Shown here: positions 1 to 64,000 of the stretch, in pieces | How positions within the stretch are numbered: position 1 is the first letter of the stretch | Layout: each line of letters opens with the position of its first letter | From: a phage | Assembly: GCA_017676145.1 (NCBI GenBank) | Contig: GCA_017676145.1_3628.1 | DNA length: 64,000 bases | Reading direction: 5' to 3' (one strand) | Position numbers and translations under genes: made by a program | Notes under the pieces: generated by a model | The model's database searches: none | The model's input: the letters and a program-made list of their open reading frames with translations, nothing else | What the model was told of the DNA's origin: nothing

Positions 1-341
1 TCGGTATATAATCTCCAGTTCGGAGATTGTGAAGGATCTGCTGGCATCCTAACCGGGTTAGATTTTGATGCTGCTGGGGCGTACCACCACTGAGGGCCTG
101 TATCCCCTTTAAACTCATACAACTGGTTAAAAACTGTTGTGGATGCACCATACGCCCAAGGGATTGGTGGCGTTTTAAAATAAAGGGTGTCAAGCATGGC
201 TTTTCGTACCGTAGGGATGGTGGTCCCATCCTCTACGACAACTTCATCCACAGCGTTACCGTTGACAATCAGGTGCAAACGTTCAGAATCAACAATTACT
301 TGATCTACCGCCTGCTCAAAGCTTGTCATGTCTTGCGCCAT
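1..341 (-). CDS. hypothetical protein, N-terminal part only (gene runs past window start); tail-fibre module
   Basis: ATG at 339-341 (minus) preceded by AAGGAGAAA Shine-Dalgarno; frame stays open to position 1; translation begins MAQDMTSFEQAVDQ. Confidence 0.4.
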   Translation of the reverse strand, partial: MAQDMTSFEQAVDQVIVDSERLHLIVNGNAVDEVVVEDGTTIPTVRKAMLDTLYFKTPPIPWAYGASTTVFNQLYEFKGDTGPQWWYAPAASKSNPVRMPADPSQSPNWRLYT

Positions 342-350
342 GATTTCTCC

Positions 351-617
351 TTAAGCTTTTTGCTCTTCGTTTTTAACGTGGTCAGGGTGCTGGCAACCCC
401 ACCGGAGCGAGATGAATTTGCTAATAAGCTGGGGGCAAGCTACTGAAGGTGCGTATATCCACGCATACCATTCAGGAAGCGTATCATTGTACCCCATATG
501 AATAAACACCCCAGTCATCACTGCCATGCCTATGTTTGACCATAGCTTAGATTGGGACACTTTTGTAGGGTCATCAGATGCTGCAACCAGTCCCCATAAA
601 AACTGAGTTAATTTCAT
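351..617 (-). CDS. small membrane protein (2-3 hydrophobic segments); holin or exclusion candidate
   Basis: 88 aa ORF with hydrophobic stretches IGMAVMTGVFIHM and WYAWIYAPSVA; lies between tail-fibre genes. Confidence 0.35.
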   Translation of the reverse strand: MKLTQFLWGLVAASDDPTKVSQSKLWSNIGMAVMTGVFIHMGYNDTLPEWYAWIYAPSVACPQLISKFISLRWGCQHPDHVKNEEQKA

Positions 618-626
618 TTACCCTCT

Positions 627-1673
627 TTAAGCATAAGATATGGTGATCCATTGACCGTTTACAAATTTTTGAATGGCTCCAGTCCAATAGTCGCCCTGAT
701 ACGGGTGTTTATATGCGTAATTGCCGGAGCACATTACATGCCCAGGGTATACTCTTGATTCTCTGTAGGTGGTTCTGAAACGGTTTGCTATCCTTACATC
801 TTCAACACCTCTACTAGGCATAGGAATAGTAAGGTTACCACTACTGTCTGCGCTACTACCATTTACCCTGCGGACCACGTTTCTTCCACCAACTGTTGCA
901 TATTGACCCCTGGCGGTTTTATCGTTACAATCTACTCTTCCACCTATTTGAGCGCTGCCGCAGGATTGTTGCCCATTAACAGTGGATCTAGGTATCGTTA
1001 CCGCATTAGCATTTGCAGAGGAGCTTTTTGCATCATTGCATTCAAGATTTCCTTGGATAGCCAGTCTTGCACGGTTGGCAGTTATAGCATTGAGCTTCAT
1101 AGCCGAAAACACAGGCTGCCCACCAGAAGGTTGAAATCTCCAACGGAAACCGTCTATTTGGTGAGAGGGATCATCAAGGTCTGTGCCGTCAGCACCACCG
1201 ATGTTGTCCATAATCCAGAAATCCATCATCGTCTTGTCTGGAGTTATGGTGGTGTATATCGCCGCACTATCTGTTGACGCGGATGCAAACTCGATTCTTT
1301 GAAGACCTAAAGTTTGAGTCTGGATCATTGTGTCTCCAGCCTTGTCAACATAAAGGTCATCCATTTCTTCAGGCGAGTATACATTGAGAACTTGACGTGC
1401 AGCAGCTTTGTCTGGAACGTCTGCCAGATTATTAGTGACCCTTAAGAATCTATTATCCCATCCTGGGACAACATCTTCTGTTAAATGCTTTAGCCACGCA
1501 GAGAGCATGTGGAGTTCAAAGTTAACAACTTCACATGCTATCCTTTGTGTCATATCCCAACCTTTCAATCTCTCTTCTTTGTTCGGTTGAGATTTGTTCA
1601 ACTCTCCTGTATTTTCAAGCACAACATCCTGATTGGCCCAAATATCAAGAGGGATAACTGGTTTAGTCATCAC
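627..1673 (-). CDS. tail fibre protein (paralog B)
   Basis: 348 aa; paralog of 2686-3726 with shared N-terminus and C-terminal NGQWIT motif; GDTM motif typical of phage fibres. Confidence 0.6.
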   Translation of the reverse strand: MMTKPVIPLDIWANQDVVLENTGELNKSQPNKEERLKGWDMTQRIACEVVNFELHMLSAWLKHLTEDVVPGWDNRFLRVTNNLADVPDKAAARQVLNVYSPEEMDDLYVDKAGDTMIQTQTLGLQRIEFASASTDSAAIYTTITPDKTMMDFWIMDNIGGADGTDLDDPSHQIDGFRWRFQPSGGQPVFSAMKLNAITANRARLAIQGNLECNDAKSSSANANAVTIPRSTVNGQQSCGSAQIGGRVDCNDKTARGQYATVGGRNVVRRVNGSSADSSGNLTIPMPSRGVEDVRIANRFRTTYRESRVYPGHVMCSGNYAYKHPYQGDYWTGAIQKFVNGQWITISYA

Positions 1674-1760
1674 GTTCTCCTGAGAAAATTCCTTAAGGAC
1701 TATTTTAACACTTTAGAGAACAAAATGCAAGAACGGCATCCTTGCCGTTCTGACCTTTGT

Positions 1761-2075
1761 TTACCTTTTACTATGCTCTACAAGCATGTGTAAAATCTTT
1801 TGCACATCGGCTCTGATACCGGAGACATCTGTCCTGACATCTTGCTTAAGGTCGTTAATATCGGCCTCTAGCTTACTTAACCGGGTCTCAATAATGGAAT
1901 CAAGTCTATCTTTTGTAACCATGCTATTTTTCACTAAAATGAGGTCTTTCTCCAGCTCATCCAACCTCTTGGAAATGCCTTTCCATTTGGTGTGCCACTG
2001 GTTGAAAGCCCATACACAGATCGGGACAACGGTACCCATGCAGATACCGTACAATGCCGCCAAATCCAACTCCAC
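1761..2075 (-). CDS. membrane-anchored coiled-coil protein (holin, antiholin or exclusion candidate)
   Basis: 104 aa; N-terminal hydrophobic helix LAALYGICMGTVVPICVWAF followed by a charged heptad-like region. Confidence 0.35.
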   Translation of the reverse strand: MELDLAALYGICMGTVVPICVWAFNQWHTKWKGISKRLDELEKDLILVKNSMVTKDRLDSIIETRLSKLEADINDLKQDVRTDVSGIRADVQKILHMLVEHSKR

Positions 2076-2086
2076 AACACCTCCTC

Positions 2087-2671
2087 TTAGAGGGTAGGTC
2101 GTTCCGGGAAGAAAATGTCAGGGGCTTTAGATGTATCTATTTCAAGAAGTTTTACCCTGTACATTTTCAAATCTCTGATGTTGCGTTTTTGGTCATCAGT
2201 GAGATCGTATTCAAGGTCAATCATGTCTTGATAGGCACCAATTCTAGCAGTAGCCCAAGCAAGTTCTGTCTCTATGACACCCTCTGCCTGTTGAACAAAG
2301 AATTCATTGTCTGTGACAAATTCATCACCAACTAAACGCAAAGCGTCGTGGTGGAGCATAATGTTTTCTGGTACCTCTTCTTTTTTGGCGATAACCACAC
2401 GAAGACCTGGAGCAGGCCACAAGGCATCAGGTTCTTCTGTAGATGTCTTAAGAATACCCTTCTCGTCAACAAGTAGGAAGATACAGCCTGGATTTTCTTG
2501 TCGTAGTGTTCGTGATTGCACATACCAATCGCCATCATCATTACGTAAAAAATATCCAGTGTATGCCGTATAATCCTCAACCTCCTGAGGAGTCAGCTCC
2601 TTGGTACCTTTGTTGGTGTGGTATTCGCCAGATCCCGGTTGGTAAAGCTTAAACTCTTGAAGTATTTTCAT
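2087..2671 (-). CDS. tail fibre assembly protein (Tfa-like chaperone)
   Basis: 194 aa; C-terminal YRVKLLEIDTSKAPDIFFPERP matches the conserved Tfa C-terminus (YRVLLNRVDTSTAPDIEWP type); directly downstream of a fibre gene. Confidence 0.75.
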   Translation of the reverse strand: MKILQEFKLYQPGSGEYHTNKGTKELTPQEVEDYTAYTGYFLRNDDGDWYVQSRTLRQENPGCIFLLVDEKGILKTSTEEPDALWPAPGLRVVIAKKEEVPENIMLHHDALRLVGDEFVTDNEFFVQQAEGVIETELAWATARIGAYQDMIDLEYDLTDDQKRNIRDLKMYRVKLLEIDTSKAPDIFFPERPTL

Positions 2672-2685
2672 GCTAGTCCTCCGAT

Positions 2686-3726
2686 CTACGCATAATTAAC
2701 AGTGATCCATTGACCATTTACAAGTTTCTGTAAAGGCCCTGCCCAGTAGGTTGAACCACGCATCTCTTTTTTATCACCAAAATGCCAACCTGTGACAACG
2801 TAGCCGTTGCGAACTGGAGATTCAGAAACACCATCAACAAGTCTTGCGCCGATTCTGATATCCTGTACACCTGTCTGCGGGATGGTGATCGTTACATCCC
2901 CGTTGCCGTTAGCCGTCACTCCATTCACAGAGCGCACCACATTTCTGTTACCGACAACACAATGCTGGCTTCTTACAACCATACTGTCACAACTTGCACC
3001 GCCATTGACATATACTGACCCAGCCGTCAACTGACTAGCTACATTGCAGTTGGTGAATGTTGCTGTGCTGCTAATGGTGAGGTTATTACATCGCATGTTA
3101 TCAACAACTTCAACATTGCCCACCACTTTCAACAACGCACGATTAGCCGTGATTGCGTTCAGATACATCAAAGTGAACTCTGGGTTAATGTCAGGCTGAG
3201 TTGGCTGAAATCTCCAACGGAACGCATCTACTGTAGAGGTGCCACCATCATCAAACGCCCCAATATTATCACTTAACCCAAAGTCGAGAGTTGTCTTATC
3301 TGGGCCAATAGTTGTCTCTATCCAAGCCTTATCTGTCTCGGCAGCTTTAAAGTTGATACGTTGCAAACCCAATGGGCCTGTCATTGTATCACCTGTAACT
3401 TTCACATACCTGGCGTCTGCCTCTTCCTTAGTAATAATACCAAGGTTTCTACGGGCAACAGGGATGTTCAAAAGATCACTCAAGTTATTATCACGTACCA
3501 GATAACGGCCTTCTTGAGCGGGGATCTGCTCGTCAGCAATGTATTTTGCCCAAGTCCCGAGCATATTGAAAATATAGTTAAGTTCTTCACAGGATGGCTT
3601 TTGACCAAGATCCCAACCTTTTCTCCACAAATCATCAATCGGGCGTAGCCTGTTCTGTCTGTGGGTGTTAGGCAGAACCTGATCCTCCTCTGCCCAAATC
3701 TCTAATGGAAAACTAGGTTTTGACAT
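2686..3726 (-). CDS. tail fibre protein (paralog A)
   Basis: 346 aa; GDTMTGPL motif; C-terminal KLVNGQWITVNYA; paralog of 627-1673. Confidence 0.6.
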   Translation of the reverse strand: MSKPSFPLEIWAEEDQVLPNTHRQNRLRPIDDLWRKGWDLGQKPSCEELNYIFNMLGTWAKYIADEQIPAQEGRYLVRDNNLSDLLNIPVARRNLGIITKEEADARYVKVTGDTMTGPLGLQRINFKAAETDKAWIETTIGPDKTTLDFGLSDNIGAFDDGGTSTVDAFRWRFQPTQPDINPEFTLMYLNAITANRALLKVVGNVEVVDNMRCNNLTISSTATFTNCNVASQLTAGSVYVNGGASCDSMVVRSQHCVVGNRNVVRSVNGVTANGNGDVTITIPQTGVQDIRIGARLVDGVSESPVRNGYVVTGWHFGDKKEMRGSTYWAGPLQKLVNGQWITVNYA

Positions 3727-3738
3727 TTTATCTCCTGA

Positions 3739-5811
3739 TTATGAGAAGTCTGGCGGGACAACATCTTCTACATACCCTTTCAGAGCAACCTGCCCCATAT
3801 GGAGCACGGTAGAATCCCTAGCGGTAACAGTGATGCTGTCAGACATTACTTGCGGGTATGCCCACACATACTGTTTTACCTCAGGGTATCTATACTCTAT
3901 GGTTGCCATGTTCCCGCAGATACATCTCCATAAAAATTCTTGGTAATTCCTGGTTGGGTCGTAGCCATATACCGGAGCAAGCTCTTTGCTAGGAACGAAC
4001 CCTGCAAGGTATTGTATTTCAGACGGTTGCCAACCTAACTTAACGATAGGTATGTTTACAGACTCTTTTGCCTTTTCAATACCACCCTGCATCACCCAAT
4101 CGTAGCACTCAGTGCAGAAGAAATCAAGAGCACCTGCTTCCTTTTTATATTGGTCAGCAAGGTTCAGCTTTTGCGTAAGCTCGGTTTCCATAATGGTCGG
4201 GAAAAACAGCAAAGCTGTCATCTGAGCCGATGCAGCGTGTGCTTTTATTGCCTTTGAAATAGCTGCAATACGAGCGCCAAGCTTACCACGACAAAATGCT
4301 ACATACTTGTCATAAACACCGCCAGTTTTAGGATCGTCAATAGTCCCAATGTCTAGTGCATATTCACCAGTCTCATCATAAAACGCCTGTTTTGTAGGGT
4401 AGTCATAAATACAAGGCTTACGAGTATCGGTATTGAACCACCACCACGGTTCACCAATCTGCATAATTACTGGCAGGTTGTTTCTCATAGCGGCTGATGC
4501 AAAATTCTTAAATACTGCAGTAAGGAAATTCATACCCTCTTCAATGGTTGGAGACAAGAGGTAACTACAAGGCGTATAGCCTGTTTTAGCATAGTTATCG
4601 TTCCAATCTCTCTGGGTCCATTCCAACGGACAGGCATCGCTATAAAGCTCAAAGCTTACAGACTGCATAACGTCGAAGTCATGTCGCTTGGCATTATACA
4701 TAAAGTCATCGTGCCATTTATAAGCTGCAGCGTTTAGAGCCCCTGTCCTGTTTATAGACCATTGGGTTCCGGACCATGTGTAATCATAATAATGGCTCAT
4801 ACCAACATAATGGTTTATGGTTCCGGTATAGCCCAGACGCTTGATATTGCTCACCACCCTTAAAGGAGATACGTTCCACATATCGTCATATGCTGTGCAG
4901 ATCCCAACGTCGTGCTCTTTCACCTGGATATTGTTAAGTTGCATCATTTTCCAGCCTGTGTCTGGCTGAAGCAGATCTAGACGCAACTCACACTCTACAT
5001 TTTCCGTTCTTGGGTCTGTACTATTACTTACCCAATCTTTAGGCATAAGTGGTATTAGAATCCTTCTCACCTGTCGAGGATCAACACCCATCATGTTGTT
5101 GTTCTGGTCCATCCCGACGCAGTCCTCGAAATCAATATGAATTTCTGCAACATTCTTATCCTCTGAGATGCTGACAGCATATTGAGCTAAAGGAACATAG
5201 ATGATTGTGCCATCAACAAGGTCTACAGTCATAATCATCTTTTCAGGGGTGGAGAAGTTGCTGGCATTGGTTATTGACATTCTGAACCAAAGCTTGGTGT
5301 TTCTCATCTCGTAGTGATCATCAAATCCAATGCCGAAATGGTCATACTTGTCAACTGTTTCCCAAATGCACCCAGCCATGCCTCCATATGTTCTTGACAC
5401 TAAACGGTTAATACAGCAGTTATTATCTGCAACAATACAGGTGCTTTCAGTCTGCTGGGTAGTTGTAACCCAATATCTTGGGTGAAACATTCTCTCCTCA
5501 ACAGTATCCCAAGATATTCTGTCAAGATTCTCATCTGAAACTATTGTGCATTTCGCTCTTTGTGTTCCAATCATAACCCCTTGAGAGTTTGATGAAAACT
5601 CCATAAAGAAGCTTCTTGGCAACCTGTTTGGCAATTTGTCAACAATTTCTACAGGGATCTCAATACTGGTTGCCCCAACCGGGATAGTTACATCGCCCTC
5701 AACATGATCATAATCTCTACCTGGAACTGCAGTATCCTGAACTGTGCGGTAATGAAACCGTGCAGCCATCGTAGAGTAATCACGGTAAGGTTTAAAAACA
5801 GCTGTTGCCAT
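3739..5811 (-). CDS. tail-associated protein with N-terminal Calx-beta-like segment
   Basis: 690 aa; N-terminal DYDHVEGDVTIPVGATSIEIPVEIVDK resembles a Calx-beta repeat; position in fibre module. Confidence 0.4.
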   Translation of the reverse strand: MATAVFKPYRDYSTMAARFHYRTVQDTAVPGRDYDHVEGDVTIPVGATSIEIPVEIVDKLPNRLPRSFFMEFSSNSQGVMIGTQRAKCTIVSDENLDRISWDTVEERMFHPRYWVTTTQQTESTCIVADNNCCINRLVSRTYGGMAGCIWETVDKYDHFGIGFDDHYEMRNTKLWFRMSITNASNFSTPEKMIMTVDLVDGTIIYVPLAQYAVSISEDKNVAEIHIDFEDCVGMDQNNNMMGVDPRQVRRILIPLMPKDWVSNSTDPRTENVECELRLDLLQPDTGWKMMQLNNIQVKEHDVGICTAYDDMWNVSPLRVVSNIKRLGYTGTINHYVGMSHYYDYTWSGTQWSINRTGALNAAAYKWHDDFMYNAKRHDFDVMQSVSFELYSDACPLEWTQRDWNDNYAKTGYTPCSYLLSPTIEEGMNFLTAVFKNFASAAMRNNLPVIMQIGEPWWWFNTDTRKPCIYDYPTKQAFYDETGEYALDIGTIDDPKTGGVYDKYVAFCRGKLGARIAAISKAIKAHAASAQMTALLFFPTIMETELTQKLNLADQYKKEAGALDFFCTECYDWVMQGGIEKAKESVNIPIVKLGWQPSEIQYLAGFVPSKELAPVYGYDPTRNYQEFLWRCICGNMATIEYRYPEVKQYVWAYPQVMSDSITVTARDSTVLHMGQVALKGYVEDVVPPDFS

Positions 5812-6497
5812 TAACCCTCCTGTCTAGTTGCGTTTACTGTAATACTTTCACAATAAATAGTTGTGGTGTCCCAATCAGGTCTTACGTCAGGAACATATAG
5901 CAAAGTAGCCAACCCACCAACTCCGAACTGGTTTTCTTCCCACACCGATCCGAAGCCGAGAGCTGTAGAATCGCCTTCAAAACCAAAAGCTTGTCCTTGC
6001 GATTCTGTAAGACGCAAATGACAAGGCAGTGGTAGCATATCTAAGATCTGATCTATGGACTGTAATATGTCAAAGCAAGTTTTTCTAATGTTTATGTCAA
6101 ATCTAAAGTTGTCACCTTTCCACGTATCGAAATTGTCTCTTCCGAACAATTGTCGCAAGGTTGAGATGACATCTTCACGAGTCCCGCCCCTCGATGCTGC
6201 TGCCTGCTGAATAATCAGGGTAGCACGAAAATCAGCATCTGAAAGCCCATTCCGAAGAATACCGAGTTGATTACCAACTTCGTCAAGGTATCTTCCACTG
6301 GCATTGTTAAGCAATCTTCCTTCAGCCAAACCTACCAGCATCTTATCAACATTCTCCAACCTTTTAAGGTACACGGTTAAGAATGTGACTAAATTAACCT
6401 TCTCAGCCAGAAAATCTCCAGGCAGGTAGTCAAGACCCCCCTGAACAAAATCTGGCAGAGTGTGGATGTGGTTAACATCCGACTTAATCTCTGCCAT
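5811..6497 (-). CDS. hypothetical tail protein
   Basis: 228 aa ORF, start codon overlaps stop of upstream gene; operon position. Confidence 0.35.
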   Translation of the reverse strand: MAEIKSDVNHIHTLPDFVQGGLDYLPGDFLAEKVNLVTFLTVYLKRLENVDKMLVGLAEGRLLNNASGRYLDEVGNQLGILRNGLSDADFRATLIIQQAAASRGGTREDVISTLRQLFGRDNFDTWKGDNFRFDINIRKTCFDILQSIDQILDMLPLPCHLRLTESQGQAFGFEGDSTALGFGSVWEENQFGVGGLATLLYVPDVRPDWDTTTIYCESITVNATRQEG

Positions 6498-6509
6498 ATC
6501 CCCGCCGCC

Positions 6510-8000
6510 TTAAATAGTTTGTTGGAAAGTTATATTGCTTTCATCGAGGTCAAACACCTCGGTCATGTTCGCAACAACATCGTTTGTAGTGTAAGCTTCG
6601 TCAGAGGCTCCTACAGGTTTAACTTGAATTACCAATCTGTTAAATCTGCCTATCGACACAGCAGCCGATGCAGCACCTACCAATTGGATATTATACAACG
6701 TATCGGCAACATCTAAGCCGTTAACAACTTGCAAAAGAGCCTCTGTAATGGCATCTTTTTCGGTAGTAGAAAGCGCAGCACCTGAGTAGGTAATTCTCAT
6801 ATCCAGGCGGTAAGTGTTTGCCTTAGAATAATAAATCCTTTCAGTCTGACCGTCTGATGTGGTAATATCGTAGAAGATATTCCCATAAGTTCTATTTGTG
6901 CAAGCTATGGTTTGATACAGCGCCTGACAGATATCCTCTGTTGCACCACCGAACACCACCACTTGAAACTTATAAGGTGGTATACCTTTCGCATCCGTTT
7001 TATCGGTGTTGTTAGAGAACACTCTTACTTTCTCAACACCCTTCACCTCGCTTACAGCGCTAAGGATTGCAGGACGGGTAGCTTTAGATGTTAACTGTTT
7101 AGTGCTGGAAGCTCTTAAGCGATACTCTGAGTCCTTCTCAACATCCCTGCCCTCATTGAATCTTTCTCGGTTGGTAAGCTTGATAAATCCGCTGGGAGTA
7201 GGCGACATTGTTGTCACGGTTTCTGCCTCTCTTGACAGCTCACCAGCCTCGTTAGCTATAACATCTAAGGTGATAGTTCTTTCACCTACAATCGGGGATA
7301 CTCTGAAATCTACTCTGCTATTAAGACCAACTTGATCAAGATTCGAATTGTATCCTATCCACAACGTTCCTGTCAACATATCGATCTGAATCAAATCGTC
7401 GTTCAACAGGGTTGTATTATCTACAATGAATTGCTTAATCTCGCCGTAAAAGCTTGGTAAATCAGAAGAGTCCAGAGACTTATCGGTTAAAACCAGACTT
7501 TTTGTTTTGATACTTCCATCTGTCTGGTTGGTAATTTGAAAGTTGTATTTACCAATCCTTAGGTCTGGAGCATTTATTCTGTGAGCAATAAGATTCCCTG
7601 CTACTTGCACATCGTTGCTAAGAACAAAGTTGCCACTGTCCAGCGTATAAGTTTTGGAATCATAAATCATATTGTACGGCACAGTTGTGTTGATTGTCAA
7701 CTGGCAAGTACCCGATGATTTAGAACGGCCTCTTCGGTAAATACCCTGTCTTCCAAGAAGCTCATCCAGGTAAATACCTTCTGCCCCATACAGCGTCTGT
7801 GATGCGTATACAGATGCTGCCATAAGAATAAGTTGATACTCTCGCTCGTTGAAGATAGTGGTCAGCTTATCTGCAACGGAGTTACTCTGTACGTTGAAGT
7901 TTTCGCCAAAAGCACGGATCAGGCTTTGCTTAGTTTCAACGATTAGGTCATTTAGGGTTGGTATAACGAAACCAGCCTCTGTCAATCCATACTTAGCCAC
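6510..8000 (-). CDS. hypothetical tail or fibre-associated protein
   Basis: 496 aa ORF in tail module; no motif recognised. Confidence 0.35.
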   Translation of the reverse strand: MAKYGLTEAGFVIPTLNDLIVETKQSLIRAFGENFNVQSNSVADKLTTIFNEREYQLILMAASVYASQTLYGAEGIYLDELLGRQGIYRRGRSKSSGTCQLTINTTVPYNMIYDSKTYTLDSGNFVLSNDVQVAGNLIAHRINAPDLRIGKYNFQITNQTDGSIKTKSLVLTDKSLDSSDLPSFYGEIKQFIVDNTTLLNDDLIQIDMLTGTLWIGYNSNLDQVGLNSRVDFRVSPIVGERTITLDVIANEAGELSREAETVTTMSPTPSGFIKLTNRERFNEGRDVEKDSEYRLRASSTKQLTSKATRPAILSAVSEVKGVEKVRVFSNNTDKTDAKGIPPYKFQVVVFGGATEDICQALYQTIACTNRTYGNIFYDITTSDGQTERIYYSKANTYRLDMRITYSGAALSTTEKDAITEALLQVVNGLDVADTLYNIQLVGAASAAVSIGRFNRLVIQVKPVGASDEAYTTNDVVANMTEVFDLDESNITFQQTI

Positions 8001-8070
8001 GTCACTCCTCCGGTATGAAAATCTCTACAAGGTATTTTACCAAATTTTGTAACAATAGTCAATCTGAGCA

Positions 8071-8096
8071 TAAAAATAAACCCCGCCGAAGCGGGG
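8071..8096 (-). terminator. rho-independent terminator or attenuator after the J-like gene
   Basis: plus-strand CCCCGC-CGAA-GCGGGG hairpin preceded by an A-run, which reads as hairpin plus U-run on the minus strand. Confidence 0.5.
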
Positions 8097-8105
8097 CTTT
8101 AAAGG

Positions 8106-11100
8106 TTAGTCGTGAGACTCGTTCCAAGGTCCCTGGAAGCTTGAGTTAGAACGACTAACGATCACAGTGGGACAGGAGATTGTGACACCTGTCACGCTAG
8201 ACGTTGACCACGGTGTGTAAATCTCGATAACAATGTCTATAGTTTGTTCACCCAGACCTGTTATCCCTACCGCACACATGCCGTTGTTGTCGTTAAAATA
8301 CTTCTTGCCAGCAAGGATCTGATGACCAGCTATCCATGCATTCAGTTGGGAGCTGGCAAGAGTACCATTCAGTTTAAAGAAGAATGTTACGTTCTTACCC
8401 TGACCTGAAACGTTATCTACGTATCTCCACCTCCAACGGCAAACCCTTTGCTGGGAGTTATATACTGGAGCACAATCCCCGTAAGTCCTGTGTGCAACAA
8501 TTGCACCTTCGAACTGGTTAGCGCGGATAACAGAAGCTTCTACACGACCACGGAAGGTACCTCCGGTTGCATCTATGGTGCCTCTAAAGCTACCATTATT
8601 GGCATAAACATCCCCACGGAAGGTACCACTGGTGGCGTTAACTGCCCCTGTGAAGTTACCTGCACTAGCGTTGATGTTACCTTTCACCCACACATCCATA
8701 AACTGGGCGTGCCCGTTCTTGTTAATATACCAACCGTATTTGTGGTACCCGTTGCCATCGTAGTTGTTAGACGAAATTTCTTGTGCAATCTTGGCAGAAG
8801 AGATCGTCCCGTTCTCTATAAAGGCATCTTTCAAGAACGCTTGGTTGTTCTTAATTGCGAAAGCAAGGGTTGCTGTTCCATTCCCAGGGTTGTATACCGC
8901 AAAGTTGTTTGCACTAACCATGAAGTATGATTGAACTTGGCCTCCAGAACCTTCCATGCCCAATTGGATACCTGCCACATACTTATTCCCTGCGGAGTCT
9001 ACCTGTATTTTTGTGCCCCATTGAGCATTTACTTTGCCCTCTAAGTCGGTCACAGCCTTAGATGTTGTAGCCACTGCAGCTCTTAGCTCTGATACATCCC
9101 CAACATCATCAATGATCTCCTGCTTAGCAACAGCAAGTTCTTGACGAATAGCTGACGCTGTGCCGTTAATAAGATCCACAGTTGCTTTGTTGGTATCGGA
9201 GATTGTAGCGTCCAGTGCTGTTTTTGTGGAGGTCAGCTTACCATCCAAATCCGCAATCGCCTGTTTGTTGGTAGAAATCTCCCCACGTGCAGAAGTTATC
9301 TGCTCAGACAGTGCGGAGGTTTTCTGATTCAACAAATCTGTGGTGGCCTTGTTGGTATTGGCAATCAAGGTATTGAGATCAGTTTTTGCGGTAGTTATCT
9401 TACCATCAAGGGTGGCATAGTTCTTAGATACCGTCGCGTTTGTCTGACTGATCTTTTGATCCAGAGTTTCAGAGGTCCTGTTAAGAAGATCCACTGTCGC
9501 CTTATTGGTGCTCAAGATGCTTGCGTCAAGTTCTGTTCTCTGGGTATTGATCTTGCCATCCAGAGTTTTATCTCCGGCAAGGTATCCGCTCTCCACTCCA
9601 CCTATTTGTTCTACCAACTCCCCTTTGGCTGCAACCAATTTCTCGTCTAAAGCCTCTGTCTTTTTGTTCAGAAGATCAGTGGTTGCTTTATTGGTTGTCT
9701 CAATCAGGGATGCCAGTCTTCCACTTTCAGTGTTCAGATCGTTGGTGAACTTGTTCTGTGCAGCAACAAGTTTCTTATCCAGCGCTGTGATATTGCCATT
9801 GACATCCTCAAACTTCTGAGTTGTCTCTGTAACTACAGCACCTATCCTATCCCCAAGTTGTTGGAATGCCTCATCTACCCTTCCGTCCATGTACTTGTTA
9901 AGTTCTGTGACACGATTTTCAACCTCTTCAATAGAGGAATCTAAAGTGCTCATCAACTCTTTATAAGTTTCTGTCTTTTTAAATTCAGCATCTATCTGAG
10001 GCATCAAATCTTCAATGGAGGTATAGCAGCGTGCAGCACACTCTACAAACTGAGAACTACCAAAAGCATTTGTGGTTCGAATATACCAATAATAAATCTT
10101 ATCGTTCTGCAGACCTTCAGATGTCCAAGTTGAACCAACACCCATGCGGGTGGCTTTTGAAGTAACGGTTGCATCACTTGTGTCCGGCAACCTTGTCATA
10201 CCAGATGTCCAAAAGTCATACTGGGTGCTTACACTTGCCAAGTCCCTACTGTGTGGAATCAGGGTGATAGCAAAGTACCCCTGCTTAACTTCTACAGAAA
10301 CCGGAGCTTCAGGTGCCTGAATGTTAAACTCGCAGTACGCTTCTGGAGATACACCGCCTTTATAAGATGTTGCAACCACGGTTGCTGTGTATGACCCTTT
10401 GGTCAATCCTTCTACGCGGACAAACTGCTCGACTGTTTGTGCTGTCCAAATAATCTCTCCGTTCTTTCTTACCTGCACAATATTTTGAGCGTAAGTCCCA
10501 ACGTTGTCCCAAGCTAAAACACCGTGAGTTACTTCTCCAGCTTGGAGAACGGAATATCTGAAGTTTTGCGGTTGAGCTACACCAGATGGGGATATCGGAA
10601 TATCTACATCGCCAGAATCCGGAAGTTGCCCTGTGGCATCATTCCACTCTTTAGCATCTTGACGAAGTTTTACCTTGACACCGCCCTTTTTGGTGAACTC
10701 CCATTCAAGAACCCTCATTTCTTGGCCCACTATACCAATACTTGGGAGGTCCATTGTAACATAACGGCCAGGCTTAAATTTAAAACCTCGCATATTGCAG
10801 GTGACTTCAATAATCCTGCCAGCTCTAGCACGTCTTAAGAAGATTGCAGAAACACGTTGAGCTTGATAAGGACTGGTAACAAAGCGATAGTCTATATCGA
10901 TTATCTTTCTTTCTCCATCCTTCTCTATCCACTCTGGTACAAACACTGATGGGAAATCTGTTTCAGAATACCCTTTGGTCGGACTAGTGAATCTGCCAGT
11001 TATCGTGTTAGATCTTTTGTCAAATGAGGCTTCCGGATAGATCTTAACCTCACCACAGACACAGTCCTCACTCAATGTCATTGTTGCCGGACCATAGTAT

Positions 11101-11945
11101 GCACCAACCAGCAAACCATACTTACCAGCAACATAACTAAGGTCTGCACCGCAAGCTTTCAGCATTTCTGCCATAATACTTGCTGGGGCCTCATCCATGT
11201 CAAACTCACCGTTAATGGTGTAACGTCGCTCACTGGTGCCGTCAGCGTTTTTTACCGCCTCGTCGCATATGTTGGCAGCCTCCTTGAAGGACTCCCAGTT
11301 GATGGTTTCGTCAGGACATTTAAGGTACGTTCTTAAATAGTCTAGGATCACCAAGGCCGCGTTATTGGTATACACCTCTTTACTGGTGCGAGGATCATAA
11401 CATTTTTTACCAACCTTGATGAGTGTAACGTTTGGCAACCCAAAAGGAAACTTGTTAGGGTCAAACCTGAAGCTAACACGTAGCCAGCTGATCCCTCTAC
11501 CTATCATGTCCGGTGACCACGATGGGCAGTGTGTGCCCATGAAAGGATCAGAGGTTTTTCTGTCGTTATGTAGCTCCCACGATACCAAATCTCCATACGA
11601 AGAAATAGGATTACCGTCGATAAGTATATCTTCTATACCTTCTAGCGGGTGATTGGCAAGAACAATGGCACAATGGAGGGTTCTGTCTCTATCCTGCTCC
11701 AAAAACGCAAGCAATCCAGATGTGCGTGTCTTCCCATACACTACAGAGCAAGGTGCAGCAGAAGATCTGAGAAGCTTTTGTCTATCTTGCTGACTTCTGT
11801 AAGATTTGTTACCCTCGAAAATCTTATCCAGAGTTCTGGTGGTAACAGTGTTCAGACTGTCAGCCAGAGCTGCCTTGGATGCGTTCCAGTCATAGCTTGA
11901 AGATCTTGCAGAAGCAACGATGTTATCAATCATTGCAATTGGCAT
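8106..11945 (-). CDS. lambda J-like host specificity protein (central tail fibre)
   Basis: 1279 aa; fibronectin-III-like segment (IQAPEAPVSVEVKQGYFAITLIPHS) and C-terminal block KYVAGIQLGMEGSGGQVQSYFMVSANNFAV resembling lambda gpJ ([30 protein letters not shown], recalled from memory); central coiled-coil repeats. Confidence 0.65.
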   Translation of the reverse strand: MPIAMIDNIVASARSSSYDWNASKAALADSLNTVTTRTLDKIFEGNKSYRSQQDRQKLLRSSAAPCSVVYGKTRTSGLLAFLEQDRDRTLHCAIVLANHPLEGIEDILIDGNPISSYGDLVSWELHNDRKTSDPFMGTHCPSWSPDMIGRGISWLRVSFRFDPNKFPFGLPNVTLIKVGKKCYDPRTSKEVYTNNAALVILDYLRTYLKCPDETINWESFKEAANICDEAVKNADGTSERRYTINGEFDMDEAPASIMAEMLKACGADLSYVAGKYGLLVGAYYGPATMTLSEDCVCGEVKIYPEASFDKRSNTITGRFTSPTKGYSETDFPSVFVPEWIEKDGERKIIDIDYRFVTSPYQAQRVSAIFLRRARAGRIIEVTCNMRGFKFKPGRYVTMDLPSIGIVGQEMRVLEWEFTKKGGVKVKLRQDAKEWNDATGQLPDSGDVDIPISPSGVAQPQNFRYSVLQAGEVTHGVLAWDNVGTYAQNIVQVRKNGEIIWTAQTVEQFVRVEGLTKGSYTATVVATSYKGGVSPEAYCEFNIQAPEAPVSVEVKQGYFAITLIPHSRDLASVSTQYDFWTSGMTRLPDTSDATVTSKATRMGVGSTWTSEGLQNDKIYYWYIRTTNAFGSSQFVECAARCYTSIEDLMPQIDAEFKKTETYKELMSTLDSSIEEVENRVTELNKYMDGRVDEAFQQLGDRIGAVVTETTQKFEDVNGNITALDKKLVAAQNKFTNDLNTESGRLASLIETTNKATTDLLNKKTEALDEKLVAAKGELVEQIGGVESGYLAGDKTLDGKINTQRTELDASILSTNKATVDLLNRTSETLDQKISQTNATVSKNYATLDGKITTAKTDLNTLIANTNKATTDLLNQKTSALSEQITSARGEISTNKQAIADLDGKLTSTKTALDATISDTNKATVDLINGTASAIRQELAVAKQEIIDDVGDVSELRAAVATTSKAVTDLEGKVNAQWGTKIQVDSAGNKYVAGIQLGMEGSGGQVQSYFMVSANNFAVYNPGNGTATLAFAIKNNQAFLKDAFIENGTISSAKIAQEISSNNYDGNGYHKYGWYINKNGHAQFMDVWVKGNINASAGNFTGAVNATSGTFRGDVYANNGSFRGTIDATGGTFRGRVEASVIRANQFEGAIVAHRTYGDCAPVYNSQQRVCRWRWRYVDNVSGQGKNVTFFFKLNGTLASSQLNAWIAGHQILAGKKYFNDNNGMCAVGITGLGEQTIDIVIEIYTPWSTSSVTGVTISCPTVIVSRSNSSFQGPWNESHD
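9100..9800 (-). repeat. in-frame tandem repeats (about 100 nt units) inside the J-like gene
   Basis: protein shows repeated TNKATTDLLN / TNKATVDLLN / TNKATVDLIN units; matching DNA units such as tggccttgttggtattggcaatcaagg and ttgctttgttggtatcggagattgtag. Confidence 0.4.
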
Positions 11946-12382
11946 TAATACCTCCAGACATCAACAACGATAGAATCTTTCATATCGAACGTAAAGATCC
12001 CTTTATCACCTTTCGCCCAAATCTGGTTGTTCCAGAACACACCAGCGGTGAGGCCGTTCAGACCTTCGAAAATAACAATATCGCCACGCTGAACCTGTTT
12101 AGGAGTATCCAGTCTAGTCAAAAAGAGATCAAAAATAGTAGGCAGGTGTGTGGTTTTGAAACGGAGCATGCACCATCTCTTGCTTTCCAACTCTGTTTTA
12201 TACGTTCCTTCAAAGTTAGAAAGAAAATCTGTTCCGTATTGGGCATCAACACACTTAGCCGCAAAAGTGCAACAATCGTGGAATCCCCATTCAAACGGGA
12301 CGGTGGCTTCTTCGTCAAATACTTTCCACAATTTTTCTTGCCAGTCTACTAAACGAGGGTGTGTGCTCATTAAACCTCCCAA
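11945..12382 (-). CDS. tail assembly protein, possibly NlpC/P60-like (gpK-like)
   Basis: 145 aa; FHDCCTF motif; immediately upstream of the J-like gene. Confidence 0.3.
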   Translation of the reverse strand: MGGLMSTHPRLVDWQEKLWKVFDEEATVPFEWGFHDCCTFAAKCVDAQYGTDFLSNFEGTYKTELESKRWCMLRFKTTHLPTIFDLFLTRLDTPKQVQRGDIVIFEGLNGLTAGVFWNNQIWAKGDKGIFTFDMKDSIVVDVWRY

Positions 12383-12936
12383 ATGATCGGGCGGCTCGCC
12401 ACCTGATCCACATATTTAAAAAATCTGTCATTATCGTTTCTTGAGCTATGGCTTTCCTCTGTGTATCGGTAAGGAAAACCTCTTAACCAGCTGTTGAAGA
12501 TGGAAGAGATGGATATGGACAAAGCACTATTCTCCCCTGTCTGAATAGCCATGTCCGTTATAAGGCCGTCAAACAAGCCATTAGTTGTAACAGGCAAACC
12601 ATTCTCCATAGCGGTGATATACAACGTGGCACGGCAACCGGAATACTCAGTCTTCAGAAGATCACCTACATACTTGGGATCAAACCCGTTCAATGTTGCT
12701 ACCACAGATCCGAAGTTGGTGGCATCTTTCTCAGACACAGCAGTCAATGTTGCTGATCCACCTATCCCTATAAAATGTTGCCCCTCAATAACCACAACAC
12801 CAGTTCCTGAGCACACCCTGACAGTCCCTGTTGGCAGCTCTAGCTTTGCAGCAATTAAGATCTCAACACCATCAAGCTCTAGCTTTTCAAGAAATAAATT
12901 ATCTAATGGCGCTCTTATCATCTTAGAAATCCTCAA
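12370..12936 (-). CDS. minor tail protein (hypothetical)
   Basis: 188 aa ORF overlapping neighbours; operon position. Confidence 0.3.
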   Translation of the reverse strand: MRISKMIRAPLDNLFLEKLELDGVEILIAAKLELPTGTVRVCSGTGVVVIEGQHFIGIGGSATLTAVSEKDATNFGSVVATLNGFDPKYVGDLLKTEYSGCRATLYITAMENGLPVTTNGLFDGLITDMAIQTGENSALSISISSIFNSWLRGFPYRYTEESHSSRNDNDRFFKYVDQVASRPIIWEV

Positions 12937-13513
12937 AGAAGTTGATAACTATATTGTCACCTTTCTGCATAGCATCAACCTTTTGCTTAATTTTATAAAG
13001 ATCTCGGATATGAAATCTACCCTTCGGAGATTGAGTTATTATTTTCATGGTATCCCCTGCGGCAATGGGTTTCCTAAGTCTTGGGGATATGTTTATAACA
13101 GCGGCCCCAACACCATCACTTCGTACTGAGGCTGTCACCACTTTCAACTCATCATTGACAGATATTTTATCTCCAGCTCTGGCTATATCCCTGTTAGGCT
13201 CCCAACCAACCGTCTTCAAAAAATCGTCGTTACCAGTCGGTCCTAGAGCGATTGGCTCATTGGAGGTCACTGAATGCCCATAAGCCTTGATAAGAAAAAT
13301 GTTTCCATCTTTGTAAACCTGATCAACAAAACTTTTAAGCTCTAACAACTGAGACTCGCTGATATTGGAAACCGTCAAAGTGCCTTTCCAATTAGGTGTG
13401 GCATAGGTTACTTTTTGCGTTTTACCTGTAAACGGGCTTTTAAACGTAACAATATCTGCCAACAACTCCAATCTAATGTCTGGAAGGTATCTAGGCCTTT
13501 CCCATAAAAACAT
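12923..13513 (-). CDS. minor tail protein (hypothetical)
   Basis: 196 aa ORF; operon position. Confidence 0.3.
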   Translation of the reverse strand: MFLWERPRYLPDIRLELLADIVTFKSPFTGKTQKVTYATPNWKGTLTVSNISESQLLELKSFVDQVYKDGNIFLIKAYGHSVTSNEPIALGPTGNDDFLKTVGWEPNRDIARAGDKISVNDELKVVTASVRSDGVGAAVINISPRLRKPIAAGDTMKIITQSPKGRFHIRDLYKIKQKVDAMQKGDNIVINFFEDF

Positions 13514-13570
13514 TGTGCCTCCAGGTTAAACAATCATGATAATTATTTTACCAGATTTTAAGTTAATACG

Positions 13571-13603
13571 CAATATAAACAAAAAGCCCCCGCCGAAGCG
13601 AGG
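13571..13603 (-). terminator. rho-independent terminator after the large fibre gene
   Basis: CCCCCGC-CGAA-GCGAGGG hairpin with flanking A-run (U-run on minus strand). Confidence 0.5.
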
Positions 13604-13612
13604 GCAAAACAG

Positions 13613-16600
13613 TTACTTCAATTTTCCTTGTAACTCGGTGACAACCTCTGTCAATTTTTTAACCTGTTCCTCAAGGGAGGTTATTCTATCATCTTGTTCT
13701 CTGCAAACCTGAACAAGCAATCCTGTTACAGCAGCATAGTCAACATTATAGAATCTTTCCTCGGTCATCAGAGGAATACCATCTTGAGTAGGACCAGGAA
13801 CCTCTTTCCTTTTCACGAAAGAACCAACCGCTTCAGGTAATGCTTCCATAACCTCTTGAGCAATTACCCCCGCGTGAGGCATACCATTCTCTTTTAGAGT
13901 GTAGGTATAGCCTTTCATCTTACGGATAGCTTCCAGCGCGTTAGGAATAACCTCTATGTTATCCTTCAGGTCACGGTCAGAGCTCTGGCTGACAGCAGTG
14001 CACTCTACTACGCCGTTAACAGCAAGGTACCTTGACTTGGCCTCATCTGTCTTAGCACCACAATGCCATACCCAACTGGCAGATGTAGCGTTGTCGTTTA
14101 TCTGGAACTCAAGCACGTTCTTCCTGTCTGCGCCATTACCCCAGTAGTACATTCTGCCTGTATTAGAAGGCATGTTGGAAGTGTTGGTAACATCAGTCCC
14201 ACCACCTGTATGTATCATGAACTCCGGGTCAAGATTGGAGCCTGCGGTTTTAAGAGTAATTCCCTTACCACCAAGCTGCTGCCAAGGTCCCCATGTGAAA
14301 ACACTACCTATTGTTGTTCCATAACGCAGGAATTTTTCCCCAAGATATGATATATACTCCTGTACGCAACTCTCTGGAACATTGGCGTAGTTCCTGTACA
14401 CTATAAGCGTACCTGCTCGGGAGCATGGGTAGTTTCTATCAGGTGTGGCTTGAGCATTGGCCTCCTGATGATAAAAACCTTCCCTATCCCCTTTATAGTC
14501 GTTAAGGTCATTAACCCCCAGACCTTGCCCTCTGTGTTGTATGACCTTGTTCCACGCTCTATGGTTACCACCCTCGATAGACCTGGTGTATAACTGATCA
14601 AGGCGACCAGCCATTTGGAAAGCATAGTTCCCAGAAAAAGCCACAGACAGTCCACCAACAACCATCGAACCTTCTGGTCCGTTGACGTTGCCAGCCATTA
14701 TTTTGGACGGGTTATTAGGCCCAAACTGGTTGTTCCAGTCTGCACCAGTGTGGCATACAAAACCACCAGGAGCTGAGAAAGTGCCATCTTTGTTGAAGTT
14801 GTAGAATCTGTGAGCAGAACCTACAACATCACGAACAATAACTTGACCAGCCTCTGGAGTAGATCTGAACTCTGCCTGTCCTTGCAGTCTTGCGCCATTA
14901 CCGCATTTAGAGGTAAAGGTATTGTTGATCAGATCCTCTGTTCCTTCCGATGCAGCTTGGAACCCTGCGTTAGAGAACAGTGCTTTTCTAGTGGTTTGGC
15001 TACCCGGGCAAATGTAGTTAAGACCGTTGTACCACATCTCTACAGGGGGCATTTCTGTCTTACTCATCAGAACCATTCGGTCAGGTGTGCCTATATAGTG
15101 CCGATCTGTACTACCGCCTGTATAGAACCCAGGTGTTCCCTTGAACTCCGCAAGAGTCCTAGTGTTTGTTACATCATCACCTTTAATTGCAAGGCTTAAA
15201 TTATCCGACGCAAGAGGGGCGCAAAACTTGACACCATCTTGGTTATTAGTAACATTTCCTACCTGCCAGTCATTTTCTCTGGTAAATACCTCAAGAACGT
15301 TTCTGCTTGTGTAGACACTGACAGGGAAAGCACGCGACTCAACATAGAATGCAACATACTCCTGCTTTCCTCTGGTTGGGGATACACATCCAAGAATTGC
15401 TTTCTCGTTTTGGTAGAAATTAATAACCCCTTGGAAAGAATCCCCTCTGTCTGTCCACCCACCGGTTCTATAGTGACACTGTAAGGTCGCACAGTTCATA
15501 GGGTCACTGCCAGATGACGATCTGGTAACTATAGTAATATCAGTACCAGTTGTGGGCGCATAGTATGGATCTGTTCTAACGATGATTGGGTAGTATTTCC
15601 CATCTTCCATTCCTGCAGTTCTTGGCAGTGTTAAGAAATCTTTTACGCCTGCCGCTACAGGAACTTTGAACAGATTCTGAGCATCTGCTAAAGTTGTAGC
15701 TCCAGTGCCACCTGCGGCCTGAGGTAAAGGTTCCCACTTGGCCTTCCGGTTGTTATAAACACCCCATTCCAGAGTACCATTACCGGACTCATCCATCCCT
15801 CCATCCCAGACGACCATCTTGGCGGCTTTCTTGGAACCCCAGAATCCTCTTTCTGCCCCTGAACTACGAATCCATTCTCCAAGTCCCCAGTTTGTCAGCT
15901 GACCAGTGAGATCCCCGACCTGCATGTACTTAGGACAATCTAATACACCATCTTCACGGAATCCTAAATACCGATGAGTTTCAGATCCTTTTGCGCCTTT
16001 GTGCAGGTGGACTGTTAACCAAGTCTTATTGTCGTTTCTTACCTCGGAGTAGATCCTATACCCATGCTCAAGGACACCGTCAGCACTGTATTTGTCCCCG
16101 TTAACAATACCTGATGCCGACTTAACATCAGCAGAGCTTTGAGACAGGTAAAGGTGCCCGAAGGTAGGGGAATTTCTAGACCCAAGACCGATGTGCGATC
16201 TAAAAGTATCATCGTTACGAGGTCTGACCATTGGCTGCCATGCAGTCCACTGGTTTGTGTTGGCCTGATAGGTTCTTAAATACCAAACATCTACGTTAGA
16301 GAATGGATAGTATTCCTGACGACAGCCAGTGCCACCGTTAGCATTGTTCTGCCAAACAATCAAGTGACCAGCACCAGAACCTGCAGGATAACCATTTGCC
16401 TCAGTTGCATTAGCTGTCATCGGCTGGTAGTATATGCCGTCCTGATTACCAGTCAAGTTATTGATATTGAAATTTGCCTCAAGGGCTGCACGTTGCTTAT
16501 AGAAAGCACCGATATTGATACGGACTCCAGCGGCATCTCTGGCTCCTGTACCGCCTTGCTCTATAGCAAGAGGTTGCCACGAGGCTGTTTGCTGGTTCCA

Positions 16601-17419
16601 CATACCCCAACGGCCTGTTGCATCAAGCTGCAAGTACCCTGCCGTGTTTAAATCATCTCCAGCACGGATAACTGTTCTTGTTGGGTTGTTTGCCTCCAGG
16701 CGTTTAAATTCATCACGAAGTGCTATTCTTTTTGTTGTTGCTACACCGTTGGTTACTGCAATGGTATACATGGCTCCAGAGGTAGCGCCACGGAAAATAC
16801 CATCAACAGTCGTAGTATCACGACGAGATACCACACCGTTCAAAAATTTTTCACCAGCTGCTTCAGAGGGGTAGTTAGTAGTTCTTCCCTCTTCAATAAC
16901 TGCAGGACCAACAAAGTTGACAAGGTGAATAACATCGCCTACAGTATGCACTGTACCAAAATCTACCCGCTGTGCAAGTGCTTTAGCATCGTTGGCTGTC
17001 TGAACCGTAACATCCATTACATCCTGGACAGACTGCCCTTCGGCTGTCATGATCATAGATGCGCCAATGGTAGACTCCAACTCCTCCCTTAAGGACGGGT
17101 CTGTATATACCATCCATGCAGCATCAGTAATCCCACCATCAGAGTACGGTGAAGACAGTGCAGGCACAGTGTGTGGAAATTCGCCTTTCCAACGCAGGTA
17201 GAGGTCTTCCTCTTCGAAGTAGGCAAAATCCATTGGGCCGTTTAACTTACCACCTTCCTTAAAGGAGATTACATGAGAAACAGTCCCATCCACATGGACA
17301 ACATCGCCAATTTTTACACGACGGGTCAGGTCTGGTTGTTGAACAACCAGGTAATCATCCTCTGTCACTGCGGTAGTGGCAGGAAGAGATTCAATTCTGA
17401 CAACTTTAATATCAGCCAT
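13613..17419 (-). CDS. tail fibre or tailspike with C-terminal intramolecular chaperone (peptidase S74-type) domain
   Basis: 1268 aa; C-terminus SSDRDLKDNIEVIPNALEAIRKMKGYTYTL matches the autocleaving chaperone signature; N-terminus shares an anchor motif with 20054-20722; internal duplicated segment. Confidence 0.6.
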   Translation of the reverse strand: MADIKVVRIESLPATTAVTEDDYLVVQQPDLTRRVKIGDVVHVDGTVSHVISFKEGGKLNGPMDFAYFEEEDLYLRWKGEFPHTVPALSSPYSDGGITDAAWMVYTDPSLREELESTIGASMIMTAEGQSVQDVMDVTVQTANDAKALAQRVDFGTVHTVGDVIHLVNFVGPAVIEEGRTTNYPSEAAGEKFLNGVVSRRDTTTVDGIFRGATSGAMYTIAVTNGVATTKRIALRDEFKRLEANNPTRTVIRAGDDLNTAGYLQLDATGRWGMWNQQTASWQPLAIEQGGTGARDAAGVRINIGAFYKQRAALEANFNINNLTGNQDGIYYQPMTANATEANGYPAGSGAGHLIVWQNNANGGTGCRQEYYPFSNVDVWYLRTYQANTNQWTAWQPMVRPRNDDTFRSHIGLGSRNSPTFGHLYLSQSSADVKSASGIVNGDKYSADGVLEHGYRIYSEVRNDNKTWLTVHLHKGAKGSETHRYLGFREDGVLDCPKYMQVGDLTGQLTNWGLGEWIRSSGAERGFWGSKKAAKMVVWDGGMDESGNGTLEWGVYNNRKAKWEPLPQAAGGTGATTLADAQNLFKVPVAAGVKDFLTLPRTAGMEDGKYYPIIVRTDPYYAPTTGTDITIVTRSSSGSDPMNCATLQCHYRTGGWTDRGDSFQGVINFYQNEKAILGCVSPTRGKQEYVAFYVESRAFPVSVYTSRNVLEVFTRENDWQVGNVTNNQDGVKFCAPLASDNLSLAIKGDDVTNTRTLAEFKGTPGFYTGGSTDRHYIGTPDRMVLMSKTEMPPVEMWYNGLNYICPGSQTTRKALFSNAGFQAASEGTEDLINNTFTSKCGNGARLQGQAEFRSTPEAGQVIVRDVVGSAHRFYNFNKDGTFSAPGGFVCHTGADWNNQFGPNNPSKIMAGNVNGPEGSMVVGGLSVAFSGNYAFQMAGRLDQLYTRSIEGGNHRAWNKVIQHRGQGLGVNDLNDYKGDREGFYHQEANAQATPDRNYPCSRAGTLIVYRNYANVPESCVQEYISYLGEKFLRYGTTIGSVFTWGPWQQLGGKGITLKTAGSNLDPEFMIHTGGGTDVTNTSNMPSNTGRMYYWGNGADRKNVLEFQINDNATSASWVWHCGAKTDEAKSRYLAVNGVVECTAVSQSSDRDLKDNIEVIPNALEAIRKMKGYTYTLKENGMPHAGVIAQEVMEALPEAVGSFVKRKEVPGPTQDGIPLMTEERFYNVDYAAVTGLLVQVCREQDDRITSLEEQVKKLTEVVTELQGKLK

Positions 17420-17454
17420 TCTTTCTCCTGAAAGGGGGCAAACAGCCCCCTATG

Positions 17455-20052
17455 TTAAAGGTACAATCCACGGTATTGAGCATAAAGTCCCAGACCGCGA
17501 AGGATTTCGCCAGAGTGATAGCCTACCGGATCAGAAACTGCCCAGCAGCCGTTTAAAACATTATCCCCGTTAATGAAGTGGTGCTTTTGCAGTAACTTCA
17601 CACAGGCTTCTACAACAATATCTATTTGAGGTATTGTCTCTGAATACCCGCAAAGACCTAGCCAGCAGCAACCTGCAAGCCATTCACCTACCACCCACAT
17701 CCTGTCACCTCTGTCTTGATAAGAATATCCTCCTGAGGTGTTAAAGTCTGTAGGGAGATTTCCGGAATGAGATGACTGGAATCTGTTGAGGAACCATGCC
17801 CATTTCTGGCAGAACAGGAACAGTCTTTCGTCAACAGGTTCTTTATGTTTCTTAAGCTCATATAGTGTGCGGCACGCAGCAACAAAGGCTCTTGATTGGA
17901 GTTTAGAGTTATCTACCATCTCCCACCAACCAGTCAACCCTTCATTACCCCTCTGCCATACGTAGCGGGATGCAACTGGTCCTTCTGTTTTAAATGTGTT
18001 ATTATACCAAACTTGGGAGTCGTACATAAATCCAATTGTATTTGCCAATCTTTGACGATCTATGTTTTCCGCACCCATACAGTAGACTACCGGATATTGC
18101 ATTCCGGGATAGGGCCAATTTGGCCTTTCCTCTAGAAGATAATTTTCCTTATCTATCACCTTTCCGGCAGGGAACACACCTGGAGTGTGTCTGTATGCGC
18201 CTTGCTTGTAGTTTCTGACATAGCAATCACCAACCTTGGCGGTTGATTCTGTCTTGCTTGCCATCCATACACTAAACCAGATCAGATAAGCATCCCTATC
18301 TGCAACATAAAATTGCGGCAGCGTGTTGACGCAATACAGATCGAACAAGCCATTACCTATCTGCCTGTCGCTCAGACTGAAATCTACAGAGGTAATTCCT
18401 TTAGGGTTGGCAAAGAAAGGTTTAATCTCATCTTCTGTGTGATGAGGTTGTGTTGGATCTAGTTTAAAATCACCTAGGGTAAGAGTTTCTGTTATCCATT
18501 GTCCGTTAGTGGCATATAGATCAGCATACCATAACCAACGGTCTTTGTCAAGAAATTTGACCCTTACCATCTCATCATCTGATCGATAAGTTACTGAATT
18601 TAAAGAAATCTCTCTTCCAAAATTGAAAGTTACTTTGCCTCTTACTATGTTGCAACGGGTGAAGTTGTCGGAGTGGTTGTAAATGTCGGTATCATACTGC
18701 ATACTAACACTAGCGCCACCGCTTACGGCAATGTTTTCCTCTTTTGGCAAGAGATACGGGTTACCGTCTTTACCAACCACCTCTACGAAATCAGTAACTT
18801 TGGCAACTGTCTCTGTTACTTCTGACCCTCCAAAAGGGACCCCTATCCTATACTGTTTTTTGTTATTGTTGCCATCATTAAGGATGAAATGTGGCTGGAA
18901 CAGAACCCCCTCTCCTCCGAAATTCATAACAATTTCAGCATCTCTGCCTATCTTGTATGTAGTCCCTTTTTGGATTATTTCGCAAGGCTGGCGTGCGTTC
19001 ATTCTAAAATTGATATACCCGTCGCTGTCCCTACTCATGACAGGAACTGTTCCTGCAACGAGACAAGTACCATCTGTGAACGGTGCCTTAATCAACGTGG
19101 TCTTTCTAAACAACTTGTCGTAGGCATTTATATCACTGAAATTAAGCAACTTGTTGTAAGACTGTTTAAACGCGGTGTAATACTTTTCCTCGCCTGTCAA
19201 AGTGTAGAGTTGATAACAAGCGTCACACCACATTTCTTCCCCGTCCAACTCTGGGGCTTGATTGTCTGCAACCACATTTATAGGGTTTACAATTACAGGG
19301 GATCCAGCAGGTATCACCGATCCACCCTGCTCTTGTGGCAATCTCACACAGTAGGTTACCTTGTGGCTGCCTGTAACACCCTTATCCTGCAGTTGGATTG
19401 TGCCGAACTCTGCAGACGTATGACCACTGTCGGCTATGCTACCGTTGGCCCAATAGCGGTTACCATCCCATGCTATATACCACTCAACCCACCAACTTAA
19501 TCCAGATGTTGTCCAATTTGGGTTAGCATCCGTGCCGCCGTAAACATCAGAGTCTACAGTGTTTCTTCCTAGCACACCGTTATACGCTTGAAATGCCTTG
19601 TCTAGGTATTCACCCCATGTCGGAGATCCAGCTGGGATTTTTCCTCTACCATTGGTAAAAGACACCACTACATCTTTAAACCCACCATGTGATGGGACCC
19701 CGTCTGTAGATAATGGGTAGTGGGACAATCTTTGCATTTTACTTTCTACTGCATATGCACCCAGAAGATGACTGTTGTAGGCTTCCCAGGCTTCTTTGGC
19801 CCTATCTAGATAAAAATCGCTTTTCGATGCCCTGTATGCTTCAATGTATCCCAGAATCAACACAGCCTGAGCTTCATGCATTGCCCAATCATTATTTATC
19901 TTACTCCCTGACCAACCTGACGCTATAAGTCCATCCTGGTTTACCAGCTTGTTCTGCGTGGAGAGATTGGTAATGCCTGTGTTATTATCGAGGCACTTCC
20001 TGTGCCCCTCAATCATCTGAAATACGTTATCAATGTTGTGTTGAATACGCAT
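17455..20052 (-). CDS. putative polysaccharide-degrading enzyme (depolymerase-like tail protein)
   Basis: 865 aa; no N-terminal anchor; Trp/Tyr-rich segments; follows a short anchor-bearing protein. Confidence 0.4.
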   Translation of the reverse strand: MRIQHNIDNVFQMIEGHRKCLDNNTGITNLSTQNKLVNQDGLIASGWSGSKINNDWAMHEAQAVLILGYIEAYRASKSDFYLDRAKEAWEAYNSHLLGAYAVESKMQRLSHYPLSTDGVPSHGGFKDVVVSFTNGRGKIPAGSPTWGEYLDKAFQAYNGVLGRNTVDSDVYGGTDANPNWTTSGLSWWVEWYIAWDGNRYWANGSIADSGHTSAEFGTIQLQDKGVTGSHKVTYCVRLPQEQGGSVIPAGSPVIVNPINVVADNQAPELDGEEMWCDACYQLYTLTGEEKYYTAFKQSYNKLLNFSDINAYDKLFRKTTLIKAPFTDGTCLVAGTVPVMSRDSDGYINFRMNARQPCEIIQKGTTYKIGRDAEIVMNFGGEGVLFQPHFILNDGNNNKKQYRIGVPFGGSEVTETVAKVTDFVEVVGKDGNPYLLPKEENIAVSGGASVSMQYDTDIYNHSDNFTRCNIVRGKVTFNFGREISLNSVTYRSDDEMVRVKFLDKDRWLWYADLYATNGQWITETLTLGDFKLDPTQPHHTEDEIKPFFANPKGITSVDFSLSDRQIGNGLFDLYCVNTLPQFYVADRDAYLIWFSVWMASKTESTAKVGDCYVRNYKQGAYRHTPGVFPAGKVIDKENYLLEERPNWPYPGMQYPVVYCMGAENIDRQRLANTIGFMYDSQVWYNNTFKTEGPVASRYVWQRGNEGLTGWWEMVDNSKLQSRAFVAACRTLYELKKHKEPVDERLFLFCQKWAWFLNRFQSSHSGNLPTDFNTSGGYSYQDRGDRMWVVGEWLAGCCWLGLCGYSETIPQIDIVVEACVKLLQKHHFINGDNVLNGCWAVSDPVGYHSGEILRGLGLYAQYRGLYL

Positions 20053-20053
20053 C

Positions 20054-20722
20054 TTAGATAGCTCCTGCTATAATCAGTGCCCCGTACCAAGTTAACCCGT
20101 TGTCGTAGGTTTCTAACTTGAAAATATCTGTTGCACCAGCTGTAAATGTTAGGATAGGATCTCTTCCGTATGCCCATTTAACATTATCAGGCCAATAGAC
20201 TTTGTTACCGCCAGAGGTCTGAGTAATGCATACGGTTATAGTTCTCGCTACCCCTTCAAGACCTTCTGTCTGATTTTCAAAAGAGATTGTGGTATTTGAA
20301 GTTAGTCGAACTTTAAAAGTGTCCGCAACTTCAAGATCCATATCAAGCTGACCACCAATAGATCCGTAATCAACTATTCTGCCAGAAGAAGTTGCAGCAA
20401 GCTCCCCAAAAACAGACCAGGCTTTTGCAGACACACCCCCAGCACCCTCTACAGTAGAGTCTGGGAGGATTATTTTAGGATAATCCCCGTTCCACGTGTA
20501 GTAGCGCTTAGTTTCTGGATCATAAGCAAAGTCCTTCTTGCTCTTAAGATAACCACCCTCTGTGAAATAGACTATCTTAGTAATGCTAAGATCGTTGACA
20601 ACATCGTCAATCTTAGCCTTTCTTGTCCCATCAGTCTGGTTGACAACCAAGAAGTCATCACTCAGGACTGTTTCTGCATCTTCAAGATCTGGAATTGGTA
20701 TTGTAGGATAAGCTACAGCCAT
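20054..20722 (-). CDS. tail fibre adaptor with conserved N-terminal anchor domain
   Basis: 222 aa; N-terminus DFLVVNQTDGTRKAKIDDVVN parallels DYLVVQQPDLTRRVKIGDVVH of 13613-17419. Confidence 0.45.
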   Translation of the reverse strand: MAVAYPTIPIPDLEDAETVLSDDFLVVNQTDGTRKAKIDDVVNDLSITKIVYFTEGGYLKSKKDFAYDPETKRYYTWNGDYPKIILPDSTVEGAGGVSAKAWSVFGELAATSSGRIVDYGSIGGQLDMDLEVADTFKVRLTSNTTISFENQTEGLEGVARTITVCITQTSGGNKVYWPDNVKWAYGRDPILTFTAGATDIFKLETYDNGLTWYGALIIAGAI

Positions 20723-20731
20723 GATTTCTCC

Positions 20732-21448
20732 TTAGTTAACATCAATAGCACGACCAGACTGGTTGGCAATAGCCTCATCATTAGAGGTAGCAATAACACC
20801 AGAGTATTCGCGCTCATCTGGAGCAAGCGTCCAGGTATTGCGGTTAATGGTTTGTTCTGCCTCGGTCATCAGTAGATCTTTATCCTGAGTCAACAGAGAG
20901 CCTACAGGGATTGGGTTTTCCATCTCAGGACCAGCATACTGGTTCCACCATGTGGCATCCCCGGTTCTAGGCAACCTGAAGTTGATCAGGTAGTACAGCT
21001 TATTAGCCCACTTAATCCAGCCTTCATCATCACAGAGAGAAGTTGTCCCAGCATCAGGTTGTGGATAGGTAAACTGATCAAGACCTACGAAAGCAAGTCT
21101 TACAATCTCGTTCTCCTTGGTAACAACCTCGAAGAACGCTTGATATGTTCTCGATCTTCGATCCATGGTAGATTGGAAGTTTATGATGTTTAGCACATCC
21201 GGCTCTTGTCTTGCCACTTCCATAATCTTGTTATCAAGAACAGTCTTCATGACCTTCTTGCTAAGAAAGTCCATATAAGGGAAGCCAAACAATTCGTCAA
21301 AGTACCAGCTCCCTTTCCAGGTATTAAACCTCATCCACAGGCGCTGGCGCAGACTTACCTGGTTTGAGTCTATCAACTCAAGACCTTTGTCTATCGCCAA
21401 ATCGCCTGTCTGTGGGTCCATCAATATATCACTATAAAGCGTAGCCAT
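20732..21448 (-). CDS. baseplate protein (hypothetical)
   Basis: 238 aa ORF in baseplate region. Confidence 0.3.
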   Translation of the reverse strand: MATLYSDILMDPQTGDLAIDKGLELIDSNQVSLRQRLWMRFNTWKGSWYFDELFGFPYMDFLSKKVMKTVLDNKIMEVARQEPDVLNIINFQSTMDRRSRTYQAFFEVVTKENEIVRLAFVGLDQFTYPQPDAGTTSLCDDEGWIKWANKLYYLINFRLPRTGDATWWNQYAGPEMENPIPVGSLLTQDKDLLMTEAEQTINRNTWTLAPDEREYSGVIATSNDEAIANQSGRAIDVN

Positions 21449-21460
21449 GCAAGCCCTCTA

Positions 21461-22138
21461 TTAGTGCGGTCCACTTGTCTCACCATCAGGGCAAGAGTGG
21501 GTATGACCTTTATATTCTGCATAGAATGAGTCCAAATCCACACCAGCAGCAGTTATGATTCTACCCGATGGGTCTATTGTGGCACCATTCATTCTAATAT
21601 TTCCATCCACAGCAGCTCGTAAATTGGCAGCTCCGTTGGTGAAAGAAAACTCCCCGCTACTGTCGCACCGTAATGTCCCACCAGGTGTTTGAAGCTCAAA
21701 ATCACCAGAAGGTGTCAGCTTAAAATAAACCCTATCATTCCATAACTCTACATTATCAGGATCGATCTGCAGAGCATTAGAGTCTGAATGAACAGAGGTT
21801 ATTGCCCACCCCGGAAACAGGCCGTGAGTTTGTTGATCATCGTTATTGTTTTCATTTCTCTCTGAAAACTGCAACCCTACAACATCTCCAGCCTTAATAG
21901 GGAGTGTTAACCTTGCCTTCCCACTGTTTGCAGACATCACCTGGATTGGCACATCATAGATAAGAGGGTATCTCTCAACATCTCCGTCATCAAACGTGGT
22001 TTCAGCTATTGGCTGCACGGCTGCGGAAGGGATACTGTAATCTACGCTGACAACTCTAGCCCTGATACTGGTGTGGTAGTCCCTCATTATTTTTTCTATA
22101 AAGGATCTTACGGCAGCATCTTTCCTATTTATTGCCAT
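21461..22138 (-). CDS. baseplate protein (hypothetical, spike or hub-sized)
   Basis: 225 aa ORF; position. Confidence 0.3.
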   Translation of the reverse strand: MAINRKDAAVRSFIEKIMRDYHTSIRARVVSVDYSIPSAAVQPIAETTFDDGDVERYPLIYDVPIQVMSANSGKARLTLPIKAGDVVGLQFSERNENNNDDQQTHGLFPGWAITSVHSDSNALQIDPDNVELWNDRVYFKLTPSGDFELQTPGGTLRCDSSGEFSFTNGAANLRAAVDGNIRMNGATIDPSGRIITAAGVDLDSFYAEYKGHTHSCPDGETSGPH

Positions 22139-23136
22139 TATACCTCCTCAGTTTTGTCAACAACTCCACCTATTGTTTCCCCAAGGCCAAGCTCTGTAGT
22201 GTAATCACCGCCCTCTATGGTGCCCTTATGGTGCACCGTGATCACCTTATAGAAGCCTGTGTATTGCCTGCTTTTAAGATAAATGGTGGACTCTGGGAGG
22301 ATAGCTCCGTTAAGGCATGTTGTTACAGTAAGACCAACATCCTCTCTCGGGTTTTTCTTTTTCTTACTTGTGCCACCCTTCGCAGCAGCTTTAGCTTTTC
22401 GTTTTTTAGCAGGTTCTGGGTTTTTAGGGGTAGGTGATCCGTGCATCCCAGACTCTGCACTTATTTCAAACACAGAGTCCTTGAACCTTTTTCCAACCTT
22501 GGTCCAATACAAAGCCCCATCCTGAACGCTAAACGTCGAGTTGGTCAGCCTTGCAAACCTGCGGAGGTTCTCTGCAGTGTTTCCAGAGAAAGCCATGGAG
22601 TATTGCAGAGTCTGGTTTCCAAAACCAACAACCCTACCTTTTGGCAAGTTCATATCCTTCAGCAGGTCATTAAGCACAGAGTTCAGAGGTGTGCCTTTCT
22701 GATAAGATCTTGTGCTTTGGCACTTAATGATGTTCTCAGTGCCATCACCAAAGATGAACTTAGTTTTTCTGGTCGGGCCTTCCCATCTGTCCTCAACAAA
22801 CTCTACAGTTCCGGAGAATATCAACTGGTTCTCATTATCATAGCCAGCCTCAAACATAACTGCAAGAGCATCAGCTTGATGCATATCTAGATAGTTGACT
22901 GTATCGTCAGACAGATTGTAAACTGTCACATAGCCTTTGTTTGGCTCTTTAGTATTGTCCTTTTGTATGTCAAACTCTATATTGGCAGCACCAGTGTCCG
23001 AGCTAATCTCATAAACTCCGGAATCACTCTCTCCTTTCTTTTCAACAGATTTTGGGATATTGGTTTTTGATTTACCGCCATGCTCTACAGGGCGACCAAA
23101 CAACAGTCGCCATGTTCTACGTCTGTACTCTGCCAT
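22138..23136 (-). CDS. baseplate or tail protein with lysine-rich linker
   Basis: 332 aa; PAKKRKAKAAAKGGTSKKKK low-complexity basic segment. Confidence 0.3.
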   Translation of the reverse strand: MAEYRRRTWRLLFGRPVEHGGKSKTNIPKSVEKKGESDSGVYEISSDTGAANIEFDIQKDNTKEPNKGYVTVYNLSDDTVNYLDMHQADALAVMFEAGYDNENQLIFSGTVEFVEDRWEGPTRKTKFIFGDGTENIIKCQSTRSYQKGTPLNSVLNDLLKDMNLPKGRVVGFGNQTLQYSMAFSGNTAENLRRFARLTNSTFSVQDGALYWTKVGKRFKDSVFEISAESGMHGSPTPKNPEPAKKRKAKAAAKGGTSKKKKNPREDVGLTVTTCLNGAILPESTIYLKSRQYTGFYKVITVHHKGTIEGGDYTTELGLGETIGGVVDKTEEV

Positions 23137-23516
23137 TATTCTAACCCTTGCTGTTCCTTGTAAAGATCAACTGGGGTACCGTATACAAGTTGCAGCTCAG
23201 ATCTTGCTCCAAGGTTGTATCTTCCAACCCGTCCCCAATATTGATCGTCTTTAAACGACAGCACCATCAATCTACCTTTCGGTAAGTCGTCTCTGTAATG
23301 CAGTCCGTCTAGAATATCTTGACAAGCTGTTACTTTTCTGGTTACTAAAGGGCTGTCACCTACCGGACCAAGAGATAACCACCAGGACTCATCCCTCTCA
23401 TTCCATTGCATACGCATTTCATACGTCTCATTGTCTAAAACAACACGCATGGTTTGATCAGGAAAGCCGTCAATGTCCCACACAAAGGTGATTATGCACC
23501 AATCTTTAAGCTCCAT
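23136..23516 (-). CDS. hypothetical tail protein
   Basis: 126 aa ORF. Confidence 0.3.
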   Translation of the reverse strand: MELKDWCIITFVWDIDGFPDQTMRVVLDNETYEMRMQWNERDESWWLSLGPVGDSPLVTRKVTACQDILDGLHYRDDLPKGRLMVLSFKDDQYWGRVGRYNLGARSELQLVYGTPVDLYKEQQGLE

Positions 23517-23528
23517 TACACGCTCCCC

Positions 23529-24440
23529 TTATTTTCCGTTAACTTTGTTGTAGTTTCCCTGTTCAGATGGGACTATGGTAGAAGGTCTTCCATATTCCTG
23601 ATAATACCAATCCGCAGCAGATTGGGTAACACCGTTTTCATCCGTCCACATCATAGATTTGTATGGCTGCCACTCTTCTGCAGCATTTGTGGATGCAGTG
23701 TCTGCAAATGCCCCTGTGTCCCTCTTGTTACCTACGTTACTGCCATTCTTACAATCGTTGACAGCACCTTTTTGCTGGGTCTTGCCTACTTTCTTAGGGT
23801 TGCTGTATACAGTTGCATTAACAACCTTGTTCAAGTAGAATGTGCGGAACTCTGTGAGTTCTACATCAAACACCATCGCAGCGCCTTCACCAACAGACTT
23901 GTTGGCAGAAAGACTGGTTATGATGTAGTTCTCAAGGAGTCTCTCCTCGGTAACCAAAGAAACCAATTGGCGCTTATTAATGATCTCAGTCAAAGCCTCC
24001 AGTGCAGCGCCCGGTCGCATAGATGCTGCAGGGTTTTTAGAGTCAGTATTCCTGTCAATGTAGTTTTGCTCATAGATTATATGTGGTGATGTATTTACCC
24101 TACCAGTAAAAGAAAATACACCATCTTTAATTACAGCGTGGTCTGACAGGGTAGATTTATCTTCCACCGCAAAATCAGTCTTATCAACAGAATGTTTGAA
24201 AGAGTAATTCTCAACCTGATCGAAGATAATGGCAAGATCGTTAGTAAAGTTTTTACCCTTCATCTCCGTATTGCGACCACCATAGTTAAGACCGCTGACA
24301 AACATAGTGTATTTTACATCACTTTCAGTTTGCTGCTCTGCCTTTTCAGCCTTTGGAGATTTAACCTCTTGAGGCTTGTACAGGTCTTTTTCATCAACTA
24401 TATTGCTTGGCATAACCTCTCCAGGACACTCCGATACCAT
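23529..24440 (-). CDS. hypothetical tail protein downstream of tape measure
   Basis: 303 aa ORF. Confidence 0.3.
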   Translation of the reverse strand: MVSECPGEVMPSNIVDEKDLYKPQEVKSPKAEKAEQQTESDVKYTMFVSGLNYGGRNTEMKGKNFTNDLAIIFDQVENYSFKHSVDKTDFAVEDKSTLSDHAVIKDGVFSFTGRVNTSPHIIYEQNYIDRNTDSKNPAASMRPGAALEALTEIINKRQLVSLVTEERLLENYIITSLSANKSVGEGAAMVFDVELTEFRTFYLNKVVNATVYSNPKKVGKTQQKGAVNDCKNGSNVGNKRDTGAFADTASTNAAEEWQPYKSMMWTDENGVTQSAADWYYQEYGRPSTIVPSEQGNYNKVNGK

Positions 24441-24480
24441 CTAAATATTGTATCATAAAATAGCCGTTTTTACAACACCG

Positions 24481-24510
24481 ATAAAATAAAGGGGGCCGGA
24501 GCCCCCGTTT
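24481..24510. terminator. bidirectional hairpin terminator between tape measure and downstream tail genes
   Basis: GGGGGC-CGGA-GCCCCC hairpin flanked by A-run and T-run. Confidence 0.45.
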
Positions 24511-24511
24511 A

Positions 24512-26851
24512 TTACCAAAGGTCGGTAGACATGAAGTTGATATCTTTATTGTTCTCCCACTCAAGTTTTGCATCAAACATTTTGTTAAACTCACCCTCAT
24601 CTATTGAAATCGTGATTTTCCCATCACTGATCTCTAAAGGTAGCATTTCCATAGTTCTTAATTGAGAAGCAAAACCAGGGCCACCTGGCAACGGAAGAGT
24701 ACCGCCCGGTAAGGTATCCAAAGGATCAACAAACCCGTTACCTCCCGATATGATATCTTTGCGAATCATATCGCTGATAGTATCCAGTTGCTGATTTCTC
24801 TCACTCAGTGGGTTGAAACGGTCATTAAATAACTCCCCGGCACTTAATATTGTACCGATAATACCAAGCTTACCAAGCAGGCCAACTTTACCACCAGGTG
24901 TCTTGAGGCCACCTCCTCCTTTTCCTGCTGCACCCCCACCAGAACCTTCTGTGGTAGCTGCACCCGCTGCTGCTGCTCCAGCTGCACCTCTTATAGAGCT
25001 AAGGAATTTGAAGGTTTTTACAAGCATAGATGCCATGACAAAACCTTTTGTCAGGGCGTTGACTACCAGCATGATGGCAGCAGCAAACCCTGCCCATCTA
25101 GCATAGCTAAAGGTGTCATGAAGCTCTTCAGAGTATTCCTTCGTCTTAGCTGTTATGAATCCCCATTTAATCCCCCATTCAAGGAAAAACATGCGGATCT
25201 TGACTATAGTGTTGTTTAGTTCACCAACTACCCAGTTAAGGCCTCTCACAAACCCGCTAACAAAATCACCAGAGGCATCCCACACAAATTGCAGAGTCTC
25301 ACCAGTGCGGATTAGTGTATAATAGAACTCTGTTAGTTCGTCAGACCAACGGGTGAATAGTTTCTGACGAGTCAGTTCGATGAAGGTTTTCAGTCTGTTT
25401 TCTGCCAGCACGTTAGACTTCTGCATTCTTTCATAACCAGCTGCAGATGCCTCGTTCATGTACTTAGCCACATACTTCATGATCTTGGCTGTTTTAACCT
25501 CACCTTTCTTCATCATATCCATGAACTGATCCATGGAGAGTTCAGAAAGACCAAAAGCCTCTTTGGTGGCCTTGATAAAAGGTTCGTATGCACCAGGCAA
25601 TGCTTCAGCAAGTTGTTGCTTCAGTTCTTCGGACATTACTTGTCCTTTACCGAGCATCTGTTGGATTGCCATGATACCACGCTGGTATTTTACCTCATCG
25701 GCACCATAAGCAGCAGCATACTGGGAGTATGCAGAAAACAGCTCATGCACTTCCTGATTTGTCATCTGGTTTTTGGCGTTTACCGACATCTGGGCGTAAC
25801 CTTGAAGACCAGATTTGAGATCAAAACCAAGACGCATAGCCTCTTGCTGGACAAACGCAACCTCACTGTTGGCTTTGTTTGGATCTCCAGTAACAGCAGT
25901 AAGAGCAGCACTTGCCCCCTCCATCATGTGACCGGATCTGTTAACCGCAGCAAATCCAGAAAAAGCTGTATACGCAGCTGTTGCATTAATAACAGATCTA
26001 CGTAAGTCTCTCATGGCATCGCCTAGTGTAAGCGTTTGGCTGGTGGCGCTTTTAAACCCGGACTGCAGCGCTGACAGGTGGGCGTTAAAGGTTGACTTCT
26101 TCATCTCCCCGCGAGCAAACCTGGACTCTAACTCTGAGTATCCTGGCAAGCTTCCACGGAATCCGGCCCCATACTTGGCAGAAAGTCTTATCGCGGAGTT
26201 GTAGAGGTGGGTTCTCCTTGCCTCACGATCCGACATAAGCTTATTATCCATACCAGCTTTACTGTCTCTTCTTAGCTGTCTATGATAACGATTCATAGCG
26301 GCTGTCTGAGCTTTCACAAGGTTAGGGTCGGAAGCCACACCACCCATATTAGGGTTACCTGGGATATACTTGAAAGATTTAGCATTAGCCAAAACTCTTG
26401 CCTTGGGTGCCTTATAGCCGCCGTAAGACACTGGTGCAGATTTGGCAGCCTTTTTGGCCTCTTTAGCTTGCTGCTGGTAGAACTTACGCATCCTGGCCAT
26501 TTCTGGATTTTTAGCGGTAAGATTACCTACAGCCTGTTTACGTCTTGCGTTCTCCCTACGTTCTATTGCAGCCCTTACTGCAGCCTCTTTCTTGGCTTGT
26601 GCTACGCTCTCCCTGTGAAGTTTAGCATTTGCCTGAGATTGCTGTCTGGCAACCCGCTGCATTGTTTGCTGAGTTTTAACAGCCACTGCTTGCCATCTAC
26701 TCATTGGGTTGGCTGAGTTAAAATCCTCGCCCAGTTTCCTGAACTCCCTCCCAATACTGCGAATTTTCTCTACAGCTTTTTTGTAGGAGGAGTTCTCTAT
26801 CTCAAAGCCAATCTTGTTGACTGTTGTGGCAACTATTTTGTTTGTAGCCAT
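24512..26851 (-). CDS. tail tape measure protein
   Basis: 779 aa; helical N-terminal half; Gly/Ala-rich segment GAGAAAAGAATTEGSGGGAAGKGGGG; immediately after the chaperone pair. Confidence 0.7.
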   Translation of the reverse strand: MATNKIVATTVNKIGFEIENSSYKKAVEKIRSIGREFRKLGEDFNSANPMSRWQAVAVKTQQTMQRVARQQSQANAKLHRESVAQAKKEAAVRAAIERRENARRKQAVGNLTAKNPEMARMRKFYQQQAKEAKKAAKSAPVSYGGYKAPKARVLANAKSFKYIPGNPNMGGVASDPNLVKAQTAAMNRYHRQLRRDSKAGMDNKLMSDREARRTHLYNSAIRLSAKYGAGFRGSLPGYSELESRFARGEMKKSTFNAHLSALQSGFKSATSQTLTLGDAMRDLRRSVINATAAYTAFSGFAAVNRSGHMMEGASAALTAVTGDPNKANSEVAFVQQEAMRLGFDLKSGLQGYAQMSVNAKNQMTNQEVHELFSAYSQYAAAYGADEVKYQRGIMAIQQMLGKGQVMSEELKQQLAEALPGAYEPFIKATKEAFGLSELSMDQFMDMMKKGEVKTAKIMKYVAKYMNEASAAGYERMQKSNVLAENRLKTFIELTRQKLFTRWSDELTEFYYTLIRTGETLQFVWDASGDFVSGFVRGLNWVVGELNNTIVKIRMFFLEWGIKWGFITAKTKEYSEELHDTFSYARWAGFAAAIMLVVNALTKGFVMASMLVKTFKFLSSIRGAAGAAAAGAATTEGSGGGAAGKGGGGLKTPGGKVGLLGKLGIIGTILSAGELFNDRFNPLSERNQQLDTISDMIRKDIISGGNGFVDPLDTLPGGTLPLPGGPGFASQLRTMEMLPLEISDGKITISIDEGEFNKMFDAKLEWENNKDINFMSTDLW

Positions 26852-26906
26852 GCTTTCCTCATAATAAAAAAGGGCCAGATCCCAGAAAAGGAATCCGGCC
26901 CTTAGA

Positions 26907-27155
26907 TTATCCTCTCCTGCGCTTAGCTTTCGCAGCAGCTGCGGCAGCCTTCTGCTCCCGCTCCATTTCTCTGTTTTGGACGGTATCTAGGAATTCTTCG
27001 ATATCAAGATACTCACAGAGCTTCAGGAAATACGCCATATCTGCAAGATTTAGCGATTCAAAATTTTCCCCTTTGAAATTCTTGAGCACCCTGCACCAAA
27101 GAAAGTCGAACCAGTTAAGTGAACTGTTCTTGGCTGCCCACTCACTGGCCCTCAC
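26907..27155 (-). CDS. tail assembly chaperone, -1 frame extension (GT-like fusion)
   Basis: ORF in the -1 frame relative to 27167-27640; frame is open upstream back to the slippery site at 27266-27272. Confidence 0.5.
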   Translation of the reverse strand: MRASEWAAKNSSLNWFDFLWCRVLKNFKGENFESLNLADMAYFLKLCEYLDIEEFLDTVQNREMEREQKAAAAAAKAKRRRG

Positions 27156-27166
27156 AACAACCTTGC

Positions 27167-27640
27167 TTATTCCTGCTCTTCCGGAGTCTGATCCAGATTG
27201 TTCACCTGCTGGATCATACCCATCTGCTGTAACATCTCCAGAAGGCTTCCTAAACCGTCTTGTGTGAAAAAACAGCCGTAGTTAACCTCCAGAACCTTAC
27301 CTGCCAGCTTAATCATCTCCAGCAGATGCCCTGCAAACACAACATCAGGGTTAAGCTTATCCACACCATCCACGGTAATATCTTCGAACAAGATTTTAAA
27401 TAACTCTTCGATAGAGTTATCATCAAGTTCTTGGAACAGGTAAGCCAGGGCTGTAGGAAGGACCTCTGCCATATTCTGACCGCCTGAGAGAATAGATCCA
27501 CCGATAGCACCTAGCGGGACAGCTACAATCTTACCGATTTTAGGCATGTTTTTCATTGCTTTCATCGGTCCCCAGTGGGTGATCACAAAGTTGTGCCCTG
27601 CTAAATCAATCTCTGTTGTAGGTCTAAAGTTTATAGCCAT
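27167..27640 (-). CDS. tail assembly chaperone (G-like)
   Basis: 157 aa; located between tube candidate and tape measure; contains slippery heptamer near its 3' end. Confidence 0.55.
   Translation of the reverse strand: MAINFRPTTEIDLAGHNFVITHWGPMKAMKNMPKIGKIVAVPLGAIGGSILSGGQNMAEVLPTALAYLFQELDDNSIEELFKILFEDITVDGVDKLNPDVVFAGHLLEMIKLAGKVLEVNYGCFFTQDGLGSLLEMLQQMGMIQQVNNLDQTPEEQE
27266..27272 (-). other. candidate -1 programmed ribosomal frameshift site (U UUU UUC)
   Basis: minus-strand TTTTTTC within codons TGT TTT TTC of the G-like ORF; -1 frame has no stop from here through 26907. Confidence 0.45.
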
Positions 27641-27750
27641 TTTATAGCATCCTTATTAGTCATGTTGTGCACCATATTTGTGTATTTTACCATGATTATG
27701 GTGCATTGTCAATTTAACCTTTCAAGCAATTCAAGAACGTGTGTCAAAAC

Positions 27751-27783
27751 CATAAAAGCAAAAAGCCCCACCCGAAGGTGAGG
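27751..27783 (-). terminator. rho-independent terminator after tube gene
   Basis: CCCCACC-CGAA-GGTGAGG hairpin with A-run (U-run on minus strand). Confidence 0.45.
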
Positions 27784-27802
27784 CCTATGCTAAAGTGTGC
27801 CC

Positions 27803-28276
27803 TTAGATAATACCTGCAAGACCTGCGAGGCCAGTGAGAGCACCAGTGATGTTGTCACGGTTGAGCCATGCATCCAGAATACCGATATCCCAGTCCAGTT
27901 GACCTACTTCGGTTCCGTAAGTCAGGTCAGGCTGCTTCTGAATCCAACCGATTGTGGAAATACCAGGACCCTGGCTGCCCTCCAGCAGAACTGGGAAGAA
28001 TACCAGACCAGTAATCGATGCCTGTTTCTGCCAGTCAGAGAGGTAAGCGTTCCATACAGAAGTGTTCTGCAAAGACACAGTCATAACACCTGATTGGTTA
28101 CGAGACAGTGCCGCAGACATTTCGCCATCCACACCAACATGAGGGTAGATGTTGTCTTCGTTTCTTGAAACAACGATCTTGGTGTCAGCAGCGAAGCCAG
28201 TGACACGCTGCTGCATCAGATACAGTTTGACCTTTTTAGGGTCATACGCATAAGGAGTTAAAATTTGAGTTTCCAT
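27803..28276 (-). CDS. tail tube protein candidate
   Basis: 157 aa; sits between sheath-sized gene and the chaperone pair, the usual sheath-tube-chaperone-tape measure order in contractile-tail phages. Confidence 0.45.
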   Translation of the reverse strand: METQILTPYAYDPKKVKLYLMQQRVTGFAADTKIVVSRNEDNIYPHVGVDGEMSAALSRNQSGVMTVSLQNTSVWNAYLSDWQKQASITGLVFFPVLLEGSQGPGISTIGWIQKQPDLTYGTEVGQLDWDIGILDAWLNRDNITGALTGLAGLAGII

Positions 28277-28286
28277 CTAGGCTTCC

Positions 28287-29663
28287 TTATTCAGTCATTG
28301 CAACAGCATTGGTGGATTTAGAACCAACTTTGTCCAGAAGGACGTTGATCCGGATACGAACGAAGTGCAGGGCGTTGTTATACACCAGTTCTACTTTCAC
28401 ACCTTCCAGAACACGAGCAGCCAACTGATTGGTTGGGATCTCTGCACGTTTAGGAACTGTGATGATCGGGTCGTAGAACACATTGTTGTCTTCGTCAAAA
28501 CCTGTCAGGATCGCGCCATTCTTAATGCCAGTATTGATCGGGTTGTTCATCAGAACAGACTTGATAACCGGAAGATCATCATCAGACATCTTCATGCTTA
28601 AACCCATATTGGAGCGGCGATGCATGTACCCGAACATGGATTCTTCAGATCTGAACTTGATCCAGTGTGCAAAACGAATAGCGTCTGCATACTGACCTGA
28701 AGCACACTTACCTTCCCAGAAAGCGCCAACACCGTTAATCATTCTATAGAAGTTAACGTGGTTTTCCCAAATCGCCATGCGCTGAGTTAAAGTCAGAGAT
28801 GGTGCAATCACACCCGGCATCTGTTTTAAGTGCAAGCTGTCACCGTAAGACGGATCGTTGGATGCCATAGCGCCTACGATACCACCCTCTGGAAAATCTT
28901 TATCAGCACGAGGATCGTACATGCCGACACTGTCATACTGTGCAGCCATCAGTTTGGTGGCGATGTTATTATCTTTGCCAGTCACATCTTCTGCAGTAGA
29001 GTAGACATGCAGCTTGTAGTTAGCCTGAGCCCACTTGGCACATGCTTCAATGTCGGTGTGGTCTTCATGGCACAGGAAGTACCAATTGTCACGCTCAGCA
29101 TTGATCTTATCAACTACTGTAGAAGGTTTTTCAGCATTGGCGATATTTTTGATTGTGTAGTTACCAGTATGATAACCAACAGTGCAGTTACCAGTGATGG
29201 TGAGAACACCTTCAGCAGCCTCTACAGTGATATCGTTCAAGCTATCATCTGCTTCAATTTTAGTCTTCATTGACTCTGCAATCTGAGTTGCACCTGTTCC
29301 ACCAGAGATAGGCACTATCAAAGAAGTATTGTAGCTACCTTTTGCAATAGTCATTACAACATCGGTATCAGCTGCGGCAGCAATACCTTTAAAATCTACA
29401 GTGGTCTTTTCTTTGGCCTGTCTGCCGATCATAACGTATTGTGGAGGGAATACACCACCAAAAGCTTTTGCTGCAAACTCATACGCTGCAGAGCCTTGTG
29501 CGAAACCATCTTCCACCATCTGATCCAGCTCTGCATATACGCGAGCTCGCTCAGTAAAGTTGTTGTGGATAGCGATGAACAGGGGAGTTTCGAAACCTAC
29601 AGTGTCAATAGGCTGGGTTCCGAGGTTAACTGTAACATCTACCACTTTATCTAAATATGGCAT
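28287..29663 (-). CDS. tail sheath protein candidate
   Basis: 458 aa; position directly upstream of tube candidate; assigned by size and order only. Confidence 0.45.
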   Translation of the reverse strand: MPYLDKVVDVTVNLGTQPIDTVGFETPLFIAIHNNFTERARVYAELDQMVEDGFAQGSAAYEFAAKAFGGVFPPQYVMIGRQAKEKTTVDFKGIAAAADTDVVMTIAKGSYNTSLIVPISGGTGATQIAESMKTKIEADDSLNDITVEAAEGVLTITGNCTVGYHTGNYTIKNIANAEKPSTVVDKINAERDNWYFLCHEDHTDIEACAKWAQANYKLHVYSTAEDVTGKDNNIATKLMAAQYDSVGMYDPRADKDFPEGGIVGAMASNDPSYGDSLHLKQMPGVIAPSLTLTQRMAIWENHVNFYRMINGVGAFWEGKCASGQYADAIRFAHWIKFRSEESMFGYMHRRSNMGLSMKMSDDDLPVIKSVLMNNPINTGIKNGAILTGFDEDNNVFYDPIITVPKRAEIPTNQLAARVLEGVKVELVYNNALHFVRIRINVLLDKVGSKSTNAVAMTE

Positions 29664-29703
29664 TTGTTTCCTCTTAATATCTGTGCACGGATATCAAACA
29701 CGC

Positions 29704-29720
29704 AGTGTAATCATTACACT
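29704..29720. promoter_or_regulatory. perfect 17 bp palindrome upstream of the sheath gene
   Basis: AGTGTAATCATTACACT reads identically on both strands; intergenic. Confidence 0.3.
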
Positions 29721-29735
29721 ACACAATTATAACGA

Positions 29736-30287
29736 TTACTGACCACTGTCTGTAACCGCTTTACCAGAATTGGGTGAAGGGAAGTGTGTGGTTATTTCAG
29801 CCTTAATTCCCTGAAGATCCTCAAAAGCCCCAATGTCTGTCTCAACAAACCTTACGTTAAATGTCAGCATCACAGTGGCTCTATTTTCATACGTCTGCTT
29901 ATTCAACGGCACTCTTTGAGGTGAGATTGTTGAATTGTTAGAGTAGGCAAAGCACGATCCCAGAGGGAAATACTTGTCATAAAACATTGGAAGATTTATT
30001 GCTTGCAATACTCTGCTAAGTGCAGCATATGCCCTGCCACGATAAGCTGTTAGCAGATAGGTAACAGTATAGCTGTGGGTGACGTAAGCATTACCCTCCG
30101 CATCTTGAAACTCATTATCTTCCCAAGTGGTAGGATTGATCGCCAAGGTTTGTAAAAGTACAAACTCACCTTCCGGCTTCGGTATGGTAGAGCTTTCTGC
30201 CAGAACTACAGTTCTTCCTGTGGCAACCTTGACAAGCTTAGCAATGGTTGTTTCAAGATCAGAAAAAACTTTTTCGAAAGCTTCCAT
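29736..30287 (-). CDS. head-tail joining or tail completion protein (hypothetical)
   Basis: 183 aa ORF between head and tail modules. Confidence 0.3.
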   Translation of the reverse strand: MEAFEKVFSDLETTIAKLVKVATGRTVVLAESSTIPKPEGEFVLLQTLAINPTTWEDNEFQDAEGNAYVTHSYTVTYLLTAYRGRAYAALSRVLQAINLPMFYDKYFPLGSCFAYSNNSTISPQRVPLNKQTYENRATVMLTFNVRFVETDIGAFEDLQGIKAEITTHFPSPNSGKAVTDSGQ

Positions 30288-30712
30288 TAGTTTTCTCCTT
30301 CAGGCTCTTCTACCACAAAAAATCTATATCTCCCACCACCAGAGGTAACATATGCATCGCATTTTAAAACGGTAAACCATTTCAAGTCACCACGGATGTC
30401 AGGAAGTTGAATTTGATCAGCCATTGCGTATGTTCCTTCATCCGGACTATACAACTTGGTTGAGGAGTAAACTGTAAAAGCCTCGTACTGTCTGTCACCT
30501 TCAGGGTTTATTTGAGAGGAATAATCTTTAGCCGCCCTTCCTGTCAACGGCTGCACAACACACTCTAAGACATCAAACTCTTCATACTCAAGTTCTAACC
30601 CCTCGTTGGCAAAAGGGCCACCAACTGTTTTGTTATACACTCTGTGGCGACCTTTGAATGTTTTACGAGGTATTAGTCTGTTCTTTCCTATCAGCTTATA
30701 ACCTGCTGCCAC
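30287..30712 (-). CDS. head-tail joining protein (hypothetical)
   Basis: 141 aa ORF; start overlaps upstream stop. Confidence 0.3.
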   Translation of the reverse strand: MAAGYKLIGKNRLIPRKTFKGRHRVYNKTVGGPFANEGLELEYEEFDVLECVVQPLTGRAAKDYSSQINPEGDRQYEAFTVYSSTKLYSPDEGTYAMADQIQLPDIRGDLKWFTVLKCDAYVTSGGGRYRFFVVEEPEGEN

Positions 30713-30727
30713 TCAACCCCCTTATTT

Positions 30728-31198
30728 TTACTGTCCGATTTTAAAGGTTGCAGATTCAAGCAGCACATCGTAATGCCGCATAGCCTCGTTGAAGCCTTTC
30801 TCTTGTGCCCACTGCTCGCTAACAGTAGGATTACTAAACTGCCCAGCCTCAATAACAAACTGGATAGCTTTGGCCCCTGTGTCCCCCATCTGCTTAAGAA
30901 TAGCCTCTGCACTTGATCCTCTAGCCATAGCTCTCAACAATTTTTCTGTCAAGGTCTGTAGTTGAGTGCTGTGAAATGCAAAGGCTGTCTCCATGAAATT
31001 GCGAACAGGCAGCCCGTTCCAACCGAAGTTGTGAATGGCTGCCAATGTTGCCATATTTAAGCCTGACGGGTGAGGTTCGTCATAAAAGCCGTAGGTTATT
31101 GTTTTACTTTCAAGTCTCACAAGTTCTTTGTAGAAGCGATCTAAACGCTTTAGGTTGAACCTTGTTTGACATTTAACCTTTAGCATTATATCCCTCAC
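30728..31198 (-). CDS. head-tail joining protein (hypothetical)
   Basis: 156 aa ORF. Confidence 0.3.
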   Translation of the reverse strand: MRDIMLKVKCQTRFNLKRLDRFYKELVRLESKTITYGFYDEPHPSGLNMATLAAIHNFGWNGLPVRNFMETAFAFHSTQLQTLTEKLLRAMARGSSAEAILKQMGDTGAKAIQFVIEAGQFSNPTVSEQWAQEKGFNEAMRHYDVLLESATFKIGQ

Positions 31199-31239
31199 TA
31201 ATGTATTTTACCACAAAGATACATCAAAAGCAACAATTT

Positions 31240-31860
31240 TTAAAAACTGCGTTTGCGTCTTGGGTGGCGAGGAGGTTGGTTATTTAGACCACTGATAGGT
31301 GTAATCCCCTGGACATCGAACGGTCCGTTGCTGTTTTCATTAAATTTAACCCGAATTCCTTCGTCTACACGAACACCACCAATGATAATCATTCTGCTGT
31401 AAGCATCTAACTCAGAATCTACATAGTCTGGGTGTGCCAGCAGCCAATCAAGGAAATCTTTCCATTGGGCGTAGGAAGATCCACCACGAATCTCTATGGT
31501 CTCATCACCTATTTTTTCCAGACGGGAAGTTATACTTGCATTACCGCTGGACACTTCCTGCATCATCAGCCACCGCACAAGCTGCACAAGCACATTGTAC
31601 TTAAGCAGAGGCAGCTTATCAGGATCTGCCGGATAATTTAGTTTCAACTTCTCCATGTCAAGGAATGTTTTAATTACCTCGTCAGGGAGGGTTTCCTCAT
31701 CAACATTGCCAAGCAACAACCTCATAATATTAATAAGAGGTTGGTCTGGATCAGGTTCCGGAGGTACAGGATCTTCTTTTGGTGGTTCTTCTGGGGTATC
31801 TACTGCACCATCATGGTTAGGCGGGGACGGGATAATCTCTTCATCTTCATACCATGCCAT
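31240..31860 (-). CDS. hypothetical head or connector protein with acidic proline-rich N-terminus
   Basis: 206 aa; EEPPKEDPVPPEPDPD segment. Confidence 0.3.
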   Translation of the reverse strand: MAWYEDEEIIPSPPNHDGAVDTPEEPPKEDPVPPEPDPDQPLINIMRLLLGNVDEETLPDEVIKTFLDMEKLKLNYPADPDKLPLLKYNVLVQLVRWLMMQEVSSGNASITSRLEKIGDETIEIRGGSSYAQWKDFLDWLLAHPDYVDSELDAYSRMIIIGGVRVDEGIRVKFNENSNGPFDVQGITPISGLNNQPPRHPRRKRSF

Positions 31861-31872
31861 TTGAAAATACCT

Positions 31873-31909
31873 CGTAAAAATAAAGCCCCATTCCTAATTT
31901 GGAAGGGGC
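31873..31909 (-). terminator. hairpin terminator or attenuator
   Basis: GCCCC...GGGGC stem with A-run on plus (U-run on minus). Confidence 0.4.
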
Positions 31910-31919
31910 CTTAACAAAA

Positions 31920-32762
31920 TTATGCCAGTGCAGCCTCAAAATCTTTCATCATATTTTGGAAAGTTTTTGCCTTACTTAAGGTAACACCGTGCTCTTTGGC
32001 GAAGGTTTGGAGTGCATCTTTTGAACCACTTTTGTCATCTTCGTTGTTAAGAGCTGCGGCCTGCTGTAGTAGGGCATCAACATCACTGCGAGAAGATCTT
32101 GATTCTTGTGCCTGTTCAGGATCCTGCTCAGTGCCTCCCTCCGGTACAGTCGGACCTTGGGATTCTTCACCACCAGGTTCAGTAGGACCTACAGGCGGCT
32201 CCGGCTCTGGTTGAGGCGGTGGAGCTATCGTAGAGACCAGCCCAAGATTTACAACCTGAGAACGTTTCTTAGGCCACTCAATGGTGAAAGTTTGGGTATC
32301 TTCTTCATAAACAACGTTGCATTGCTCATCGTTTATGGTCACCTTTTTAGGCATCCCTACAGGGTCCCATAGATGGCCCTCTGCCACTGAAACTTGGAAA
32401 GCCGCATCTACCTCTTTAAACACTGACGGGGTGAGTGTGATATTGACATCCCCACTTTGCAGTGTTAAAGTGCTTTCATCAAGGTTCTCTGTGAAGAACA
32501 GAAGAATAACACCCATACGGATAGTTGAAATACCAGTATCAATTGGCAGGCCTGTGTGTTTTGCAATCTTCTGGAAGAAGTCTACAATCGTTCTGCATGG
32601 ATAGTGCACACTGCCAATAACGAATTCTGTTGGCGGCAGCAGGGCTGATAAACCAACATTGATTTCTGGGTTATATTGTGCTAAAAATTGATAAAAACTT
32701 AACTGATTGTTGAAAACTCTTAATAGAGGATCATACTCGACTGGGTAGACGGTTCGCTTCAC
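31920..32762 (-). CDS. hypothetical structural protein with proline-rich linker
   Basis: 280 aa; PPPQPEPEPPVGPTEPGGEE linker. Confidence 0.3.
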   Translation of the reverse strand: MKRTVYPVEYDPLLRVFNNQLSFYQFLAQYNPEINVGLSALLPPTEFVIGSVHYPCRTIVDFFQKIAKHTGLPIDTGISTIRMGVILLFFTENLDESTLTLQSGDVNITLTPSVFKEVDAAFQVSVAEGHLWDPVGMPKKVTINDEQCNVVYEEDTQTFTIEWPKKRSQVVNLGLVSTIAPPPQPEPEPPVGPTEPGGEESQGPTVPEGGTEQDPEQAQESRSSRSDVDALLQQAAALNNEDDKSGSKDALQTFAKEHGVTLSKAKTFQNMMKDFEAALA

Positions 32763-32784
32763 GGGACACTCCTGTTAAACCCTA

Positions 32785-32820
32785 ATAAATAAAAAGGGGA
32801 GGGGGAGAACCCCCTCCCCA
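32785..32820 (-). terminator. strong rho-independent terminator after major capsid gene
   Basis: perfect 10 bp stem GGGGAGGGGG / CCCCCTCCCC with A-run upstream on plus (U-run on minus). Confidence 0.6.
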
Positions 32821-32843
32821 TATGGGATGAATCACATCAGTGA

Positions 32844-33854
32844 TTAGCCACCGTTTTTCAGAGTTACTTTAACAACCAGCTCTGGACGGGTGTTAACTGC
32901 CAGCATGGAAGTTTCAGATTCAATCTTCTCTTCACGCAGGTATGCAGAGTGTTTATACCACATGTACAGTTCCTGGGCTGGGGTATTTGCTTCGTTAACA
33001 TCATCTGCTGGAGCAAAGTGCAGCTGGAACATCTGATCAATACCCATAGGCAGAATGCGAGCTTCTTTCTTCGGAATATTGCCAGAGATATCTTCGATAA
33101 AGGTGATACCTTTATGCTCAAACACACGGTATACGCTGTCTTGACCGCCAGCACCCAGACGGCGACGCAGAGGTTCCTGAGCAGAGCCGTAATATGTGTA
33201 TGCCAGTTCTACCAGAGGGTGATGGGTAATAGCACTGAAGAACTCTGGTGAGCACAGGGCTACGATGCGATAGCCAGCTGCATTATCGCCAGCTTGCAGT
33301 GCGATGTGCAGACGAGCTTCTTCCAGAACCTCCATAGGATCCTGATCTGCTTTTGCAGGGTCGATCTCAACAGATTTCTGAGACACACCCCACAGAGTGT
33401 AGTAATCATACTGGCAGGTAGCGTCACCAGGTGCATAGGATTTACCCAGAATAGCCTGGAACAGAGCTTTCTCACGCAGTGCTTCATGAGAAACACGGAT
33501 ACGACGAACAACGCGGGTTACTACGTCCTGAACAGTTTTCGGAGCATCAGGAGTGAAGTAACGACGGAAGTTCTGAACATCTGCGGCAGTGATGCCTTTG
33601 TCCAGAGGGAAGAACGGGATGTTCAGGTTTTTAACCTGAGCACGTTCACTACCAACATAGTTACGTTCACCACCACGACGGCGTGCCGGAATGTCGGTTA
33701 CAACTTCATCAACACGCTCGATCTGAGCAATTGTTGAGGTGCCGAGACGGGTTTCGAACAGATCCATACCGGTGATCAGTCGGAATTGGCGCGGAACAAG
33801 GTCCAGAGTAGCACCTAAATCGACAATGCCAAATTCATCTTTACGAGTAATCAT
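32844..33854 (-). CDS. major capsid protein candidate
   Basis: 336 aa; follows scaffold-like and small head protein genes; followed by strong terminator. Confidence 0.6.
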   Translation of the reverse strand: MITRKDEFGIVDLGATLDLVPRQFRLITGMDLFETRLGTSTIAQIERVDEVVTDIPARRRGGERNYVGSERAQVKNLNIPFFPLDKGITAADVQNFRRYFTPDAPKTVQDVVTRVVRRIRVSHEALREKALFQAILGKSYAPGDATCQYDYYTLWGVSQKSVEIDPAKADQDPMEVLEEARLHIALQAGDNAAGYRIVALCSPEFFSAITHHPLVELAYTYYGSAQEPLRRRLGAGGQDSVYRVFEHKGITFIEDISGNIPKKEARILPMGIDQMFQLHFAPADDVNEANTPAQELYMWYKHSAYLREEKIESETSMLAVNTRPELVVKVTLKNGG

Positions 33855-33905
33855 TTATTTCTCCAAAGTAAAACTTAAATATTTTCCCGAACAATTTAGG
33901 GCTTA

Positions 33906-34292
33906 TTATTCACCAAGAGTCTGGACGTGAACTTTGTTACCTAAAGCTTCCAACTTATCCAGAATTCTTTGGTCTGCTTTAGCTCCATCTGCACCTAACA
34001 GCATATCTTTTGCAAAGGTAACACCATGGACGGCAACAACCAGGTTATAGGATTGACCTACTTCTAAAGGTTTTGCAAGATGAACCGTACCAGCATCTTT
34101 GACAAGAGCACGGTCAACAATAACGCCGTACACATCAGAACCGTCTGCGTTAGCGATGGTACCTGTTTTTGTTACAACAGTACCAGCGTGGTGATGCTCT
34201 GTCAGTGTTACCTTAATCTCTTTAAAATTGTAGCCAGCATCGCTAGAATCAACTTTGCCGAGCACGATATCAGAATATTGAGCGGTAATCAT
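33906..34292 (-). CDS. small head protein (decoration-like candidate)
   Basis: 128 aa; between scaffold and capsid genes. Confidence 0.3.
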   Translation of the reverse strand: MITAQYSDIVLGKVDSSDAGYNFKEIKVTLTEHHHAGTVVTKTGTIANADGSDVYGVIVDRALVKDAGTVHLAKPLEVGQSYNLVVAVHGVTFAKDMLLGADGAKADQRILDKLEALGNKVHVQTLGE

Positions 34293-34312
34293 TTATTTCC
34301 CCCGTTAATGTC

Positions 34313-35290
34313 TTATTTGTTAGATTCTGCACGTGCACGAGCAAGTGCTTTTGCAACGTTTTCAGCAAGAATTTCTTCTGCGGATTTTGCAATATCATCC
34401 ACAACAGGTTCGCCATCATTACCATGTTCAGTGGTGGCAAACTCTTCTTTAGTTTTATGCACCTCTGCTTCCAGCTCTTCAATTTTTGCTTGAGCTTTCT
34501 CCAGCATAGCTACGATAGGTTCGTTAGCTTTCTCCAGCATGAAGTCAACCAGGGTTGCGTGATCTTCTTCACCAACAAAGCTTAAAGCTTGAGCCTTAGT
34601 CAGCATTTTAGCTTTTTCAACTTCAACCTGGGCCTTGATGATTTCTTCAGCTTTACTCTGGGTTGCTTTCAGCTCTTCTACTTGCTTCAGCAGATCCAGA
34701 TACTCTTTAGTTTTGGTTACGTCCACCGGATTCTCCTCGGTATTTGCGGATTTTGCAACATCATCCACCTCGGTAGTTTTATCCACCTCAGTAGGTTCCT
34801 GTACCGCCTTGATCAGGTTCCCTTCTTTATCGAAGAGATCAGCGGTTACTTGTTCAAAAATCTGTTGTGTTTTTAGCAGGCTGTACTGATCTACCACACT
34901 AAGCTGCTTGCCTTCTTTTGCAGCTTTATGAATGGTCACGTTATCACAACGCTCTTCCAGCCATGAAATACAAGACTCTGCGTCAGCTTGCGCCCATTCC
35001 CAATCAGGATGCTCTTTAGCCCAAGCTTCCTCTTCAATCTCAAAACCAAGCATGTGTGCAAGTGCTTTGGCATCATCATACCACATATCGAAGAAACGAC
35101 GCAGGTATTCTTCAAAACTAAGCTCCACAGTAACTTGGCGAAGTGCCTTAACAATATCTTCTGTTAACTGCTCAGGCTGAAGATCACTCTTCATCAAAAG
35201 AGATACAGGTCTGTTGTTAGCGCTATAGCCTTGAGCCTTATGGCACAGGGCAATCCCCTTCTCTTTAATAGTAATCGTTTTTTCAGACAT
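34313..35290 (-). CDS. scaffolding protein candidate
   Basis: 325 aa; acidic with long coiled-coil-like stretches (EELKATQSKAEEIIKAQVEVEKAK). Confidence 0.5.
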   Translation of the reverse strand: MSEKTITIKEKGIALCHKAQGYSANNRPVSLLMKSDLQPEQLTEDIVKALRQVTVELSFEEYLRRFFDMWYDDAKALAHMLGFEIEEEAWAKEHPDWEWAQADAESCISWLEERCDNVTIHKAAKEGKQLSVVDQYSLLKTQQIFEQVTADLFDKEGNLIKAVQEPTEVDKTTEVDDVAKSANTEENPVDVTKTKEYLDLLKQVEELKATQSKAEEIIKAQVEVEKAKMLTKAQALSFVGEEDHATLVDFMLEKANEPIVAMLEKAQAKIEELEAEVHKTKEEFATTEHGNDGEPVVDDIAKSAEEILAENVAKALARARAESNK

Positions 35291-35721
35291 TATTCATTGC
35301 CCTCTTCTACAACACTGATCCCGAAGTTTACGTTGGTAATTTCACCAGTCTCTTCATCAACATTACCTGTTGCCTGAATGCTTAGGCCACCAACAATGCC
35401 AGCCTTCTTAGCTTCCCATAATTCAGGATTATTGTATTTAACTTTAGCAACCCAAGAGCCAGCCTTGATGACCTGCTCAGTGCCAATCACTACAACATCA
35501 AACTCTTCTTGAATCCACGTCTTTTCAATGGTGAAAGCATCTGTAGAGGTCAAGTGAAAAAGGTTTTCAGAAACTAGGCCTGCGGCGTATGCTGCGTCCC
35601 AGTTATCTTTAGCCTTTTTGATGGTGTCTTTACTCATCCACTCGCCGTGAGCATCTTTAGTGTCAGGTTCGTAGATGATTTCGTAGGAAATCATTTCTTC
35701 CTGTGGCATCTTATTCCCCAT
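35290..35721 (-). CDS. prohead-associated protein (XkdF-type pattern)
   Basis: ORF 35290-35865 overlaps portal; likely start at internal Met (35721 or 35709); motif YEIIYEPDTKDAHGEWMS recalls XkdF-family proteins; between portal and scaffold. Confidence 0.4.
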   Translation of the reverse strand: MGNKMPQEEMISYEIIYEPDTKDAHGEWMSKDTIKKAKDNWDAAYAAGLVSENLFHLTSTDAFTIEKTWIQEEFDVVVIGTEQVIKAGSWVAKVKYNNPELWEAKKAGIVGGLSIQATGNVDEETGEITNVNFGISVVEEGNE

Positions 35722-35776
35722 GTGGATTATTTTATCACGCCAAAGGAGGTTTTGCAACCCCCTGTGTTGATAATTT

Positions 35777-37333
35777 TTAATTTTCCATGTTAGATATGGA
35801 GTTATCTCTGGTTGATGACATCTTAGAAGTGCCGTTGCCAGTGGATCCTGCAGCCATTCCATCACCAGCTCTACTGATGTCCTGGCCCAAGAGCTTCATT
35901 AGCTCTTCCTGATCCATGTCCTCGTCAAATCTTTCATCAAACCCGCCTACTTCAAGAATCTTATTAATTACTGCAGGAGTTTTTGGCAAGTAACCTACAG
36001 CACCGATCCTCTGGACAAACTTGGAGAAGCTCTCCATGTCCACTTCTTCAATCAGACCAGGTTTCAGTTTAGGCATATCATCATCTTCAAGGATGATACC
36101 ATTCAATGCCAGAAGCTGTGGAATAAGATCTTTATTGAAGGCCTCAGTGATAATATCTATATCACGCTGAACAAAATGACCATGGATAGATTGTTTTGAC
36201 TCAGACAGCGAGAAAGATCCAACGTTATCGTTACCGAGGTTAATAAAGCCAGCACCGAAACGGTCAAGAATCGCCTTCTTACGGGCATCAATCAAATCTT
36301 TAGTGGAATACTGCTTACCCATGCCGTCAACCCCCTTCAGGGTCATGGAGTAAAGCTCTTTACCAGACTTATCTCTATCAGACGGAAGTATAAAGAAACT
36401 TTGCTCCCCGCTATGGGCATTTGCTGCGTCAAGCATAAGATCTGCAACCATTCTCCCTTCCATTGAATTCGGGTCAATGCTGGCCTTGTTCAGAATATTG
36501 GAAGGAATTTTCAGCTCAAGCACACCACCAAGGTCTTTGGAGCAGCCAACAACCTCAAGGTTTTCAATCAGAACTTTCTCACGGAAAGATCTGTAGCAAC
36601 CTATCATTGGTGACACACCTGCAGGGTTAGATTCTGTTCCTGACAGGGTCATAAGCATAAGCTTTTTAGCAGGGATGAAAATTTCAGGCTCATTAAAGCC
36701 TTTTGAAGGCATTGCAGCAAGAGGTCCAGCCCAGCGTGCATTCTGCGTGTTTAGAAATGCATTAGGTGATTGATAAATACCTGTCAGTGTTCTACTATTC
36801 TTGTCAAAGACAAACGGCTCTGATCTTGACAAACTGGCCTGAGGTCGAAATGCAATTTTATCAATAAGAAGCATCCCGGCGTATTTACCTTCTTTCTCTC
36901 TGCGGTATACTTTCTCAAACAGTGAAAAACCATACTCGTTAAAGGTAGCTGCGCTTCTTGCAATATCTCGAAGAGTTTGTTGGTTTGCCAAATTACGTAA
37001 AGAATACTCTATAAGCTCGGCAGCTTTCTTAGAGTCTTCACTTTTAACATTATAAAGGATCTTAAAATCATTGAATGCTTTCGTGATGAAAACATATTTT
37101 GTATCTAAGGCAGTAGCAACTGTGGAATCACATTTCATAGTCTCCACTGTAGCAATCAGCTGAGGCCAACGCAATTCCTCAACCATCATAGATTGTGATT
37201 CTGCCATAATTTGGGAAAGTGCGCCAGAACCGATCTCACTCATACGAACATTATGAGTTGGTGCGCCTGCGTTCCCAGATTTATTCACAGTTTTGGCTGT
37301 GGCGTTGTGTTTCCTGCGGTTCTTTTTGGACAC
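35777..37333 (-). CDS. portal protein
   Basis: 518 aa; directly downstream of terminase large subunit; size and position. Confidence 0.65.
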   Translation of the reverse strand: MSKKNRRKHNATAKTVNKSGNAGAPTHNVRMSEIGSGALSQIMAESQSMMVEELRWPQLIATVETMKCDSTVATALDTKYVFITKAFNDFKILYNVKSEDSKKAAELIEYSLRNLANQQTLRDIARSAATFNEYGFSLFEKVYRREKEGKYAGMLLIDKIAFRPQASLSRSEPFVFDKNSRTLTGIYQSPNAFLNTQNARWAGPLAAMPSKGFNEPEIFIPAKKLMLMTLSGTESNPAGVSPMIGCYRSFREKVLIENLEVVGCSKDLGGVLELKIPSNILNKASIDPNSMEGRMVADLMLDAANAHSGEQSFFILPSDRDKSGKELYSMTLKGVDGMGKQYSTKDLIDARKKAILDRFGAGFINLGNDNVGSFSLSESKQSIHGHFVQRDIDIITEAFNKDLIPQLLALNGIILEDDDMPKLKPGLIEEVDMESFSKFVQRIGAVGYLPKTPAVINKILEVGGFDERFDEDMDQEELMKLLGQDISRAGDGMAAGSTGNGTSKMSSTRDNSISNMEN

Positions 37334-37435
37334 AAGCTTTACCCCTCAAAACAGTATAACAAAATAGCCCTCGTGTTAGAGGGCTAGTATCTCCGATTAC
37401 TCTATTCTACCACATCTAATTAAGATTGGCAACAC

Positions 37436-38214
37436 TTAGATAAAACGCTTGAACATAGAAGGTGATGAGATTGATGGAATCACACAAGGAAGTGCTACCT
37501 CCTCTTTCTCCAGGAAATTAATCGCAGAAGCCACACAGTCGGCCCAGTCGTCTTTTCTGTTAAATGTTGATCTTTCCCCGTTGAATTTTTCAAGTTCAGT
37601 CAGAAATGCTTCCAGAGTATCAGGATGGAAACTGGATTTTACAATCCTCACCATTCCTTGTTGGGCAAGATTGGCAAAAGGTGAGAACCTTGTTAGTTTA
37701 GATTTGTTGGAAGGCATTGGATCTTCTTCAACCCTAAACCCTTCGGCGAGTAAGGATCTGGAGGAGGTTAAGAACTCACTCTTACCTGCCTGACCTGGGT
37801 CCACAGAGAATACGATTATACAATCATCACCATCAAACTGCGCCTGTTTCCTGATGATCACATCTCGTTCACCAGCCTTTTTACAGAACTTACCTTCCAG
37901 ACCTGTGGAATATCTCCCGTCATCCACGTTCTCAGGACAATAATCACCGGACAGGTAATAAAAGCCGTCGCTATCTTTACTTACCTTAACACTGGCGGTA
38001 AAGTCAGGAAATTTATTACCGGAAGTTCTCTCGGTTCCTGCCTTATCCCATGCCCTACAAGATACTGATCCAAGGGGTACTCTATCGGCATCACGAAGGA
38101 AAGATCTTTGAAAATAGTTTGCACCCTCAGGCTTTGCAAACCAGTTACCATGAAGAAGCTGAGCTTTTTCCAGTTCCGGCAGACCTTCAAGGAAAGCAAG
38201 GTATTCGGGGTTGT
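37436..38214 (-). CDS. terL: terminase large subunit, exon 3 (nuclease domain)
   Basis: reading frame is open upstream of the annotated GTG start back to about 38242 with no start codon; translation NPEYLAFLEGLPELEKAQLLHGNWF...DDWADCVA matches terminase C-terminal pattern. Confidence 0.6.
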
Positions 38215-39214
38215 CTCTTAAGCAGACAGGATTATCGAATCCTTATATTCAAAGGTGGTCGCAACACCACCTTCCGCACCTTTACGTGCTGCTGCATGTT
38301 ACCATGCAGAGTAGACTATATCACCACCCATCTCAGGGTGCTTCGCTTTTCGAGCGCCATAAGCTTGCGCCCTACTCCCTCTCGGGATAGTCGTTGAACT
38401 ACATTACCAATCGTAATTGTTTGAAATATAGGTGTAAGTCTTACGATCTTTTATTCCTTTAACAACACTAAAACTTACTCCCCACTTCTTAGCTATTTTA
38501 TTTACACACAAAACCCTGTCGCTAAGATCCTCGCAGATACCTATTATCTTGTGCTCACTTATCCTATTAGAGGTTGGCACTTTTCTAAAGTTAAACTCTT
38601 TAGAAATATCTGGGTATACTGAGCCATTCTTTATACCACTTACAAGTGGTTGATTGACACCAAACATTTCACAAATGTCTTTTACCCTTGCACCTTGCTC
38701 TAACAGCCTACATATTTCAAGAGCAGTGGCATCATCTAGGGACCTGTATCTATTGATATAGTCCTTTTTAAGTCCCATTTCATGAGCGTGATGTGTGTTT
38801 TCCTCAGGCGTTGTCCACTCAAGGTTCCATGCGGCGTTATTCAACTTATTACCATCCAGGTGGTTTACTTGAGTTTTCACGCTGGGATTATCATTATCAA
38901 CAAAAGTCATAGCAATCACTCTGTGGACTAGCACTTGGAACTTTTTACCGCCCTCGCACAAAGTTACCATAGCATAGCCAGTCTTTTTCTGCACATTAGG
39001 ATGGAGGAATTTATTAGAATACAGACTGTAAATTCTTCCATCGTATGTAGCACAATAATGATTGTAACCTAAAAAGCCTAAATTTTTCATTTCAAACATC
39101 TCCCTACTACAGGTTCGGAAGGGTAATTATAGCTGCTGATTGTCCGTTTAGCAATCGGATTTTCCAGCAATTAACGAAGTTATTCGACGTGCATTTCTGC
39201 ACGAAGCCACTATC
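38215..39214 (-). mobile_element. group I intron carrying an HNH homing endonuclease ORF
   Basis: minus-strand conserved elements P-like AATTGCTGGAAAATCCG (39156-39172), R GTTCAACGACTATCC (38384-38399), S GATATAGTCTAC (38311-38322); interrupts the terminase frame; boundaries approximate to a few nt. Confidence 0.65.
38404..39099 (-). CDS. HNH homing endonuclease (intron-encoded)
   Basis: 231 aa; HHLDGNKLNNAAWNLEWTTPEEN HNH motif; lies entirely within the intron. Confidence 0.75.
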   Translation of the reverse strand: MFEMKNLGFLGYNHYCATYDGRIYSLYSNKFLHPNVQKKTGYAMVTLCEGGKKFQVLVHRVIAMTFVDNDNPSVKTQVNHLDGNKLNNAAWNLEWTTPEENTHHAHEMGLKKDYINRYRSLDDATALEICRLLEQGARVKDICEMFGVNQPLVSGIKNGSVYPDISKEFNFRKVPTSNRISEHKIIGICEDLSDRVLCVNKIAKKWGVSFSVVKGIKDRKTYTYISNNYDW

Positions 39215-39536
39215 ATTTAATGGTTGCGCCTATAAACGAGAATGACAACGGTCTTGGCTTAATCTCCACACCTAGTCCGTTAACCGTGGTGTATTTCTCT
39301 ATTAACTCCTCTTTAGAGTCTCCCCAGATAAATTCACCGTCGCGCCGGATAAAATATCTTTTCTTACCACATTTCTCCGGATCTGGATACCCTTCATCGT
39401 CCAACCACCACCTAACCAGTTTGGCAAGCATGTGTTCTGAGTCGGGGTTACAGCTGATAACCATTCTTGATGGATACTTTGACTGAGATCGCAGACGAGA
39501 CATTAGATAGTCTATCTGCTCCCATTCGAATTGCGT
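39215..39536 (-). CDS. terL: terminase large subunit, exon 2
   Basis: frame open from 39539 to the stop at 39213-39215; translation TQFEWEQIDYLMSRLRS...VISCNPD...IGATIK; boundaries approximate. Confidence 0.55.
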
Positions 39537-39855
39537 CGTTTATGTTCAGGCAAGGTCGCTAGTCTTGCCCCGCCATTTTCAGGCAGCTGCATGTCTCCAT
39601 GCAGACCAGACTATATCTTATAAGCTATAACAACAGCTTACCCTCCCGTTTCGAATCGCTTGATTCTACGTCTTTCGACTAGTCGTTGAACGTTCATCCT
39701 CTCGGATGCTTCGCTGCGGATTATCTAAATCAACACTCTGTTACCATACCTTCGATCTCTCTTCGAAGCCTCTATTATGTTACCATAACAGGTTGGTGGT
39801 GTTAATAATAAAGATTTCCCCGCAATTAGGGAGGTTTTACGAGAGCTACAAATTA
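39537..39855 (-). mobile_element. group I intron (no ORF)
   Basis: minus-strand P AATTGCGGGGAAATC (39813-39827), Q TAATCCGCAGCGAAGC (39708-39723), R GTTCAACGACTAGTCG (39676-39691), S AAGATATAGTCTGG (39606-39619) in canonical order; candidate guide sequence GCTCTC pairs with exon end GAGGGU; stops in all frames. Confidence 0.7.
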
Positions 39856-40281
39856 ACCCTCATCGAAGCAAACCATGGTGTACTCAAGCCCTTGATGGTT
39901 AAGCTTATCTTGGACATACTCCATGTGGCAGTATTTTACAACGGCCCCTTTTTTGCTCCTGTCCCACTTGCCAGTGCTCGGATCAAACCGTGGAAAAATA
40001 AACTTATGATCCTTCTCTCTGAACTTTGGTTTAATGTTTTCAGGCAGATCACTGTAAATAGCTACTGCTTTAGGCCATAGACCTCCTTCACCCTCCAGCT
40101 GCGGGGTTGTTCTTCGGAACATAACCACAGAGCTGTGTGGGTCATCAATAATTTTAAGTGGCATTAGCTGCAAGAGGAACGACTTGCCAGAACCGGCTGC
40201 ACCTCCGATCACCAAAATATCTGCATCGTTCTCAAGGATCATCTTCTGCTTTTCAGAACACGGTCCGTAAATCTTAGACAT
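39856..40281 (-). CDS. terL: terminase large subunit, exon 1 (ATPase N-terminus)
   Basis: Walker A GGAAGSGKS and Walker B MVCFDE in translation; ORF ends at a stop that lies inside the intron. Confidence 0.75.
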
Positions 40282-40568
40282 TAACCTCTCTCCTTTGGAA
40301 ACAGTGTTCTTATATAGTCTTGCAAAATGATCAATTTAGCTCTATCATTACTACAAGACAGGTTATTATCCCTCATAATGCCAGAATTCACCGCATCTGG
40401 CGCACCTTTCTTCAAAGGGATAGCTTTAGCAGGTGGTTTCATAGCACCCTCGGGAGGTTTAACAATCAACCTTCCTACATCCGGAGGGTCAATCTTATAT
40501 TCTTTTTCGACACTTGTCGCACATCCGCACAGCAGTAAGCAAGCAACTAACAATACGGTGGCTCTCAT
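40281..40568 (-). CDS. o-spanin (Rz1-like outer-membrane lipoprotein)
   Basis: 95 aa; signal peptide with LLCGC lipobox; proline-rich body; overlaps i-spanin gene. Confidence 0.65.
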   Translation of the reverse strand: MRATVLLVACLLLCGCATSVEKEYKIDPPDVGRLIVKPPEGAMKPPAKAIPLKKGAPDAVNSGIMRDNNLSCSNDRAKLIILQDYIRTLFPKERG

Positions 40569-40963
40569 CTACCCTCCTGATTAATGCTCTCGTTATAGAT
40601 ATCTATAAGCTGGTCAGGTAGTGTTGACTTCTTACCTTCAGGTGATTGGAGGTAGATAATCTGCTTTTCTTTACCTGCCTTCTCAGCCATATTTAATTTA
40701 TCCTGTAAGTCAGAAAGAGATTTTTCAAGGTTTTTAACCTCCTCTGCGTGGCCCATTTTAATTTTGTCGGCCTGCTTTTGTTGTTGGTCAAGGATCCGTT
40801 CCCACTTTAACTCTGTTGCTGACACACCTTCCTGATAAGCATCATTGAGCTTAGAGTTAAACCAATACACGGCCCCAAGATAAGTCATGCCTATAGCCGC
40901 TGCAAAAACTAAACCTTTTATGATCCCTCTGTATTTACTCATCAATGTTAAAACTGAAATCAT
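40565..40963 (-). CDS. i-spanin (Rz-like)
   Basis: 132 aa; N-terminal transmembrane helix then coiled-coil periplasmic domain; 4 nt overlap with o-spanin. Confidence 0.65.
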   Translation of the reverse strand: MISVLTLMSKYRGIIKGLVFAAAIGMTYLGAVYWFNSKLNDAYQEGVSATELKWERILDQQQKQADKIKMGHAEEVKNLEKSLSDLQDKLNMAEKAGKEKQIIYLQSPEGKKSTLPDQLIDIYNESINQEGR

Positions 40964-40985
40964 TTTAAGGCTCCAGAAACGAAAA

Positions 40986-41012
40986 AACCCCGCAGCTATG
41001 CAGCTAACGGGG
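40986..41012 (-). terminator. hairpin terminator
   Basis: CCCCG...CGGGG stem with run of A on plus (U-run on minus) downstream of 41069-41338. Confidence 0.4.
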
Positions 41013-41068
41013 CGGGTTAAAATTGAGTAACCTAAATAGATCGAAACTAACTAAAAGGAGACTAATAC

Positions 41069-41338
41069 TTATCGAGGCACTCGGTGGATGATTCTGACAG
41101 TAACTGCATTCTCATTCATCAAGTATGCATCCACATCTCTGTAAATATAAAACTTCTGCTCGCTATCAACAACACAAGCCACTGCCCCTTCAGAGTTGTC
41201 TTCAAAGAAGACCACAACTGCATCGCAGCTTAGTTCATGATACGACTCTCGAAGATTTACAGCAAGAGGGTTGAAATCGTCACGAAAATCTACAGTATGG
41301 GTTGGATTTACACGTTCTACAATTTTAAGTGTATACAT
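41069..41338 (-). CDS. hypothetical protein
   Basis: 89 aa ORF. Confidence 0.3.
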   Translation of the reverse strand: MYTLKIVERVNPTHTVDFRDDFNPLAVNLRESYHELSCDAVVVFFEDNSEGAVACVVDSEQKFYIYRDVDAYLMNENAVTVRIIHRVPR

Positions 41339-41384
41339 TTTAAAGGTTCCTTTTGTGTGTATATATTTAAAGTATAACTAAAGG

Positions 41385-41461
41385 TGGTCTCCACGGAGTG
41401 ATTCGAACACTCGACCTCCTGATCCCAAATCAGGCGCTCTACCAAGCTGAGCTACGCGGAG
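41385..41461 (-). tRNA. tRNA-Pro (anticodon UGG)
   Basis: hand-folded cloverleaf: acceptor CTCCGCG/CGTGGAG, anticodon loop TTTGGGA, T-loop TTCGAAT, 3' CCA encoded. Confidence 0.7.
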
Positions 41462-41472
41462 TATTTATAATT

Positions 41473-41547
41473 TGGTGGCCCTGGGTGGAATTGAACCACC
41501 GTCTGGCGATTATGAGTCGCTTGCTTGAACCTTCCAGCTACAGGGCC
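41473..41547 (-). tRNA. tRNA-Met (anticodon CAU; could be Ile2 if lysidinylated)
   Basis: acceptor GGCCCTG/CAGGGCC, anticodon loop CTCATAA, T-arm GGTGG-TTCAATT-CCACC, CCA encoded. Confidence 0.65.
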
Positions 41548-41548
41548 A

Positions 41549-41624
41549 TGGTGCTGATGGCAGGACTTGAACCTGCAACCTATTGATTACAAATCAATTG
41601 CACTACCGATTGTGCTACATCAGC
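41549..41624 (-). tRNA. tRNA-Thr (anticodon UGU)
   Basis: acceptor GCTGATG/CATCAGC, anticodon arm ATTGA-TTTGTAA-TCAAT, T-loop TTCAAGT, CCA encoded. Confidence 0.7.
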
Positions 41625-41629
41625 AAAAA

Positions 41630-41728
41630 GGTGCTAGGTGATGGAATCGAACCACCTATGTATTCAACGACTACCTCGTCTATTTTCAGGATTAAAAATC
41701 CTCGCCCTTGCCAAAGGGCTTACCTAGC
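41630..41728 (-). tRNA. atypical tRNA-like gene, anticodon UUU (Lys) candidate, with about 30 nt variable region
   Basis: perfect 7 bp acceptor GCTAGGT/ACCTAGC, D-arm GCCC-TTTGGCAA-GGGC, anticodon arm GAGGA-TTTTTAA-TCCTG, T-arm GGTGG-TTCGATT-CCATC; extra hairpin GACGA-GGTAG-TCGTT in variable region. Confidence 0.45.
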
Positions 41729-41826
41729 GCAATATGTTGACCATGTGGCTAGTCGGCGATGACGACTGTAACATTTGATAATCCGGTTCTGCTTCCGGCT
41801 TTCGCTTAATTACAAGGTCAACAATG

Positions 41827-41917
41827 TGGCGGAGAGTAATGGAATCGAACCATCATCGAGTCATCCTCAACGGGACGGTTTTCAAGACCGCTTGAGCACC
41901 ATTGCTCCCTACCCTCC
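41827..41917 (-). tRNA. tRNA-Ser (anticodon UGA), long variable arm
   Basis: acceptor GGAGGGT/ACTCTCC, anticodon arm GCGGT-CTTGAAA-ACCGT, T-loop TTCGATT, CCA encoded. Confidence 0.65.
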
Positions 41918-42031
41918 TTTATAAATTACACTGATAATGACACTGATTTTCGAGCAGTTAGTGACTAGTATAAACGACGATAAATATCAATGCCATTATC
42001 TGTATGATTTATGCATTTAAAAATATAAATT

Positions 42032-42119
42032 TGGTGGTGAGTGATGGAGTCGAACCACCCGAATCGCAATGATAACAGATTTACAGTCTGCCCCGCTACC
42101 CCTACGGAATTAACTCACC
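42032..42119 (-). tRNA. tRNA-Tyr (anticodon GUA), long variable arm
   Basis: acceptor GGTGAGT/ACTCACC, anticodon arm GCAGA-CTGTAAA-TCTGT, T-loop TTCGACT, CCA encoded. Confidence 0.65.
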
Positions 42120-42249
42120 TAAATACTAATATTTAAATTCTTTTTAAAATAGCTAGTGTTCTCACCACTAACTATGAGGTATCGGTAAAGTGGTTACCGC
42201 CACTTGCCGAAGATTTACTCTGCTAAAGTAAGCTACATTAAAAAGAACT

Positions 42250-42324
42250 TGGCACCCCGTACTGGACTCGAACCAGTGTCAACGGCTTAGAAGGCCGCTG
42301 CTTTATCCACTAAGCTAACAGGGC
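42250..42324 (-). tRNA. tRNA-Arg (anticodon UCU)
   Basis: acceptor GCCCTGT/ACGGGGT (two G-U pairs), D-arm GCTT-AGTGGATA-AAGC, anticodon loop CTTCTAA, T-loop TTCGAGT, CCA encoded. Confidence 0.65.
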
Positions 42325-42420
42325 ACTGGGTGGCTTTCTTTTACACCTGAGCCGCCAGAAAAGGTGGGAGACCATGTTTACAATATTACACTGTTAAGCA
42401 AAGTTTGTCAAGAAAATATT

Positions 42421-42759
42421 TTAACTATTGCCAACAGGCTGTATCTCTGTGGTAAATGGCATAAAAGGTGCTGGTTTTTCAGCCTCTTCTACTACCACCT
42501 CTTCCTCTTCACCAAACATCTCATCATATTCTTCCTGCATTCGGTCTGCCTTATCAAGGACATACTCTGCAATGCTTTGACGAATATTTTGCTTGGTTTT
42601 CGGATCCAACATCAGCTCTCTTAAAACTTTGTGAGCTTCTGGAACCATCGCTATAAAAGATTCCTTCATATCAAGAATGTTCTTCTCTAGCTGAATGGCG
42701 TTGGACTCCTCTTTCAGAGGTCTGCCTCTACGGCGACGCTTTTTAGTTGTATCCGCCAT
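42421..42759 (-). CDS. small DNA-binding protein with AT-hook-like motif
   Basis: start at internal ATG 42759 with GGAGGAAAC Shine-Dalgarno; KKRRRRGRPLKE basic motif; acidic C-terminus. Confidence 0.4.
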   Translation of the reverse strand: MADTTKKRRRRGRPLKEESNAIQLEKNILDMKESFIAMVPEAHKVLRELMLDPKTKQNIRQSIAEYVLDKADRMQEEYDEMFGEEEEVVVEEAEKPAPFMPFTTEIQPVGNS

Positions 42760-42770
42760 GTTTCCTCCAT

Positions 42771-42800
42771 TATCACGTGATAGGTGGATTTTATCACGGC
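42771..42800. promoter_or_regulatory. operator-like palindrome TATCACGTGATA plus TATCACGGC half-site
   Basis: 12 bp perfect palindrome at 42771-42782 and a repeat of the TATCAC half-site at 42792-42800, just upstream of 42421-42759. Confidence 0.25.
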
Positions 42801-43104
42801 AAATACTGATTGTCAAGTTCGCCGCAGGGTGGTATTCCCTGCGACTTGCCCAGCGTCCTGGACCAGAAAGACCCAACAAGTGGGTTACCAGAGACCCATT
42901 ACCGCGCTTTGGCTCGACCTTATTACAGGTTGGCTGGGGTCACATCGTCATGTGCTGGCTGCCCCTACCATTTTAAGTGTGGTGCACTATCAAGCCCTCT
43001 AAGGGGAACTCAGCATTCTCCGAACCCTGTTTCAAAGCATCCGGAGATAAAGCCATCAAACTCATCTTTAAATTGGATATTCATCATGATACACGAAAAC
43101 AACC

Positions 43105-43347
43105 TCATTGTAAAGCACAAATAAATAAAACATACTTAATTTGTTTGTTATCGGGCTCAGGGTAGAAGTAGAAGATCTTGCTATCACCAATCTGAACACC
43201 ACCATCCCAACAACATAAACCATAACCCGTATTCATACAAGCTAAGTCGTTGGCAAAATCTATTGCATCATCTAGTGCACGAAATTCACCTTCATCTTCT
43301 AAATAATCCTCATTCATGGAACGGAAAACGAGCTTAACCTTAAACAT
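43105..43347 (-). CDS. hypothetical protein
   Basis: 80 aa ORF. Confidence 0.3.
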   Translation of the reverse strand: MFKVKLVFRSMNEDYLEDEGEFRALDDAIDFANDLACMNTGYGLCCWDGGVQIGDSKIFYFYPEPDNKQIKYVLFICALQ

Positions 43348-43423
43348 AGCATTACCTGTAGACCTCGTAAGTTAAAATTGTATCACATCATATTGCAGAT
43401 CTTATCAGGTAACATTATTTTTG

Positions 43424-43612
43424 TCAACAGATTCCGGCCTTATCCCTCCTGTCTGCGTATTCTTTAATCGCAACCTCACCTGCATTGGTAACCAGATCTT
43501 CAAAGTAATTCTCAAGCTCCTCGTCAATGTCCGGTGACCAGCTCTTTTTCCTGTCAGTGTGAATTGCAGACTTGTTGAACTTATTACAGTTCTTTGCTAC
43601 CGGATTGTTCAT
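43424..43612 (-). CDS. hypothetical protein
   Basis: 62 aa ORF. Confidence 0.25.
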   Translation of the reverse strand: MNNPVAKNCNKFNKSAIHTDRKKSWSPDIDEELENYFEDLVTNAGEVAIKEYADRRDKAGIC

Positions 43613-43622
43613 TAAGCTCTCC

Positions 43623-44201
43623 TCAACGTTCGTAGTAAATCTTATTCAACATTACCTCATCGTTTGCAGAAAGGATATCAAGATATGCATCACCAAATCT
43701 GCCTGCAACAACCTCTGCATGATACATCACTTCGTCAACATCGTCAAGAGTGATAACCGGATGACCATATCTTTCTGAATATTGCCTCAGGGTGCGATGT
43801 AACGAGTCGTCATCATATGCAGACTTTTTAATATCACAAACACGACGAATGGCCTTGATGTCGAAAAAACCTGTGCGATACCACCCAAGAAAAAAGTTCC
43901 GTGTGGTGTCAACATCTACATCAATACCATCAAGAACTTTATCTACAAGATAGCTGTCATCCTTTGGACCAGCGTCCTTAGTGCGAATGTAGTTGCCATC
44001 TTTTCCAGGCGATAGCTCCTTCTCATCACCAACCTGCATGCCATCATTTGGCGGTGTTAGCCACTTATCCGGATGCTTACGATCACGAGCGTTAGAATGA
44101 TTACGCTGGAAACCTGGCTTCCACTTGAAAGTTTTCTCCATCTGTTCTTCATTCTGATAACGTTTTGCAATCTTTTCGCGGTCATCTTTGCGTGAACTCA
44201 T
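43623..44201 (-). CDS. hypothetical protein
   Basis: 192 aa ORF with GAGGAGG Shine-Dalgarno upstream of ATG at 44201. Confidence 0.4.
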   Translation of the reverse strand: MSSRKDDREKIAKRYQNEEQMEKTFKWKPGFQRNHSNARDRKHPDKWLTPPNDGMQVGDEKELSPGKDGNYIRTKDAGPKDDSYLVDKVLDGIDVDVDTTRNFFLGWYRTGFFDIKAIRRVCDIKKSAYDDDSLHRTLRQYSERYGHPVITLDDVDEVMYHAEVVAGRFGDAYLDILSANDEVMLNKIYYER

Positions 44202-44706
44202 AACTGCCTCCTCTTCAAGTTATAGAAAAACTCACTGTATCGCTTTGTAACGAGCTTTTCTATCAAACTGGTGCGATTGCCTTACTTGGTATAGTTTACG
44301 CAGCTGTGTGGCGATTTAGGGGCCTTCCTGTCCGTTTCCACACATAAACTTTAACTAAACTCGCGCGGGAGGCTCTCAACCGACTCCTTACGGCGCTGGC
44401 AAGCTTTCGTCGGTGGTCCACATTAGTGCTCGGCCTTTGGCCTGCGCTATCGCTTCGCTCCCACACATGTTAACAGTCCTGCATGTATGCACTCCTGTCA
44501 TTGTGTGCACTATGGAGGCCCGGCATCTCGCCCCTCGTAGGCGAGTGCCAATGAAGGGCCGACACTACCAATAGTAAGTAATAAATTTAAAACATGGTAC
44601 TTAGGATCTAGTATATTCTACATAAGTTAAGTATATGTACTTTAGTACCATAAGTACTAGATCTTTTATTTTTTATTATTTAGTTATTTTAGTTATATTC
44701 TTTATG

Positions 44707-44787
44707 TGTCCGTATTGCGGACAGTTAGTGTCCGTATTACGGGCAGATGTGTCCGCGTGACGGACAGTAGTGTCCGTATCACGGACA
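44707..44787. repeat. iteron array: four 17 bp dyad-symmetric repeats at 21-22 bp spacing (origin or operator candidate)
   Basis: TGTCCGTATTGCGGACA (44707-44723), TGTCCGTATTACGGGCA (44729-44745), TGTCCGCGTGACGGACA (44750-44766), TGTCCGTATCACGGACA (44771-44787); adjacent AT-rich tract 44600-44700. Confidence 0.6.
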
Positions 44788-44862
44788 GTTACTACCCTCT
44801 GCTCTTGGATGGACATAAAACATACGAATCCTTATAGTGCAGATATTTAAGTTTTCACTGGT

Positions 44863-45213
44863 CTAACCAGTTGTTGACATTCGAATAACCTCTTCTGGTG
44901 GCAAAACTTTGGAAAATGTGCATCTTTTACCTCTCCCTTGTGTGGATATTTCAACCACTCCTGCACATTCTAAAGTTTTAACGCACGCTGCTGCTTTTGT
45001 TTTCTTTATCCCAACATCTGCTGCAATTTTCCTTGTGCTGGGTGTGAAGCGTGAATTTCCTCCAAGCTTATACCAGTTGTGCAGGTAGCAGTATACGATC
45101 TTGTCATACAAGTCAAGAACAACAACCTCCCCGGTTGTGTCATTCAAAACTTTTGACATAGACAGTATTTCAAGGGGGACTTTAAGATATAGCAGCTTAT
45201 CCCCATCTTTCAT
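44863..45213 (-). CDS. helix-turn-helix DNA-binding protein (candidate iteron-binding or replication initiator)
   Basis: 116 aa; PSTRKIAADVGIKKTKAAACVKTLECAGVVE has helix-turn-helix character; gene ends about 75 bp from the iteron array. Confidence 0.4.
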   Translation of the reverse strand: MKDGDKLLYLKVPLEILSMSKVLNDTTGEVVVLDLYDKIVYCYLHNWYKLGGNSRFTPSTRKIAADVGIKKTKAAACVKTLECAGVVEISTQGRGKRCTFSKVLPPEEVIRMSTTG

Positions 45214-45260
45214 ATCTCCTGATTCTCCTTGTGTGGCAATTTTCTTTAAAATAGCAGGGA

Positions 45261-45815
45261 TTACTCCCCGCTGTCAATAGCAAGACTCATTGCAATACGG
45301 TATGCCTCTTCTAATGGTAAGAGTCTCCCCCACACATCCCAACCGACATCAAACTGCCTGCCAAACAACTGTTGCGTGGTTCCGTGAGCATGACCGAACA
45401 GTTGGACTGATCCGTGATGCTTTCTGTTCCACGTTGCAAACTGGTAATGACTCATACAGATCAAATTCTTGTTGTGGCGAAACTCGTAATAATCTACAAC
45501 CTCATGATAGAACTCTTTCATAATTCTGACAGTCGTCCTTGTGTCATGGTTGCCACGAACAAGAATAATATGTCCGTTCAACATATTTAGAATATCTGGA
45601 AGTAAGTTGTTGATATTCTTATCATTAGTGCACGCAATATCCCCCAAGTGGAACACAGTGTCTGCAGGTGACACAACAGAGTTCCACTCGGTGATGATTC
45701 CAGCATTCATACTGTCAAGATTGTGATCATACTGAGATCTGTGTTTTTGACACGAGTCAAACTCCATGACCCGCTGGTGGAGAAAGTGTGTGTCACTTGT
45801 TACAAAGTATTTCAT
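45261..45815 (-). CDS. calcineurin-like metallophosphoesterase (candidate RNA 3' end-healing phosphatase)
   Basis: start at internal ATG 45815 with GAGGAA Shine-Dalgarno; motifs SDTHF, LGDIACTND, RGNHD, GHAH. Confidence 0.6.
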   Translation of the reverse strand: MKYFVTSDTHFLHQRVMEFDSCQKHRSQYDHNLDSMNAGIITEWNSVVSPADTVFHLGDIACTNDKNINNLLPDILNMLNGHIILVRGNHDTRTTVRIMKEFYHEVVDYYEFRHNKNLICMSHYQFATWNRKHHGSVQLFGHAHGTTQQLFGRQFDVGWDVWGRLLPLEEAYRIAMSLAIDSGE

Positions 45816-45822
45816 ACATTCC

Positions 45823-46233
45823 TCATTTAAGTTTAATGCAGTTTTTAAGCTGGCGTTCCATACGATCCACGACCATGTCTGGAACATCATGAATGCTTTT
45901 ATTACCGTGGCGGTTTTCAACCACGATTACGGTATAACTATACCCATGACTGATTGCCATGTCAACATATTCTTGCACATGTTTTTCTTTTGTAAACGTA
46001 TTACTTACCACGATACGGTCGTATCCCATACGCATCATATCTTCTACGTTATCTTTGCACCATTTTGCTGCAAGTGTTACTTTACTTGCATCCCAGTTGT
46101 AATTGCCGTCATCGTCGTACCAGAACATGTCGTTCTCAAAATGTGGATACAGACCTTCTAAAGATAGCGCATTTGCCAGTGTTGATTTGCCAGACCCTGG
46201 TAGACCACGCACGATATATAGCATTTTAGACAT
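45823..46233 (-). CDS. polynucleotide 5'-kinase (T4 Pnk kinase-domain-like)
   Basis: start at internal ATG 46233 with GGAGG Shine-Dalgarno; P-loop GLPGSGKST; IVVSNTFTK and VPDMVVDRMERQL parallel T4 Pnk kinase motifs. Confidence 0.7.
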   Translation of the reverse strand: MSKMLYIVRGLPGSGKSTLANALSLEGLYPHFENDMFWYDDDGNYNWDASKVTLAAKWCKDNVEDMMRMGYDRIVVSNTFTKEKHVQEYVDMAISHGYSYTVIVVENRHGNKSIHDVPDMVVDRMERQLKNCIKLK

Positions 46234-46351
46234 AGCGGCCCTCCGTTTTAATTTTAATGATAGTATAGCGTGCTCTTTTGAACATTTCAAGTGTTGACAT
46301 GATGCTGTTTGTGTGGGAAGATTGTGGAACAAAATGACAAATGAGGAACGT

Positions 46352-47269
46352 ATGATGAAGTATTTTAATGCAGACGACCTAGTTGACAAAGGTCTTGTAA
46401 CCAGCAGATATTACCCAGATCTTGGATTAAAGATCTATAAATATGCCAGAAAAGTATTTTACAACAATTTATGGCATTTGTCTCCTCGTTTGCTGGAGTG
46501 CCGGGGAATTGTTGTCGGTAATGAAGGAAATGTTGTGGCATGGCCCTTCACAAAAGTGTTTAACTTGGGAGAAAACTCCACCAACCTGCCTGACAATAAG
46601 CTTGTGACGGCGGTAGAGAAAAAGAACGGATTCCTTGGTGTGGTATCATCTCATAAAGGTGAACTATTGTTCTCAACAACCGGATCTCTTGATTCTCCAT
46701 ATTGTAACCTCGCAAAGGAAACCATCCAGGAGCAATGTGGTAATTTAGATCTTATCAAGAAGGTTATGGGCAAAGAAAACATGACATTCATGTTTGAAAT
46801 TTGTCACCCTTCAGATCCGCATATTGTTCAGGAAGATCATGGCGCATATTTGATAGGCTGCAGATATAATGATTCTGGAATAATGCTACCAGAAGCAGCT
46901 TTAGATGGGATTGCCAAACACCTTGGTGCAAAACGTCCTCACACTGTGCGTGAAATTCCGTTCAGCTATGCAAAAGAATTAGCTGCAGAAACAAGAGGTG
47001 AAGGGTATATGATTCGTAAGCCTTACTACCCTTATGACCTGCAGCTGAAGATCAAGTCTCCATACTATCTGGCACGGAAGGCCGTAATGAGGGGTAAGGC
47101 TTGGAAGATTTGGGATGATGATATCTTTAAACGTATTGACGAAGAGTTTTACGGCATGGTAAACTTCATTCGTAGCAATTACACAGAGGATGTGTGGAAC
47201 TGCCTCCTGGAGCAGGAACGCCGTGAGATACTTGATTGCTATTTCCACAACGAGGACTATATGCAATGA
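46352..47269 (+). CDS. RNA ligase (Rnl2-like nucleotidyltransferase)
   Basis: motif I-like EKKNG, motif IV-like EGYMIRKP, motif V-like KIKSPYY; start chosen at ATG 46352 after GAGGAA. Confidence 0.55.
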   Translation: MMKYFNADDLVDKGLVTSRYYPDLGLKIYKYARKVFYNNLWHLSPRLLECRGIVVGNEGNVVAWPFTKVFNLGENSTNLPDNKLVTAVEKKNGFLGVVSSHKGELLFSTTGSLDSPYCNLAKETIQEQCGNLDLIKKVMGKENMTFMFEICHPSDPHIVQEDHGAYLIGCRYNDSGIMLPEAALDGIAKHLGAKRPHTVREIPFSYAKELAAETRGEGYMIRKPYYPYDLQLKIKSPYYLARKAVMRGKAWKIWDDDIFKRIDEEFYGMVNFIRSNYTEDVWNCLLEQERREILDCYFHNEDYMQ

Positions 47270-47616
47270 AGAAGTTGATTGTGTGGCTTGATGATTTTAG
47301 AGATCCGTCAGATTATGGACTCCCAGACGCTCTGTGGCTAAAGAATTCTTCTGAGTTTATGGATTTCATCGATGACAAGGGAAAGCTATATAGACGCGTT
47401 TCTGAGTGGCATTTTGACAGCGACTTGGGAGAAATTTTTGAAGGATACGATTGCTTCTGCATACTAGAGGAAAAATTTGTATTTGGTAAGCCTCCTGTAG
47501 TTGACAACGTGAAGATTTTCGTGCATACTTCTAACCCATCAGCGGCTCGTAAATTCATGCTTGCTGCTGACTCGTTTAAAAAGTTTGGAATAGAGATTAA
47601 ACAAAACATCTACTGA
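47266..47616 (+). CDS. hypothetical protein, adjacent partner of SIR2 gene
   Basis: 116 aa from ATG overlapping upstream stop (ATGA); begins MKKLIVWLDDFRDPSD; single HTS motif; no family recognised. Confidence 0.4.
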   Translation: MKKLIVWLDDFRDPSDYGLPDALWLKNSSEFMDFIDDKGKLYRRVSEWHFDSDLGEIFEGYDCFCILEEKFVFGKPPVVDNVKIFVHTSNPSAARKFMLAADSFKKFGIEIKQNIY

Positions 47617-47624
47617 GGACACTT

Positions 47625-48386
47625 ATGCGACGACTGATCATTATCTCCGGCGCTGGTTTGAGCGCTGAATCTGGTATCCCAACTTTCCGATCTGGTTGCA
47701 CTGCAATGTGGGAGAATTTCAGCATCGATGAGGTGTGTAACATCCACACCTTTGCCAAGAACTACTATAAGGTGCATGACTTTTACAATGCACGGCGTGT
47801 AGCTCTGGGCAGTGTTGATCCTAACATTGCACATCTCCGGATCGCTGAGTGGTATTCCCGCTGGTCTGGTCGTGTGATCAACCTGACCACCAATGTAGAT
47901 GATTTGCTGGAGCGTGCTGGTGTAAAACATGAAGATATTTTACATGTCCACGGATATTTGCCAGAAATAGTCTATGAGGATGATGAAGGGAGTGACGTCA
48001 TTAAAGACATTGGATACTCTGAGGTAGATGCAAGCGAGTATACTTGGGTCAAGCCTAATGTGGTGTTCTTCGGAGAAGTAGCTCCGAAGTATACAGACAT
48101 GTATGACCTGTTGACTTCTCTTACGAGTAATGATATGGTTATCCTTGTAGGGTGTTCCAACACAGTTATCAATTTTAACTGGGAGCTATTCCCTGCCTGC
48201 AATAAGGGAACCAAACTGCTGATCGTTAACAAATACGACTCACAGCAGCTAGGGGAGAATGGTATTTCACGTAGTGATATTTACCAATATGAGGATCGCG
48301 GCATCCCAGTTTGGTTTAACGGGGCGGTTGATGCTTTCTCTGATAAAACATTCATTGAGACCGTAGAAAACTTTATGGAACTTTAA
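47625..48386 (+). CDS. SIR2-family NAD-dependent protein (sirtuin-like)
   Basis: GAGLSAESGIPTFRSG Rossmann motif and HVHG catalytic His motif; 253 aa. Confidence 0.7.
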   Translation: MRRLIIISGAGLSAESGIPTFRSGCTAMWENFSIDEVCNIHTFAKNYYKVHDFYNARRVALGSVDPNIAHLRIAEWYSRWSGRVINLTTNVDDLLERAGVKHEDILHVHGYLPEIVYEDDEGSDVIKDIGYSEVDASEYTWVKPNVVFFGEVAPKYTDMYDLLTSLTSNDMVILVGCSNTVINFNWELFPACNKGTKLLIVNKYDSQQLGENGISRSDIYQYEDRGIPVWFNGAVDAFSDKTFIETVENFMEL

Positions 48387-48399
48387 AAGGAGACCTTTA

Positions 48400-49113
48400 A
48401 TGCTGAATACCAAATTAATTGACAACCTGGAAAAACTGTCCCAACCTGAAAACTACCTTTGGTCTGCCAACTGGGTGGAAAACTGGAACCGTGTGGCAGC
48501 TAAAGTGAAAAAATCATACACACCATTCGAATTACAGCTTAGCTTCATTGAGGAAGAGTTCAATGAAGTTTTGGAAGAGCTGGAGAAAGGTGATGGCGGA
48601 GATCACCTGCTAAAAGAGGCCTGCGATCTTCACGTTGTCACAAGTTATGCCGCTTATCTTGTTAATGATAATCACGAAAAGTGGTCAAACCTGTTTGATA
48701 ATCCACAGGGTCTTAAGTTCAAGATCGGTGAGTTCTATGATACACTGATCGCTGCGAAAAACACCTCTAAGCAAAAAGCGTCCGCTTACCGCTTAGCAGA
48801 GTTGTCAACAGCTTTGCTGTTCCAGCTTCGCGGCGATGTGTGCGGGATGATGCGTAAGGTTCTCAAATCGAATGACAGCAAGTTTGCACGAGTCAACCAT
48901 CTACGGTATTCACACGGTGCCAGTGCAGATATGCCTGCTGAACAACTCATCGAGTTGGAGATTAAAGATCTTGAGCGACGCTTTGATGGTCGATATGAAG
49001 GTTTTGTTGCTAAGGAAGAATTCTACAACGGAAATAAAGTTATCATATTCCTCGACAGTAAAGGTAAGATTATGAAGCCTTCAAGCTTCAAGGATGTAAC
49101 AGAATATATTTAA
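48400..49113 (+). CDS. MazG-like nucleotide pyrophosphohydrolase
   Basis: EEEFNEVLEELEKGD and LLKEACDL acidic helix motifs. Confidence 0.45.
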   Translation: MLNTKLIDNLEKLSQPENYLWSANWVENWNRVAAKVKKSYTPFELQLSFIEEEFNEVLEELEKGDGGDHLLKEACDLHVVTSYAAYLVNDNHEKWSNLFDNPQGLKFKIGEFYDTLIAAKNTSKQKASAYRLAELSTALLFQLRGDVCGMMRKVLKSNDSKFARVNHLRYSHGASADMPAEQLIELEIKDLERRFDGRYEGFVAKEEFYNGNKVIIFLDSKGKIMKPSSFKDVTEYI

Positions 49114-49119
49114 CAACAT

Positions 49120-49147
49120 AGCCGGGGCGATCCCGGCTTTACTTGTT
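49120..49147 (+). terminator. rho-independent terminator
   Basis: GCCGGG-GCGAT-CCCGGC hairpin followed by TTTACTTGTTT. Confidence 0.5.
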
Positions 49148-49177
49148 TCGGAAAGTATGCAAGTGAGGTAGAAAGTT

Positions 49178-49486
49178 ATGTACAAGCACTCCAGAGACCT
49201 TGAAAACGATGCTGTGTTTGGAGATCAGATGAAAGAATTGGTTAAACTTATAGGTAGGATAGAGGATAAGTTTGACACTAAGATCTACATCGACAGCAAA
49301 GTATTCAACCACAAAATATGGACAAATCTGTGTGTTGGACTACATGGAGATAAGGATGTGGTAAATTTAGTTGTAATTAAGTTCATAGTGTGGCAGAATA
49401 GAACCATAAGTTATTACGATCCGCACCTACTTGTTTACCCGATAAAAGATCTATTAGAGAAGGAGGACTGCAATGCCGTTATTTAA
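49178..49486 (+). CDS. hypothetical protein
   Basis: 102 aa ORF. Confidence 0.3.
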   Translation: MYKHSRDLENDAVFGDQMKELVKLIGRIEDKFDTKIYIDSKVFNHKIWTNLCVGLHGDKDVVNLVVIKFIVWQNRTISYYDPHLLVYPIKDLLEKEDCNAVI

Positions 49487-49742
49487 TCTTGCTAAACCTG
49501 TAGAAGCACACCAGTTTGATGGAAGCTCTTCATCAGTATCTGATCTGCAACGGTGGATTGATACAGGTGTGTTTACATCGTCACCTGTTCGAACCAGAGA
49601 TATTCTTCGCATGTGTGAGCTTGTCGAGCCGTTTGGTAACCTTGTCTTGTACCAAGGGGATTGGTTAGTTGACTTTATGGGAGACTGGTTGGTAATGAGC
49701 AAAGAAGAGATGTTTAAAATTTTTAAGGAAGAGGCTGAGTAA
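49473..49742 (+). CDS. hypothetical protein
   Basis: 89 aa ORF, overlaps neighbours. Confidence 0.3.
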   Translation: MPLFNLAKPVEAHQFDGSSSSVSDLQRWIDTGVFTSSPVRTRDILRMCELVEPFGNLVLYQGDWLVDFMGDWLVMSKEEMFKIFKEEAE

Positions 49743-51025
49743 TGCATCAGATCAAAACAACACTGTACGCACTGAACAAAGATGGCAGCTACCAACAGTG
49801 GAAAGTATTCACGGATGGTGATAAGGTTATCGTAGAGTTTGGCAAGCTTGATGGTAAACTGCAATACAAAGAGACGATCTGCACACCTAAGAACGTTGGT
49901 CGTGCCAATGAAACTACAGCTGAGCAACAGGCTGAGCTGGAAGCGATCAGTAAGTGGGAAAAACAAGTCCGTCTGGGGTATGTTGAAAATATGGAAGATT
50001 GCGAGCAGGGTGTTGACCTTTTACCCATGCTGGTGCATGACTACCTGAAGCGTGGAAAGGCACTTAAATTACCTTGCTGGATCTTGCGTAAGTTAGATGG
50101 CCTTCGTCTACTTGTTGTTTTCCAAAATGGTGAGCCTAAATTTATTTCCCGTGGTAATAAGTCCTACCCTATTCAAGGAAAGCTTCTGGAGCAACTTCGT
50201 TCTTTCCACTTCACCACCGGGATTAAACAGCTCGACGGAGAGATCTATATTCATGGCCTGCCTCTGCAGAAAATAGTGTCTCTTGCTAAACGGTGGCGCA
50301 CACAGGAAGAGATTCAGGCCGAGATCGATAAAGACTACGAGGCAGATAAAAAACGCCGTCATGCCGCAATTAAGGCAGGCTTATCAACATACAAAAACTT
50401 CAACAAGGTAGATATTCCTGTTGATGTTGAGCCTGTTCGTGATGATTTGCGTTACGGTGGGTACTGTAGCTACGATCTAGAGTATCACATTTTTGATATT
50501 CCTAGTGACAAGGTGTGGTGGGATCCAGAAACAGAATCTGGACGCTGCAAGGATCTTATGGATGTAGAAGATACCATTACCACTCTGATGCTTGACCATA
50601 TCAAGGTTGTTGACGCAGAGCTTGCGTACACAGTTGATCATTGCGAAGAATCTGTCGGTGTATTCATGTCCGAAGGGTATGAAGGTACTATCATGCGTAA
50701 CTTCTGTGGTAAATACGAATACGGTCAGCGAACATCTGAAGCATTGAAATGGAAAAAGTTCAACGATGCTGAGGTGAAAGTTATTGACGTTGAGAAAGAT
50801 AAGAATGATGAAGGTGTTCTTATCTGTGTTGACAAGGAAGGTATTGTTGTTAAAATGAAGATGAAAGGTACGCACGAGGAGCGTAGCTATGACAGGATGC
50901 AGGAAATGATCGGCAAGTTTGTCACCTTCAAATATCAAGCAAGGACAGAAGACAACAACTACCAATTCCCTGTCGGTATCTGCGTCCGAAATGTTAACCC
51001 AGACACTTGGGAGGTGCTGGAATAA
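49742..51025 (+). CDS. ATP-dependent DNA ligase
   Basis: motif I KLDGLR, motif III LDGEIYIHG, motif V-like LKWKKF. Confidence 0.65.
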   Translation: MHQIKTTLYALNKDGSYQQWKVFTDGDKVIVEFGKLDGKLQYKETICTPKNVGRANETTAEQQAELEAISKWEKQVRLGYVENMEDCEQGVDLLPMLVHDYLKRGKALKLPCWILRKLDGLRLLVVFQNGEPKFISRGNKSYPIQGKLLEQLRSFHFTTGIKQLDGEIYIHGLPLQKIVSLAKRWRTQEEIQAEIDKDYEADKKRRHAAIKAGLSTYKNFNKVDIPVDVEPVRDDLRYGGYCSYDLEYHIFDIPSDKVWWDPETESGRCKDLMDVEDTITTLMLDHIKVVDAELAYTVDHCEESVGVFMSEGYEGTIMRNFCGKYEYGQRTSEALKWKKFNDAEVKVIDVEKDKNDEGVLICVDKEGIVVKMKMKGTHEERSYDRMQEMIGKFVTFKYQARTEDNNYQFPVGICVRNVNPDTWEVLE

Positions 51026-51166
51026 TTTAGGTATGTTTAGTAGATAACGGTAGCCAATTGAATGAGTGTTTTCAATTGGCACCTACATATGCCCTGATGT
51101 ATGCACTGTGCAACCTAGCCACGTGCTGATCAGGGCTCGTTATGAGTGAACTGGAGAGTATGAAAA

Positions 51167-51637
51167 ATGAAACTTGATAAAAATGTTCAACGAAAAGCTT
51201 TCTTGGATATGATCGCATATTCAGAAGGTACAGATAATGGTAGACAACCTACCAAGGATCGGGGCTACGATGTCATAGTCGGGGGCAAGCTGTTTAGCGA
51301 TTACAGTAAGCATCCAGGTGTTTACGTTAAACTAAATGCTAAACTTACCTCCTCTGCTGCTGGGCGTTACCAGATTCTGGAGAAGTTTGCTAAACACTAT
51401 ATGAAACAGTTAGGATTACCAGATTTTGGCCCTACCAGTCAGGACAAGATTGCGTTGCAACTGATCCGTGAGTGTAAGGCGCTCGATGATATTGATGAAG
51501 GTCGTATTCACCAGGCCATCCATCTTTGCAGATCCCGATGGGCAAGCCTTCCAGGTGCAGGGTACGGTCAGCACGAACAGAAGATCGAAAAGTTGATCGA
51601 GGTGTTTAAAAAGTCAGGCGGCGTTGTCCTGGATTAA
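51167..51637 (+). CDS. endolysin, lambda R-like lytic transglycosylase
   Basis: RKAFLDMIAYSEGTDNGRQ, GYDVIVGG, AAGRYQIL, WASLPGAGYGQ blocks closely parallel lambda R (recalled from memory). Confidence 0.85.
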   Translation: MKLDKNVQRKAFLDMIAYSEGTDNGRQPTKDRGYDVIVGGKLFSDYSKHPGVYVKLNAKLTSSAAGRYQILEKFAKHYMKQLGLPDFGPTSQDKIALQLIRECKALDDIDEGRIHQAIHLCRSRWASLPGAGYGQHEQKIEKLIEVFKKSGGVVLD

Positions 51638-51640
51638 TCA

Positions 51641-51669
51641 TTGACATAACCATACGGATGTGGTATTGT
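51641..51669 (+). promoter_or_regulatory. sigma70-like promoter candidate
   Basis: TTGACA (51641-51646), 17 nt spacer, TATTGT (51664-51669). Confidence 0.3.
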
Positions 51670-51700
51670 TGCCTCATAGAATGTTCAGGAGGGTTTAACC

Positions 51701-51907
51701 ATGAAAGATTTTCTGTTGGCAATTTTGTTCATGGCAGCATGCCTTGTCTGTGGTGTCGTGTTTGCAGGTGAGACAGCGTACCTTGTAGATGTATATCGGG
51801 ACAATGGTAAACGTATTTGCCTTTATGAGACAAGCCAAGGTGAGCTATATGAGCTTGTGAAACAAGGTGAGGCAGGTTCCTGCCCTCGCACCCATTTCTT
51901 TGAATGA
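51701..51907 (+). CDS. small membrane protein next to endolysin (holin candidate)
   Basis: 68 aa; N-terminal hydrophobic segment FLLAILFMAACLVCGVVFAG; no classical lipobox. Confidence 0.3.
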   Translation: MKDFLLAILFMAACLVCGVVFAGETAYLVDVYRDNGKRICLYETSQGELYELVKQGEAGSCPRTHFFE

Positions 51908-51916
51908 GGAGGATAC

Positions 51917-52381
51917 GTGGAAGACGGACGTTTAATGAAGTCTGAACGCAGGCTTATTGTGCAACTGATCCCAGAAACAGCTTGGTATAATAACCTCCGA
52001 AACGCTGTGAAGAAGAGTGAGTGGGATAAGATCCGTAAGAAGTGCTACAGAGAAGCCAACTACACTTGCGAGGTGTGTGGTGGCAAAGGTAGCAAACACC
52101 CTGTGGAGTGTCATGAACTTTACACCTTCGAAGAGGGGGTGATCCGGCTTGTCGGACTGATAGCCCTGTGCCCAGATTGTCACACATCGGTGCATCCTGG
52201 GTTAGCAAATATCCGTGGGAAATATGCTCAGGCAGTTAATCAGTTGGCTAAGGTAAATAAGATCACTAAGGGCATGGCTGAAGCTTATTACCGAGACTGC
52301 TTTGCAGAGTGGCGGGAGCTTAGTAAAGTTCCGGAATGGAAGACCGACTTTTCGTGGATAGAGGGTTACCTTGATGGCTAA
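51917..52381 (+). CDS. zinc-finger protein, possible HNH-type nuclease
   Basis: CEVCGG...ECHELYT...CPDCHTSVH cysteine/histidine pattern. Confidence 0.35.
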   Translation: MEDGRLMKSERRLIVQLIPETAWYNNLRNAVKKSEWDKIRKKCYREANYTCEVCGGKGSKHPVECHELYTFEEGVIRLVGLIALCPDCHTSVHPGLANIRGKYAQAVNQLAKVNKITKGMAEAYYRDCFAEWRELSKVPEWKTDFSWIEGYLDG

Positions 52382-52664
52382 GAAACCTGTAAAAGAAAAA
52401 TTTGATAAGACAGCTTTTGTATTCGATACACCTCTGGACGACATTATTAGAGGTATGCAATCATTGTACCGGAAGGCTGAATCTGATCAGTTGTCTGAAT
52501 CAGAACTTTACTGGCTTGGTTGGTGGGAGCTAAACCTTCCTAAAGCTGAAAGTTCTTGTCTGAGAACTGTTAAAACGTGCGCCCAAGAAAACGCTGCACT
52601 TGGAATCTACCACAAAAGGAAAAGATCAACAAAAAGCTCTCCAAGGAAGACTAAAAAGTCTTGA
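52371..52664 (+). CDS. hypothetical protein with basic C-terminus
   Basis: 97 aa ORF. Confidence 0.3.
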   Translation: MMAKKPVKEKFDKTAFVFDTPLDDIIRGMQSLYRKAESDQLSESELYWLGWWELNLPKAESSCLRTVKTCAQENAALGIYHKRKRSTKSSPRKTKKS

Positions 52665-52690
52665 CAAAAGTGTTATTAATCTGATATTAT
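52661..52690 (+). promoter_or_regulatory. sigma70-like promoter candidate
   Basis: TTGACA (52661-52666), 18 nt spacer, TATTAT (52685-52690); AGGAG and ATG at 52724 downstream. Confidence 0.45.
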
Positions 52691-52723
52691 CATTCAGATA
52701 TTTATAAACCAGGAGAACTAGAT

Positions 52724-53032
52724 ATGCTTAAAATTTTTATTGTTGAAGATAAAGATATTGTCCAGTTGTATGCAAACGAGAATCATAAAGGTATGATCCT
52801 GAAGAAGGCAAGCAACCTTCATGAAAACACCATTCAACCTGGCGATGTAATTAAGATCTGTGGCTATCTGATACCAGACTCCTTGATGAAAATAACCCAC
52901 CACTGGGGGTCTAATCCGTTCCTTTTTGAAAAATATTGGGATGTTGAGTCGCTTATTGCAGAGAGTGATGATGCATTCCATTACAGCATCCAACCATCTT
53001 GCAGAGTAACTAACAGGAGGGTCTTTGAGTAG
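52724..53032 (+). CDS. hypothetical protein
   Basis: 102 aa ORF with AGGAG Shine-Dalgarno. Confidence 0.3.
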   Translation: MLKIFIVEDKDIVQLYANENHKGMILKKASNLHENTIQPGDVIKICGYLIPDSLMKITHHWGSNPFLFEKYWDVESLIAESDDAFHYSIQPSCRVTNRRVFE

Positions 53033-54164
53033 AGAATATCCACTTATTGAGTCCATAGATTGTCTAGCTAATCTTCTTGAACCTGACGCTATAGTTTATT
53101 ATGACTTCGATCAGGTTGCATATCAAGCTGCAGCAAGTTGCGAAAAAAGGACAATTGAGGTAACACACAAAGCCTCCGGACGTAAGAAGATGTTTAAAAC
53201 ACGAACAGAGTTCTGGGGGCGGCAGAAGAACACAGTTGGTGGTTGGTTAAAAGCTGAGAATACCAACCGTGAAGCTGCATGTAAAAAGGCTGGCAAGGAG
53301 TTTATTCCGTGGACACGAGAAGATTTCGATGTCTTGGATATCCAAACCCCTGATCCTGTAGAGAACTGCTTGCACACAATTAAGTGTAAAGCTAATGCAG
53401 TCCTTAATTATCTCGGTATTCCGGAAGATCGGTGCGTGGGGGTACTTGGAGGCACAGGTAATTTCAGACTAGATCTTCCCATGCCGGAAAGATATAAAGC
53501 CAACCGTAACAACACTCTTCGACCACTGCTGCTTGGAGATGCAAGACAGTATCTCCAAAAGCAGTATAATGCTCAAGTGATCAACGGTATCGAGGCTGAC
53601 GACTGGTTAGCTATCCAGCAATTTGAAGGTTGGAACCACTACCAAAAAACAGGTAAGTTCAACAAGTTTATTATCTCTATTGATAAGGACCAAAGAACAC
53701 TACCGGGGCTTGTGTTCGATCCCATGCGAAACGATAAGGGAGATTTTGTAAGGGAAACCCCTATGCTGATCGATAACGGTATGGGGAACATCTTCATGAA
53801 GCCTAATGGAGAGGTTGGTGGTTACGGGATGCTGTTCTTCGGATACCAAATGCTGTGTGGTGACTCTGCTGACAATATCAAGCCGTATCAAGGACTTATC
53901 GGTAAGGGTAAGTTCGGGGATGCCTCAGCATTCTACCTACTGTCTCAGTGCAGCACTCCAAAGGAGATGTGGGTGGCTATTATTGATCAGTACAAGAAGT
54001 GGTTCCCGAAAGGTGTTGTTAAGTATACTGACTTCAATGGTATTGATCGCAGAATTTCCGTAGGTCAATGGATGAGTATAATTTTTGACTGTTTGTATAT
54101 GAAGCGAACATTCAATGATCAAACAAAACTTGTTAACGTTCTTAGAAATGTTGGAGCAATTTGA
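53025..54164 (+). CDS. flap endonuclease / 5'-3' exonuclease
   Basis: LCGDSADNIKPYQGLIGKGKFGDASAFYLL matches the H3TH motif of FEN-family nucleases. Confidence 0.7.
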   Translation: MSREYPLIESIDCLANLLEPDAIVYYDFDQVAYQAAASCEKRTIEVTHKASGRKKMFKTRTEFWGRQKNTVGGWLKAENTNREAACKKAGKEFIPWTREDFDVLDIQTPDPVENCLHTIKCKANAVLNYLGIPEDRCVGVLGGTGNFRLDLPMPERYKANRNNTLRPLLLGDARQYLQKQYNAQVINGIEADDWLAIQQFEGWNHYQKTGKFNKFIISIDKDQRTLPGLVFDPMRNDKGDFVRETPMLIDNGMGNIFMKPNGEVGGYGMLFFGYQMLCGDSADNIKPYQGLIGKGKFGDASAFYLLSQCSTPKEMWVAIIDQYKKWFPKGVVKYTDFNGIDRRISVGQWMSIIFDCLYMKRTFNDQTKLVNVLRNVGAI

Positions 54165-54496
54165 TGACTAAAAATGCTGTAGATAACGCAATTATGGAAG
54201 CTGTTTTTGAGGATGATCATACAACAGGGACACTTAAAACAAAAAACACATTCGTTGTTGCCACAGGTGTGTGGCGGTTGTATGAAGATGACACCATTTC
54301 ATACATCCTGTACACTGATGATTACGCAGATGACCGTGTATGGTCTGCTGTTTTAAAAGAGGATTGTGAGCTGATTGAGGGCGAGCGGTTATGCATGTTC
54401 ACCAGTGTGGAAACAGATGTTAAGCTTTGCTCTCTCGTCTTGTTCAAAGATAAGGCTTATGCTCCTGATGAAGGAGAGGAGGATGAGGAAGCATGA
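54161..54496 (+). CDS. hypothetical protein
   Basis: 111 aa ORF. Confidence 0.3.
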   Translation: MMTKNAVDNAIMEAVFEDDHTTGTLKTKNTFVVATGVWRLYEDDTISYILYTDDYADDRVWSAVLKEDCELIEGERLCMFTSVETDVKLCSLVLFKDKAYAPDEGEEDEEA

Positions 54497-55122
54497 GAGA
54501 GCGTCTATTATCCATAGACCAGTCGTTGACACACACAGCTTGCGTTGTATGGGACGATGGAAAGCCTGTTCATAAGGTTGTGTTACGAACTCAAAGCTCA
54601 TCTGCAAAAGAGAAGAAACCAGGGACGGTTTCTTTTGCAACAGCTGCTGAGCGTATTGACTGGATCTGCAAACAGGTTAGATATTATATCCACACGCACG
54701 GCGTTGACACCGTGGTAATGGAAGGGCTCTCCTTCGGATCGCGAGGGGATGCTACACGTGAACTGGCTGGGTTGTTTTACGGTCTTGAAGTTATGTTATG
54801 GGATGCTTTAGCGGATTGTGAAAATGACGGCCTGTTTAAGGTCCACACAGTGACACCTACAACTGCCAAAAAGTTTGCTCGTAGTCATCTACCTGAAGAA
54901 CTTGCTTTTGAGGAGAAGAAAAAGCTTGACAAAAAGACAGGTAAAGAGCATACTGTGAAGAAACCTGTTACGATGGATAAAAAGTTGATGGTCAAGGCCT
55001 GCGAAGTATCTGAACCGGGGTTCCTAGATGGGATCAATTTAGTACAAGGTAAGGCCGATCTTGCAGATGCTTATTGGATAGGCAGGGCGCATCTGGAGGG
55101 ATTATCGCAAAGCGTAAAATAA
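54493..55122 (+). CDS. RuvC-like resolvase candidate
   Basis: LSIDQSLTHTACVV and VVMEGLSFGSRG resemble RuvC-fold catalytic strands. Confidence 0.4.
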   Translation: MRERLLSIDQSLTHTACVVWDDGKPVHKVVLRTQSSSAKEKKPGTVSFATAAERIDWICKQVRYYIHTHGVDTVVMEGLSFGSRGDATRELAGLFYGLEVMLWDALADCENDGLFKVHTVTPTTAKKFARSHLPEELAFEEKKKLDKKTGKEHTVKKPVTMDKKLMVKACEVSEPGFLDGINLVQGKADLADAYWIGRAHLEGLSQSVK

Positions 55123-55679
55123 GAAAGAAAGCTGTCAAAGCCCCCGTTCATAGCGGGTGGCTAAAAGATTCTAAAGATATAGCTAACTTTCGGAAAGAAT
55201 TGTCAGAAGAGCAGGATGGTCTTGATCCGATCTTGTGCGAACCACTTCGTAAGCCTTGTTTAGATCACGATCATCTGACTGGTCGTTGTAGAGGTGTTTT
55301 GTCCCAATGCACTAATACCTTTGAGGGGTATGTGCTTAAATACTGGATGAAATACTGTAACGAGTATACAGATTGCAGTTTATCAGAGGCGTTGCGCCGG
55401 ATGGCTGACTATCTGGAGAAAGACTACAGCGACTTCCCGCTCCACAAAAACTACAGAGATGATATGACAAAGTTCTTGAGGAGATGCTCTAAGGCTACGA
55501 TTATTGCACGGGCAGAATCGGATCTCGATCTTGTCATTAATTCAGAGTACACCAAGCATGAGGCTATTGAGGCATACATGCAGGAGTTTATAAAGAAAAC
55601 TGAGGAGAGAGATTTCTATGGGGATGAAAAAGGTATTCAATCCTTGCGATTCAGTTCTGATCAGAATGAAATACCGTAA
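55074..55679 (+). CDS. endonuclease VII-like junction resolvase (T4 gp49-like)
   Basis: CLDHDHLTGRCRGVLSQCTNTFEG parallels T4 endo VII zinc/His-Me finger region; true start may be downstream of 55074. Confidence 0.65.
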   Translation: MDRQGASGGIIAKRKIRKKAVKAPVHSGWLKDSKDIANFRKELSEEQDGLDPILCEPLRKPCLDHDHLTGRCRGVLSQCTNTFEGYVLKYWMKYCNEYTDCSLSEALRRMADYLEKDYSDFPLHKNYRDDMTKFLRRCSKATIIARAESDLDLVINSEYTKHEAIEAYMQEFIKKTEERDFYGDEKGIQSLRFSSDQNEIP

Positions 55680-55839
55680 CTGGAAAGGTGTTGTTGCAGA
55701 TCGCTGCGTTACTGAGCCTAGTTTATGGTTTGGATCTACAGAGTATCATAAAGAAGAGCAGTGGTTGATGCATGCATTTGATGTAGACAAGGGCGAATAT
55801 CGTGACTTCGCTTTAAAAGACATTCTTCAGTTTTACTAA
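55618..55839 (+). CDS. hypothetical protein
   Basis: 73 aa ORF. Confidence 0.25.
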   Translation: MGMKKVFNPCDSVLIRMKYRNWKGVVADRCVTEPSLWFGSTEYHKEEQWLMHAFDVDKGEYRDFALKDILQFY

Positions 55840-55851
55840 GGAATCTTAACG

Positions 55852-56835
55852 ATGATGACAAAGTTAACTCTTGAGCAAATTTTAACACTGAAGCAACAGG
55901 GATACACTAATAGACAAATTGCTCGTGAATTTTTAGGTCGTGAGTCACGTGAGAGCTGGATCCGGCTACAGCTTAAACGTGCACAAGAGAATATGTCAGA
56001 GATTGTAGGAGAGGCAACGGAGCGCTTCCTTGAAGAACACAAAGGTGCTAAAGTTTGGGTGTATGATACAGAAACATCCCCAACAAACGGCTGGTTCTTT
56101 GGGCATTATAAGACCAACATTCAAACCTGCGGTATTGAAATTATGCCCTATATGCTAACTTTCGCAGGTAAATGGTTAGACAGCCCTAGCGTGGTTGACT
56201 GTGCTCTCCCTGATTACAAAATGTGGGGCGAGGATATCCACAACGATCTTGAGCTGATTCAAGATTTGTGGTATTATTTGGATAAATGTGATGTCGCAGT
56301 AGCACACAACTCTGGTTTTGACTGTGGGTGGGCCAACCAACGATTTGCATTTCACGGTTTGCCGCCAACAAGCCCCTACAAAGAGGTTGACACCCTCAAG
56401 ATGATTAAAAAGGCATTCCGTTTGAATGCAAACACGTTAGAGTATGCATGTAAATACTTCCAACTGGCCCGACAGAAACTAATTGACCACACATTTGAAA
56501 TGTGGATCAAGTGCGTTCATGGTGATCTTGAGGCGTTTAAACAGATGCGGGAGTATAATGTTGGGGACATCTTGTCTCTGGAAGGCCTGTATTTGCTGGC
56601 GCGTCCGTTTGCTAAGCAGCACCCCAACATGTCGTTGTACTACCAAGATGAGGAGTCAAAAGTTCGTTGCCCACGTTGTGGTGGAGAACACCTTCACGAG
56701 GAAGAGGCTTTGGCGTATACTCAACTGAGTGCATTTAAAACCTACCGCTGCGAAGGTTGTGGATCTGTTGTTCGTGATCGTAACAACATCCGTACCCGAG
56801 AAGAGATGAAAAACACCCTGATTCAGATAATCTGA
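55852..56835 (+). CDS. DEDDh 3'-5' exonuclease with N-terminal helix-turn-helix and C-terminal zinc ribbon
   Basis: Exo I VWVYDTETS, Exo II VAHNSGFD; N-terminal LTLEQILTLKQQGYTNRQIAREFL; C-terminal CPRCGG...CEGCG. Confidence 0.6.
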   Translation: MMTKLTLEQILTLKQQGYTNRQIAREFLGRESRESWIRLQLKRAQENMSEIVGEATERFLEEHKGAKVWVYDTETSPTNGWFFGHYKTNIQTCGIEIMPYMLTFAGKWLDSPSVVDCALPDYKMWGEDIHNDLELIQDLWYYLDKCDVAVAHNSGFDCGWANQRFAFHGLPPTSPYKEVDTLKMIKKAFRLNANTLEYACKYFQLARQKLIDHTFEMWIKCVHGDLEAFKQMREYNVGDILSLEGLYLLARPFAKQHPNMSLYYQDEESKVRCPRCGGEHLHEEEALAYTQLSAFKTYRCEGCGSVVRDRNNIRTREEMKNTLIQII

Positions 56836-56843
56836 CAAGTAGA

Positions 56844-56872
56844 GGGAGGCTTGCGCCTCCCCTTTTCATTTT
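56844..56872 (+). terminator. rho-independent terminator
   Basis: GGGAGGC-TTGC-GCCTCCC hairpin followed by CTTTTCATTTT. Confidence 0.6.
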
Positions 56873-56881
56873 GGAGGCACC

Positions 56882-57688
56882 TTGAGCAAGAAAGAGTCCA
56901 ACGACAAATATTACACAGACCCTGAGTATGCAGAATATCTTGTTGGTAAAGTAAAAGCTAGGTATGGGAATTGTGCATACGTTGAGCCTTCTGCTGGAAA
57001 GGGTTCTTTTTCAAAACTATTTTCAGAGATACTGTCGTACGATTTGGTACCAGATCCTGAATTTGAAGGCCCAACACCGTGTATTAAGGCAAACTTCTTA
57101 GAGGTGTACCCTAAGGCTGATGTCTTCATAGGTAATCCTCCATTCGGCAAAAATTCGTCTTTAGCTTGCAAGTTCTTTAACCACTGTGCATCATTGCTAG
57201 AGCCTGGCGGGGCTATAGCCTTCATCTTGCCACGGACATTTGAAAAAATATTTTTTGCAAACAAGCTGGACATGTCAATGCACCTTATCTACAGCGAAAG
57301 GTGCCCCAAGAACTCGTTTTTACTTAACGACAAACCTTATGACGTGCCATGTGTTTTCCAAATTTGGGAGAAAAAGGTGTGCAATAGGGATCCTGTAGAG
57401 ATTGGAGAGAATAAGCTATTTTCTTTTAGCACACCGGATGACTACGACTTCTGCATAAGACGTGTTGGATATAATGCTGGAAAAGTATTGGGAGATGATG
57501 ACCCAAAATCTGAAGAATCAACATATTTCATAAAATCTTTAGTTGATGGTGTTGACAGAGTGTTTGCTGAATGCTATTCTTCTTTTCAAGAAGAAGCAGG
57601 TAAGACTGCTGGAATGAAGAGTATAGGCAAGAAAGAACTACAATACATTTTGGAGACTAGGTATGATCAAAAGTATAGACTTGACTAA
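56882..57688 (+). CDS. DNA N6-adenine methyltransferase (putative)
   Basis: TTG start after GGAGG; AdoMet motif VEPSAGKGSF and catalytic NPPF motif FIGNPPFG. Confidence 0.6.
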   Translation: MSKKESNDKYYTDPEYAEYLVGKVKARYGNCAYVEPSAGKGSFSKLFSEILSYDLVPDPEFEGPTPCIKANFLEVYPKADVFIGNPPFGKNSSLACKFFNHCASLLEPGGAIAFILPRTFEKIFFANKLDMSMHLIYSERCPKNSFLLNDKPYDVPCVFQIWEKKVCNRDPVEIGENKLFSFSTPDDYDFCIRRVGYNAGKVLGDDDPKSEESTYFIKSLVDGVDRVFAECYSSFQEEAGKTAGMKSIGKKELQYILETRYDQKYRLD

Positions 57689-58121
57689 AGAGCTTACTGA
57701 TGCAAAAGCTTTTGGTGAGACAGCCGTGCAAAGGGGGCAGGCTATGGGGCTGGCACTACCTTTTGTCTTAAAAGAGCATTTTACAGATTTTCAGCTTATC
57801 CGGGGCGAAAAGGGAATGCTTATTCTGGAACATAAGCTGAGTAAGAAACGTTATAAAGTTGTTTTTAATTCTAAAGCTCCAACAAAACTTGGATTCAGAA
57901 CTTACAATCTCAACCCTTCTTATACTAAGGGTGTTGGAAGAGTGGAGCAGCAGCATCTCAGTGCTAGAGCTTCTTTGGCCCCTTTGATGCTAAATTTCTC
58001 AGGCGTGGCTTTGGGATACCTGGATAAGAAAAGAGTTCTTCATGTTCGTTTTACAGACTTTGTAACGCTTTTAGCTAACAACGAAGTAGATGAAAAGGGA
58101 CGTGTAAAAACAAACTTCTAA
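57663..58121 (+). CDS. hypothetical protein overlapping methyltransferase 3' end
   Basis: 152 aa ORF; no motif recognised. Confidence 0.3.
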   Translation: MIKSIDLTKELTDAKAFGETAVQRGQAMGLALPFVLKEHFTDFQLIRGEKGMLILEHKLSKKRYKVVFNSKAPTKLGFRTYNLNPSYTKGVGRVEQQHLSARASLAPLMLNFSGVALGYLDKKRVLHVRFTDFVTLLANNEVDEKGRVKTNF

Positions 58122-58136
58122 TAACGTGCAGTATGA

Positions 58137-58340
58137 TTGGAGACCGCAATGACACCAGAGTTAACAATTCCAGACAGCTTTTCAGAAAGCTTTATCCCAG
58201 AAATGATGAATAAGATGCGATCATTGCTTGATCAGATTGAGGAGGCTGTTTGGGAAGACGATGCCGTAGTAGCTAACGAACTGGTAGATAAGTGTAAAAG
58301 TATTATTGATGCAGTTGAAGAATACCACGGAGGTTTTTAA
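58137..58340 (+). CDS. hypothetical small acidic protein
   Basis: 67 aa ORF. Confidence 0.3.
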   Translation: METAMTPELTIPDSFSESFIPEMMNKMRSLLDQIEEAVWEDDAVVANELVDKCKSIIDAVEEYHGGF

Positions 58341-58942
58341 TGGATATTATTGTTCTTAATGCTCCACCAAGTTCTGGAAAAGACCATATCGCAGATCTTT
58401 TGTTGGAAGCCATTCCAAACTCGCATCACCGCGAGGTAAAGGAAATGCTATTCAGTGTGGCAATTAAGGCAGCTGGTATTTCACCACAGTTGTGGAATGC
58501 ACTCTATGATCGCCGCTACAAAGAAGAACCGTGCCCGTTCTTAATGATAGACGGCAAGCATGTTTCTCCGCGAGAATGGATGATCCATTGTAGTGAAAAT
58601 CTGATCAAACCTATCTTTGGTGAAGATGCTTTCGGTAAGGCCGCAGTCGCATCCTTGAAGAAAGATTTCCCTGAAGGTAAAGGGGTTGTTGTTTACTCCG
58701 ATGGTGGCTTCAAAGAGGAGCTGGCATGCCTTGGCGAGTACGCATCCATCACAGGTGGCGATCTTCTACTGTTCCGTATCCACCGTGCAGGATATGATTG
58801 GGGAAATGATTCCAGAACTTACCTTAGCCTAGAGAAGAACGGGATAAAAGGTATTGAGTTTGATGTTGTTAACCCCGAGGGAGCTCCTTGGGAGTGCGCA
58901 TCTGAGATTGTGTGCAAGTATATTGATGCTAAAGAGGGCTGA
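58340..58942 (+). CDS. deoxynucleoside monophosphate kinase (T4 gp1-like)
   Basis: N-terminus MDIIVLNAPPSSGKDHIADLL parallels T4 gp1 LIFLSGVKRSGKDTTADFI. Confidence 0.55.
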   Translation: MDIIVLNAPPSSGKDHIADLLLEAIPNSHHREVKEMLFSVAIKAAGISPQLWNALYDRRYKEEPCPFLMIDGKHVSPREWMIHCSENLIKPIFGEDAFGKAAVASLKKDFPEGKGVVVYSDGGFKEELACLGEYASITGGDLLLFRIHRAGYDWGNDSRTYLSLEKNGIKGIEFDVVNPEGAPWECASEIVCKYIDAKEG

Positions 58943-58947
58943 GAACA

Positions 58948-59541
58948 ATGCTGATCGGAATTGATGTAGATTTAACACTGGTAGACTCAGGAACAGCATG
59001 GTGGGAGTGGCTAGAGCGTTTATATGGTCCAGCCAGCAAGACAGTCGCTAAACCTTCTAACGGACTGATGTATTACGATCTGTCAAAGTATTGGCCTGAT
59101 CGCCCCAAAGAAAACATCATAGGGCCTTTTGATTTCTGGAGTGACCCGTTCCTCTACGACTTTCTTAAGCCTGAAGAGGGGGCTATTGAGGTTATGAAAG
59201 ATTTGGTGGCTCGTGGTCACAAGCTTGCGTTTATCTCTGTATGCAAGAAAGGTCACCTTGCATCTAAATCAAGGTTCTTAAAGCGTTGGACCAGCGATTT
59301 TATGGATCTTGACGATCACACCCAGGGTCACGGCTTCTACGCCACACATTTCAAAGGTAATGTGGCTGTAGATGTTATAATTGACGACAGGCATGAATAC
59401 CTGAACCAATTCGCTTCACGCCCTGAAGTTATTAAAATCTTAAAAGACACTCCTTATGAACAATTCGAGGAGTTGAAGGTTAGTGTTGACTATACCGCTA
59501 ACAGCTGGTATAAAATAGGGAAGTTTTTAGAAGGTATTTGA
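58948..59541 (+). CDS. HAD-superfamily phosphatase (nucleotidase candidate)
   Basis: N-terminal IGIDVDLTLVD (DxD motif). Confidence 0.45.
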   Translation: MLIGIDVDLTLVDSGTAWWEWLERLYGPASKTVAKPSNGLMYYDLSKYWPDRPKENIIGPFDFWSDPFLYDFLKPEEGAIEVMKDLVARGHKLAFISVCKKGHLASKSRFLKRWTSDFMDLDDHTQGHGFYATHFKGNVAVDVIIDDRHEYLNQFASRPEVIKILKDTPYEQFEELKVSVDYTANSWYKIGKFLEGI

Positions 59542-59542
59542 A

Positions 59543-59743
59543 ATGGGCAGATGTTCTAAAGGTGGCGATCCTGTAGTCAGATACGGTGACTGGCTAGAGG
59601 TGTATGATCTGGGTGGTAAGCTGGTGTACGCCTCTAGGATCACCCAAGATATGTGCTCCGATATGTTTAACAGATACCTTGCATTTAAGGCCAACATAAA
59701 CCCAGACGAAATTTCCAAAATTAAAACAAGGAGAGCTAAATAA
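59543..59743 (+). CDS. hypothetical protein
   Basis: 66 aa ORF. Confidence 0.3.
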   Translation: MGRCSKGGDPVVRYGDWLEVYDLGGKLVYASRITQDMCSDMFNRYLAFKANINPDEISKIKTRRAK

Positions 59744-60726
59744 TGCTAAAACTGTGCACTGCAAAGATTATTGCCGACAGCATTTCCGAGAAAGGTAAGC
59801 GTATCACTACTTTTGAGCTAGAATATCCTCGAATTATTCACTCAGAGCTTATGACACATCGAATGTTCAGCCGAAACGCTATGTCTTCTCGTGCAGTACC
59901 TGTCAGCAAGATGCTGCAGCAAATTGTGGAGAATCCGGCAATGCCAGTTCGCTTCGGTGTAAATAAGCGAGGAATGGAAGATGGAGGGGAACACGATCAA
60001 AAGATCCGTGTAGAATACACTGACATGGAGATGACCCCTGAAGAGTTTTGGAAAGAAGCTGCAAAAAACGCCGCTTGGCATGCAGAGAAGTTCGCCCTTG
60101 CTGGTTACCATAAGCAAGTATGTAACCGCTTAGTAGAGCCGTTCCAGCGCATGAAAACAGTTGTAACAAGCACAGAGTGGAATAATTTTTTCCACCTGCG
60201 TTGCTGGCACGATGCGGATCCTACGATTCAGATGTTGGCTAATTGCATGCAGGATGCTATTATGAATAGCACTCCTGAAATCCTTAAACCGGGTCAATGG
60301 CACACCCCATATGTAGAGCATGTTTATTTGGACGGAGAGTTTAACTACGCTGTACGTGACACAGAAGGAAAGCTCTGCATTCTCGATACTAAAGAAGCTC
60401 TGTCTATTAGTGCTAGTTGCTGTGCACAAGTATCTTATCGAAATATTGACAGCACGTTTGAAAAGGCAGACAGTGTTGCTAAAAAATTGATTGGTGGGGA
60501 TCGTATTCATGCAAGCCCTTACGAGCACCAGGCAACACCTATGGATCACGATAACGCAATGGAACGTTTAAACTACTACCTGTCTTCATGTGAAATCACA
60601 CAGGACAGCTGTGTTTGGCAGGAAGGTGTAACCCATCAAGACCGCGACGGTAAATTCTGGTCTGCCAACTTTTGTGGGTGGGTTCAGCACAGACAGCTGC
60701 TTAATAACCACTTCATGAAAGGTTAA
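59743..60726 (+). CDS. thyX: flavin-dependent thymidylate synthase
   Basis: ThyX-type motif THRMFSRNAMSSR (RHR...S...R pattern). Confidence 0.7.
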   Translation: MLKLCTAKIIADSISEKGKRITTFELEYPRIIHSELMTHRMFSRNAMSSRAVPVSKMLQQIVENPAMPVRFGVNKRGMEDGGEHDQKIRVEYTDMEMTPEEFWKEAAKNAAWHAEKFALAGYHKQVCNRLVEPFQRMKTVVTSTEWNNFFHLRCWHDADPTIQMLANCMQDAIMNSTPEILKPGQWHTPYVEHVYLDGEFNYAVRDTEGKLCILDTKEALSISASCCAQVSYRNIDSTFEKADSVAKKLIGGDRIHASPYEHQATPMDHDNAMERLNYYLSSCEITQDSCVWQEGVTHQDRDGKFWSANFCGWVQHRQLLNNHFMKG

Positions 60727-60727
60727 T

Positions 60728-60755
60728 CCTATCGCAGCGATAGGTAACTTTTGTG
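60728..60755 (+). terminator. hairpin terminator after thyX
   Basis: palindrome CCTATCGC-A-GCGATAGG followed by TAACTTTTGTGTT. Confidence 0.45.
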
Positions 60756-60784
60756 TTGACTAATAGTATTAGATAATCTATAAT
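60756..60784 (+). promoter_or_regulatory. sigma70-like promoter
   Basis: TTGACT (60756-60761), 17 nt spacer, TATAAT (60779-60784). Confidence 0.5.
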
Positions 60785-60824
60785 AATGGCTCACTTTGTT
60801 GGTGAGCCAGAAATGGAGACAGAT

Positions 60825-61286
60825 ATGAGTAATGTTATGATTCCTAAAAAGACATTTATTTCAGTTACTTTAGATTTCCTATCTACTGTTCCCGGGTTTA
60901 ACGTTCGCACACGAAACGGTCTCCGAGCTGCACTCTTTGCTGTAGGGTTTGATTTAAAAAATATTGATGTTCTTCGTGGAAAAAACGTTCGATGCAAAAA
61001 TAAGCCAACCCATTATCGAAAGGCAGATGTATTTGCTGGTGTCATGCGTGCAGACTTTAGATACCCGCAGATGTATAACGGTGTAGATATTTTAGATGTA
61101 GATAAAGCACCCTGTGAGGCAATGCTTGTTCAAGATCTTCCGTATGATATCCCAGTAGAAGATCGTGTTAATGTGAGAAAGTATACAAAACAATCTGAAA
61201 AGGCTGAAGATATTCATATTGTTGATGAACCTTTCAATTTTGAAGATCTGCATCGCCTGGAAAAATTATTCGGTATTGAAAGCTAA
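60825..61286 (+). CDS. hypothetical protein
   Basis: ORF 60786-61286 trimmed to ATG at 60825 (GGAG upstream); the 60786 ATG overlaps the -10 box. Confidence 0.35.
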   Translation: MSNVMIPKKTFISVTLDFLSTVPGFNVRTRNGLRAALFAVGFDLKNIDVLRGKNVRCKNKPTHYRKADVFAGVMRADFRYPQMYNGVDILDVDKAPCEAMLVQDLPYDIPVEDRVNVRKYTKQSEKAEDIHIVDEPFNFEDLHRLEKLFGIES

Positions 61287-61296
61287 GGTGGTGAAG

Positions 61297-61527
61297 ATGA
61301 GTCATAACTCCAAGTGGAAGGATCTTGGTTTTGCAAGTCGGGCAGAGTATGTTGGTTGGCTTTGGTTCAACGGTCTGACAAACGATATTAAAATGTATGA
61401 TGATGTTTATTATGATGAGTATACAGGTAAAATTATAAATATCTCTGTAGAAGAGGATACTTTTATCCAACAAGACACTGATACCTGCCTTGATAAATAC
61501 GTTGATGAAGTGGAGGAAGCAAATTGA
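61297..61527 (+). CDS. hypothetical small acidic protein
   Basis: ATG at 61297 after AAGGTGGTG; 76 aa. Confidence 0.3.
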   Translation: MSHNSKWKDLGFASRAEYVGWLWFNGLTNDIKMYDDVYYDEYTGKIINISVEEDTFIQQDTDTCLDKYVDEVEEAN

Positions 61528-63839
61528 TCACCAAGGTAATTAAAAGCAACGGATGTGAAGTGGCATTCGATCCAGAACGTTTAAATAAGGCAGCTATTTT
61601 CGGTGACGACGGTAACGGCAATTGGTCACATATTGCACTTGATGCATACAAACGGCTGTATGATGGGTGTACAACCAAAGAAGTTAACCAAGCTATCATA
61701 GACTCCTGTGTTAGCCGTAAAGACGAAGCTCATTCTCGTATGGCTGGTCGTGTTCTTATCGGTCAGATTTATAAAGAGGCTTTTGGAGGATTTACAAAGA
61801 TCCCTTCCTTACCCTCATTTTACAATACCATGGTTGATAAAGGGTATTGGGAGGATATGGGTTATAGCTTTACCGAGTTAAACACTTTAGACGCTGTTAT
61901 TGATCACAGTAAAGATCTCGGTTATGGCTATGCAGTCCTTAAACAGTTTCGCGACAAATACGGGATCAAGGATACTCTTAAAGACACCCTGTTTGAATCT
62001 CCCCAGATGATGTTTATGGGGATAGCAATGGCTGTCATGAAGAATATGCCGAAAGAACGTCGTATCAACGATGTTGTAAAATTATACACTTATCTGTCGG
62101 ACTTGAAGATTAATGCCCCGACACCGTACTTAAACGGTCTACGCACAGGTAAGACAGGGTATGCATCTTGTTGCGTAATAAAAGCGGACGATACAGCAAA
62201 ATCTATTGGTGTGGCACGTGAAGTTGCGTACACAATGACGGTTAACCAAGCAGGTATTGGCTACTATCTATCATCAAGATCTGCAGGTGATGGTGTTCGT
62301 GGTAACACTATTAAACATATGGGTAAGCTTCCATATTATCGAGGCATTGATGCTGGGGTTAAGGAGAATAGACAACAATCACGCGGAGGTTCGGCAACGG
62401 TATCATTCCTTGCGCTAGATCCACAGATTGATGAACTGATCCGTTTGAGAAACCCTATGACTGTTGCTTCAAAAAGAATCAACACCATGGACTACTCTAT
62501 AGGTATTAATAGATCATTTATCAACCGTGTGGCTAAGAATTTAGATTGGATGCTTGTTTCTTATAAGCACGCACCTCAACTGCACGAGGGTATCTTCACC
62601 ATGTCTATGGAGGAGTTTGATGCAGAGGTTGATCGTATCGCTAAAGATGACAGCATTCCTAAAACATGGATCCGTGCTAGAGACCTTGCCGTTGAACTGA
62701 TCACGCAGCGTACCGAGGTAGGCAGGCTGTATGTGTACTGGACAGATGAGATGAATAGACATACACCTTTTAAAGATGTAATCTATTCAAGTAATCTGTG
62801 TGCAGAGATAGCTCTTCCGACAAAAGGCTATTCAGATATGCGTAATATCTTCAAGTACGATGCTGATGATGGTGAGGTTGCATTGTGCTTCCTATCATCT
62901 CTTGTAGCTGGAAGGGTTACTCCAGAGGAGTATGAGGATGTTGCATACTACACTGTGCTTATGATTGACAATGTTATGGAAATTATGACATATCCGTATG
63001 AAAATATGGAGAGCACTGTTAAAAAACGCAGATCCATCGGGGTTGGCCTTACCAATGTTGCACATTTTATTGCCAGCCACAAGGTTGCTTACGGATCTCC
63101 TGAAAGTAAACAGCTTGTTCACGATCTTGCAGAGCTCCACAGCTACAGCTTGCATAAGGCAAGTTTACGATTGGCAAAAGAGCGCGGTGTCTGCGAGTGG
63201 ATGCATAAAACAAAATACCCAGATGGTTGGTTACCAATCGACACTTATAACAAAGAGGTCGATAGTGTGGTGAAAGATCCTTCTCTTAAGCAGGATTGGG
63301 AAGGGTTACGTAAAGAAATTATTGAAAACGGTGGACTACGTAATAGCGTTCTTGAAGCATACATGCCTAATGAAAGCTCTTCGTTGGCAACAAACACCAC
63401 TAACGGGGTTTATCCTGTCCGTGAACACATTATCTTTAAAAAGTCACCACAAGGGCAGGTGCTGTTTATCGTTCCTGACTATGATGAGTTGAAAGAGTAT
63501 TACACCTCGGCTTGGGACGTTGATACTAACGACATGATCGATATGTATGCTGTAATTCAAAAATTCACAGGTCAGGCAATCAGCGCGGATTTATACATAG
63601 ACTACACCAAGTTGAAAGATGGTAAAATTTCAATGAAGGAGCAGTTAGGGTACCTTATCCGTGCCACTAAATTCGGGATGAAGACATGGTATTATTTAAA
63701 CTCTAGGGTTGGTGCTGGTGACTCCTTGGCAGAGGAACTTCATGCCAAGAAACAGGCTGAAGATGAAACCAGAAAGAACTATCCTTTGATTGCAGATAGT
63801 TCAGTTGAAGATCCGTATTGCGAAAGCTGTGCACTATAA
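61524..63839 (+). CDS. nrdA: ribonucleotide reductase class I large subunit
   Basis: N-terminal ATP-cone-like MITKVIKSNGCEVAFDPERLNKA; active-site NLCAEI; C-terminal CESC tail; 771 aa. Confidence 0.85.
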   Translation: MITKVIKSNGCEVAFDPERLNKAAIFGDDGNGNWSHIALDAYKRLYDGCTTKEVNQAIIDSCVSRKDEAHSRMAGRVLIGQIYKEAFGGFTKIPSLPSFYNTMVDKGYWEDMGYSFTELNTLDAVIDHSKDLGYGYAVLKQFRDKYGIKDTLKDTLFESPQMMFMGIAMAVMKNMPKERRINDVVKLYTYLSDLKINAPTPYLNGLRTGKTGYASCCVIKADDTAKSIGVAREVAYTMTVNQAGIGYYLSSRSAGDGVRGNTIKHMGKLPYYRGIDAGVKENRQQSRGGSATVSFLALDPQIDELIRLRNPMTVASKRINTMDYSIGINRSFINRVAKNLDWMLVSYKHAPQLHEGIFTMSMEEFDAEVDRIAKDDSIPKTWIRARDLAVELITQRTEVGRLYVYWTDEMNRHTPFKDVIYSSNLCAEIALPTKGYSDMRNIFKYDADDGEVALCFLSSLVAGRVTPEEYEDVAYYTVLMIDNVMEIMTYPYENMESTVKKRRSIGVGLTNVAHFIASHKVAYGSPESKQLVHDLAELHSYSLHKASLRLAKERGVCEWMHKTKYPDGWLPIDTYNKEVDSVVKDPSLKQDWEGLRKEIIENGGLRNSVLEAYMPNESSSLATNTTNGVYPVREHIIFKKSPQGQVLFIVPDYDELKEYYTSAWDVDTNDMIDMYAVIQKFTGQAISADLYIDYTKLKDGKISMKEQLGYLIRATKFGMKTWYYLNSRVGAGDSLAEELHAKKQAEDETRKNYPLIADSSVEDPYCESCAL

Positions 63840-63846
63840 TTTTAAA

Positions 63847-63868
63847 GGGGCTTCGGCCCCATTTTAGA
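63847..63868 (+). terminator. hairpin attenuator between nrdA and nrdB
   Basis: GGGGC-TTCG-GCCCC hairpin followed by ATTTTAG. Confidence 0.35.
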
Positions 63869-63877
63869 GGTAGAATA

Positions 63878-64000
63878 ATGGCTGTATTTAATGCTGAGAA
63901 CACCGCTCATAAAACTGGTGACTATCCGCTGTTTCTGGGACAGCAAATGGGTATGTACGACTCTATCAACAAAAAATATCCACAACTGTTTGAACTATAC
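63878..64000 (+). CDS. nrdB: ribonucleotide reductase small subunit, N-terminal part (runs past window end)
   Basis: ATG at 63878 after AGAGG; PLFLGQQMGMYDSINKKYPQLFEL parallels NrdB N-terminus (PMFFG...YD...F.EL). Confidence 0.65.
   Translation, partial: MAVFNAENTAHKTGDYPLFLGQQMGMYDSINKKYPQLFELY

Follow-up and report, generated by a model that had tools for sequence, protein, structure and literature searches.

The stretch at positions 351 to 3726 of a phage contig (64,000 nucleotides in all, referred to here as the window) carries two related tail fibre genes with smaller genes beside them. This arrangement raises the question of whether the locus consists of two fibre cassettes with separate receptor specificities, and what the small membrane proteins encoded in it do. 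The initial annotation had assigned distinct partners to each fibre, had suggested dual receptor specificity, and had proposed the membrane proteins as candidates for receptor masking or lysis timing. In our judgment, the whole is best explained, with a probability of about 0.8, as an rV5-like short tail fibre (STF) module with two paralogous fibres and one Tfa chaperone, in which the small genes would not be fibre partners and have a candidate lysis role.

The short tail fibre module

By sequence comparison, the region is assigned to the STF module of an rV5-like Vequintavirus (an rV5/FV3-like myophage). The window was ~99% identical to sequenced Vequintavirus isolates, and DNA identity to rV5 and the BASEL Vequintavirus phages was 95 to 99%. 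Positions 1 to 4000 matched 117 phage records at 90 to 99% identity, 112 of them over most of the length. The annotations of Bas59 and FV3 and Table S3 of the rV5 paper agreed gene by gene with the module in the window, in which all genes are on the minus strand:

2686..3726, minus strand: STF1, short tail fibre paralog 1 (rV5 gp33 ortholog, 346 aa; PHROG 4465, 2.3e-171)
2087..2671, minus strand: tail fibre assembly chaperone of the Mu gpU/lambda Tfa type (rV5 gp32 ortholog, 194 aa; Pfam Caudo_TAP and PHROG 136)
1761..2075, minus strand: 104-aa membrane-anchored helical protein, mCC (rV5 gp31 ortholog; PHROG 5345)
1730..1751, minus strand: terminator-like hairpin with a 9-bp stem, a 4-nt loop and a T-rich tail, found by a scan, between the 104-aa gene and STF2
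1701..1710, minus strand: TGTTAAAATA, predicted late promoter core corresponding to rV5 P030 (near-identical to P030 in rV5 Table S4 bar one extra T)
627..1670, minus strand: STF2, short tail fibre paralog 2 (rV5 gp30 ortholog, 347 aa; PHROG 4465, 1.1e-162)
351..617, minus strand: 88-aa hydrophobic protein, m88, a candidate holin/lysis protein (rV5 gp29 ortholog; PHROG 1322, E = 2.7e-32, full length)
3..341, minus strand: lateral tail fibre, first 113 codons of a 581-aa protein with an M start (rV5 gp28 ortholog; position and annotation from Bas59, FV3 and rV5 Table S3)

The remainder of the lateral fibre gene lies beyond the window edge, and BASEL records describe its product as a "lateral tail fiber protein with glycosidase domain."

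The module has already been published, its genes being rV5 gp33, gp32, gp31, gp30, gp29, and gp28. Kropinski et al. (2013) reported rV5 gp30 and gp33 to be paralogs with 42.3% identity and put forward recognition of two LPS chemotypes, and the published rV5 work left gp29 as a hypothetical protein and gp31 as a membrane protein (PMC3606486). Maffei et al. (2021) described the Vequintavirus short tail fibres as a paralogous pair with a chaperone, homologous to Mu GpS/GpU (PMC8594841). The rV5 main text reports that gp30, gp32, and gp33 were detected; of the 19 loci in its mass spectrometry table, 18 include none of the three, and the remaining locus should, by coverage order, be the portal gp64 (PMC3606486).

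STF2 was given the ATG start annotated in rV5 and FV3, which lies at 1670; position 1673 corresponds to an in-frame GTG upstream. The predicted P030 core was conserved in Bas59 and FV3. Downstream of it, at about 1677 to 1681, lies an AGGAG ribosome-binding site. The stem of the hairpin carried a compensatory C-G to A-T change in Bas59; this hairpin is absent from Kropinski's rV5 terminator table (PMC3606486).

Every gene of the module had a dN/dS of 0.00 to 0.06, with dS up to 0.3. The value for STF2 was 0.058 and that for the 104-aa gene 0.017, and the 88-aa gene had a dN of 0 at a dS of 0.14. Both fibre genes were intact and under strong purifying selection, and the disabling mutations that would have marked one paralog as decaying were not seen in either (dN/dS of ≤0.06).

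Two fibres, one chaperone, and the origin of the second fibre

The paralogy that had been noted at the outset was borne out. STF1 and STF2 aligned over their full lengths with 43% identity (E = 5e-95), had conserved C-terminal ends (NGQWITVNYA and NGQWITISYA, respectively), and each covered the entire 342-position PHROG 4465 profile. The two proteins had been said to diverge centrally, but residues 106 to 200 were the most conserved part (43 to 67% identity in 30-residue windows). Conservation was lowest at about residues 46 to 75, 205 to 245 (with indels), and 291 to 330.

Residues 1 to 108 of STF1 and residues 2 to 84 of STF2 matched the phiTE short tail fibre 9cuy (1.8e-19 and 2.3e-8, respectively); the two docking domains were ~38% identical to each other. 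In the phiTE structure, STF residues 3 to 92 are modelled on baseplate wedge 1, and the phi92 counterpart, fiber III (gp147), is a proposed irreversible binder. Homology with phiTE gp236 and phi92 gp147 suggests that each fibre would form a trimer that docks on the baseplate wedge via its N-terminal ~100 residues and points downward; binding to the LPS core would then make adsorption irreversible and trigger contraction. At the other end, residues 286 to 343 of STF1 matched the Mu fibre protein S (5yvq, 4e-6). The STF2 C terminus gave no direct match to Mu S, and is linked to it only through the paralogy with STF1 and the common VNGQWIT..YA end.

As initially described, STF1 was followed by a Tfa gene and by a gene for a membrane-anchored helical protein. 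The Tfa gene begins 15 nt past the STF1 stop, and its product matched Pfam Caudo_TAP (PF02413) at 45.5 bits, above the gathering cut-off of 22.1 (E = 1.1e-11), and PHROG 136 with an E value of 2.1e-36. No second Caudo_TAP chaperone was found within the module at 351 to 3726. Because the C-terminal ends of the fibres are conserved, we infer that the single Tfa serves both. The paralogs were only ~30% identical in region 291 to 330, a point that counts against such sharing.

STF2 was followed, also as described, by the gene for the 88-aa hydrophobic protein (351 to 617) and by a gene leaving the window, the lateral fibre gene at 3 to 341. Relatives with a single fibre, however, cast a different light on these neighbours. 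In phiTE, Seunavirus, A73, SSBI34, Henunavirus, and Aeromonas Plateaulakevirus, the order was STF, Tfa, a coiled-coil membrane protein of the 104-aa type, a polytopic membrane protein, the 88-aa protein, and the lateral fibre. In Vequintavirus, the slot of the polytopic protein is filled by STF2, for which a separate terminator and late promoter are predicted. The polytopic protein had no match within the window, and none of the 30 matches listed from its tblastn search (107 records) was rV5-like. In the single-fibre relatives, a third membrane gene lies between the 104-aa and 88-aa genes, so these two are probably not specific partners of either paralog, which contradicts the distinct partners proposed initially; they would instead be left over from a conserved set of three membrane genes. 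The Certrevirus orthologs of this trio, by gene order, are CB7_33-35, which are absent from the CB7 virion proteome (26 proteins), whereas the flanking fibres are present (PMC7344957). Judged by these orthologs, the members of the trio are not virion parts.

The same comparison indicated which fibre came first. STF1 outscored STF2 against every outgroup fibre compared, and its score against the single Seunavirus fibre (276 bits) was on a par with its score against STF2 (274 bits). Because of these higher outgroup scores, STF1 is taken to be the ancestral copy, orthologous in both position and sequence to the single fibre of relatives. STF2 would be an old, derived, and faster-evolving duplicate.

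The small membrane proteins and a candidate lysis role

The 104-aa protein had one strongly hydrophobic N-terminal segment (residues 5 to 23, Kyte-Doolittle value of 1.91), and its AlphaFold2 model consisted of two long helices (residues 5 to 50 and 55 to 103, pLDDT of 88). The GTG start at 2075 was backed by an N terminus conserved among relatives. Acidic residues precede the transmembrane helix and basic residues follow it; the positive-inside rule thus places most of the protein in the cytoplasm, and an N-out/C-in topology with a cytoplasmic, coiled-coil-like domain of ~75 aa is predicted. An i-spanin of the Rz type was considered for this protein and rejected: no lipobox ORF overlapped or followed the gene, the helical domain was predicted to be cytoplasmic, and a spanin pair is located elsewhere.

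The 88-aa protein had two weakly hydrophobic segments (Kyte-Doolittle values of about 1.0, below the usual transmembrane threshold), and TMHMM and Phobius did not flag rV5 gp29 in 2013 (PMC3606486). Its AlphaFold2 model was helical but of low confidence (pLDDT of 58). The first hydrophobic helix was rich in Gly, Ala, Ser, and Thr, and homologs had charged, variable C-terminal tails. Searches of Pfam and NCBIfam with the 88-aa protein gave no match.

The family of the 88-aa protein was more informative. The PHROG 1322 members include an 80-aa ORF of the Mu-like phage Bise (1.2e-19) and RS138 ORF27 (8.6e-23). In both phages the gene sits directly between an endolysin gene (Peptidase_M15_4, or PHROG 873 at 3.8e-63) and an Rz-like spanin gene, and the order endolysin, PHROG 1322, Rz recurred in eight further loci, down to ~66% identity. 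A reciprocal tblastn search returned the Vequintavirinae family. These Mu-like examples represent two lineages only and argue through guilt by association.

The known lysis genes of this phage lie far from the fibre module:

51167..51637, plus strand: lambda-R-type endolysin (rV5 gp89 ortholog, 156 aa; residues 4 to 154 match residues 3 to 153 of lambda lysozyme, PDB 1am7, 2.2e-56)
40281..40568, minus strand: o-spanin (95 aa, lipobox LLCGC; identified from the ORF sequence, rV5 gp66/gp67 pair)
40565..40963, minus strand: i-spanin (132 aa; identified from the ORF sequence, rV5 gp66/gp67 pair)

The endolysin has no N-terminal transmembrane or SAR segment and should therefore depend on a holin. 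We found no holin reported in the literature for the rV5-like group. The spanin pair adjoins the terminase gene, and such a pair has been described for rV5, PVP-SE1, and CB7 (PMC7344957); by its sequence features, the pair at 40281 to 40963 is identified as the true spanins of this phage. The 88-aa gene does not adjoin the lysis genes here and is ~50 kb from the endolysin gene.

The position of PHROG 1322 between endolysin and Rz in Mu-like phages, the soluble endolysin, and the lack of a reported holin make a holin or lysis role likelier than receptor masking. For the 88-aa protein, the likeliest function is in lysis, probably as the holin for the soluble lambda-R-type endolysin, an assignment to which we give roughly even odds. 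In the Mu-like cassettes, an antiholin or some other accessory role is just as conceivable for the family. The 88-aa protein is also unusually well conserved for a holin, which counts against that function. Lysis timing, one of the two roles proposed initially, thus gained real support for the 88-aa protein through the place that its homologs take in Mu-like lysis cassettes.

The 104-aa protein showed a fainter connection to lysis. It aligned with Mu gp25 over the full length and in register, but the alignment was weak (BLASTP E = 0.098, hhalign probability of 20.9%), and no match to Pfam DUF2730 (PF10805) was found. The two proteins fall into separate families, PHROG 736 for Mu gp25 and PHROG 5345 for the 104-aa protein. 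The Phapecoctavirus homolog of the 104-aa protein matched PHROG 462 (5.7e-7), a kind of score that coiled-coil sequence inflates; PHROG 462 is the protein at the gp25 position in Bise. That the 104-aa protein regulates lysis and is built like the Mu gp25 releasin is a tentative and rather doubtful reading. Somewhat less doubtful, though the odds still run against it, is the broader idea that PHROG 1322 is an undescribed holin family common to large virulent Vequintavirinae-type myophages and transposable Mu-like Pseudomonas and Ralstonia phages, with the gp31-type protein as its regulator. If true, the missing holin system of rV5-like phages would sit inside the tail fibre module. The new lead here is that the small "membrane" genes look like lysis genes rather than fibre accessories.

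Other explanations of the small genes fit these data less well. Exclusion genes beside receptor-binding genes have precedents in T5 llp and phi80/T1 cor, which favours masking of receptors or exclusion of superinfecting phage. Neither small protein, however, has a signal peptide or an N-terminal lipobox of the Llp/Cor type, which led us to reject both as exclusion lipoproteins of that type, and a Phapecoctavirus homolog annotated "lipoprotein" contains no cysteine. In addition, the 104-aa protein is predicted to be mostly cytoplasmic, the target is an LPS sugar that a small inner-membrane protein could hardly mask, and the genes belong to a late operon, whereas exclusion functions are usually early. 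A morphogenetic role, as a membrane-tethered platform or a T4 gp57A-like chaperone helping the short fibres to fold, trimerise, or join baseplates under assembly at the inner membrane, would agree with the late co-transcription of these genes with the fibre genes and with the position of the 104-aa-type gene directly after STF and Tfa in every relative examined, including Phapecoctavirus. T4 gp57A is about the size of the ~75-aa cytoplasmic helical domain. Absence of the orthologs from CB7 virions is likewise expected of chaperones (PMC7344957), but neither sequence nor fold matched any chaperone, and Mu-type S fibres require gpU only (PMC8594841). Because the 88-aa family occurs in Mu-like lysis cassettes far from fibre genes, and the Phapecoctavirus 88-aa-type gene does not adjoin STF, we regard this role as unlikely.

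For the fibres, the initial reading of two independent cassettes with their own accessories and two receptor specificities restates the hypothesis printed for rV5 gp30 and gp33, that of dual LPS chemotype recognition (PMC3606486). It is compatible with the divergence, including indels, of the paralogs in their distal third and with the purifying selection that has kept both in at least 112 genomes. The BASEL data point the other way: all tested Vequintavirinae needed the same LPS-core glucose, infection was wholly lost on waaG/waaC mutants for every tested member, and the fibres showed no allelic variation (PMC8594841). The same order of small genes in single-fibre relatives also argues against accessories particular to each paralog, and together with masking by the small proteins we consider this reading very unlikely. 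The BASEL results would suit paralogs that are redundant or structurally subfunctionalised, bound for different docking positions or mixed on the six wedge sites, and directed at one LPS-core sugar. Their docking domains are divergent enough for different sites to be possible, and a single STF suffices for the phi92-like and Phapecoctavirus relatives. A redundant copy, however, is unlikely to stay at a dN/dS of ~0.06 across the genus, and the paralogs diverge and carry indels mainly in their distal part, which presumably binds the receptor. We hold this possibility to be less probable than not, though better placed than the two-cassette reading. The rV5-like module with shared Tfa and non-partner small genes remains our preferred reading.

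Comparison with known phage systems

Compared with rV5 (PMC3606486) and the BASEL Vequintavirus phages (PMC8594841), the window had the same genes, order, and sizes, the same late promoter prediction, P030, and the fibre paralogy already published at 42%. There was no substantive difference, and the window represents another isolate.

The fibres combine features of several known systems. As in Mu S (gp49) and U (gp50), the C-terminal domain of STF1 is S-like, the Caudo_TAP chaperone resembles gpU, and the receptor is an LPS-core glucose. Mu, however, switches specificity by inversion of the G segment (S/U versus S'/U'), whereas two fixed paralogs and one chaperone gene are found here, and the N-terminal docking domains resemble those of phiTE and phi92 rather than that of Mu. 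The homology with phiTE gp236 (9cuy) and phi92 gp147 covers the N-terminal ~100 residues, and those genes also lie after the wedge genes and before Tfa. The phiTE and phi92 fibres are downward-pointing trimers on the wedge, with one copy each; the phiTE fibre is longer (554 aa, with a coiled coil and Ig domains), and flagella are its presumed target. T4 gp12 is a functional analogue in LPS-core binding, irreversible adsorption, and baseplate triggering, but it requires gp57A instead of Tfa and stays folded beneath the baseplate up to the point of long-fibre binding. Our searches with the fibres gave no match to gp12, whereas Kropinski reported HHpred similarity to it (PMC3606486).

In the case of the 104-aa protein, the closest architectural parallel is the Mu gp25 releasin (DUF2730; Chamblee et al. 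2022, PMC9239132). Both are ~100 aa, with an N-terminal transmembrane helix, a predicted N-out/C-in topology, and a cytoplasmic helical domain of ~75 aa. The domain is charge-balanced here (15 K+R, 14 D+E) and slightly acidic in gp25, and releasin activity as defined would have no substrate, the endolysin being soluble and not of the SAR type.

The 88-aa protein has no sequence similarity to described holin families and is only weakly hydrophobic. Like class II holins such as S21, it is small and has two hydrophobic segments, modelled as helices with low confidence, the first resembling the SAR type, and a variable, charged C-terminal tail. Its Mu-like homologs occupy the holin slot of lysis cassettes. 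The T4 holin gene t is a late gene just after tail fibre genes 37 and 38, and the 88-aa gene likewise lies in a fibre module.

Organization of the short tail fibre module

The genes at the start of the window agreed gene for gene with those of BASEL phage Bas59, the RefSeq annotation of FV3, and the rV5 gene table, and all of the genes within the first 12 kb were on the minus strand. In total, 117 phage records matched positions 1-4000 at 90-99% identity; in 112 of these, the match spanned most of the length. The closest were Escherichia phage EPFV3-03/2025 (99.1%) and FV3 (98.5%), both of which belong to Vequintavirus.

Features at the start of the window (gp numbers are those of rV5).
3-341, minus strand: gp28, 581-aa lateral fibre, start only
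351-617, minus strand: gp29, 88-aa protein
627-1670, minus strand: gp30, 347-aa short tail fibre (STF2)
1730-1751: hairpin with a T-rich tail ahead of STF2; compensatory C-G to A-T stem change in Bas59
1761-2075, minus strand: gp31, 104-aa protein, labelled "membrane protein, 1 TMD" in rV5
2087-2671, minus strand: gp32, tail fibre assembly chaperone (Tfa)
2686-3726, minus strand: gp33, 346-aa short tail fibre (STF1)
3739-5811, minus strand: gp34, 690-aa protein

Several neighboring features were also recorded. The gp34 ortholog (3739-5811) carries a Calx-beta domain plus the N-terminal and TIM-barrel domains of the N4 gp65-type "non-contractile tail sheath" (1.9e-79), and a 2026 preprint tied a Vequintavirus protein of this kind to N4 glycan receptor binding. 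The gp37 ortholog (8106-11945, 1279 aa), which is labelled central tail fiber J in FV3 and lateral tail fiber with a fibronectin domain in Bas59, contains several near copies of a "TNKATTDLLN..." motif along a long helical region. The sign of the GC skew flips near 46 kb, where minus-strand late genes give way to plus-strand genes. Finally, 16-21 GenBank "Campylobacter phage" records in the range MG065644-MG065690, with Campylobacter jejuni as the host, were 95-100% identical to E. coli rV5-like phages over the present locus; it looks as though the host labels are wrong or the stocks were contaminated.

In relatives with a single short fibre, that fibre gene stood between the wedge genes and Tfa. 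After Tfa came the gene for a 93-112-aa protein, in which helical sequence follows an N-terminal transmembrane helix, and then those for a polytopic membrane protein (about 150 aa), a protein of 86-90 aa, and a large lateral fibre. This order was seen in Certrevirus phiTE, a Seunavirus, two unclassified Vequintavirinae, Henunavirus Hena1, and an Aeromonas Plateaulakevirus, in whose record the polytopic open reading frame is present but unannotated. Specifically, the unannotated frame in Aeromonas phage 4L372D (record L011, about 4480-4940) lies between 4L372D_101 and 4L372D_100, and the annotated start of 4L372D_101 seems to be too late.

In Vequintavirus, STF2 occupies the slot of the polytopic gene. 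A tblastn search with the polytopic protein matched 107 records (also the number of non-rV5 records matched by the 104-aa protein); no rV5-like phage was among the 30 of these that were listed, and no match was found within the window. Ahead of STF2, the hairpin comes first and is followed by P030, a late promoter that Kropinski et al. (PMC3606486) predicted ahead of rV5 gene 30; positions 1690-1727 of the window match the P030 sequence except for one extra T. As judged by gene order, the region is one module and not two cassettes. That the small genes are distinct partners of the two fibres, as the initial annotation had it, was not supported, as they stand in the same order in single-fibre relatives.

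In gene order, CB7_33-35 are the counterparts of the three membrane genes of single-fibre relatives. These were absent from the CB7 virion proteome of 26 proteins, in which the flanking fibres CB7_31 and CB7_36 were present (PMC7344957). The CB7 gene order and proteome argue that the small membrane proteins are not virion parts. A receptor-masking role, which had been suggested for them, found no support.

The two short tail fibres

The two fibres aligned over their full lengths at 43% identity (E = 5e-95), and both matched PHROG 4465 end to end, which bore out their description as paralogs. They had also been described as sharing their ends and diverging centrally; the central divergence did not hold, as residues 106-200 were the most conserved part, and the stretches that differed most between STF1 and STF2 were residues 46-75, 205-245 (with indels), and 291-330. 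Neither fibre was disabled. Both genes were intact, and when they were compared to relatives with synonymous-site differences of up to 0.3, dN/dS was 0.024 for STF1 and 0.058 for STF2. Elsewhere in the module, the Tfa gene had a value of 0.03, and the genes of the 104-aa and 88-aa proteins had values of 0.017 and 0, respectively. The assignment of Tfa as a chaperone was upheld by a Pfam Caudo_TAP match above threshold, and a PDB search with Tfa returned no relative.

All outgroup fibres scored higher against STF1 than against STF2 (276 versus 226 bits for the Seunavirus fibre), and STF1 was about as distant from the Seunavirus fibre as from its own paralog. Thus, STF1 is the ancestral ortholog, and STF2 is an old copy that is evolving faster than STF1.

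Residues 1-108 of STF1 resembled the phiTE short fibre (PDB 9cuy, 1.8e-19) and residues 286-343 resembled Mu protein S (5yvq, 4e-6); the match between 9cuy and STF2 was 2.3e-8. These matches agree with the fibre assignment of Maffei et al. 2021 (PMC8594841), who described a pair of paralogous short tail fibres together with a Mu GpS/GpU-like chaperone in Vequintavirinae sensu stricto and one such fibre in phi92-like phages and Phapecoctavirus. The fibre duplication is real, ordinary for the genus, and already published, and it carries little weight as a discovery, being a textbook trait of much-used therapeutic and typing phages. Dual specificity of STF1 and STF2 is a pre-existing hypothesis. 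In the phiTE structure, the short fibre grips the single-copy wedge subunit by its first ~90 residues, and the phi92 homolog gp147 ("fiber III") is a downward-pointing trimer for which irreversible binding and a signal to the wedge have been proposed. Whether STF1 and STF2 read different LPS core types, and how they share the wedge docking sites, bears on the engineering of host range in rV5-like phages.

The main text of the rV5 paper (PMC3606486) reports proteomic detection of gp30, gp32, and gp33. Among 18 of the 19 loci in the mass spectrometry table of its Additional file 5, none of the three is included, and by coverage order the 19th locus should be the portal gp64. Thus, these entries do not document both paralogs in virions.

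The 88-aa protein as a candidate holin

The real o-/i-spanin pair is located at 40281-40963 next to the terminase gene, an arrangement also described in PMC7344957. The endolysin (51167-51637) is homologous to lambda lysozyme over its full length (PDB 1am7, 2.2e-56) and has no N-terminal hydrophobic segment, so it would need a holin. In the literature on the rV5-like group, we found no holin identified: Kropinski et al. (PMC3606486) guessed gp129 on the sole ground of topology, the CB7 paper (PMC7344957) guessed another small open reading frame, and two recent Vequintavirus genome papers give none.

The 88-aa protein, which had been called a membrane protein, has only two weakly hydrophobic segments, which explains why the 2013 annotation gave it no membrane flag. 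It belongs to PHROG 1322 (2.7e-32), a family that reaches Phapecoctavirus, Aeromonas and Stenotrophomonas myophages, and two Mu-like phages, Bise of Pseudomonas and RS138 of Ralstonia; the C-terminal tails of its homologs are charged and variable. In Bise, the PHROG 1322 gene overlaps the preceding endolysin gene (Peptidase_M15_4) at the latter's stop codon and is followed by an Rz-like gene. In RS138, it is flanked by PHROG 873 "endolysin" (3.8e-63) and PHROG 1403 "Rz-like spanin" (4.9e-51). The endolysin, PHROG 1322, Rz order was found at eight further loci with proteins at 34-66% identity, and single-protein scans of loci gave close relatives of Bise and RS138 only. The Bise and RS138 endolysins lack an N-terminal hydrophobic segment, so each would need a holin, and the PHROG 1322 gene is in the usual holin place.

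Based on this gene context, we put the probability that the 88-aa protein is a holin at about one-half; some function in lysis is more probable than that of a holin specifically. The case is contextual, and the hydrophobicity of the protein is weak. The lysis role proposed in the initial annotation gains a concrete candidate, one that is specific and cheaply testable, and a function shown for it would carry over to the several hundred phage genes of its PHROG family.

Other searches with this protein were less informative. Pfam and NCBIfam scans of the fibres, the 88-aa protein, and the endolysin gave no matches, and the AlphaFold2 model of the 88-aa protein (pLDDT 58) was too uncertain for a fold search. 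The label "DUF2644" on one metagenomic homolog was not reproduced by a Pfam scan, and the family was not found in a literature search. Mu gp24 is unrelated, being a zinc-finger protein. A weak tblastn match (3e-5) to the Bise PHROG 1322 member was seen in Stenotrophomonas phage Bhz51 (Menderavirus; record L013, 4501-4713), in a gap without annotation within the replication module, adjoining the DNA polymerase gene and on the strand opposite to its neighbors.

The 104-aa protein

The proposed membrane anchoring of the 104-aa protein was borne out by hydropathy, which predicts one strongly hydrophobic N-terminal segment; the AlphaFold2 model has two long helices (pLDDT 88). The GTG start at 2075, used in rV5 and BASEL, is backed by an N-terminus (M-x-L/I-D-L/I) kept in other genera. 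The RefSeq FV3 start (record L002, 10761-11039) is an internal ATG that yields 92 aa.

Two functional labels were rejected. An i-spanin is contradicted by the real pair at 40281-40963, the lack of a lipoprotein partner nearby, and a reversed predicted topology. The lipoprotein label (PHROG 15210, PGAP) fails because no cysteine is present in the Phapecoctavirus protein. This protein, JR319_gp045 of phage Ro121c4YLVW (record L004, 10989-11324, 111 aa), is a homolog of the 104-aa protein with its transmembrane-plus-helix arrangement and is called "lipoprotein" in both RefSeq and PHROG 15210. An exhaustive HMMER search with the 104-aa query gave 12 clusters, Pfam scans of which were uninformative, and no Foldseek match of the model to viral structures fell below E = 0.49.

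Homology to the DUF2730/releasin family (Mu gp25) was not established: BLASTP gave E = 0.098, and the hhalign alignment with gp25 was in register and full length at a probability of 21%. The Phapecoctavirus homolog (BLASTP 4e-7) matches PHROG 462 at 5.7e-7, and the Bise protein located where Mu has gp25 belongs to that family. Because scores are inflated by coiled-coil sequence, the link between the 104-aa protein, PHROG 462, and gp25 is no more than suggestive. A fair rival is that the 104-aa protein is a morphogenetic factor linked to the STF-Tfa pair, as this type of gene was always directly 3' of that pair in the relatives examined.

RS138 ORF30 (record L012, 4523-4744) and the Bise 92-aa protein (record L010, 4701-4979) are small helical proteins with one transmembrane segment that close Mu-like lysis cassettes, at the place taken in Mu by the gp25 releasin. 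ORF30 has its segment at the C-terminus and the Bise protein at the N-terminus, and Pfam gave no significant match for either. In the case of the 104-aa protein, the positive-inside rule predicts an N-out/C-in topology, which is the same architecture as that of the Mu gp25 releasin.

Follow-up and report, generated by a model that had tools for sequence, protein, structure and literature searches.

Repeated protein modules and a predicted alpha-helical shaft of several lengths in the J-like tail protein of Vequintavirus phages

In trimeric autotransporter adhesin stalks and in T4 fibritin, rod length follows from how many helical repeat segments there are; trimers typically have polar Thr/Asn layers in the core. 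Phage lambda gpJ (PDB 8IYK, 8XCG-8XCK) has a helical link between its last FN3 domain and the Phage_Tail_Tip beta-prism. The central fibres of the F-type pyocins (F2, PDB 25vf; F7) are J-like as well and carry a long three-stranded alpha-helical shaft right before the beta-prism. [quoted passage not shown] In the F7 pyocin, a trimeric coiled coil beside the beta-prism seed is converted into beta-prism upon receptor binding and performs mechanical work, a fold switch described for non-contractile tails (PMC12874032). The descriptions of these two pyocins make no mention of tandem units of the TNKAT type that are the subject of this work (PMC13455828, PMC12874032).

The protein analysed here is encoded by a contractile Vequintavirus, in a window of 64,000 nt (contig GCA_017676145.1_3628.1) to which all coordinates refer; all features described lie on the minus strand. 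The gene (8106..11945, 1279 aa) is that of rV5 gp37 and is 95-96% identical in nucleotide sequence to its counterparts in rV5-like phages. Mass spectrometry detected gp37 in rV5 virions, and HHpred hub matches were given for it by Kropinski et al. (PMC3606486); no Pfam hub family matched aa 1-500 in our search. The product had been called J-like in the first-pass annotation, and profile and structure searches agree. PHROG 31 ('central tail fiber J') matches at 2e-164, with the profile alignment starting at aa 143, and lambda gpJ was found in the PDB search at 3.6e-28, its Ig/FN3 domains and beta-prism both aligning. The FN3-like Ig_J_second domain (PF24489, aa 547-652, 9990..10307) reaches 105.8 bits (cut-off 27; 1.4e-30) and Phage_Tail_Tip (PF09327, aa 957-1097, 8655..9077) 131.5 bits (cut-off 22; 2.4e-38), while Ig_J stays under its cut-off of 29 at 24.1 bits. 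AlphaFold2 predicts beta structure for the Phage_Tail_Tip domain, and Foldseek with this beta part returned structures 8xcj and 8xci, the central fibre of lambda gpJ, as top matches. The alignment to lambda falls into two blocks, in which residues 497-684 correspond to J 666-850 and residues 957-1115 to J 844-990. The lambda link is short, since J 844-850 is present in both blocks, whereas about 270-330 residues separate them in the J-like protein, which therefore has about 270 residues extra.

The name 'central' fibre, also used in the first-pass annotation, is doubtful for this protein, given that the phage brings a hub and a spike of its own. Genes for a sheath, a tube initiator of phi92 type (Dit_like), a hub (phrog_196) and the N-terminal domain of an axial spike, again of phi92 type, are present in the same window, and in phi92 itself the tail axis is occupied by tube initiator, hub and spike (PMC13450770). 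The phi92 cryo-EM paper does not describe a homologue of the J-like protein (PMC13450770). Upstream of the J-like gene are three genes of a siphovirus-type tip module (11945..13513), namely a Dit-like gene (12923-13513), a tail protein of phrog_2048 (12370-12936) and a DUF6950 gene (11945-12382), whose order is that of the tail-tip genes of siphovirus CAjan at 32-45% amino-acid identity. The J module is located between fibre genes and wedge genes, and the arrangement expected of a gpJ-like protein, axial at the end of a non-contractile tail and encoded after tape-measure and tip genes, was not found here. The label 'central tail fiber J' is probably misleading for these contractile phages.

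At least four consecutive units of the TNKATTDLLN type had been proposed, and four are present at residues 751-960, each opening with TNKATTDL or TNKATVDL: unit 1 (aa 751-812, 62 aa, TNKATTDLLNKK..., 9510..9695), unit 2 (aa 813-863, 51 aa, TNKATVDLLNRT..., 9357..9509), unit 3 (aa 864-917, 54 aa, TNKATTDLLNQK..., 9195..9356) and unit 4 (aa 918-960, 43 aa, TNKATVDLINGT..., 9066..9194). Pairwise local alignments of the units gave z = 8.3-19.1 over shuffles, and the observed score was reached in none of 300 shuffles. The autocorrelation of the protein peaks at a lag of 105 aa, which indicates a two-unit super-repeat. Upstream of unit 1 there is a half-unit (aa 716-750, NGNITALDKKLVAAQNKFTNDLNTESGRLASLIET, 9696..9800) that resembles the second half of the units and has the same helical phase. 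Downstream, a degenerate fifth copy (TSKAVTDLEGKV / TSKAVTDLEGKVNAQ, aa 961-975, 9021..9065) is only weakly similar to the other units (z 1.5-3.8); it forms the conserved junction into the beta-prism and opens the Phage_Tail_Tip domain, and its motif is kept in the siphovirus relatives CAjan, P0006, P0007 and P0009 and in the F2 pyocin fibre.

The units are not mirrored by DNA repeats of roughly 100 nt, as had been suggested. In DNA they measure 186, 153, 162 and 129 nt (a period of 129-186 nt), across whole units they agree at 46-54% of nucleotides, and no exact match between two units is longer than 11 nt. Tandem Repeats Finder at a minimum score of 30 reported no repeat in 9000-9900. At identical amino acids the same codon was used 48 times against 44.1 expected from codon usage, with no excess. 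The sole DNA repeat, from a seed-based search, is a 31-nt core encoding TNKATxDLLN (family D1), present in unit 1 (9665..9695), unit 2 (9479..9509, the reference copy) and unit 4 (9164..9194), with 77-81% identity and spacings of 315 and 186 nt. A tandem repeat at the DNA level was rejected on all of these measures, the DNA similarity being no greater than the protein demands. Nucleotide periodicity in 9000-9900 had been set beforehand as the deciding test, and on it the DNA claim fails and the protein claim stands.

The units belong to a longer stretch (aa 646-975, DLMPQID...AQWG, 9021..10010), placed directly between the Ig_J_second and Phage_Tail_Tip domains, that lacks Pro, Trp and Cys and is proline-free over 311 residues. 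Its hydrophobic period is 3.625-3.64 residues (z 18-25) in all three alleles, and in the four-unit form a single period of 3.625 with z about 18-24 depending on the shuffle set. This is within the 3.5-3.67 range of coiled coils and sustained in phase, with a local drift within about 70 degrees along 330 aa; the coiled-coil-like character ascribed to the units is in this way supported. Leu, Ile and Val together make up 55% of the core positions and Thr 13%. Unit lengths among the forms (43, 44, 47, 51, 54 and 62 aa) are each no more than 0.15 turn from an integer count of 3.63-residue turns, and the same is true for the inter-allele indels of 14, 18, 80 and 102 aa, so that helical phase is kept. 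For the four-unit form, AlphaFold2 (a monomer run with a 93-sequence alignment, pTM about 0.3) predicts two helices, aa 659-782 and 793-947 (124 and 155 residues), at pLDDT 83-90. The 10-residue Gly-rich break between them (GVESGYLAGD, aa 783-792, inside unit 1, 9570..9599, pLDDT about 55) is the sole predicted interruption. It also occurs in the six-unit sequence and is part of an 18-aa segment missing from the three-unit allele, for which a single unbroken helix of 180 residues is predicted; the segment amounts to 4.96 turns and leaves the hydrophobic phase unbroken. Prediction confidence falls in the last unit, at aa 948-961 in the four-unit form (the C-terminal 14 residues of unit 4) and over the entire last unit in the three-unit form.

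The single sharp hydrophobic period of 3.63 and the AlphaFold2 helix fit a straight alpha-helical rod of about 45-49 nm, whose physical length and straightness are inferred. By homology to trimeric fibres (lambda gpJ, F pyocins), the shaft is probably three-stranded. An alpha/beta coiled coil was also considered for TNKATxD, prompted by the sequences MATKDD and IENKADKAD. Beta-layers are defined by insertions of 2 or 6 residues against the heptad frame and the motif [aliphatic]-A-T-K-[polar]-[DE] (Hartmann et al. 2016). TNKATTDL only resembles this motif, and the beta-layer reading was rejected in view of whole-turn units, continuous phase and predicted helix.

The first-pass annotation had recommended comparing the repeat number among related phages, and the comparison shows that units number 2, 3, 4 or 6 and that the predicted rod length differs with them. 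With the shaft as query, a word-index protein search, in which coiled-coil words saturate the candidate list, gave at least 13 matches, and an exhaustive HMMER search was used in its place. The rV5-type has 4 units (1279 aa, 58 records), the FFH2-type 3 units (1199 aa, 43 records), the WM-type 6 units (1381 aa, 13 records) and O157 typing phage 14 has 2 units (1174 aa, 1 record, a partial genome). A scan of IMG/VR contributed only three further Vequintavirus loci, two of them with 4 units and one with 6, besides a single unrelated protein with long repeats. Between alleles the shaft is 40-60% identical against 98-100% in the rest of the protein, of which it is the only variable part, and flanking sequence within the genus is 94-99% identical. 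Synonymous divergence is saturated in the shaft (pS 0.70-0.77) and low in the flanks (dS 0.06-0.29). The shaft pN of 0.12-0.36 is well under pS, which argues for purifying and not diversifying selection. Phages magaca (4 units) and naswa (3 units) have identical neighbour genes; downstream of the J-like gene they do not differ at all for 3 kb, and a divergent patch of 1.4 kb covers their different shafts. Genome comparison thus shows the three-, four- and six-unit forms as old cassettes that have been exchanged between near-identical genomes.

The two-unit form has another origin. It is a clean deletion of 315 nt (9195..9509) between two repeat cores, that of unit 2 giving the left end point and that of unit 4 the right one, and it removes units 2 and 3, i.e., one 105-aa super-repeat. 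The junction lies within the core that encodes TNKATVDL and is a microhomology of 13 nt (AAGCCACTGTGGA). An assembly artefact is unlikely, since k-mers of 90-120 were used to assemble the typing phage 14 genome and the homology at the junction spans just 13 nt. The proposal that repeats expand or contract by recombination and so alter fibre length therefore holds in part: unit number does differ, and typing phage 14 carries an inter-core deletion, but the divergence among the units is too great for them to act as an ordinary substrate of homologous recombination, and in about 114 genomes no copy-number change was seen inside any allele class. Most of the variation is due to whole-cassette swaps through conserved flanks.

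To explain these observations we favour, as somewhat better than an even bet, a helical shaft built of duplicated modules that comes in discrete lengths, is exchanged as a cassette and may serve the reach of the distal tip. The shaft separates the FN3-like domains from the distal beta-prism and C-terminal domain and would have grown by duplication of modules of about 44-62 residues. Repeats of 7 and 11 residues would add up in each module to whole helical turns (3.63 residues per turn on average), and a module could therefore be gained or lost with the hydrophobic seam left intact; the duplications would be old, so that the units are alike only as protein today. With relatives of 2, 3, 4 and 6 modules the rod would be expected in discrete lengths, roughly 33, 37, 49 and 64 nm if fully helical. 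Cassettes would move by homologous recombination within the gene's conserved flanks, and a rare short-homology deletion between repeat cores would remove units. Rod length may then govern the reach of the conserved distal tip through the glycan layers of the host surface.

The main competitor, which we consider unlikely, is that the length differences have no function and that the shaft is a weakly constrained spacer whose neutral cassettes and indels are carried along by frequent recombination. No co-variation between shaft allele and partner gene was detected for more than 25 genes in seven genomes, fibre and baseplate genes within about 20 kb on either side included, so the alleles assort independently of every gene tested and length could be selectively neutral. 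Phages with each of the alleles were isolated on E. coli, K-12 included, and the distal domains are identical across forms. On the other hand, a neutral spacer does not account well for three deeply diverged cassettes that persist despite the near-identical flanks, for the purifying selection that the low pN implies for each cassette, or for helical phase being preserved by every indel.

It is improbable, in our estimate, that the shaft is a metastable element of the F7 pyocin kind that turns from coil into beta-prism on receptor binding. The protein belongs to the same family and the shaft has the same place, directly N-terminal to the Phage_Tail_Tip beta-prism (PMC12874032); the shaft is unusually Thr-rich (13.6%), matches to the motif SxSxxMxxLxS cluster in the last unit, and this is the unit in which AlphaFold2 confidence collapses. 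Over the whole shaft, however, the motif occurs 5 times against 3.2 expected, a count reached in 236 of 1000 shuffles, and all but the last unit is predicted as helix. The published mechanism comes from non-contractile tails, and a contractile sheath makes the energy source dispensable. A related version is as improbable: the shaft, or at least the last unit by the beta-prism, would be a fold-switching element of a contractile phage, located in an accessory fibre module that derives from siphoviruses, with cassettes setting rod conversion or tip reach. If true, the coil-to-prism mechanism would extend past non-contractile tails.

A quite improbable alternative takes the shaft as a docking rail for other fibres, with cassettes offering different sites. 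It has a precedent in the F2 pyocin (PMC13455828), the Gly-rich break of the four-unit form, also found in the six-unit sequence and not in the three-unit one, could be such a site, and the phage has many fibre proteins in need of an attachment point (PMC8594841). Against it, the shaft allele showed no co-variation with any fibre or baseplate gene out to about 20 kb on either side, and magaca and naswa combine the same neighbours with unlike shafts. That the helices instead fold back at the break into an antiparallel bundle, a compact domain and not a long rod, is very unlikely: AlphaFold2 splits the helix there and the pTM is low, but the three-unit allele without the break is predicted as one helix, the phase runs uninterrupted through the segment, and the homologous shafts of lambda and the F pyocins are parallel trimers. 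We note that a fold-back at aa 783-792 in place of a kink would roughly halve the length of the shaft. A hypermutable contingency locus with frequent copy-number change has in its favour the one deletion variant with its junction inside repeat cores and is effectively refuted, since neither copies fit for slippage or homologous recombination nor any change of length within the allele classes (about 114 genomes) was found.

The duplicated-module shaft is a tidy yet fairly ordinary case of modular fibre evolution. It gives a precise, testable anatomy to the one segment that varies strongly in a virion protein that is invariant elsewhere; the phages concerned are widely used in E. coli O157 typing and biocontrol. 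Four natural lengths, phase-preserving modules and near-isogenic pairs such as magaca and naswa, which differ only in the cassette, make a convenient test system. It is suited to the question of whether fibre length affects adsorption through O-antigen, ECA or capsule, and the modules may serve as a template for fibre-length engineering.

Among the known systems, autotransporter adhesins and T4 fibritin are unrelated to the J-like protein, in whose shaft no beta-layer or neck elements were detected. The P22 tail needle gp26 (PDB 4LIN) is likewise a trimeric fibre with repeated coiled-coil segments, and there is a weak resemblance (ITANTKAITALN...LDGRVTTAE, E about 1e-3) that is probably compositional or convergent, as gp26 belongs to another protein family with other flanking domains. 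The similarity to lambda gpJ extends to the order of FN3 domain, helical link and prism; gpJ is axial on a non-contractile tail, whereas the phage that encodes the J-like protein is contractile and has a separate hub and spike. The F2 pyocin fibre matches at E=8e-17 over aa 866-1078. The pyocin shaft is rich in Ala and Arg and the Vequintavirus shaft in Thr, Asn, Lys and Asp; the F7 fold-switch motif is not enriched in the latter, and the co-variation data lend F2-type side-fibre docking no support there. In other lineages, long helical stretches with internal repeats of their own are common upstream of the Phage_Tail_Tip domain, one such protein having at least 8 units of 36 aa. The closest relatives outside Vequintavirus are the J proteins of Queuovirinae siphoviruses (CAjan, 9g, SE1), where J is an axial siphovirus fibre and the link, in the nearest siphovirus relative CAjan, is only about 115 aa and without TNKAT units. 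Identity to these proteins is 52-59% in the N-terminal 640-760 aa and 50% in the tip domain, and they share with the Vequintavirus protein the four-gene order of Dit, tail protein, DUF6950-like protein and J as well as the junction motifs DLMPQID and TSKAVVDLEGNVNAQWG.

The modular helical shaft of the J-like protein is real: it is made of a well-defined protein repeat and occurs in four natural length forms. The gene (window 8106-11945, minus strand) is a single ORF of 1279 aa that matches Ig_J_second (aa 547-652, 1.4e-30) and Phage_Tail_Tip (aa 957-1097, 2.4e-38) in Pfam and PHROG 31 'central tail fiber J' (2e-164). Its DNA shares 95-96% identity with rV5-like Escherichia phages, genus Vequintavirus, and the J-like protein is rV5 gp37, which has been found in virions by mass spectrometry (PMC3606486).

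Between the FN3-like domains and the tip, the motif T-N-K-A-T-(T/V)-D-L recurs at aa 751, 813, 864, and 918, marking four consecutive units of 62, 51, 54, and 43 aa (window 9510-9695, 9357-9509, 9195-9356, and 9066-9194, respectively, all on the minus strand). Pairwise local alignments of the units gave z = 8.3-19.1 against composition-preserving shuffles, and none of the 300 shuffles scored as high. A degenerate fifth copy, TSKAVTDL at aa 961, forms the start of the Tail_Tip domain and is marginal against the other units (z 1.5-3.8). Protein autocorrelation peaks at a lag of 105 aa, and TNKATT and TNKATV types alternate to give a two-unit super-repeat. The first-pass annotation was therefore right about four tandem units in the protein; the DNA repeats of about 100 nt that it saw mirroring them did not hold up. 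The true period is 129-186 nt, Tandem Repeats Finder detected no repeat in window 9000-9900, whole-unit nucleotide identity is 46-54%, and the longest exact match between any units is 11 nt. The sole DNA repeat family is a 31-nt core in units 1, 2, and 4 (coding TNKATxDLLN; 77-81% identity, spacings 315 and 186 nt). Identical amino acids share the same codon in 48 cases vs 44.1 expected from codon usage. Since DNA similarity between units is low and codon sharing is at chance, the duplications must be old. A second, shorter repeat lies 3' of the Tail_Tip domain (window 8548-8660, aa ~1096-1133), with four 11-residue units (NFTGAVNATSG, TFRGDVYANNG, SFRGTIDATGG, and TFRGRVEAS) that are probably a beta-helix or prism repeat; in the DNA it shows up as a 47-nt pair (72% identity, spacing 66 nt).

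The units sit in a stretch without Pro, Trp, or Cys (window 9021-10010, minus strand, aa 646-975), the shaft. Fourier analysis of its hydrophobicity gave a single sharp peak at 3.625 residues, with power at 3.5 residues absent; the 3- and 6-unit alleles peak at 3.63-3.64 residues, and Z scores for the three alleles are 18-25 against shuffles. Local hydrophobic phase is kept to about 70 degrees over all 330 residues. A heptad coil (3.5) has a left-handed supercoil and a hendecad coil (3.67) a slightly right-handed one (PMC4786415), so the pattern indicates an essentially straight helical bundle with mixed 7- and 11-residue repeats. Hydrophobic-face residues are 55% Leu/Ile/Val and 13% Thr, the core positions inside the TNKAT motif being I-T-T-L. 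AlphaFold2, given aa 640-1100 and an alignment of 93 sequences, predicted helices at aa 659-782 and 793-947 (pLDDT 83-90) in the 4-unit form, separated by a 10-residue break (GVESGYLAGD, aa 783-792, pLDDT about 55); aa 948-961 are of low confidence, followed by beta structure from 962. This sharp fall in the last unit before the beta-prism (window 9066-9194; aa 430-471 of P0003, the 3-unit protein) covers 14 residues of the 4-unit protein and the entire 43-aa unit of the 3-unit one. The predicted beta part matches lambda gpJ central fibre entries in Foldseek, each with three chains, and the F2 pyocin shaft protein, a three-stranded coiled coil (PMC13455828), matches aa 866-1078 (E=8e-17). From these homologues, we infer that the shaft would be a parallel trimer; at 1.5 Å per residue it would measure about 45-49 nm.

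Comparison of related phages bore out that repeat number varies, with 2, 3, 4, and 6 units found. In a 50,697-record phage collection the FFH2-type (1199 aa, 248-aa shaft, three units of 44, 47, and 43 aa) accounts for about 43 records, the rV5-type, to which the window belongs (1279 aa, 328-aa shaft, four units), for about 58, and the WM/A141-type (1381 aa, 430-aa shaft, six units of 44, 44, 62, 51, 54, and 43 aa) for about 13; no within-type length change was seen in these records. IMG/VR contributes three more loci, two with 4 units and one with 6. The three allele proteins are 98-100% identical outside the shaft, the entire distal part included; shaft identity is 40-60% for 3 vs 4 units and 60-96% for 4 vs 6 units. 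All unit lengths and inter-allele indels (14, 18, 80, and 102 aa) fall at most 0.15 turn from an integer of 3.63-residue turns, and therefore the hydrophobic seam is never broken. In vB_Eco_Alma (L003 1084-4684) the 3-unit gene is annotated as overlapping CDS 1084-3426 and 3413-4684, which indicates a frameshift or sequencing error within the shaft region. Eighteen 'Campylobacter phage' GenBank records (MG0656xx, host Campylobacter jejuni; database matches H11-H13, H24, H88, H89, H133, H143-H145, and others) also match the J-like gene. They share about 90-95% or more nucleotide identity with E. coli rV5-like phages and include all three main shaft alleles; their host label looks doubtful.

Judged from sequence, the shaft alleles are old, purified cassettes rather than products of rapid in-situ evolution: synonymous sites are saturated in the shaft (pS 0.70-0.77; flank dS 0.06-0.29), and pN (0.12-0.36) is well under pS. 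Downstream of the gene, magaca (4 units) and naswa (3 units) are free of differences for 3 kb, and upstream there are only a few; over the shaft the two phages have a divergent patch of ~1.4 kb (gene nt about 1580-3000), the hallmark of a cassette swap through homologous recombination in the conserved flanks. The 2-unit form comes from E. coli O157 typing phage 14 (KP869112.1, a partial genome), whose 1174-aa product has a shaft 98% identical to the rV5 type and lacks exactly 315 nt, units 2+3 (window 9195-9509). The deletion ends inside two of the 31-nt cores, with the crossover in a 13-nt perfect microhomology, AAGCCACTGTGGA, relative to a magaca-like parent. Assembly of this genome used k-mers of 90-120 (PMC4429339), far longer than 13 nt, so collapse is an unlikely source. 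The variant was found in 1 of 72 records matching the junction probe. Recombination between repeats, which had been proposed to change fibre length, thus does occur, but as a rare short-homology event and not as routine exchange between long DNA repeats.

Homology to J is secure; the 'central' in the earlier name is doubtful, since the phage is contractile and has its own phi92-type tube initiator, hub, and spike genes (window 21461-24440 and 28287-29663). Such components occupy the tail axis in the phi92 cryo-EM structure (PMC13450770), and an axial position of the J-like protein is probably wrong. Together with Dit-like, phrog_2048 tail protein, and DUF6950 genes, the J-like gene makes up a complete tail-tip cassette of siphovirus type (window 8106-13513) inside the fibre/baseplate block, flanked by large fibre genes and by the Baseplate_J wedge gene. 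In W70, a related phage, the wedge gene directly adjoins a sheath-initiator-like gene (PMC11370258), so the whole J-like block is missing there. The BASEL authors labelled the J-like protein a lateral tail fibre and remarked that alleles of some of these genes vary strongly (PMC8594841). Phage rV5 bears five to six thin fibres of about 70 nm (Kropinski et al., PMC3606486); adding the FN3 domains, prism, and tip to the predicted shaft would give a similar length, so far only a numerical coincidence. The neighbouring 1268-aa fibre (window 13613-17419; Tail_spike_N and a Peptidase_S74 chaperone) shows variation unlinked to the shaft allele, with pairwise nucleotide identity down to 0.83 inside one allele class, and naswa (L007 11571-16342) has a 1479-aa and a 110-aa ORF in its place. 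A 5.6-kb giant Ig-like or intimin-like fibre gene (L004 31481-37114; L009 31482-37109; L007 31167-36802) is a single ORF in FV3, BP9, NHEP1, and MaxTheCat and is split into two ORFs, at differing points, in magaca and naswa.

The best-supported reading is that the shaft serves as a rigid spacer whose modular, phase-preserving build would permit discrete lengths, shaft length presumably setting the reach of the invariant distal tip. A serious alternative is that the length differences are neutral variation. The shaft might also dock side fibres in the manner of F2 pyocin, as the Gly-rich break present in the 4- and 6-unit forms would allow; this break is missing from the 3-unit form, predicted by AlphaFold2 as one unbroken 180-residue helix, but in seven genomes none of the other genes lying up to about 20 kb to the left or right tracks the shaft allele. 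A coil-to-beta-prism fold switch like that of F7 pyocin (PMC12874032), with which family and position agree, could be suggested by the Thr-rich shaft and by the confidence collapse in the last unit, which also holds most of the few SxSxxMxxLxS matches, yet this motif is unenriched overall (5 observed vs 3.2 expected), the shaft is mostly confident helix, and the tail has a contractile sheath. A reading of the motif as beta-layers is rejected on hydrophobic phase and structure prediction.

In the comparison with lambda gpJ, query 497-684 aligns with gpJ 666-850 and query 957-1115 with gpJ 844-990, two blocks that meet in gpJ and lie far apart here, and the J-like protein therefore has about 270 extra residues. 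Outside Vequintavirus the N-terminal 640 aa are nearest to J of Queuovirinae siphoviruses (CAjan 58.7%, SE1 58%, 9g 54%). CAjan has four genes in matching order (distal tail protein, tail protein, DUF6950-like 'peptidase', and J) at 32-52% identity; however, its DLMPQID-AQWG link is about 115 aa, without TNKAT units. An exhaustive HMMER search gave 704 matches at E<1e-3. Among the 124 listed with an intact N terminus, the proline-free stretch before Tail_Tip has a median of 78 aa (10-90% range 31-227, maximum 755), and the long stretches among the matches listed mostly carry internal repeats of their own. The J-like ORF of IMGVR_UViG_2703718833_000007 (L014) carries eight or more 36-aa units in tandem, ISTLDKKTDASVKRLDQAIADETSARTEAISGVNAS, at aa ~707-1096, where the TNKAT units sit, with a C-terminal domain 44% identical, and looks like an independent expansion of the shaft. 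Link lengthening by internal duplication is thus a recurrent theme across the J-like family. Specific to Vequintavirus are the TNKAT unit and the period of 3.63, and the known class to which the shaft belongs is that of long repeat-built coiled-coil shafts in J-like fibre proteins.

Follow-up and report, generated by a model that had tools for sequence, protein, structure and literature searches.

Among the closest described systems, gp41 of phage rV5 was found in virions by mass spectrometry, and its C-terminus, with a coiled coil predicted by PCOILS, gave an HHpred match to 3GW6 that was published in 2013 (PMC3606486). Genes of the gp41 type show strong allelic variation among orthologs (PMC8594841). 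A 2024 tail-fibre atlas preprint (doi 10.1101/2024.10.28.620165) reported pyocin knobs (D7) and repeated D42 pseudo-domains in orthologs, described their C-terminus as replaceable, carrying either an S74 domain or a lectin-like head, and fitted fibres of class TC12 into the maps of Bas49 and Bas54. The same preprint found the S74 domain missing from mature virions: in the cryo-EM map of the S74-bearing fibre of MaxTheCat (RBP_11, class TC12), density is absent for both the peptidase domain and the coiled coil. In S74 proteins, a Ser-Lys dyad with i/i+5 spacing (S911/K916 in endoNF, S587/K592 in MYRF) goes with cleavage N-terminal to the Ser (PMC8326128).

For orthologs of the fibre described here, earlier publications already report the chaperone domain, pyocin knobs, repeated pseudo-domains and a replaceable C-terminus, and our analysis confirms this annotation and leaves the current understanding unchallenged. 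What it adds is a residue-level map of an FV3-type allele, comprising an adaptor, two knobs, two GGTGA joints, an exchangeable tip and a predicted S1146|S1147 site.

Gene identity and genomic context

The window, that is the whole 64-kb stretch of phage DNA that was analysed, contains the fibre gene together with the following neighbouring features.

13613..17419, minus strand: complete coding sequence of the gp41-type lateral tail fibre precursor (ATG start, 1268 aa plus stop, 139.0 kDa)
17455-20052: gp42-like fibre/tail protein, upstream neighbour of the fibre gene (phrog_2871)
12923-13513: gp40-like distal tail protein, downstream neighbour of the fibre gene (phrog_1302)
13586..13605, minus strand: candidate intrinsic-terminator-like hairpin, 8 nt past the fibre stop codon (GCCCTCGC-TTCG-GCGGGGGC, then TTTTTGTTT)

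Judged by its sequence, the ORF is orthologous to rV5/FV3 gp41, which serves the Vequintavirus myophages as their variable lateral tail fibre; the earlier note's description as a large tail fibre holds, and the gene order is that of FV3. The gene matches FV3_00041 (‘tail fiber protein’) at 93.8% nucleotide identity with 100% coverage, its product is 85% identical in amino acids to the lateral tail fiber of the BASEL phage MaxTheCat, and a PHROG search returned the tail fiber family phrog_6578 with 1715 bits. Matching phage records number 122, with at least 80% of the gene covered in 30 of them; among the matches listed, 23 of 25 records cover the entire gene at 85-94% nucleotide identity. Homologous proteins form 24 clusters with 82-93% amino acid identity at 100% coverage, and orthologs of the gp41 type measure 1266-1274 aa. 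The order of gp42-like, fibre and gp40-like genes recurs in FV3, NHEP1 and MaxTheCat. The hairpin past the stop codon, a pattern match from a consensus scan, has 8 pairs, 7 of which are G-C, and is followed by a T-run. RBP_11 is probably the MaxTheCat ortholog of the gene, as the fibre gene is the only S74-bearing ORF in the window.

N-terminal adaptor

16985..17314, minus strand: N-terminal adaptor/anchor domain, aa ~36-145 (PF18668 core, aa 46-103, at 17111-17284)

In Pfam, PF18668 (Tail_spike_N) scores above threshold at aa 46-103 (41.2 bits against a cut-off of 25, E=1.8e-10). The adaptor sequence also matches the N-termini of solved branched-RBP tailspikes (4OJ5, 5W6F/5W6H, 4QNL, 6NW9 and 9OCC; E=1e-10 to 3e-3 in PDB sequences), and tblastn located the domain on K1F endosialidase, whose adaptor (aa ~36-120) is 31% identical to that of the fibre, on 4MG colanidase and on tailspikes in Salmonella, Dickeya and Kayfunavirus phage records.

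C-terminal chaperone domain

13616..13981, minus strand: C-terminal intramolecular chaperone/Peptidase_S74, aa 1147-1268, 13.7 kDa, reaching the stop codon (dyad codons 13964-13981)

The earlier note had read the C-terminus as a self-cleaving S74-type intramolecular chaperone, and both the domain and its catalytic pair are found. PF13884 (Peptidase_S74) matches aa 1147-1198 with E=1.6e-16 and 60.8 bits against a Pfam cut-off of 22, covering positions 1-57 of the 58 in the model, such that model position 1 falls on Ser1147 within the peptide SSDRDLKDNIEVIPNALEAIRKMKGYTYTL (aa 1146-1175). In an alignment of 46 diverse S74 domains, S1147, D1148, K1152 and the GVIAQ motif are invariant, and SDxxxK occurs in every S74-bearing homolog. 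The S74 profile reaches S16 gp37 (6F45, 3e-19), MYRF (7DC3, 4.5e-11), 8JOV and 3GUD, and the dyad region SSDRDLK aligns with SDRRIK in S16 gp37, A(S)DLRAK in MYRF and SDERHK in GA-1 gp12. In 3GUD, a fragment of GA-1 gp12, the crystal chain begins at the Ser equivalent to Ser1147. The predicted scissile bond is S1146|S1147; cleavage there would split the precursor into a fibre of 125 kDa and a fragment of 13.7 kDa.

Might the S74-like domain instead be a retained or inactive relic, serving as a folding aid or distal cap, so that the virion contains the full 139-kDa chain? With the S74 profile as query, hmmsearch gave no match at E<=1 to either endoNF (3GW6) or T5 pb1 (4UW8), and the link of the fibre to these two proteins runs through the Pfam family and the published HHpred result for rV5 gp41. 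The two AlphaFold2 models, with mean pLDDT values of 43.9 and 44.9, place most of the chaperone domain below 50, including a C-terminal helix at aa ~1228-1267 with low pLDDT; as both models are poor, statements on the level of the fold are weak. Both observations would suit a relic. Against it stand the strict retention of Ser and Lys in all 46 domains and of SDxxxK in the homologs, the start of the Pfam domain exactly at Ser1147, the first residue of the GA-1 gp12 crystal chain and the missing S74 domain in the MaxTheCat map. We consider a retained domain highly improbable and continue with an S74 domain that would be cleaved off.

Two pairs of internal repeats

16526..16627, minus strand: repeat segment R1, aa 265-298 (…GRWGMWNQQTASWQPLAIEQGGTGARDAAG), GGTGA codons at 16541-16555, left deletion-junction arm
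15677..15784, minus strand: repeat segment R2, aa 546-581 (…LEWGVYNNRKAKWEPLPQAAGGTGATTLADAQ), GGTGA codons at 15698-15712, right deletion-junction arm
16205..16543, minus strand: knob domain 1 (pyocin-knob type), aa 293-405, in the conserved proximal half (HMM E=4.4e-38)
14267..14548, minus strand: knob domain 2 (pyocin-knob type), aa 958-1051, adjoining the variable tip (HMM E=4.6e-28)

Two pairs of similar peptides had been quoted as signs of a domain duplication in the receptor-binding region, and they, like the C-terminal peptide, could all be located in the 1268-aa translation: WQPLAIEQGGTGARDAAG (aa 281-298) and WEPLPQAAGGTGATTLADAQ (aa 562-581) in the GGTGA regions, HLIVWQNNANGGTGCRQEY (aa 352-370) and TLIVYRNYANVPESCVQEY (aa 1004-1022) in the knob regions. 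Smith-Waterman alignment of the GGTGA regions scored 87 compared to 30.7+/-5.2 in 500 shuffles (z=10.8), and that of the knob regions 115 compared to 31.0+/-5.7 (z=14.6), with none of the 500 shuffles attaining the real score in either case. Profile-profile comparison of the repeats with hhalign returned probabilities of 99.2-99.3% (99.3% for R1 against R2). Self-BLASTP of the fibre protein did not detect the repeats, nor was repetition detectable when the copies were compared as DNA. The duplications are thus visible in the protein only, which indicates that they are old.

By their sequences, the repeats belong to two distinct types of module, GGTGA segments and pyocin-knob-type domains. As the spacing of the copies also differs (281 aa for the GGTGA pair versus 652 aa for the knob pair), they represent two motif pairs and not one duplicated block. 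Repetition as such is borne out by Smith-Waterman, hhalign and HMM evidence, whereas a single duplicated block is not. The placement in the receptor-binding region is likewise right in part: knob 2 adjoins the variable tip, while knob 1 and both GGTGA segments lie in the part that is conserved in the 24 orthologs.

An HMM derived from 26 unrelated proteins and free of any window sequence matched exactly two domains in the fibre, namely the two knobs. A knob profile of 28 sequences, both window knobs included, led to the pyocin fibres 6CL6 (1.5e-11), 6CT8 (2.3e-11) and 6CL5 (2.2e-8), and in a single-sequence phmmer search aa 980-1050 of knob 2 matched the R2 pyocin 6CT8. No model in Pfam or NCBIfam covers the knob domain; the family comprises 208 cluster representatives in the 1.84 billion proteins searched.

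An optional cassette between the GGTGA motifs

15698..16540, minus strand: optional cassette of 281 aa (843 nt), aa 294-574, delimited by the two GGTGA motifs

Within the cassette, knob 1 is followed by an unclassified stretch (aa ~406-545), and a few natural alleles lack the cassette exactly at the GGTGA codons. Alleles of 985-989 aa and 1198 aa align with residues 1-331 and 547-1268 of the query, and the junction peptide of the short alleles reads WQPLAIEQ-GGTGA-TTLADAQ. The DNA of phage S127 BCL3 matches copy 1 as far as the GGTGA codons and, from there on, copy 2. The cassette-less alleles show an in-frame crossover inside the 15-nt microhomology that encodes GGTGA.

The joint itself is symmetrical and its sequence alone cannot give a direction, and movement of knob domains from one fibre to another is known; the alleles with a single knob (985-1198 aa) could then be ancestral, with the lineage of the window having gained the 281-aa cassette by insertion. 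However, both copies are present in 126 of the 127 GenBank phage records that have the region, and distant relatives (50-61% identity, 1314-1712 aa) likewise have knob 1 and the two GGTG joints, in corresponding places. Furthermore, the flanks of the short allele match copy 1 and copy 2 of the long form almost base for base, although most positions differ between the two copies themselves (in a 66-nt comparison about half of the positions agree); this pattern is in line with a recent deletion. An insertion is accordingly unlikely, and we favour loss of the cassette from a two-knob form.

More tentatively, and with the balance in our view tilting against it, the conserved GGTGA-coding stretches might act as general in-frame ‘splice joints’, at which recombination through the 15-nt microhomology adds or removes knob cassettes; additional GGTG-bearing units are present in the relatives of 1550-1712 aa. 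Separately, in alleles lacking S74 the product of a small ORF further downstream (phrog_1361) might act in trans as chaperone or adhesin. If true, the GGTGA joints would give rise to a heritable polymorphism in fibre length or knob number in Vequintaviruses, tuning how the fibre packs against, or reaches past, other baseplate fibres.

Central region and variable tip

14549..15676, minus strand: central region, aa 582-957 (376 aa), holding the best-predicted domain (aa ~599-759)
13982..14266, minus strand: distal tip, aa 1052-1146, where variation is greatest and where the mature fibre presumably binds its receptor

Conservation across the 24 orthologs changes along the chain. The first 560 residues, with knob 1 and both GGTGA segments, are 89-100% conserved (knob 1: 95-100%), and variability peaks at aa 961-1120, corresponding to knob 2 and the tip, with the lowest ortholog identity (0.52) and the entropy maximum both at aa 1041-1080. 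Only knob 2, and not knob 1, adjoins the hypervariable tip (aa ~1040-1120). The tip of the window fibre (aa 1040-1150) is the FV3 allele with 100% amino acid identity, while many other Vequintaviruses share 45-52%. Homology to alleles of 1478-1481 aa and 1198 aa stops at aa 1048, which marks this residue as a module boundary.

The central region bears on whether the protein could be an enzymatic tailspike or depolymerase, with aa 582-957 degrading glycans like the endosialidase gp143 that phi92 encodes in an analogous genomic slot. Across the fibre protein, however, Pfam, NCBIfam and PDB sequences gave no hydrolase, lyase or beta-helix match, all strong PHROG matches are ‘tail fiber’, the knobs and GGTGA joints are fibre-shaft features common to R-pyocin fibres, and the atlas preprint places the orthologs in the modular fibre class TC12. 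We therefore deem an enzyme very unlikely and retain the reading as a non-enzymatic fibre.

Proposed assembly

Taken together, we hold with considerable confidence that the gene encodes a modular gp41-type Vequintavirus lateral fibre with S74-assisted assembly and cleavage, from an E. coli myophage of the rV5/FV3 kind. Following the mechanism of the family, the 139-kDa precursor would trimerise from its C-terminus, where the S74 domain (aa 1147-1268) with its helical coiled-coil end would nucleate and register the three chains. Once the upstream fibre has folded, Ser1147/Lys1152 would cut S1146|S1147, a step consistent with the ortholog data, freeing the small fragment and leaving the 125-kDa mature subunit. 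The mature trimer may then join the branched baseplate fibre network via its TSP1/gp66-type adaptor (aa ~36-145); the upstream gp42-like product is probably the docking partner, as suggested by gene order and the analogy to phi92 gp142/gp143. The shaft consists, in order, of R1, knob 1, the unclassified stretch, R2, the central region, knob 2 and the tip, with R1 and R2 as structurally equivalent joints between which the 281-aa cassette can be dropped in frame. At the far end, knob 2 and the tip (aa ~960-1146), whose variability is observed, presumably form the allele-specific end that contacts the host. The boundaries should be useful for host-range engineering, with a swap of tip and chaperone at aa ~1048 and the deletion of aa 294-574 as a tolerated change.

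Comparison with known fibres

Membership of PF13884 connects the fibre with K1F endoNF, T5 pb1, GA-1 gp12, S16 gp37 and the MYRF ICA, with which it shares the i/i+5 dyad, the extreme C-terminal position, the conserved motif GVIAQE and a helical segment at the end. The bodies upstream of S74 in T5 pb1 and GA-1 gp12 are unrelated to that of the fibre. For T5 pb1, the type of S74 module is the sole common feature: beyond the chaperone there is no sequence match to 4UW7 or 4UW8, and Foldseek gave E=0.71 against 4UW7. K1F endosialidase has only the N-terminal adaptor and the S74 module type in common with the fibre, in which no sialidase beta-propeller was matched in Pfam or PDB. The CBA120 TSPs and G7C gp63.1/gp66 share the TSP1/gp66-type adaptor (PF18668 and PDB sequence matches), but they are enzymatic tailspikes of podo- and Kuttervirus-type phages, whereas here the adaptor sits on a long, non-enzymatic fibre of a myophage baseplate.

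The R1/R2 pyocin fibres of P. aeruginosa (6CL5, 6CL6, 6CT8/6CU2) share the motifs YP…AG.L.V, Q.Y, R and W..W with the fibre knobs, and R-type pyocin fibres likewise have two knobs per fibre. In the pyocins, however, the knobs are adjacent and followed by a foot domain, folding is aided by a separate chaperone and the sequences lack the Cys of the window knobs, while in the gp41-type fibre the knobs lie 550 aa apart and precede a different tip, the chaperone is intramolecular and that Cys is conserved (C.Q.Y). The closest likeness is to the gp41-type fibres of FV3, rV5 and MaxTheCat, which have the same adaptor, two knobs, two GGTGA segments, C-terminal S74 domain and neighbours; the rV5/MaxTheCat-type tips are about 50% different from that of the window, and the differences between the window fibre and its orthologs in rV5, FV3 and the BASEL phages are allelic only.

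A lateral tail fibre of the gp41 type

The gene at the centre of the earlier note, which had read it as a large tail fibre, is an ORF of 1268 amino acids with an ATG start, and all five peptides quoted in that note are found in it (aa 281-298, 562-581, 352-370, 1004-1022 and 1146-1175). It lies among other tail genes:

17455-20052, minus strand: gp42-like tail protein, 865 aa (phrog_2871), upstream of the fibre gene on the coding strand
13613-17419, minus strand: the fibre gene, from the ORF list
13605-13586, after the fibre stop codon: strong terminator-like hairpin (pattern match)
12923-13513: gp40-like distal tail protein, downstream of the fibre gene
8106-11945, minus strand: J-like central fibre, 1279 aa (Pfam Phage_Tail_Tip and Ig_J), further downstream together with two small tail proteins

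Over its full length, the gene is 93.8% identical at the DNA level to FV3_00041, annotated as 'tail fiber protein; similar to rV5 putative tail fiber protein'. Of the 122 phage records that it matches, almost all belong to rV5-like Escherichia phages, and the gene order around the tail fibre in FV3 is identical to that of the window. The window is thus part of a Vequintavirus genome and the ORF its gp41-type lateral tail fibre, so that the reading as a large tail fibre holds. The lateral fibre of the BASEL Vequintavirus MaxTheCat is 85% identical to the protein over its full length; the BASEL paper counts the gene among three that encode large lateral fibres and whose alleles vary strongly (PMC8594841). 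NCBIfam gave no match for the fibre protein, and a reading as a depolymerase was set aside, as the signal of a catalytic domain is absent.

Some features of the surroundings deserve mention in their own right. The gp42-like protein has neither a Pfam nor an NCBIfam match; in the literature, its orthologs (phi92 gp142) carry a poly-GlcNAc deacetylase-like domain common to N4 gp65 and are tied to ECA/NGR recognition. The middle third of the J-like fibre holds at least four copies of a unit of ~40-45 aa with TNKAT(T/V)DL(L/I)N, and this stretch gives weak coiled-coil-type Pfam matches (SF-assemblin, Apolipoprotein). At ~46000 in the window, the GC skew turns from negative to positive, which suggests a coding-strand switch between two divergently transcribed gene blocks.

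An S74 chaperone with an intact dyad

The proposed intramolecular chaperone was recovered at the C terminus: Pfam Peptidase_S74 matches aa 1147-1198 from model position 1 (E=1.6e-16; 60.8 bits against a cut-off of 22). In this family, the dyad consists of a Ser and a Lys five positions further on (endoNF S911/K916, MYRF S587/K592); it cleaves N-terminal to the Ser, triggered in the trimer only (PMC8326128). The earlier note had named absence of this dyad as refuting its claim; the dyad is present as Ser1147/Lys1152. Of 120 proteins gathered as relatives of the final 145 aa, 45 were aligned with the window protein, and Ser1147, Asp1148, Lys1152 and a GVIAQ motif are invariant throughout. The resulting profile matched S16 gp37 (6F45, E=3e-19), the MYRF ICA domain (7DC3, E=4.5e-11), 8JOV (E=3.4e-8) and the released GA-1 gp12 chaperone fragment (3GUD, E=0.007), whose chain starts at the homologous Ser. 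Neither endoNF 3GW6 nor T5 pb1 4UW8 was retrieved directly by the S74 profile search; the putative link to these two comes from the Pfam family and the published C-terminal HHpred match of rV5 gp41 to 3GW6 (PMC3606486). Cleavage is predicted to yield a mature chain of 125.3 kDa (aa 1-1146) and a fragment of 13.7 kDa. For the S74-bearing fibre of MaxTheCat, a 2024 preprint reports a cryo-EM map from which the peptidase domain and the coiled-coil end are both absent (doi 10.1101/2024.10.28.620165). No other ORF in the 64 kb carries an S74 or knob domain.

Two different kinds of internal repeat

The internal duplication had been proposed from two pairs of similar segments. Both pairs are real, but they do not form one duplicated block: one is a pair of knob domains of a single family, the other a pair of GGTGA segments. 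Self-BLASTP of the fibre protein gave no internal match at E<=10, and direct and tandem repeat searches at the DNA level found nothing meaningful; detection needed Smith-Waterman alignment with shuffles, hhalign and HMMs. Against shuffles, aa ~265-331 aligned to aa ~546-610 with z=10.8 and aa ~317-396 to aa ~970-1049 with z=14.6, and profile-profile comparison of the repeat pairs gave probabilities of 99.2-99.3%.

For the knobs, a query with aa 295-410 against 1.84 billion representatives returned 208 proteins, many of which hold multiple copies. When 26 of them are aligned with both window copies, a common pattern emerges, in the order NLN.L.G..G.Y.Q, A.A, YP…AG.L.V, C.Q.Y, R and W..W, and an HMM from which the window sequences were left out finds exactly two domains in the fibre, at aa 293-405 (knob 1, 4e-38) and aa 958-1051 (knob 2, 5e-28). 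Pfam and NCBIfam hold no model covering this domain family. The GGTGA segments lie exactly 281 residues apart. Over the 66 nt that were compared, about half of their bases agree, and a recent tandem duplication is thereby ruled out. The only other GGTGA in the window (…LIVPISGGTGATQIAESMK…) is in a 468-aa reading frame at 28290-29693 on the minus strand, which may encode another fibre-type protein, without a knob or S74 domain.

Structure prediction added little. AlphaFold2, given alignments of 32-33 close relatives, reached a mean pLDDT of 43.9 for aa 255-600 and 44.9 for aa 560-1268; the best-predicted part was aa ~599-759 (mostly about 61-85, with 38-52 over aa ~620-669), and the knobs reached 55-75. 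Because these models are poor, fold searches were weak: Foldseek found no significant match for the first, low-pLDDT model (aa 255-600), and for the second, likewise of low pLDDT, the R1 pyocin fibre 6CL5 (E=5e-4) and T4 gp34 (~6e-4), with TM scores below 0.2. The matches agree with a fibre of knob-like modules, but prove little.

Allele architectures and the 281-residue cassette

Homologs of 1266-1274 aa share the architecture of the window protein, while those of 1478-1481 aa have aa 1-1048 in common with it and then a different C terminus without S74. A third class, of 1447-1712 aa, is shared to aa ~1144 and continues with further modules, the 1550-1712-aa forms carrying a Collar domain and extra GGTG-bearing units. 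In these last forms, which are more distant relatives (P0072-P0120 of our protein search, e.g. P0081), the fibre is retained as far as query aa ~1144, directly ahead of the chaperone cleavage site; the modules that follow, among them a Phage Tail Collar domain (PF07484), stand in place of S74, and there are 5-7 GGTG motifs. NHEP1 was rejected as an example of a long allele: its allele is a normal one of 1272 aa.

In short homologs, of 985-989 aa and 1198 aa, the alignment covers query residues 1-331 and 547-1268. Of their single junction, WQPLAIEQ-GGTGA-TTLADAQ, the left half is that of copy 1 and the right half that of copy 2. The two copies differ in DNA at most positions of this region; the short allele of Escherichia phage S127 BCL3 equals copy 1 at all but two of ~80 bases before the GGTGA codons and copy 2 except for a few bases after them. 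As the single-copy form occurs in only 1 of 127 GenBank phage records, and both joints as well as knob 1 are already present in distant relatives (50-61% identity), the short forms are best read as in-frame 843-nt deletions via 15-nt microhomology.

In S127 BCL3 (OQ626344.1), the S74-less, single-knob 1198-aa allele is followed at 6802-7134, with a stop/start overlap, by an extra ORF of 110 aa. Its only match is phrog_1361, of unknown function, with none in Pfam, and the window has no counterpart between gp41 and gp40. The product might act in place of the intramolecular chaperone, as a chaperone in trans or as an adhesin.

Variable distal end and N-terminal adaptor

The duplication had also been placed in the receptor-binding region, which fits only in part. 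Across 24 full-length orthologs, aa 1-560 are 89-100% conserved, variability climbs from aa 961 to a peak at aa 1041-1080 (identity 0.52), and the chaperone domain beyond the variable tip is conserved again. Over aa 1040-1150, the tip is 100% identical to that of FV3, ~84-89% in one group and ~45-52% in the rV5/MaxTheCat group. Knob 2 and tip thus make up the variable distal end; knob 1 and both GGTGA segments belong to the conserved proximal shaft. Knob 2, adjoining the variable tip, thus agrees with the claim, whereas knob 1 and the GGTGA segments do not. Similar alleles of this E. coli Vequintavirus fibre gene are found in up to eighteen 'Campylobacter phage' records (e.g. MG065682.1, MG065647.1, MG065644.1), given with C. 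jejuni as host and 135-143 kb long where listed; these host labels look doubtful.

At the other end, PF18668 (Tail_spike_N) matches aa 46-103, and the same stretch matches the N termini of CBA120 tailspikes, of G7C gp63.1 and of several new fibre chains from cryo-EM. By tblastn, the adaptor occurs in K1F endosialidase, in a 4MG colanidase, in tailspikes from several more groups of phages (records of Salmonella, Dickeya and Kayfunavirus), and twice per Vequintavirus genome. Branched multi-fibre systems usually dock through this module, and here it would probably attach the fibre to the product of the upstream gp42-like gene. In phi92, the gp142 deacetylase fibre gene is followed by that of the endosialidase gp143, which also ends in this type of chaperone; by position, the window gene is its non-enzymatic counterpart.

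Comparison with described fibres

The observation on the tail fibre is confirmed and its interpretation supported, with two corrections. What we add is modest: residue-level boundaries and proof of an intact dyad, the precise crossover point of the cassette deletion in GGTGA, and an S74-less allele with an additional ORF behind it, 110 aa long and of unknown function. The feature itself is already known, every element having been described for orthologs: the chaperone match of rV5 gp41 in 2013 (PMC3606486), the allelic variability of the fibre gene in 2021 (PMC8594841) and, in the 2024 tail-fibre atlas preprint, a modular TC12 fibre with pyocin knobs (D7), a 'novel' D42 pseudo-domain present twice, and a replaceable C terminus, either S74, absent in the virion, or lectin-like (doi 10.1101/2024.10.28.620165). 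The window knobs resemble the R1/R2 pyocin fibre knob, which their family profile matches at E=1.5e-11 to 2e-8 (6CL6, 6CT8, 6CL5).
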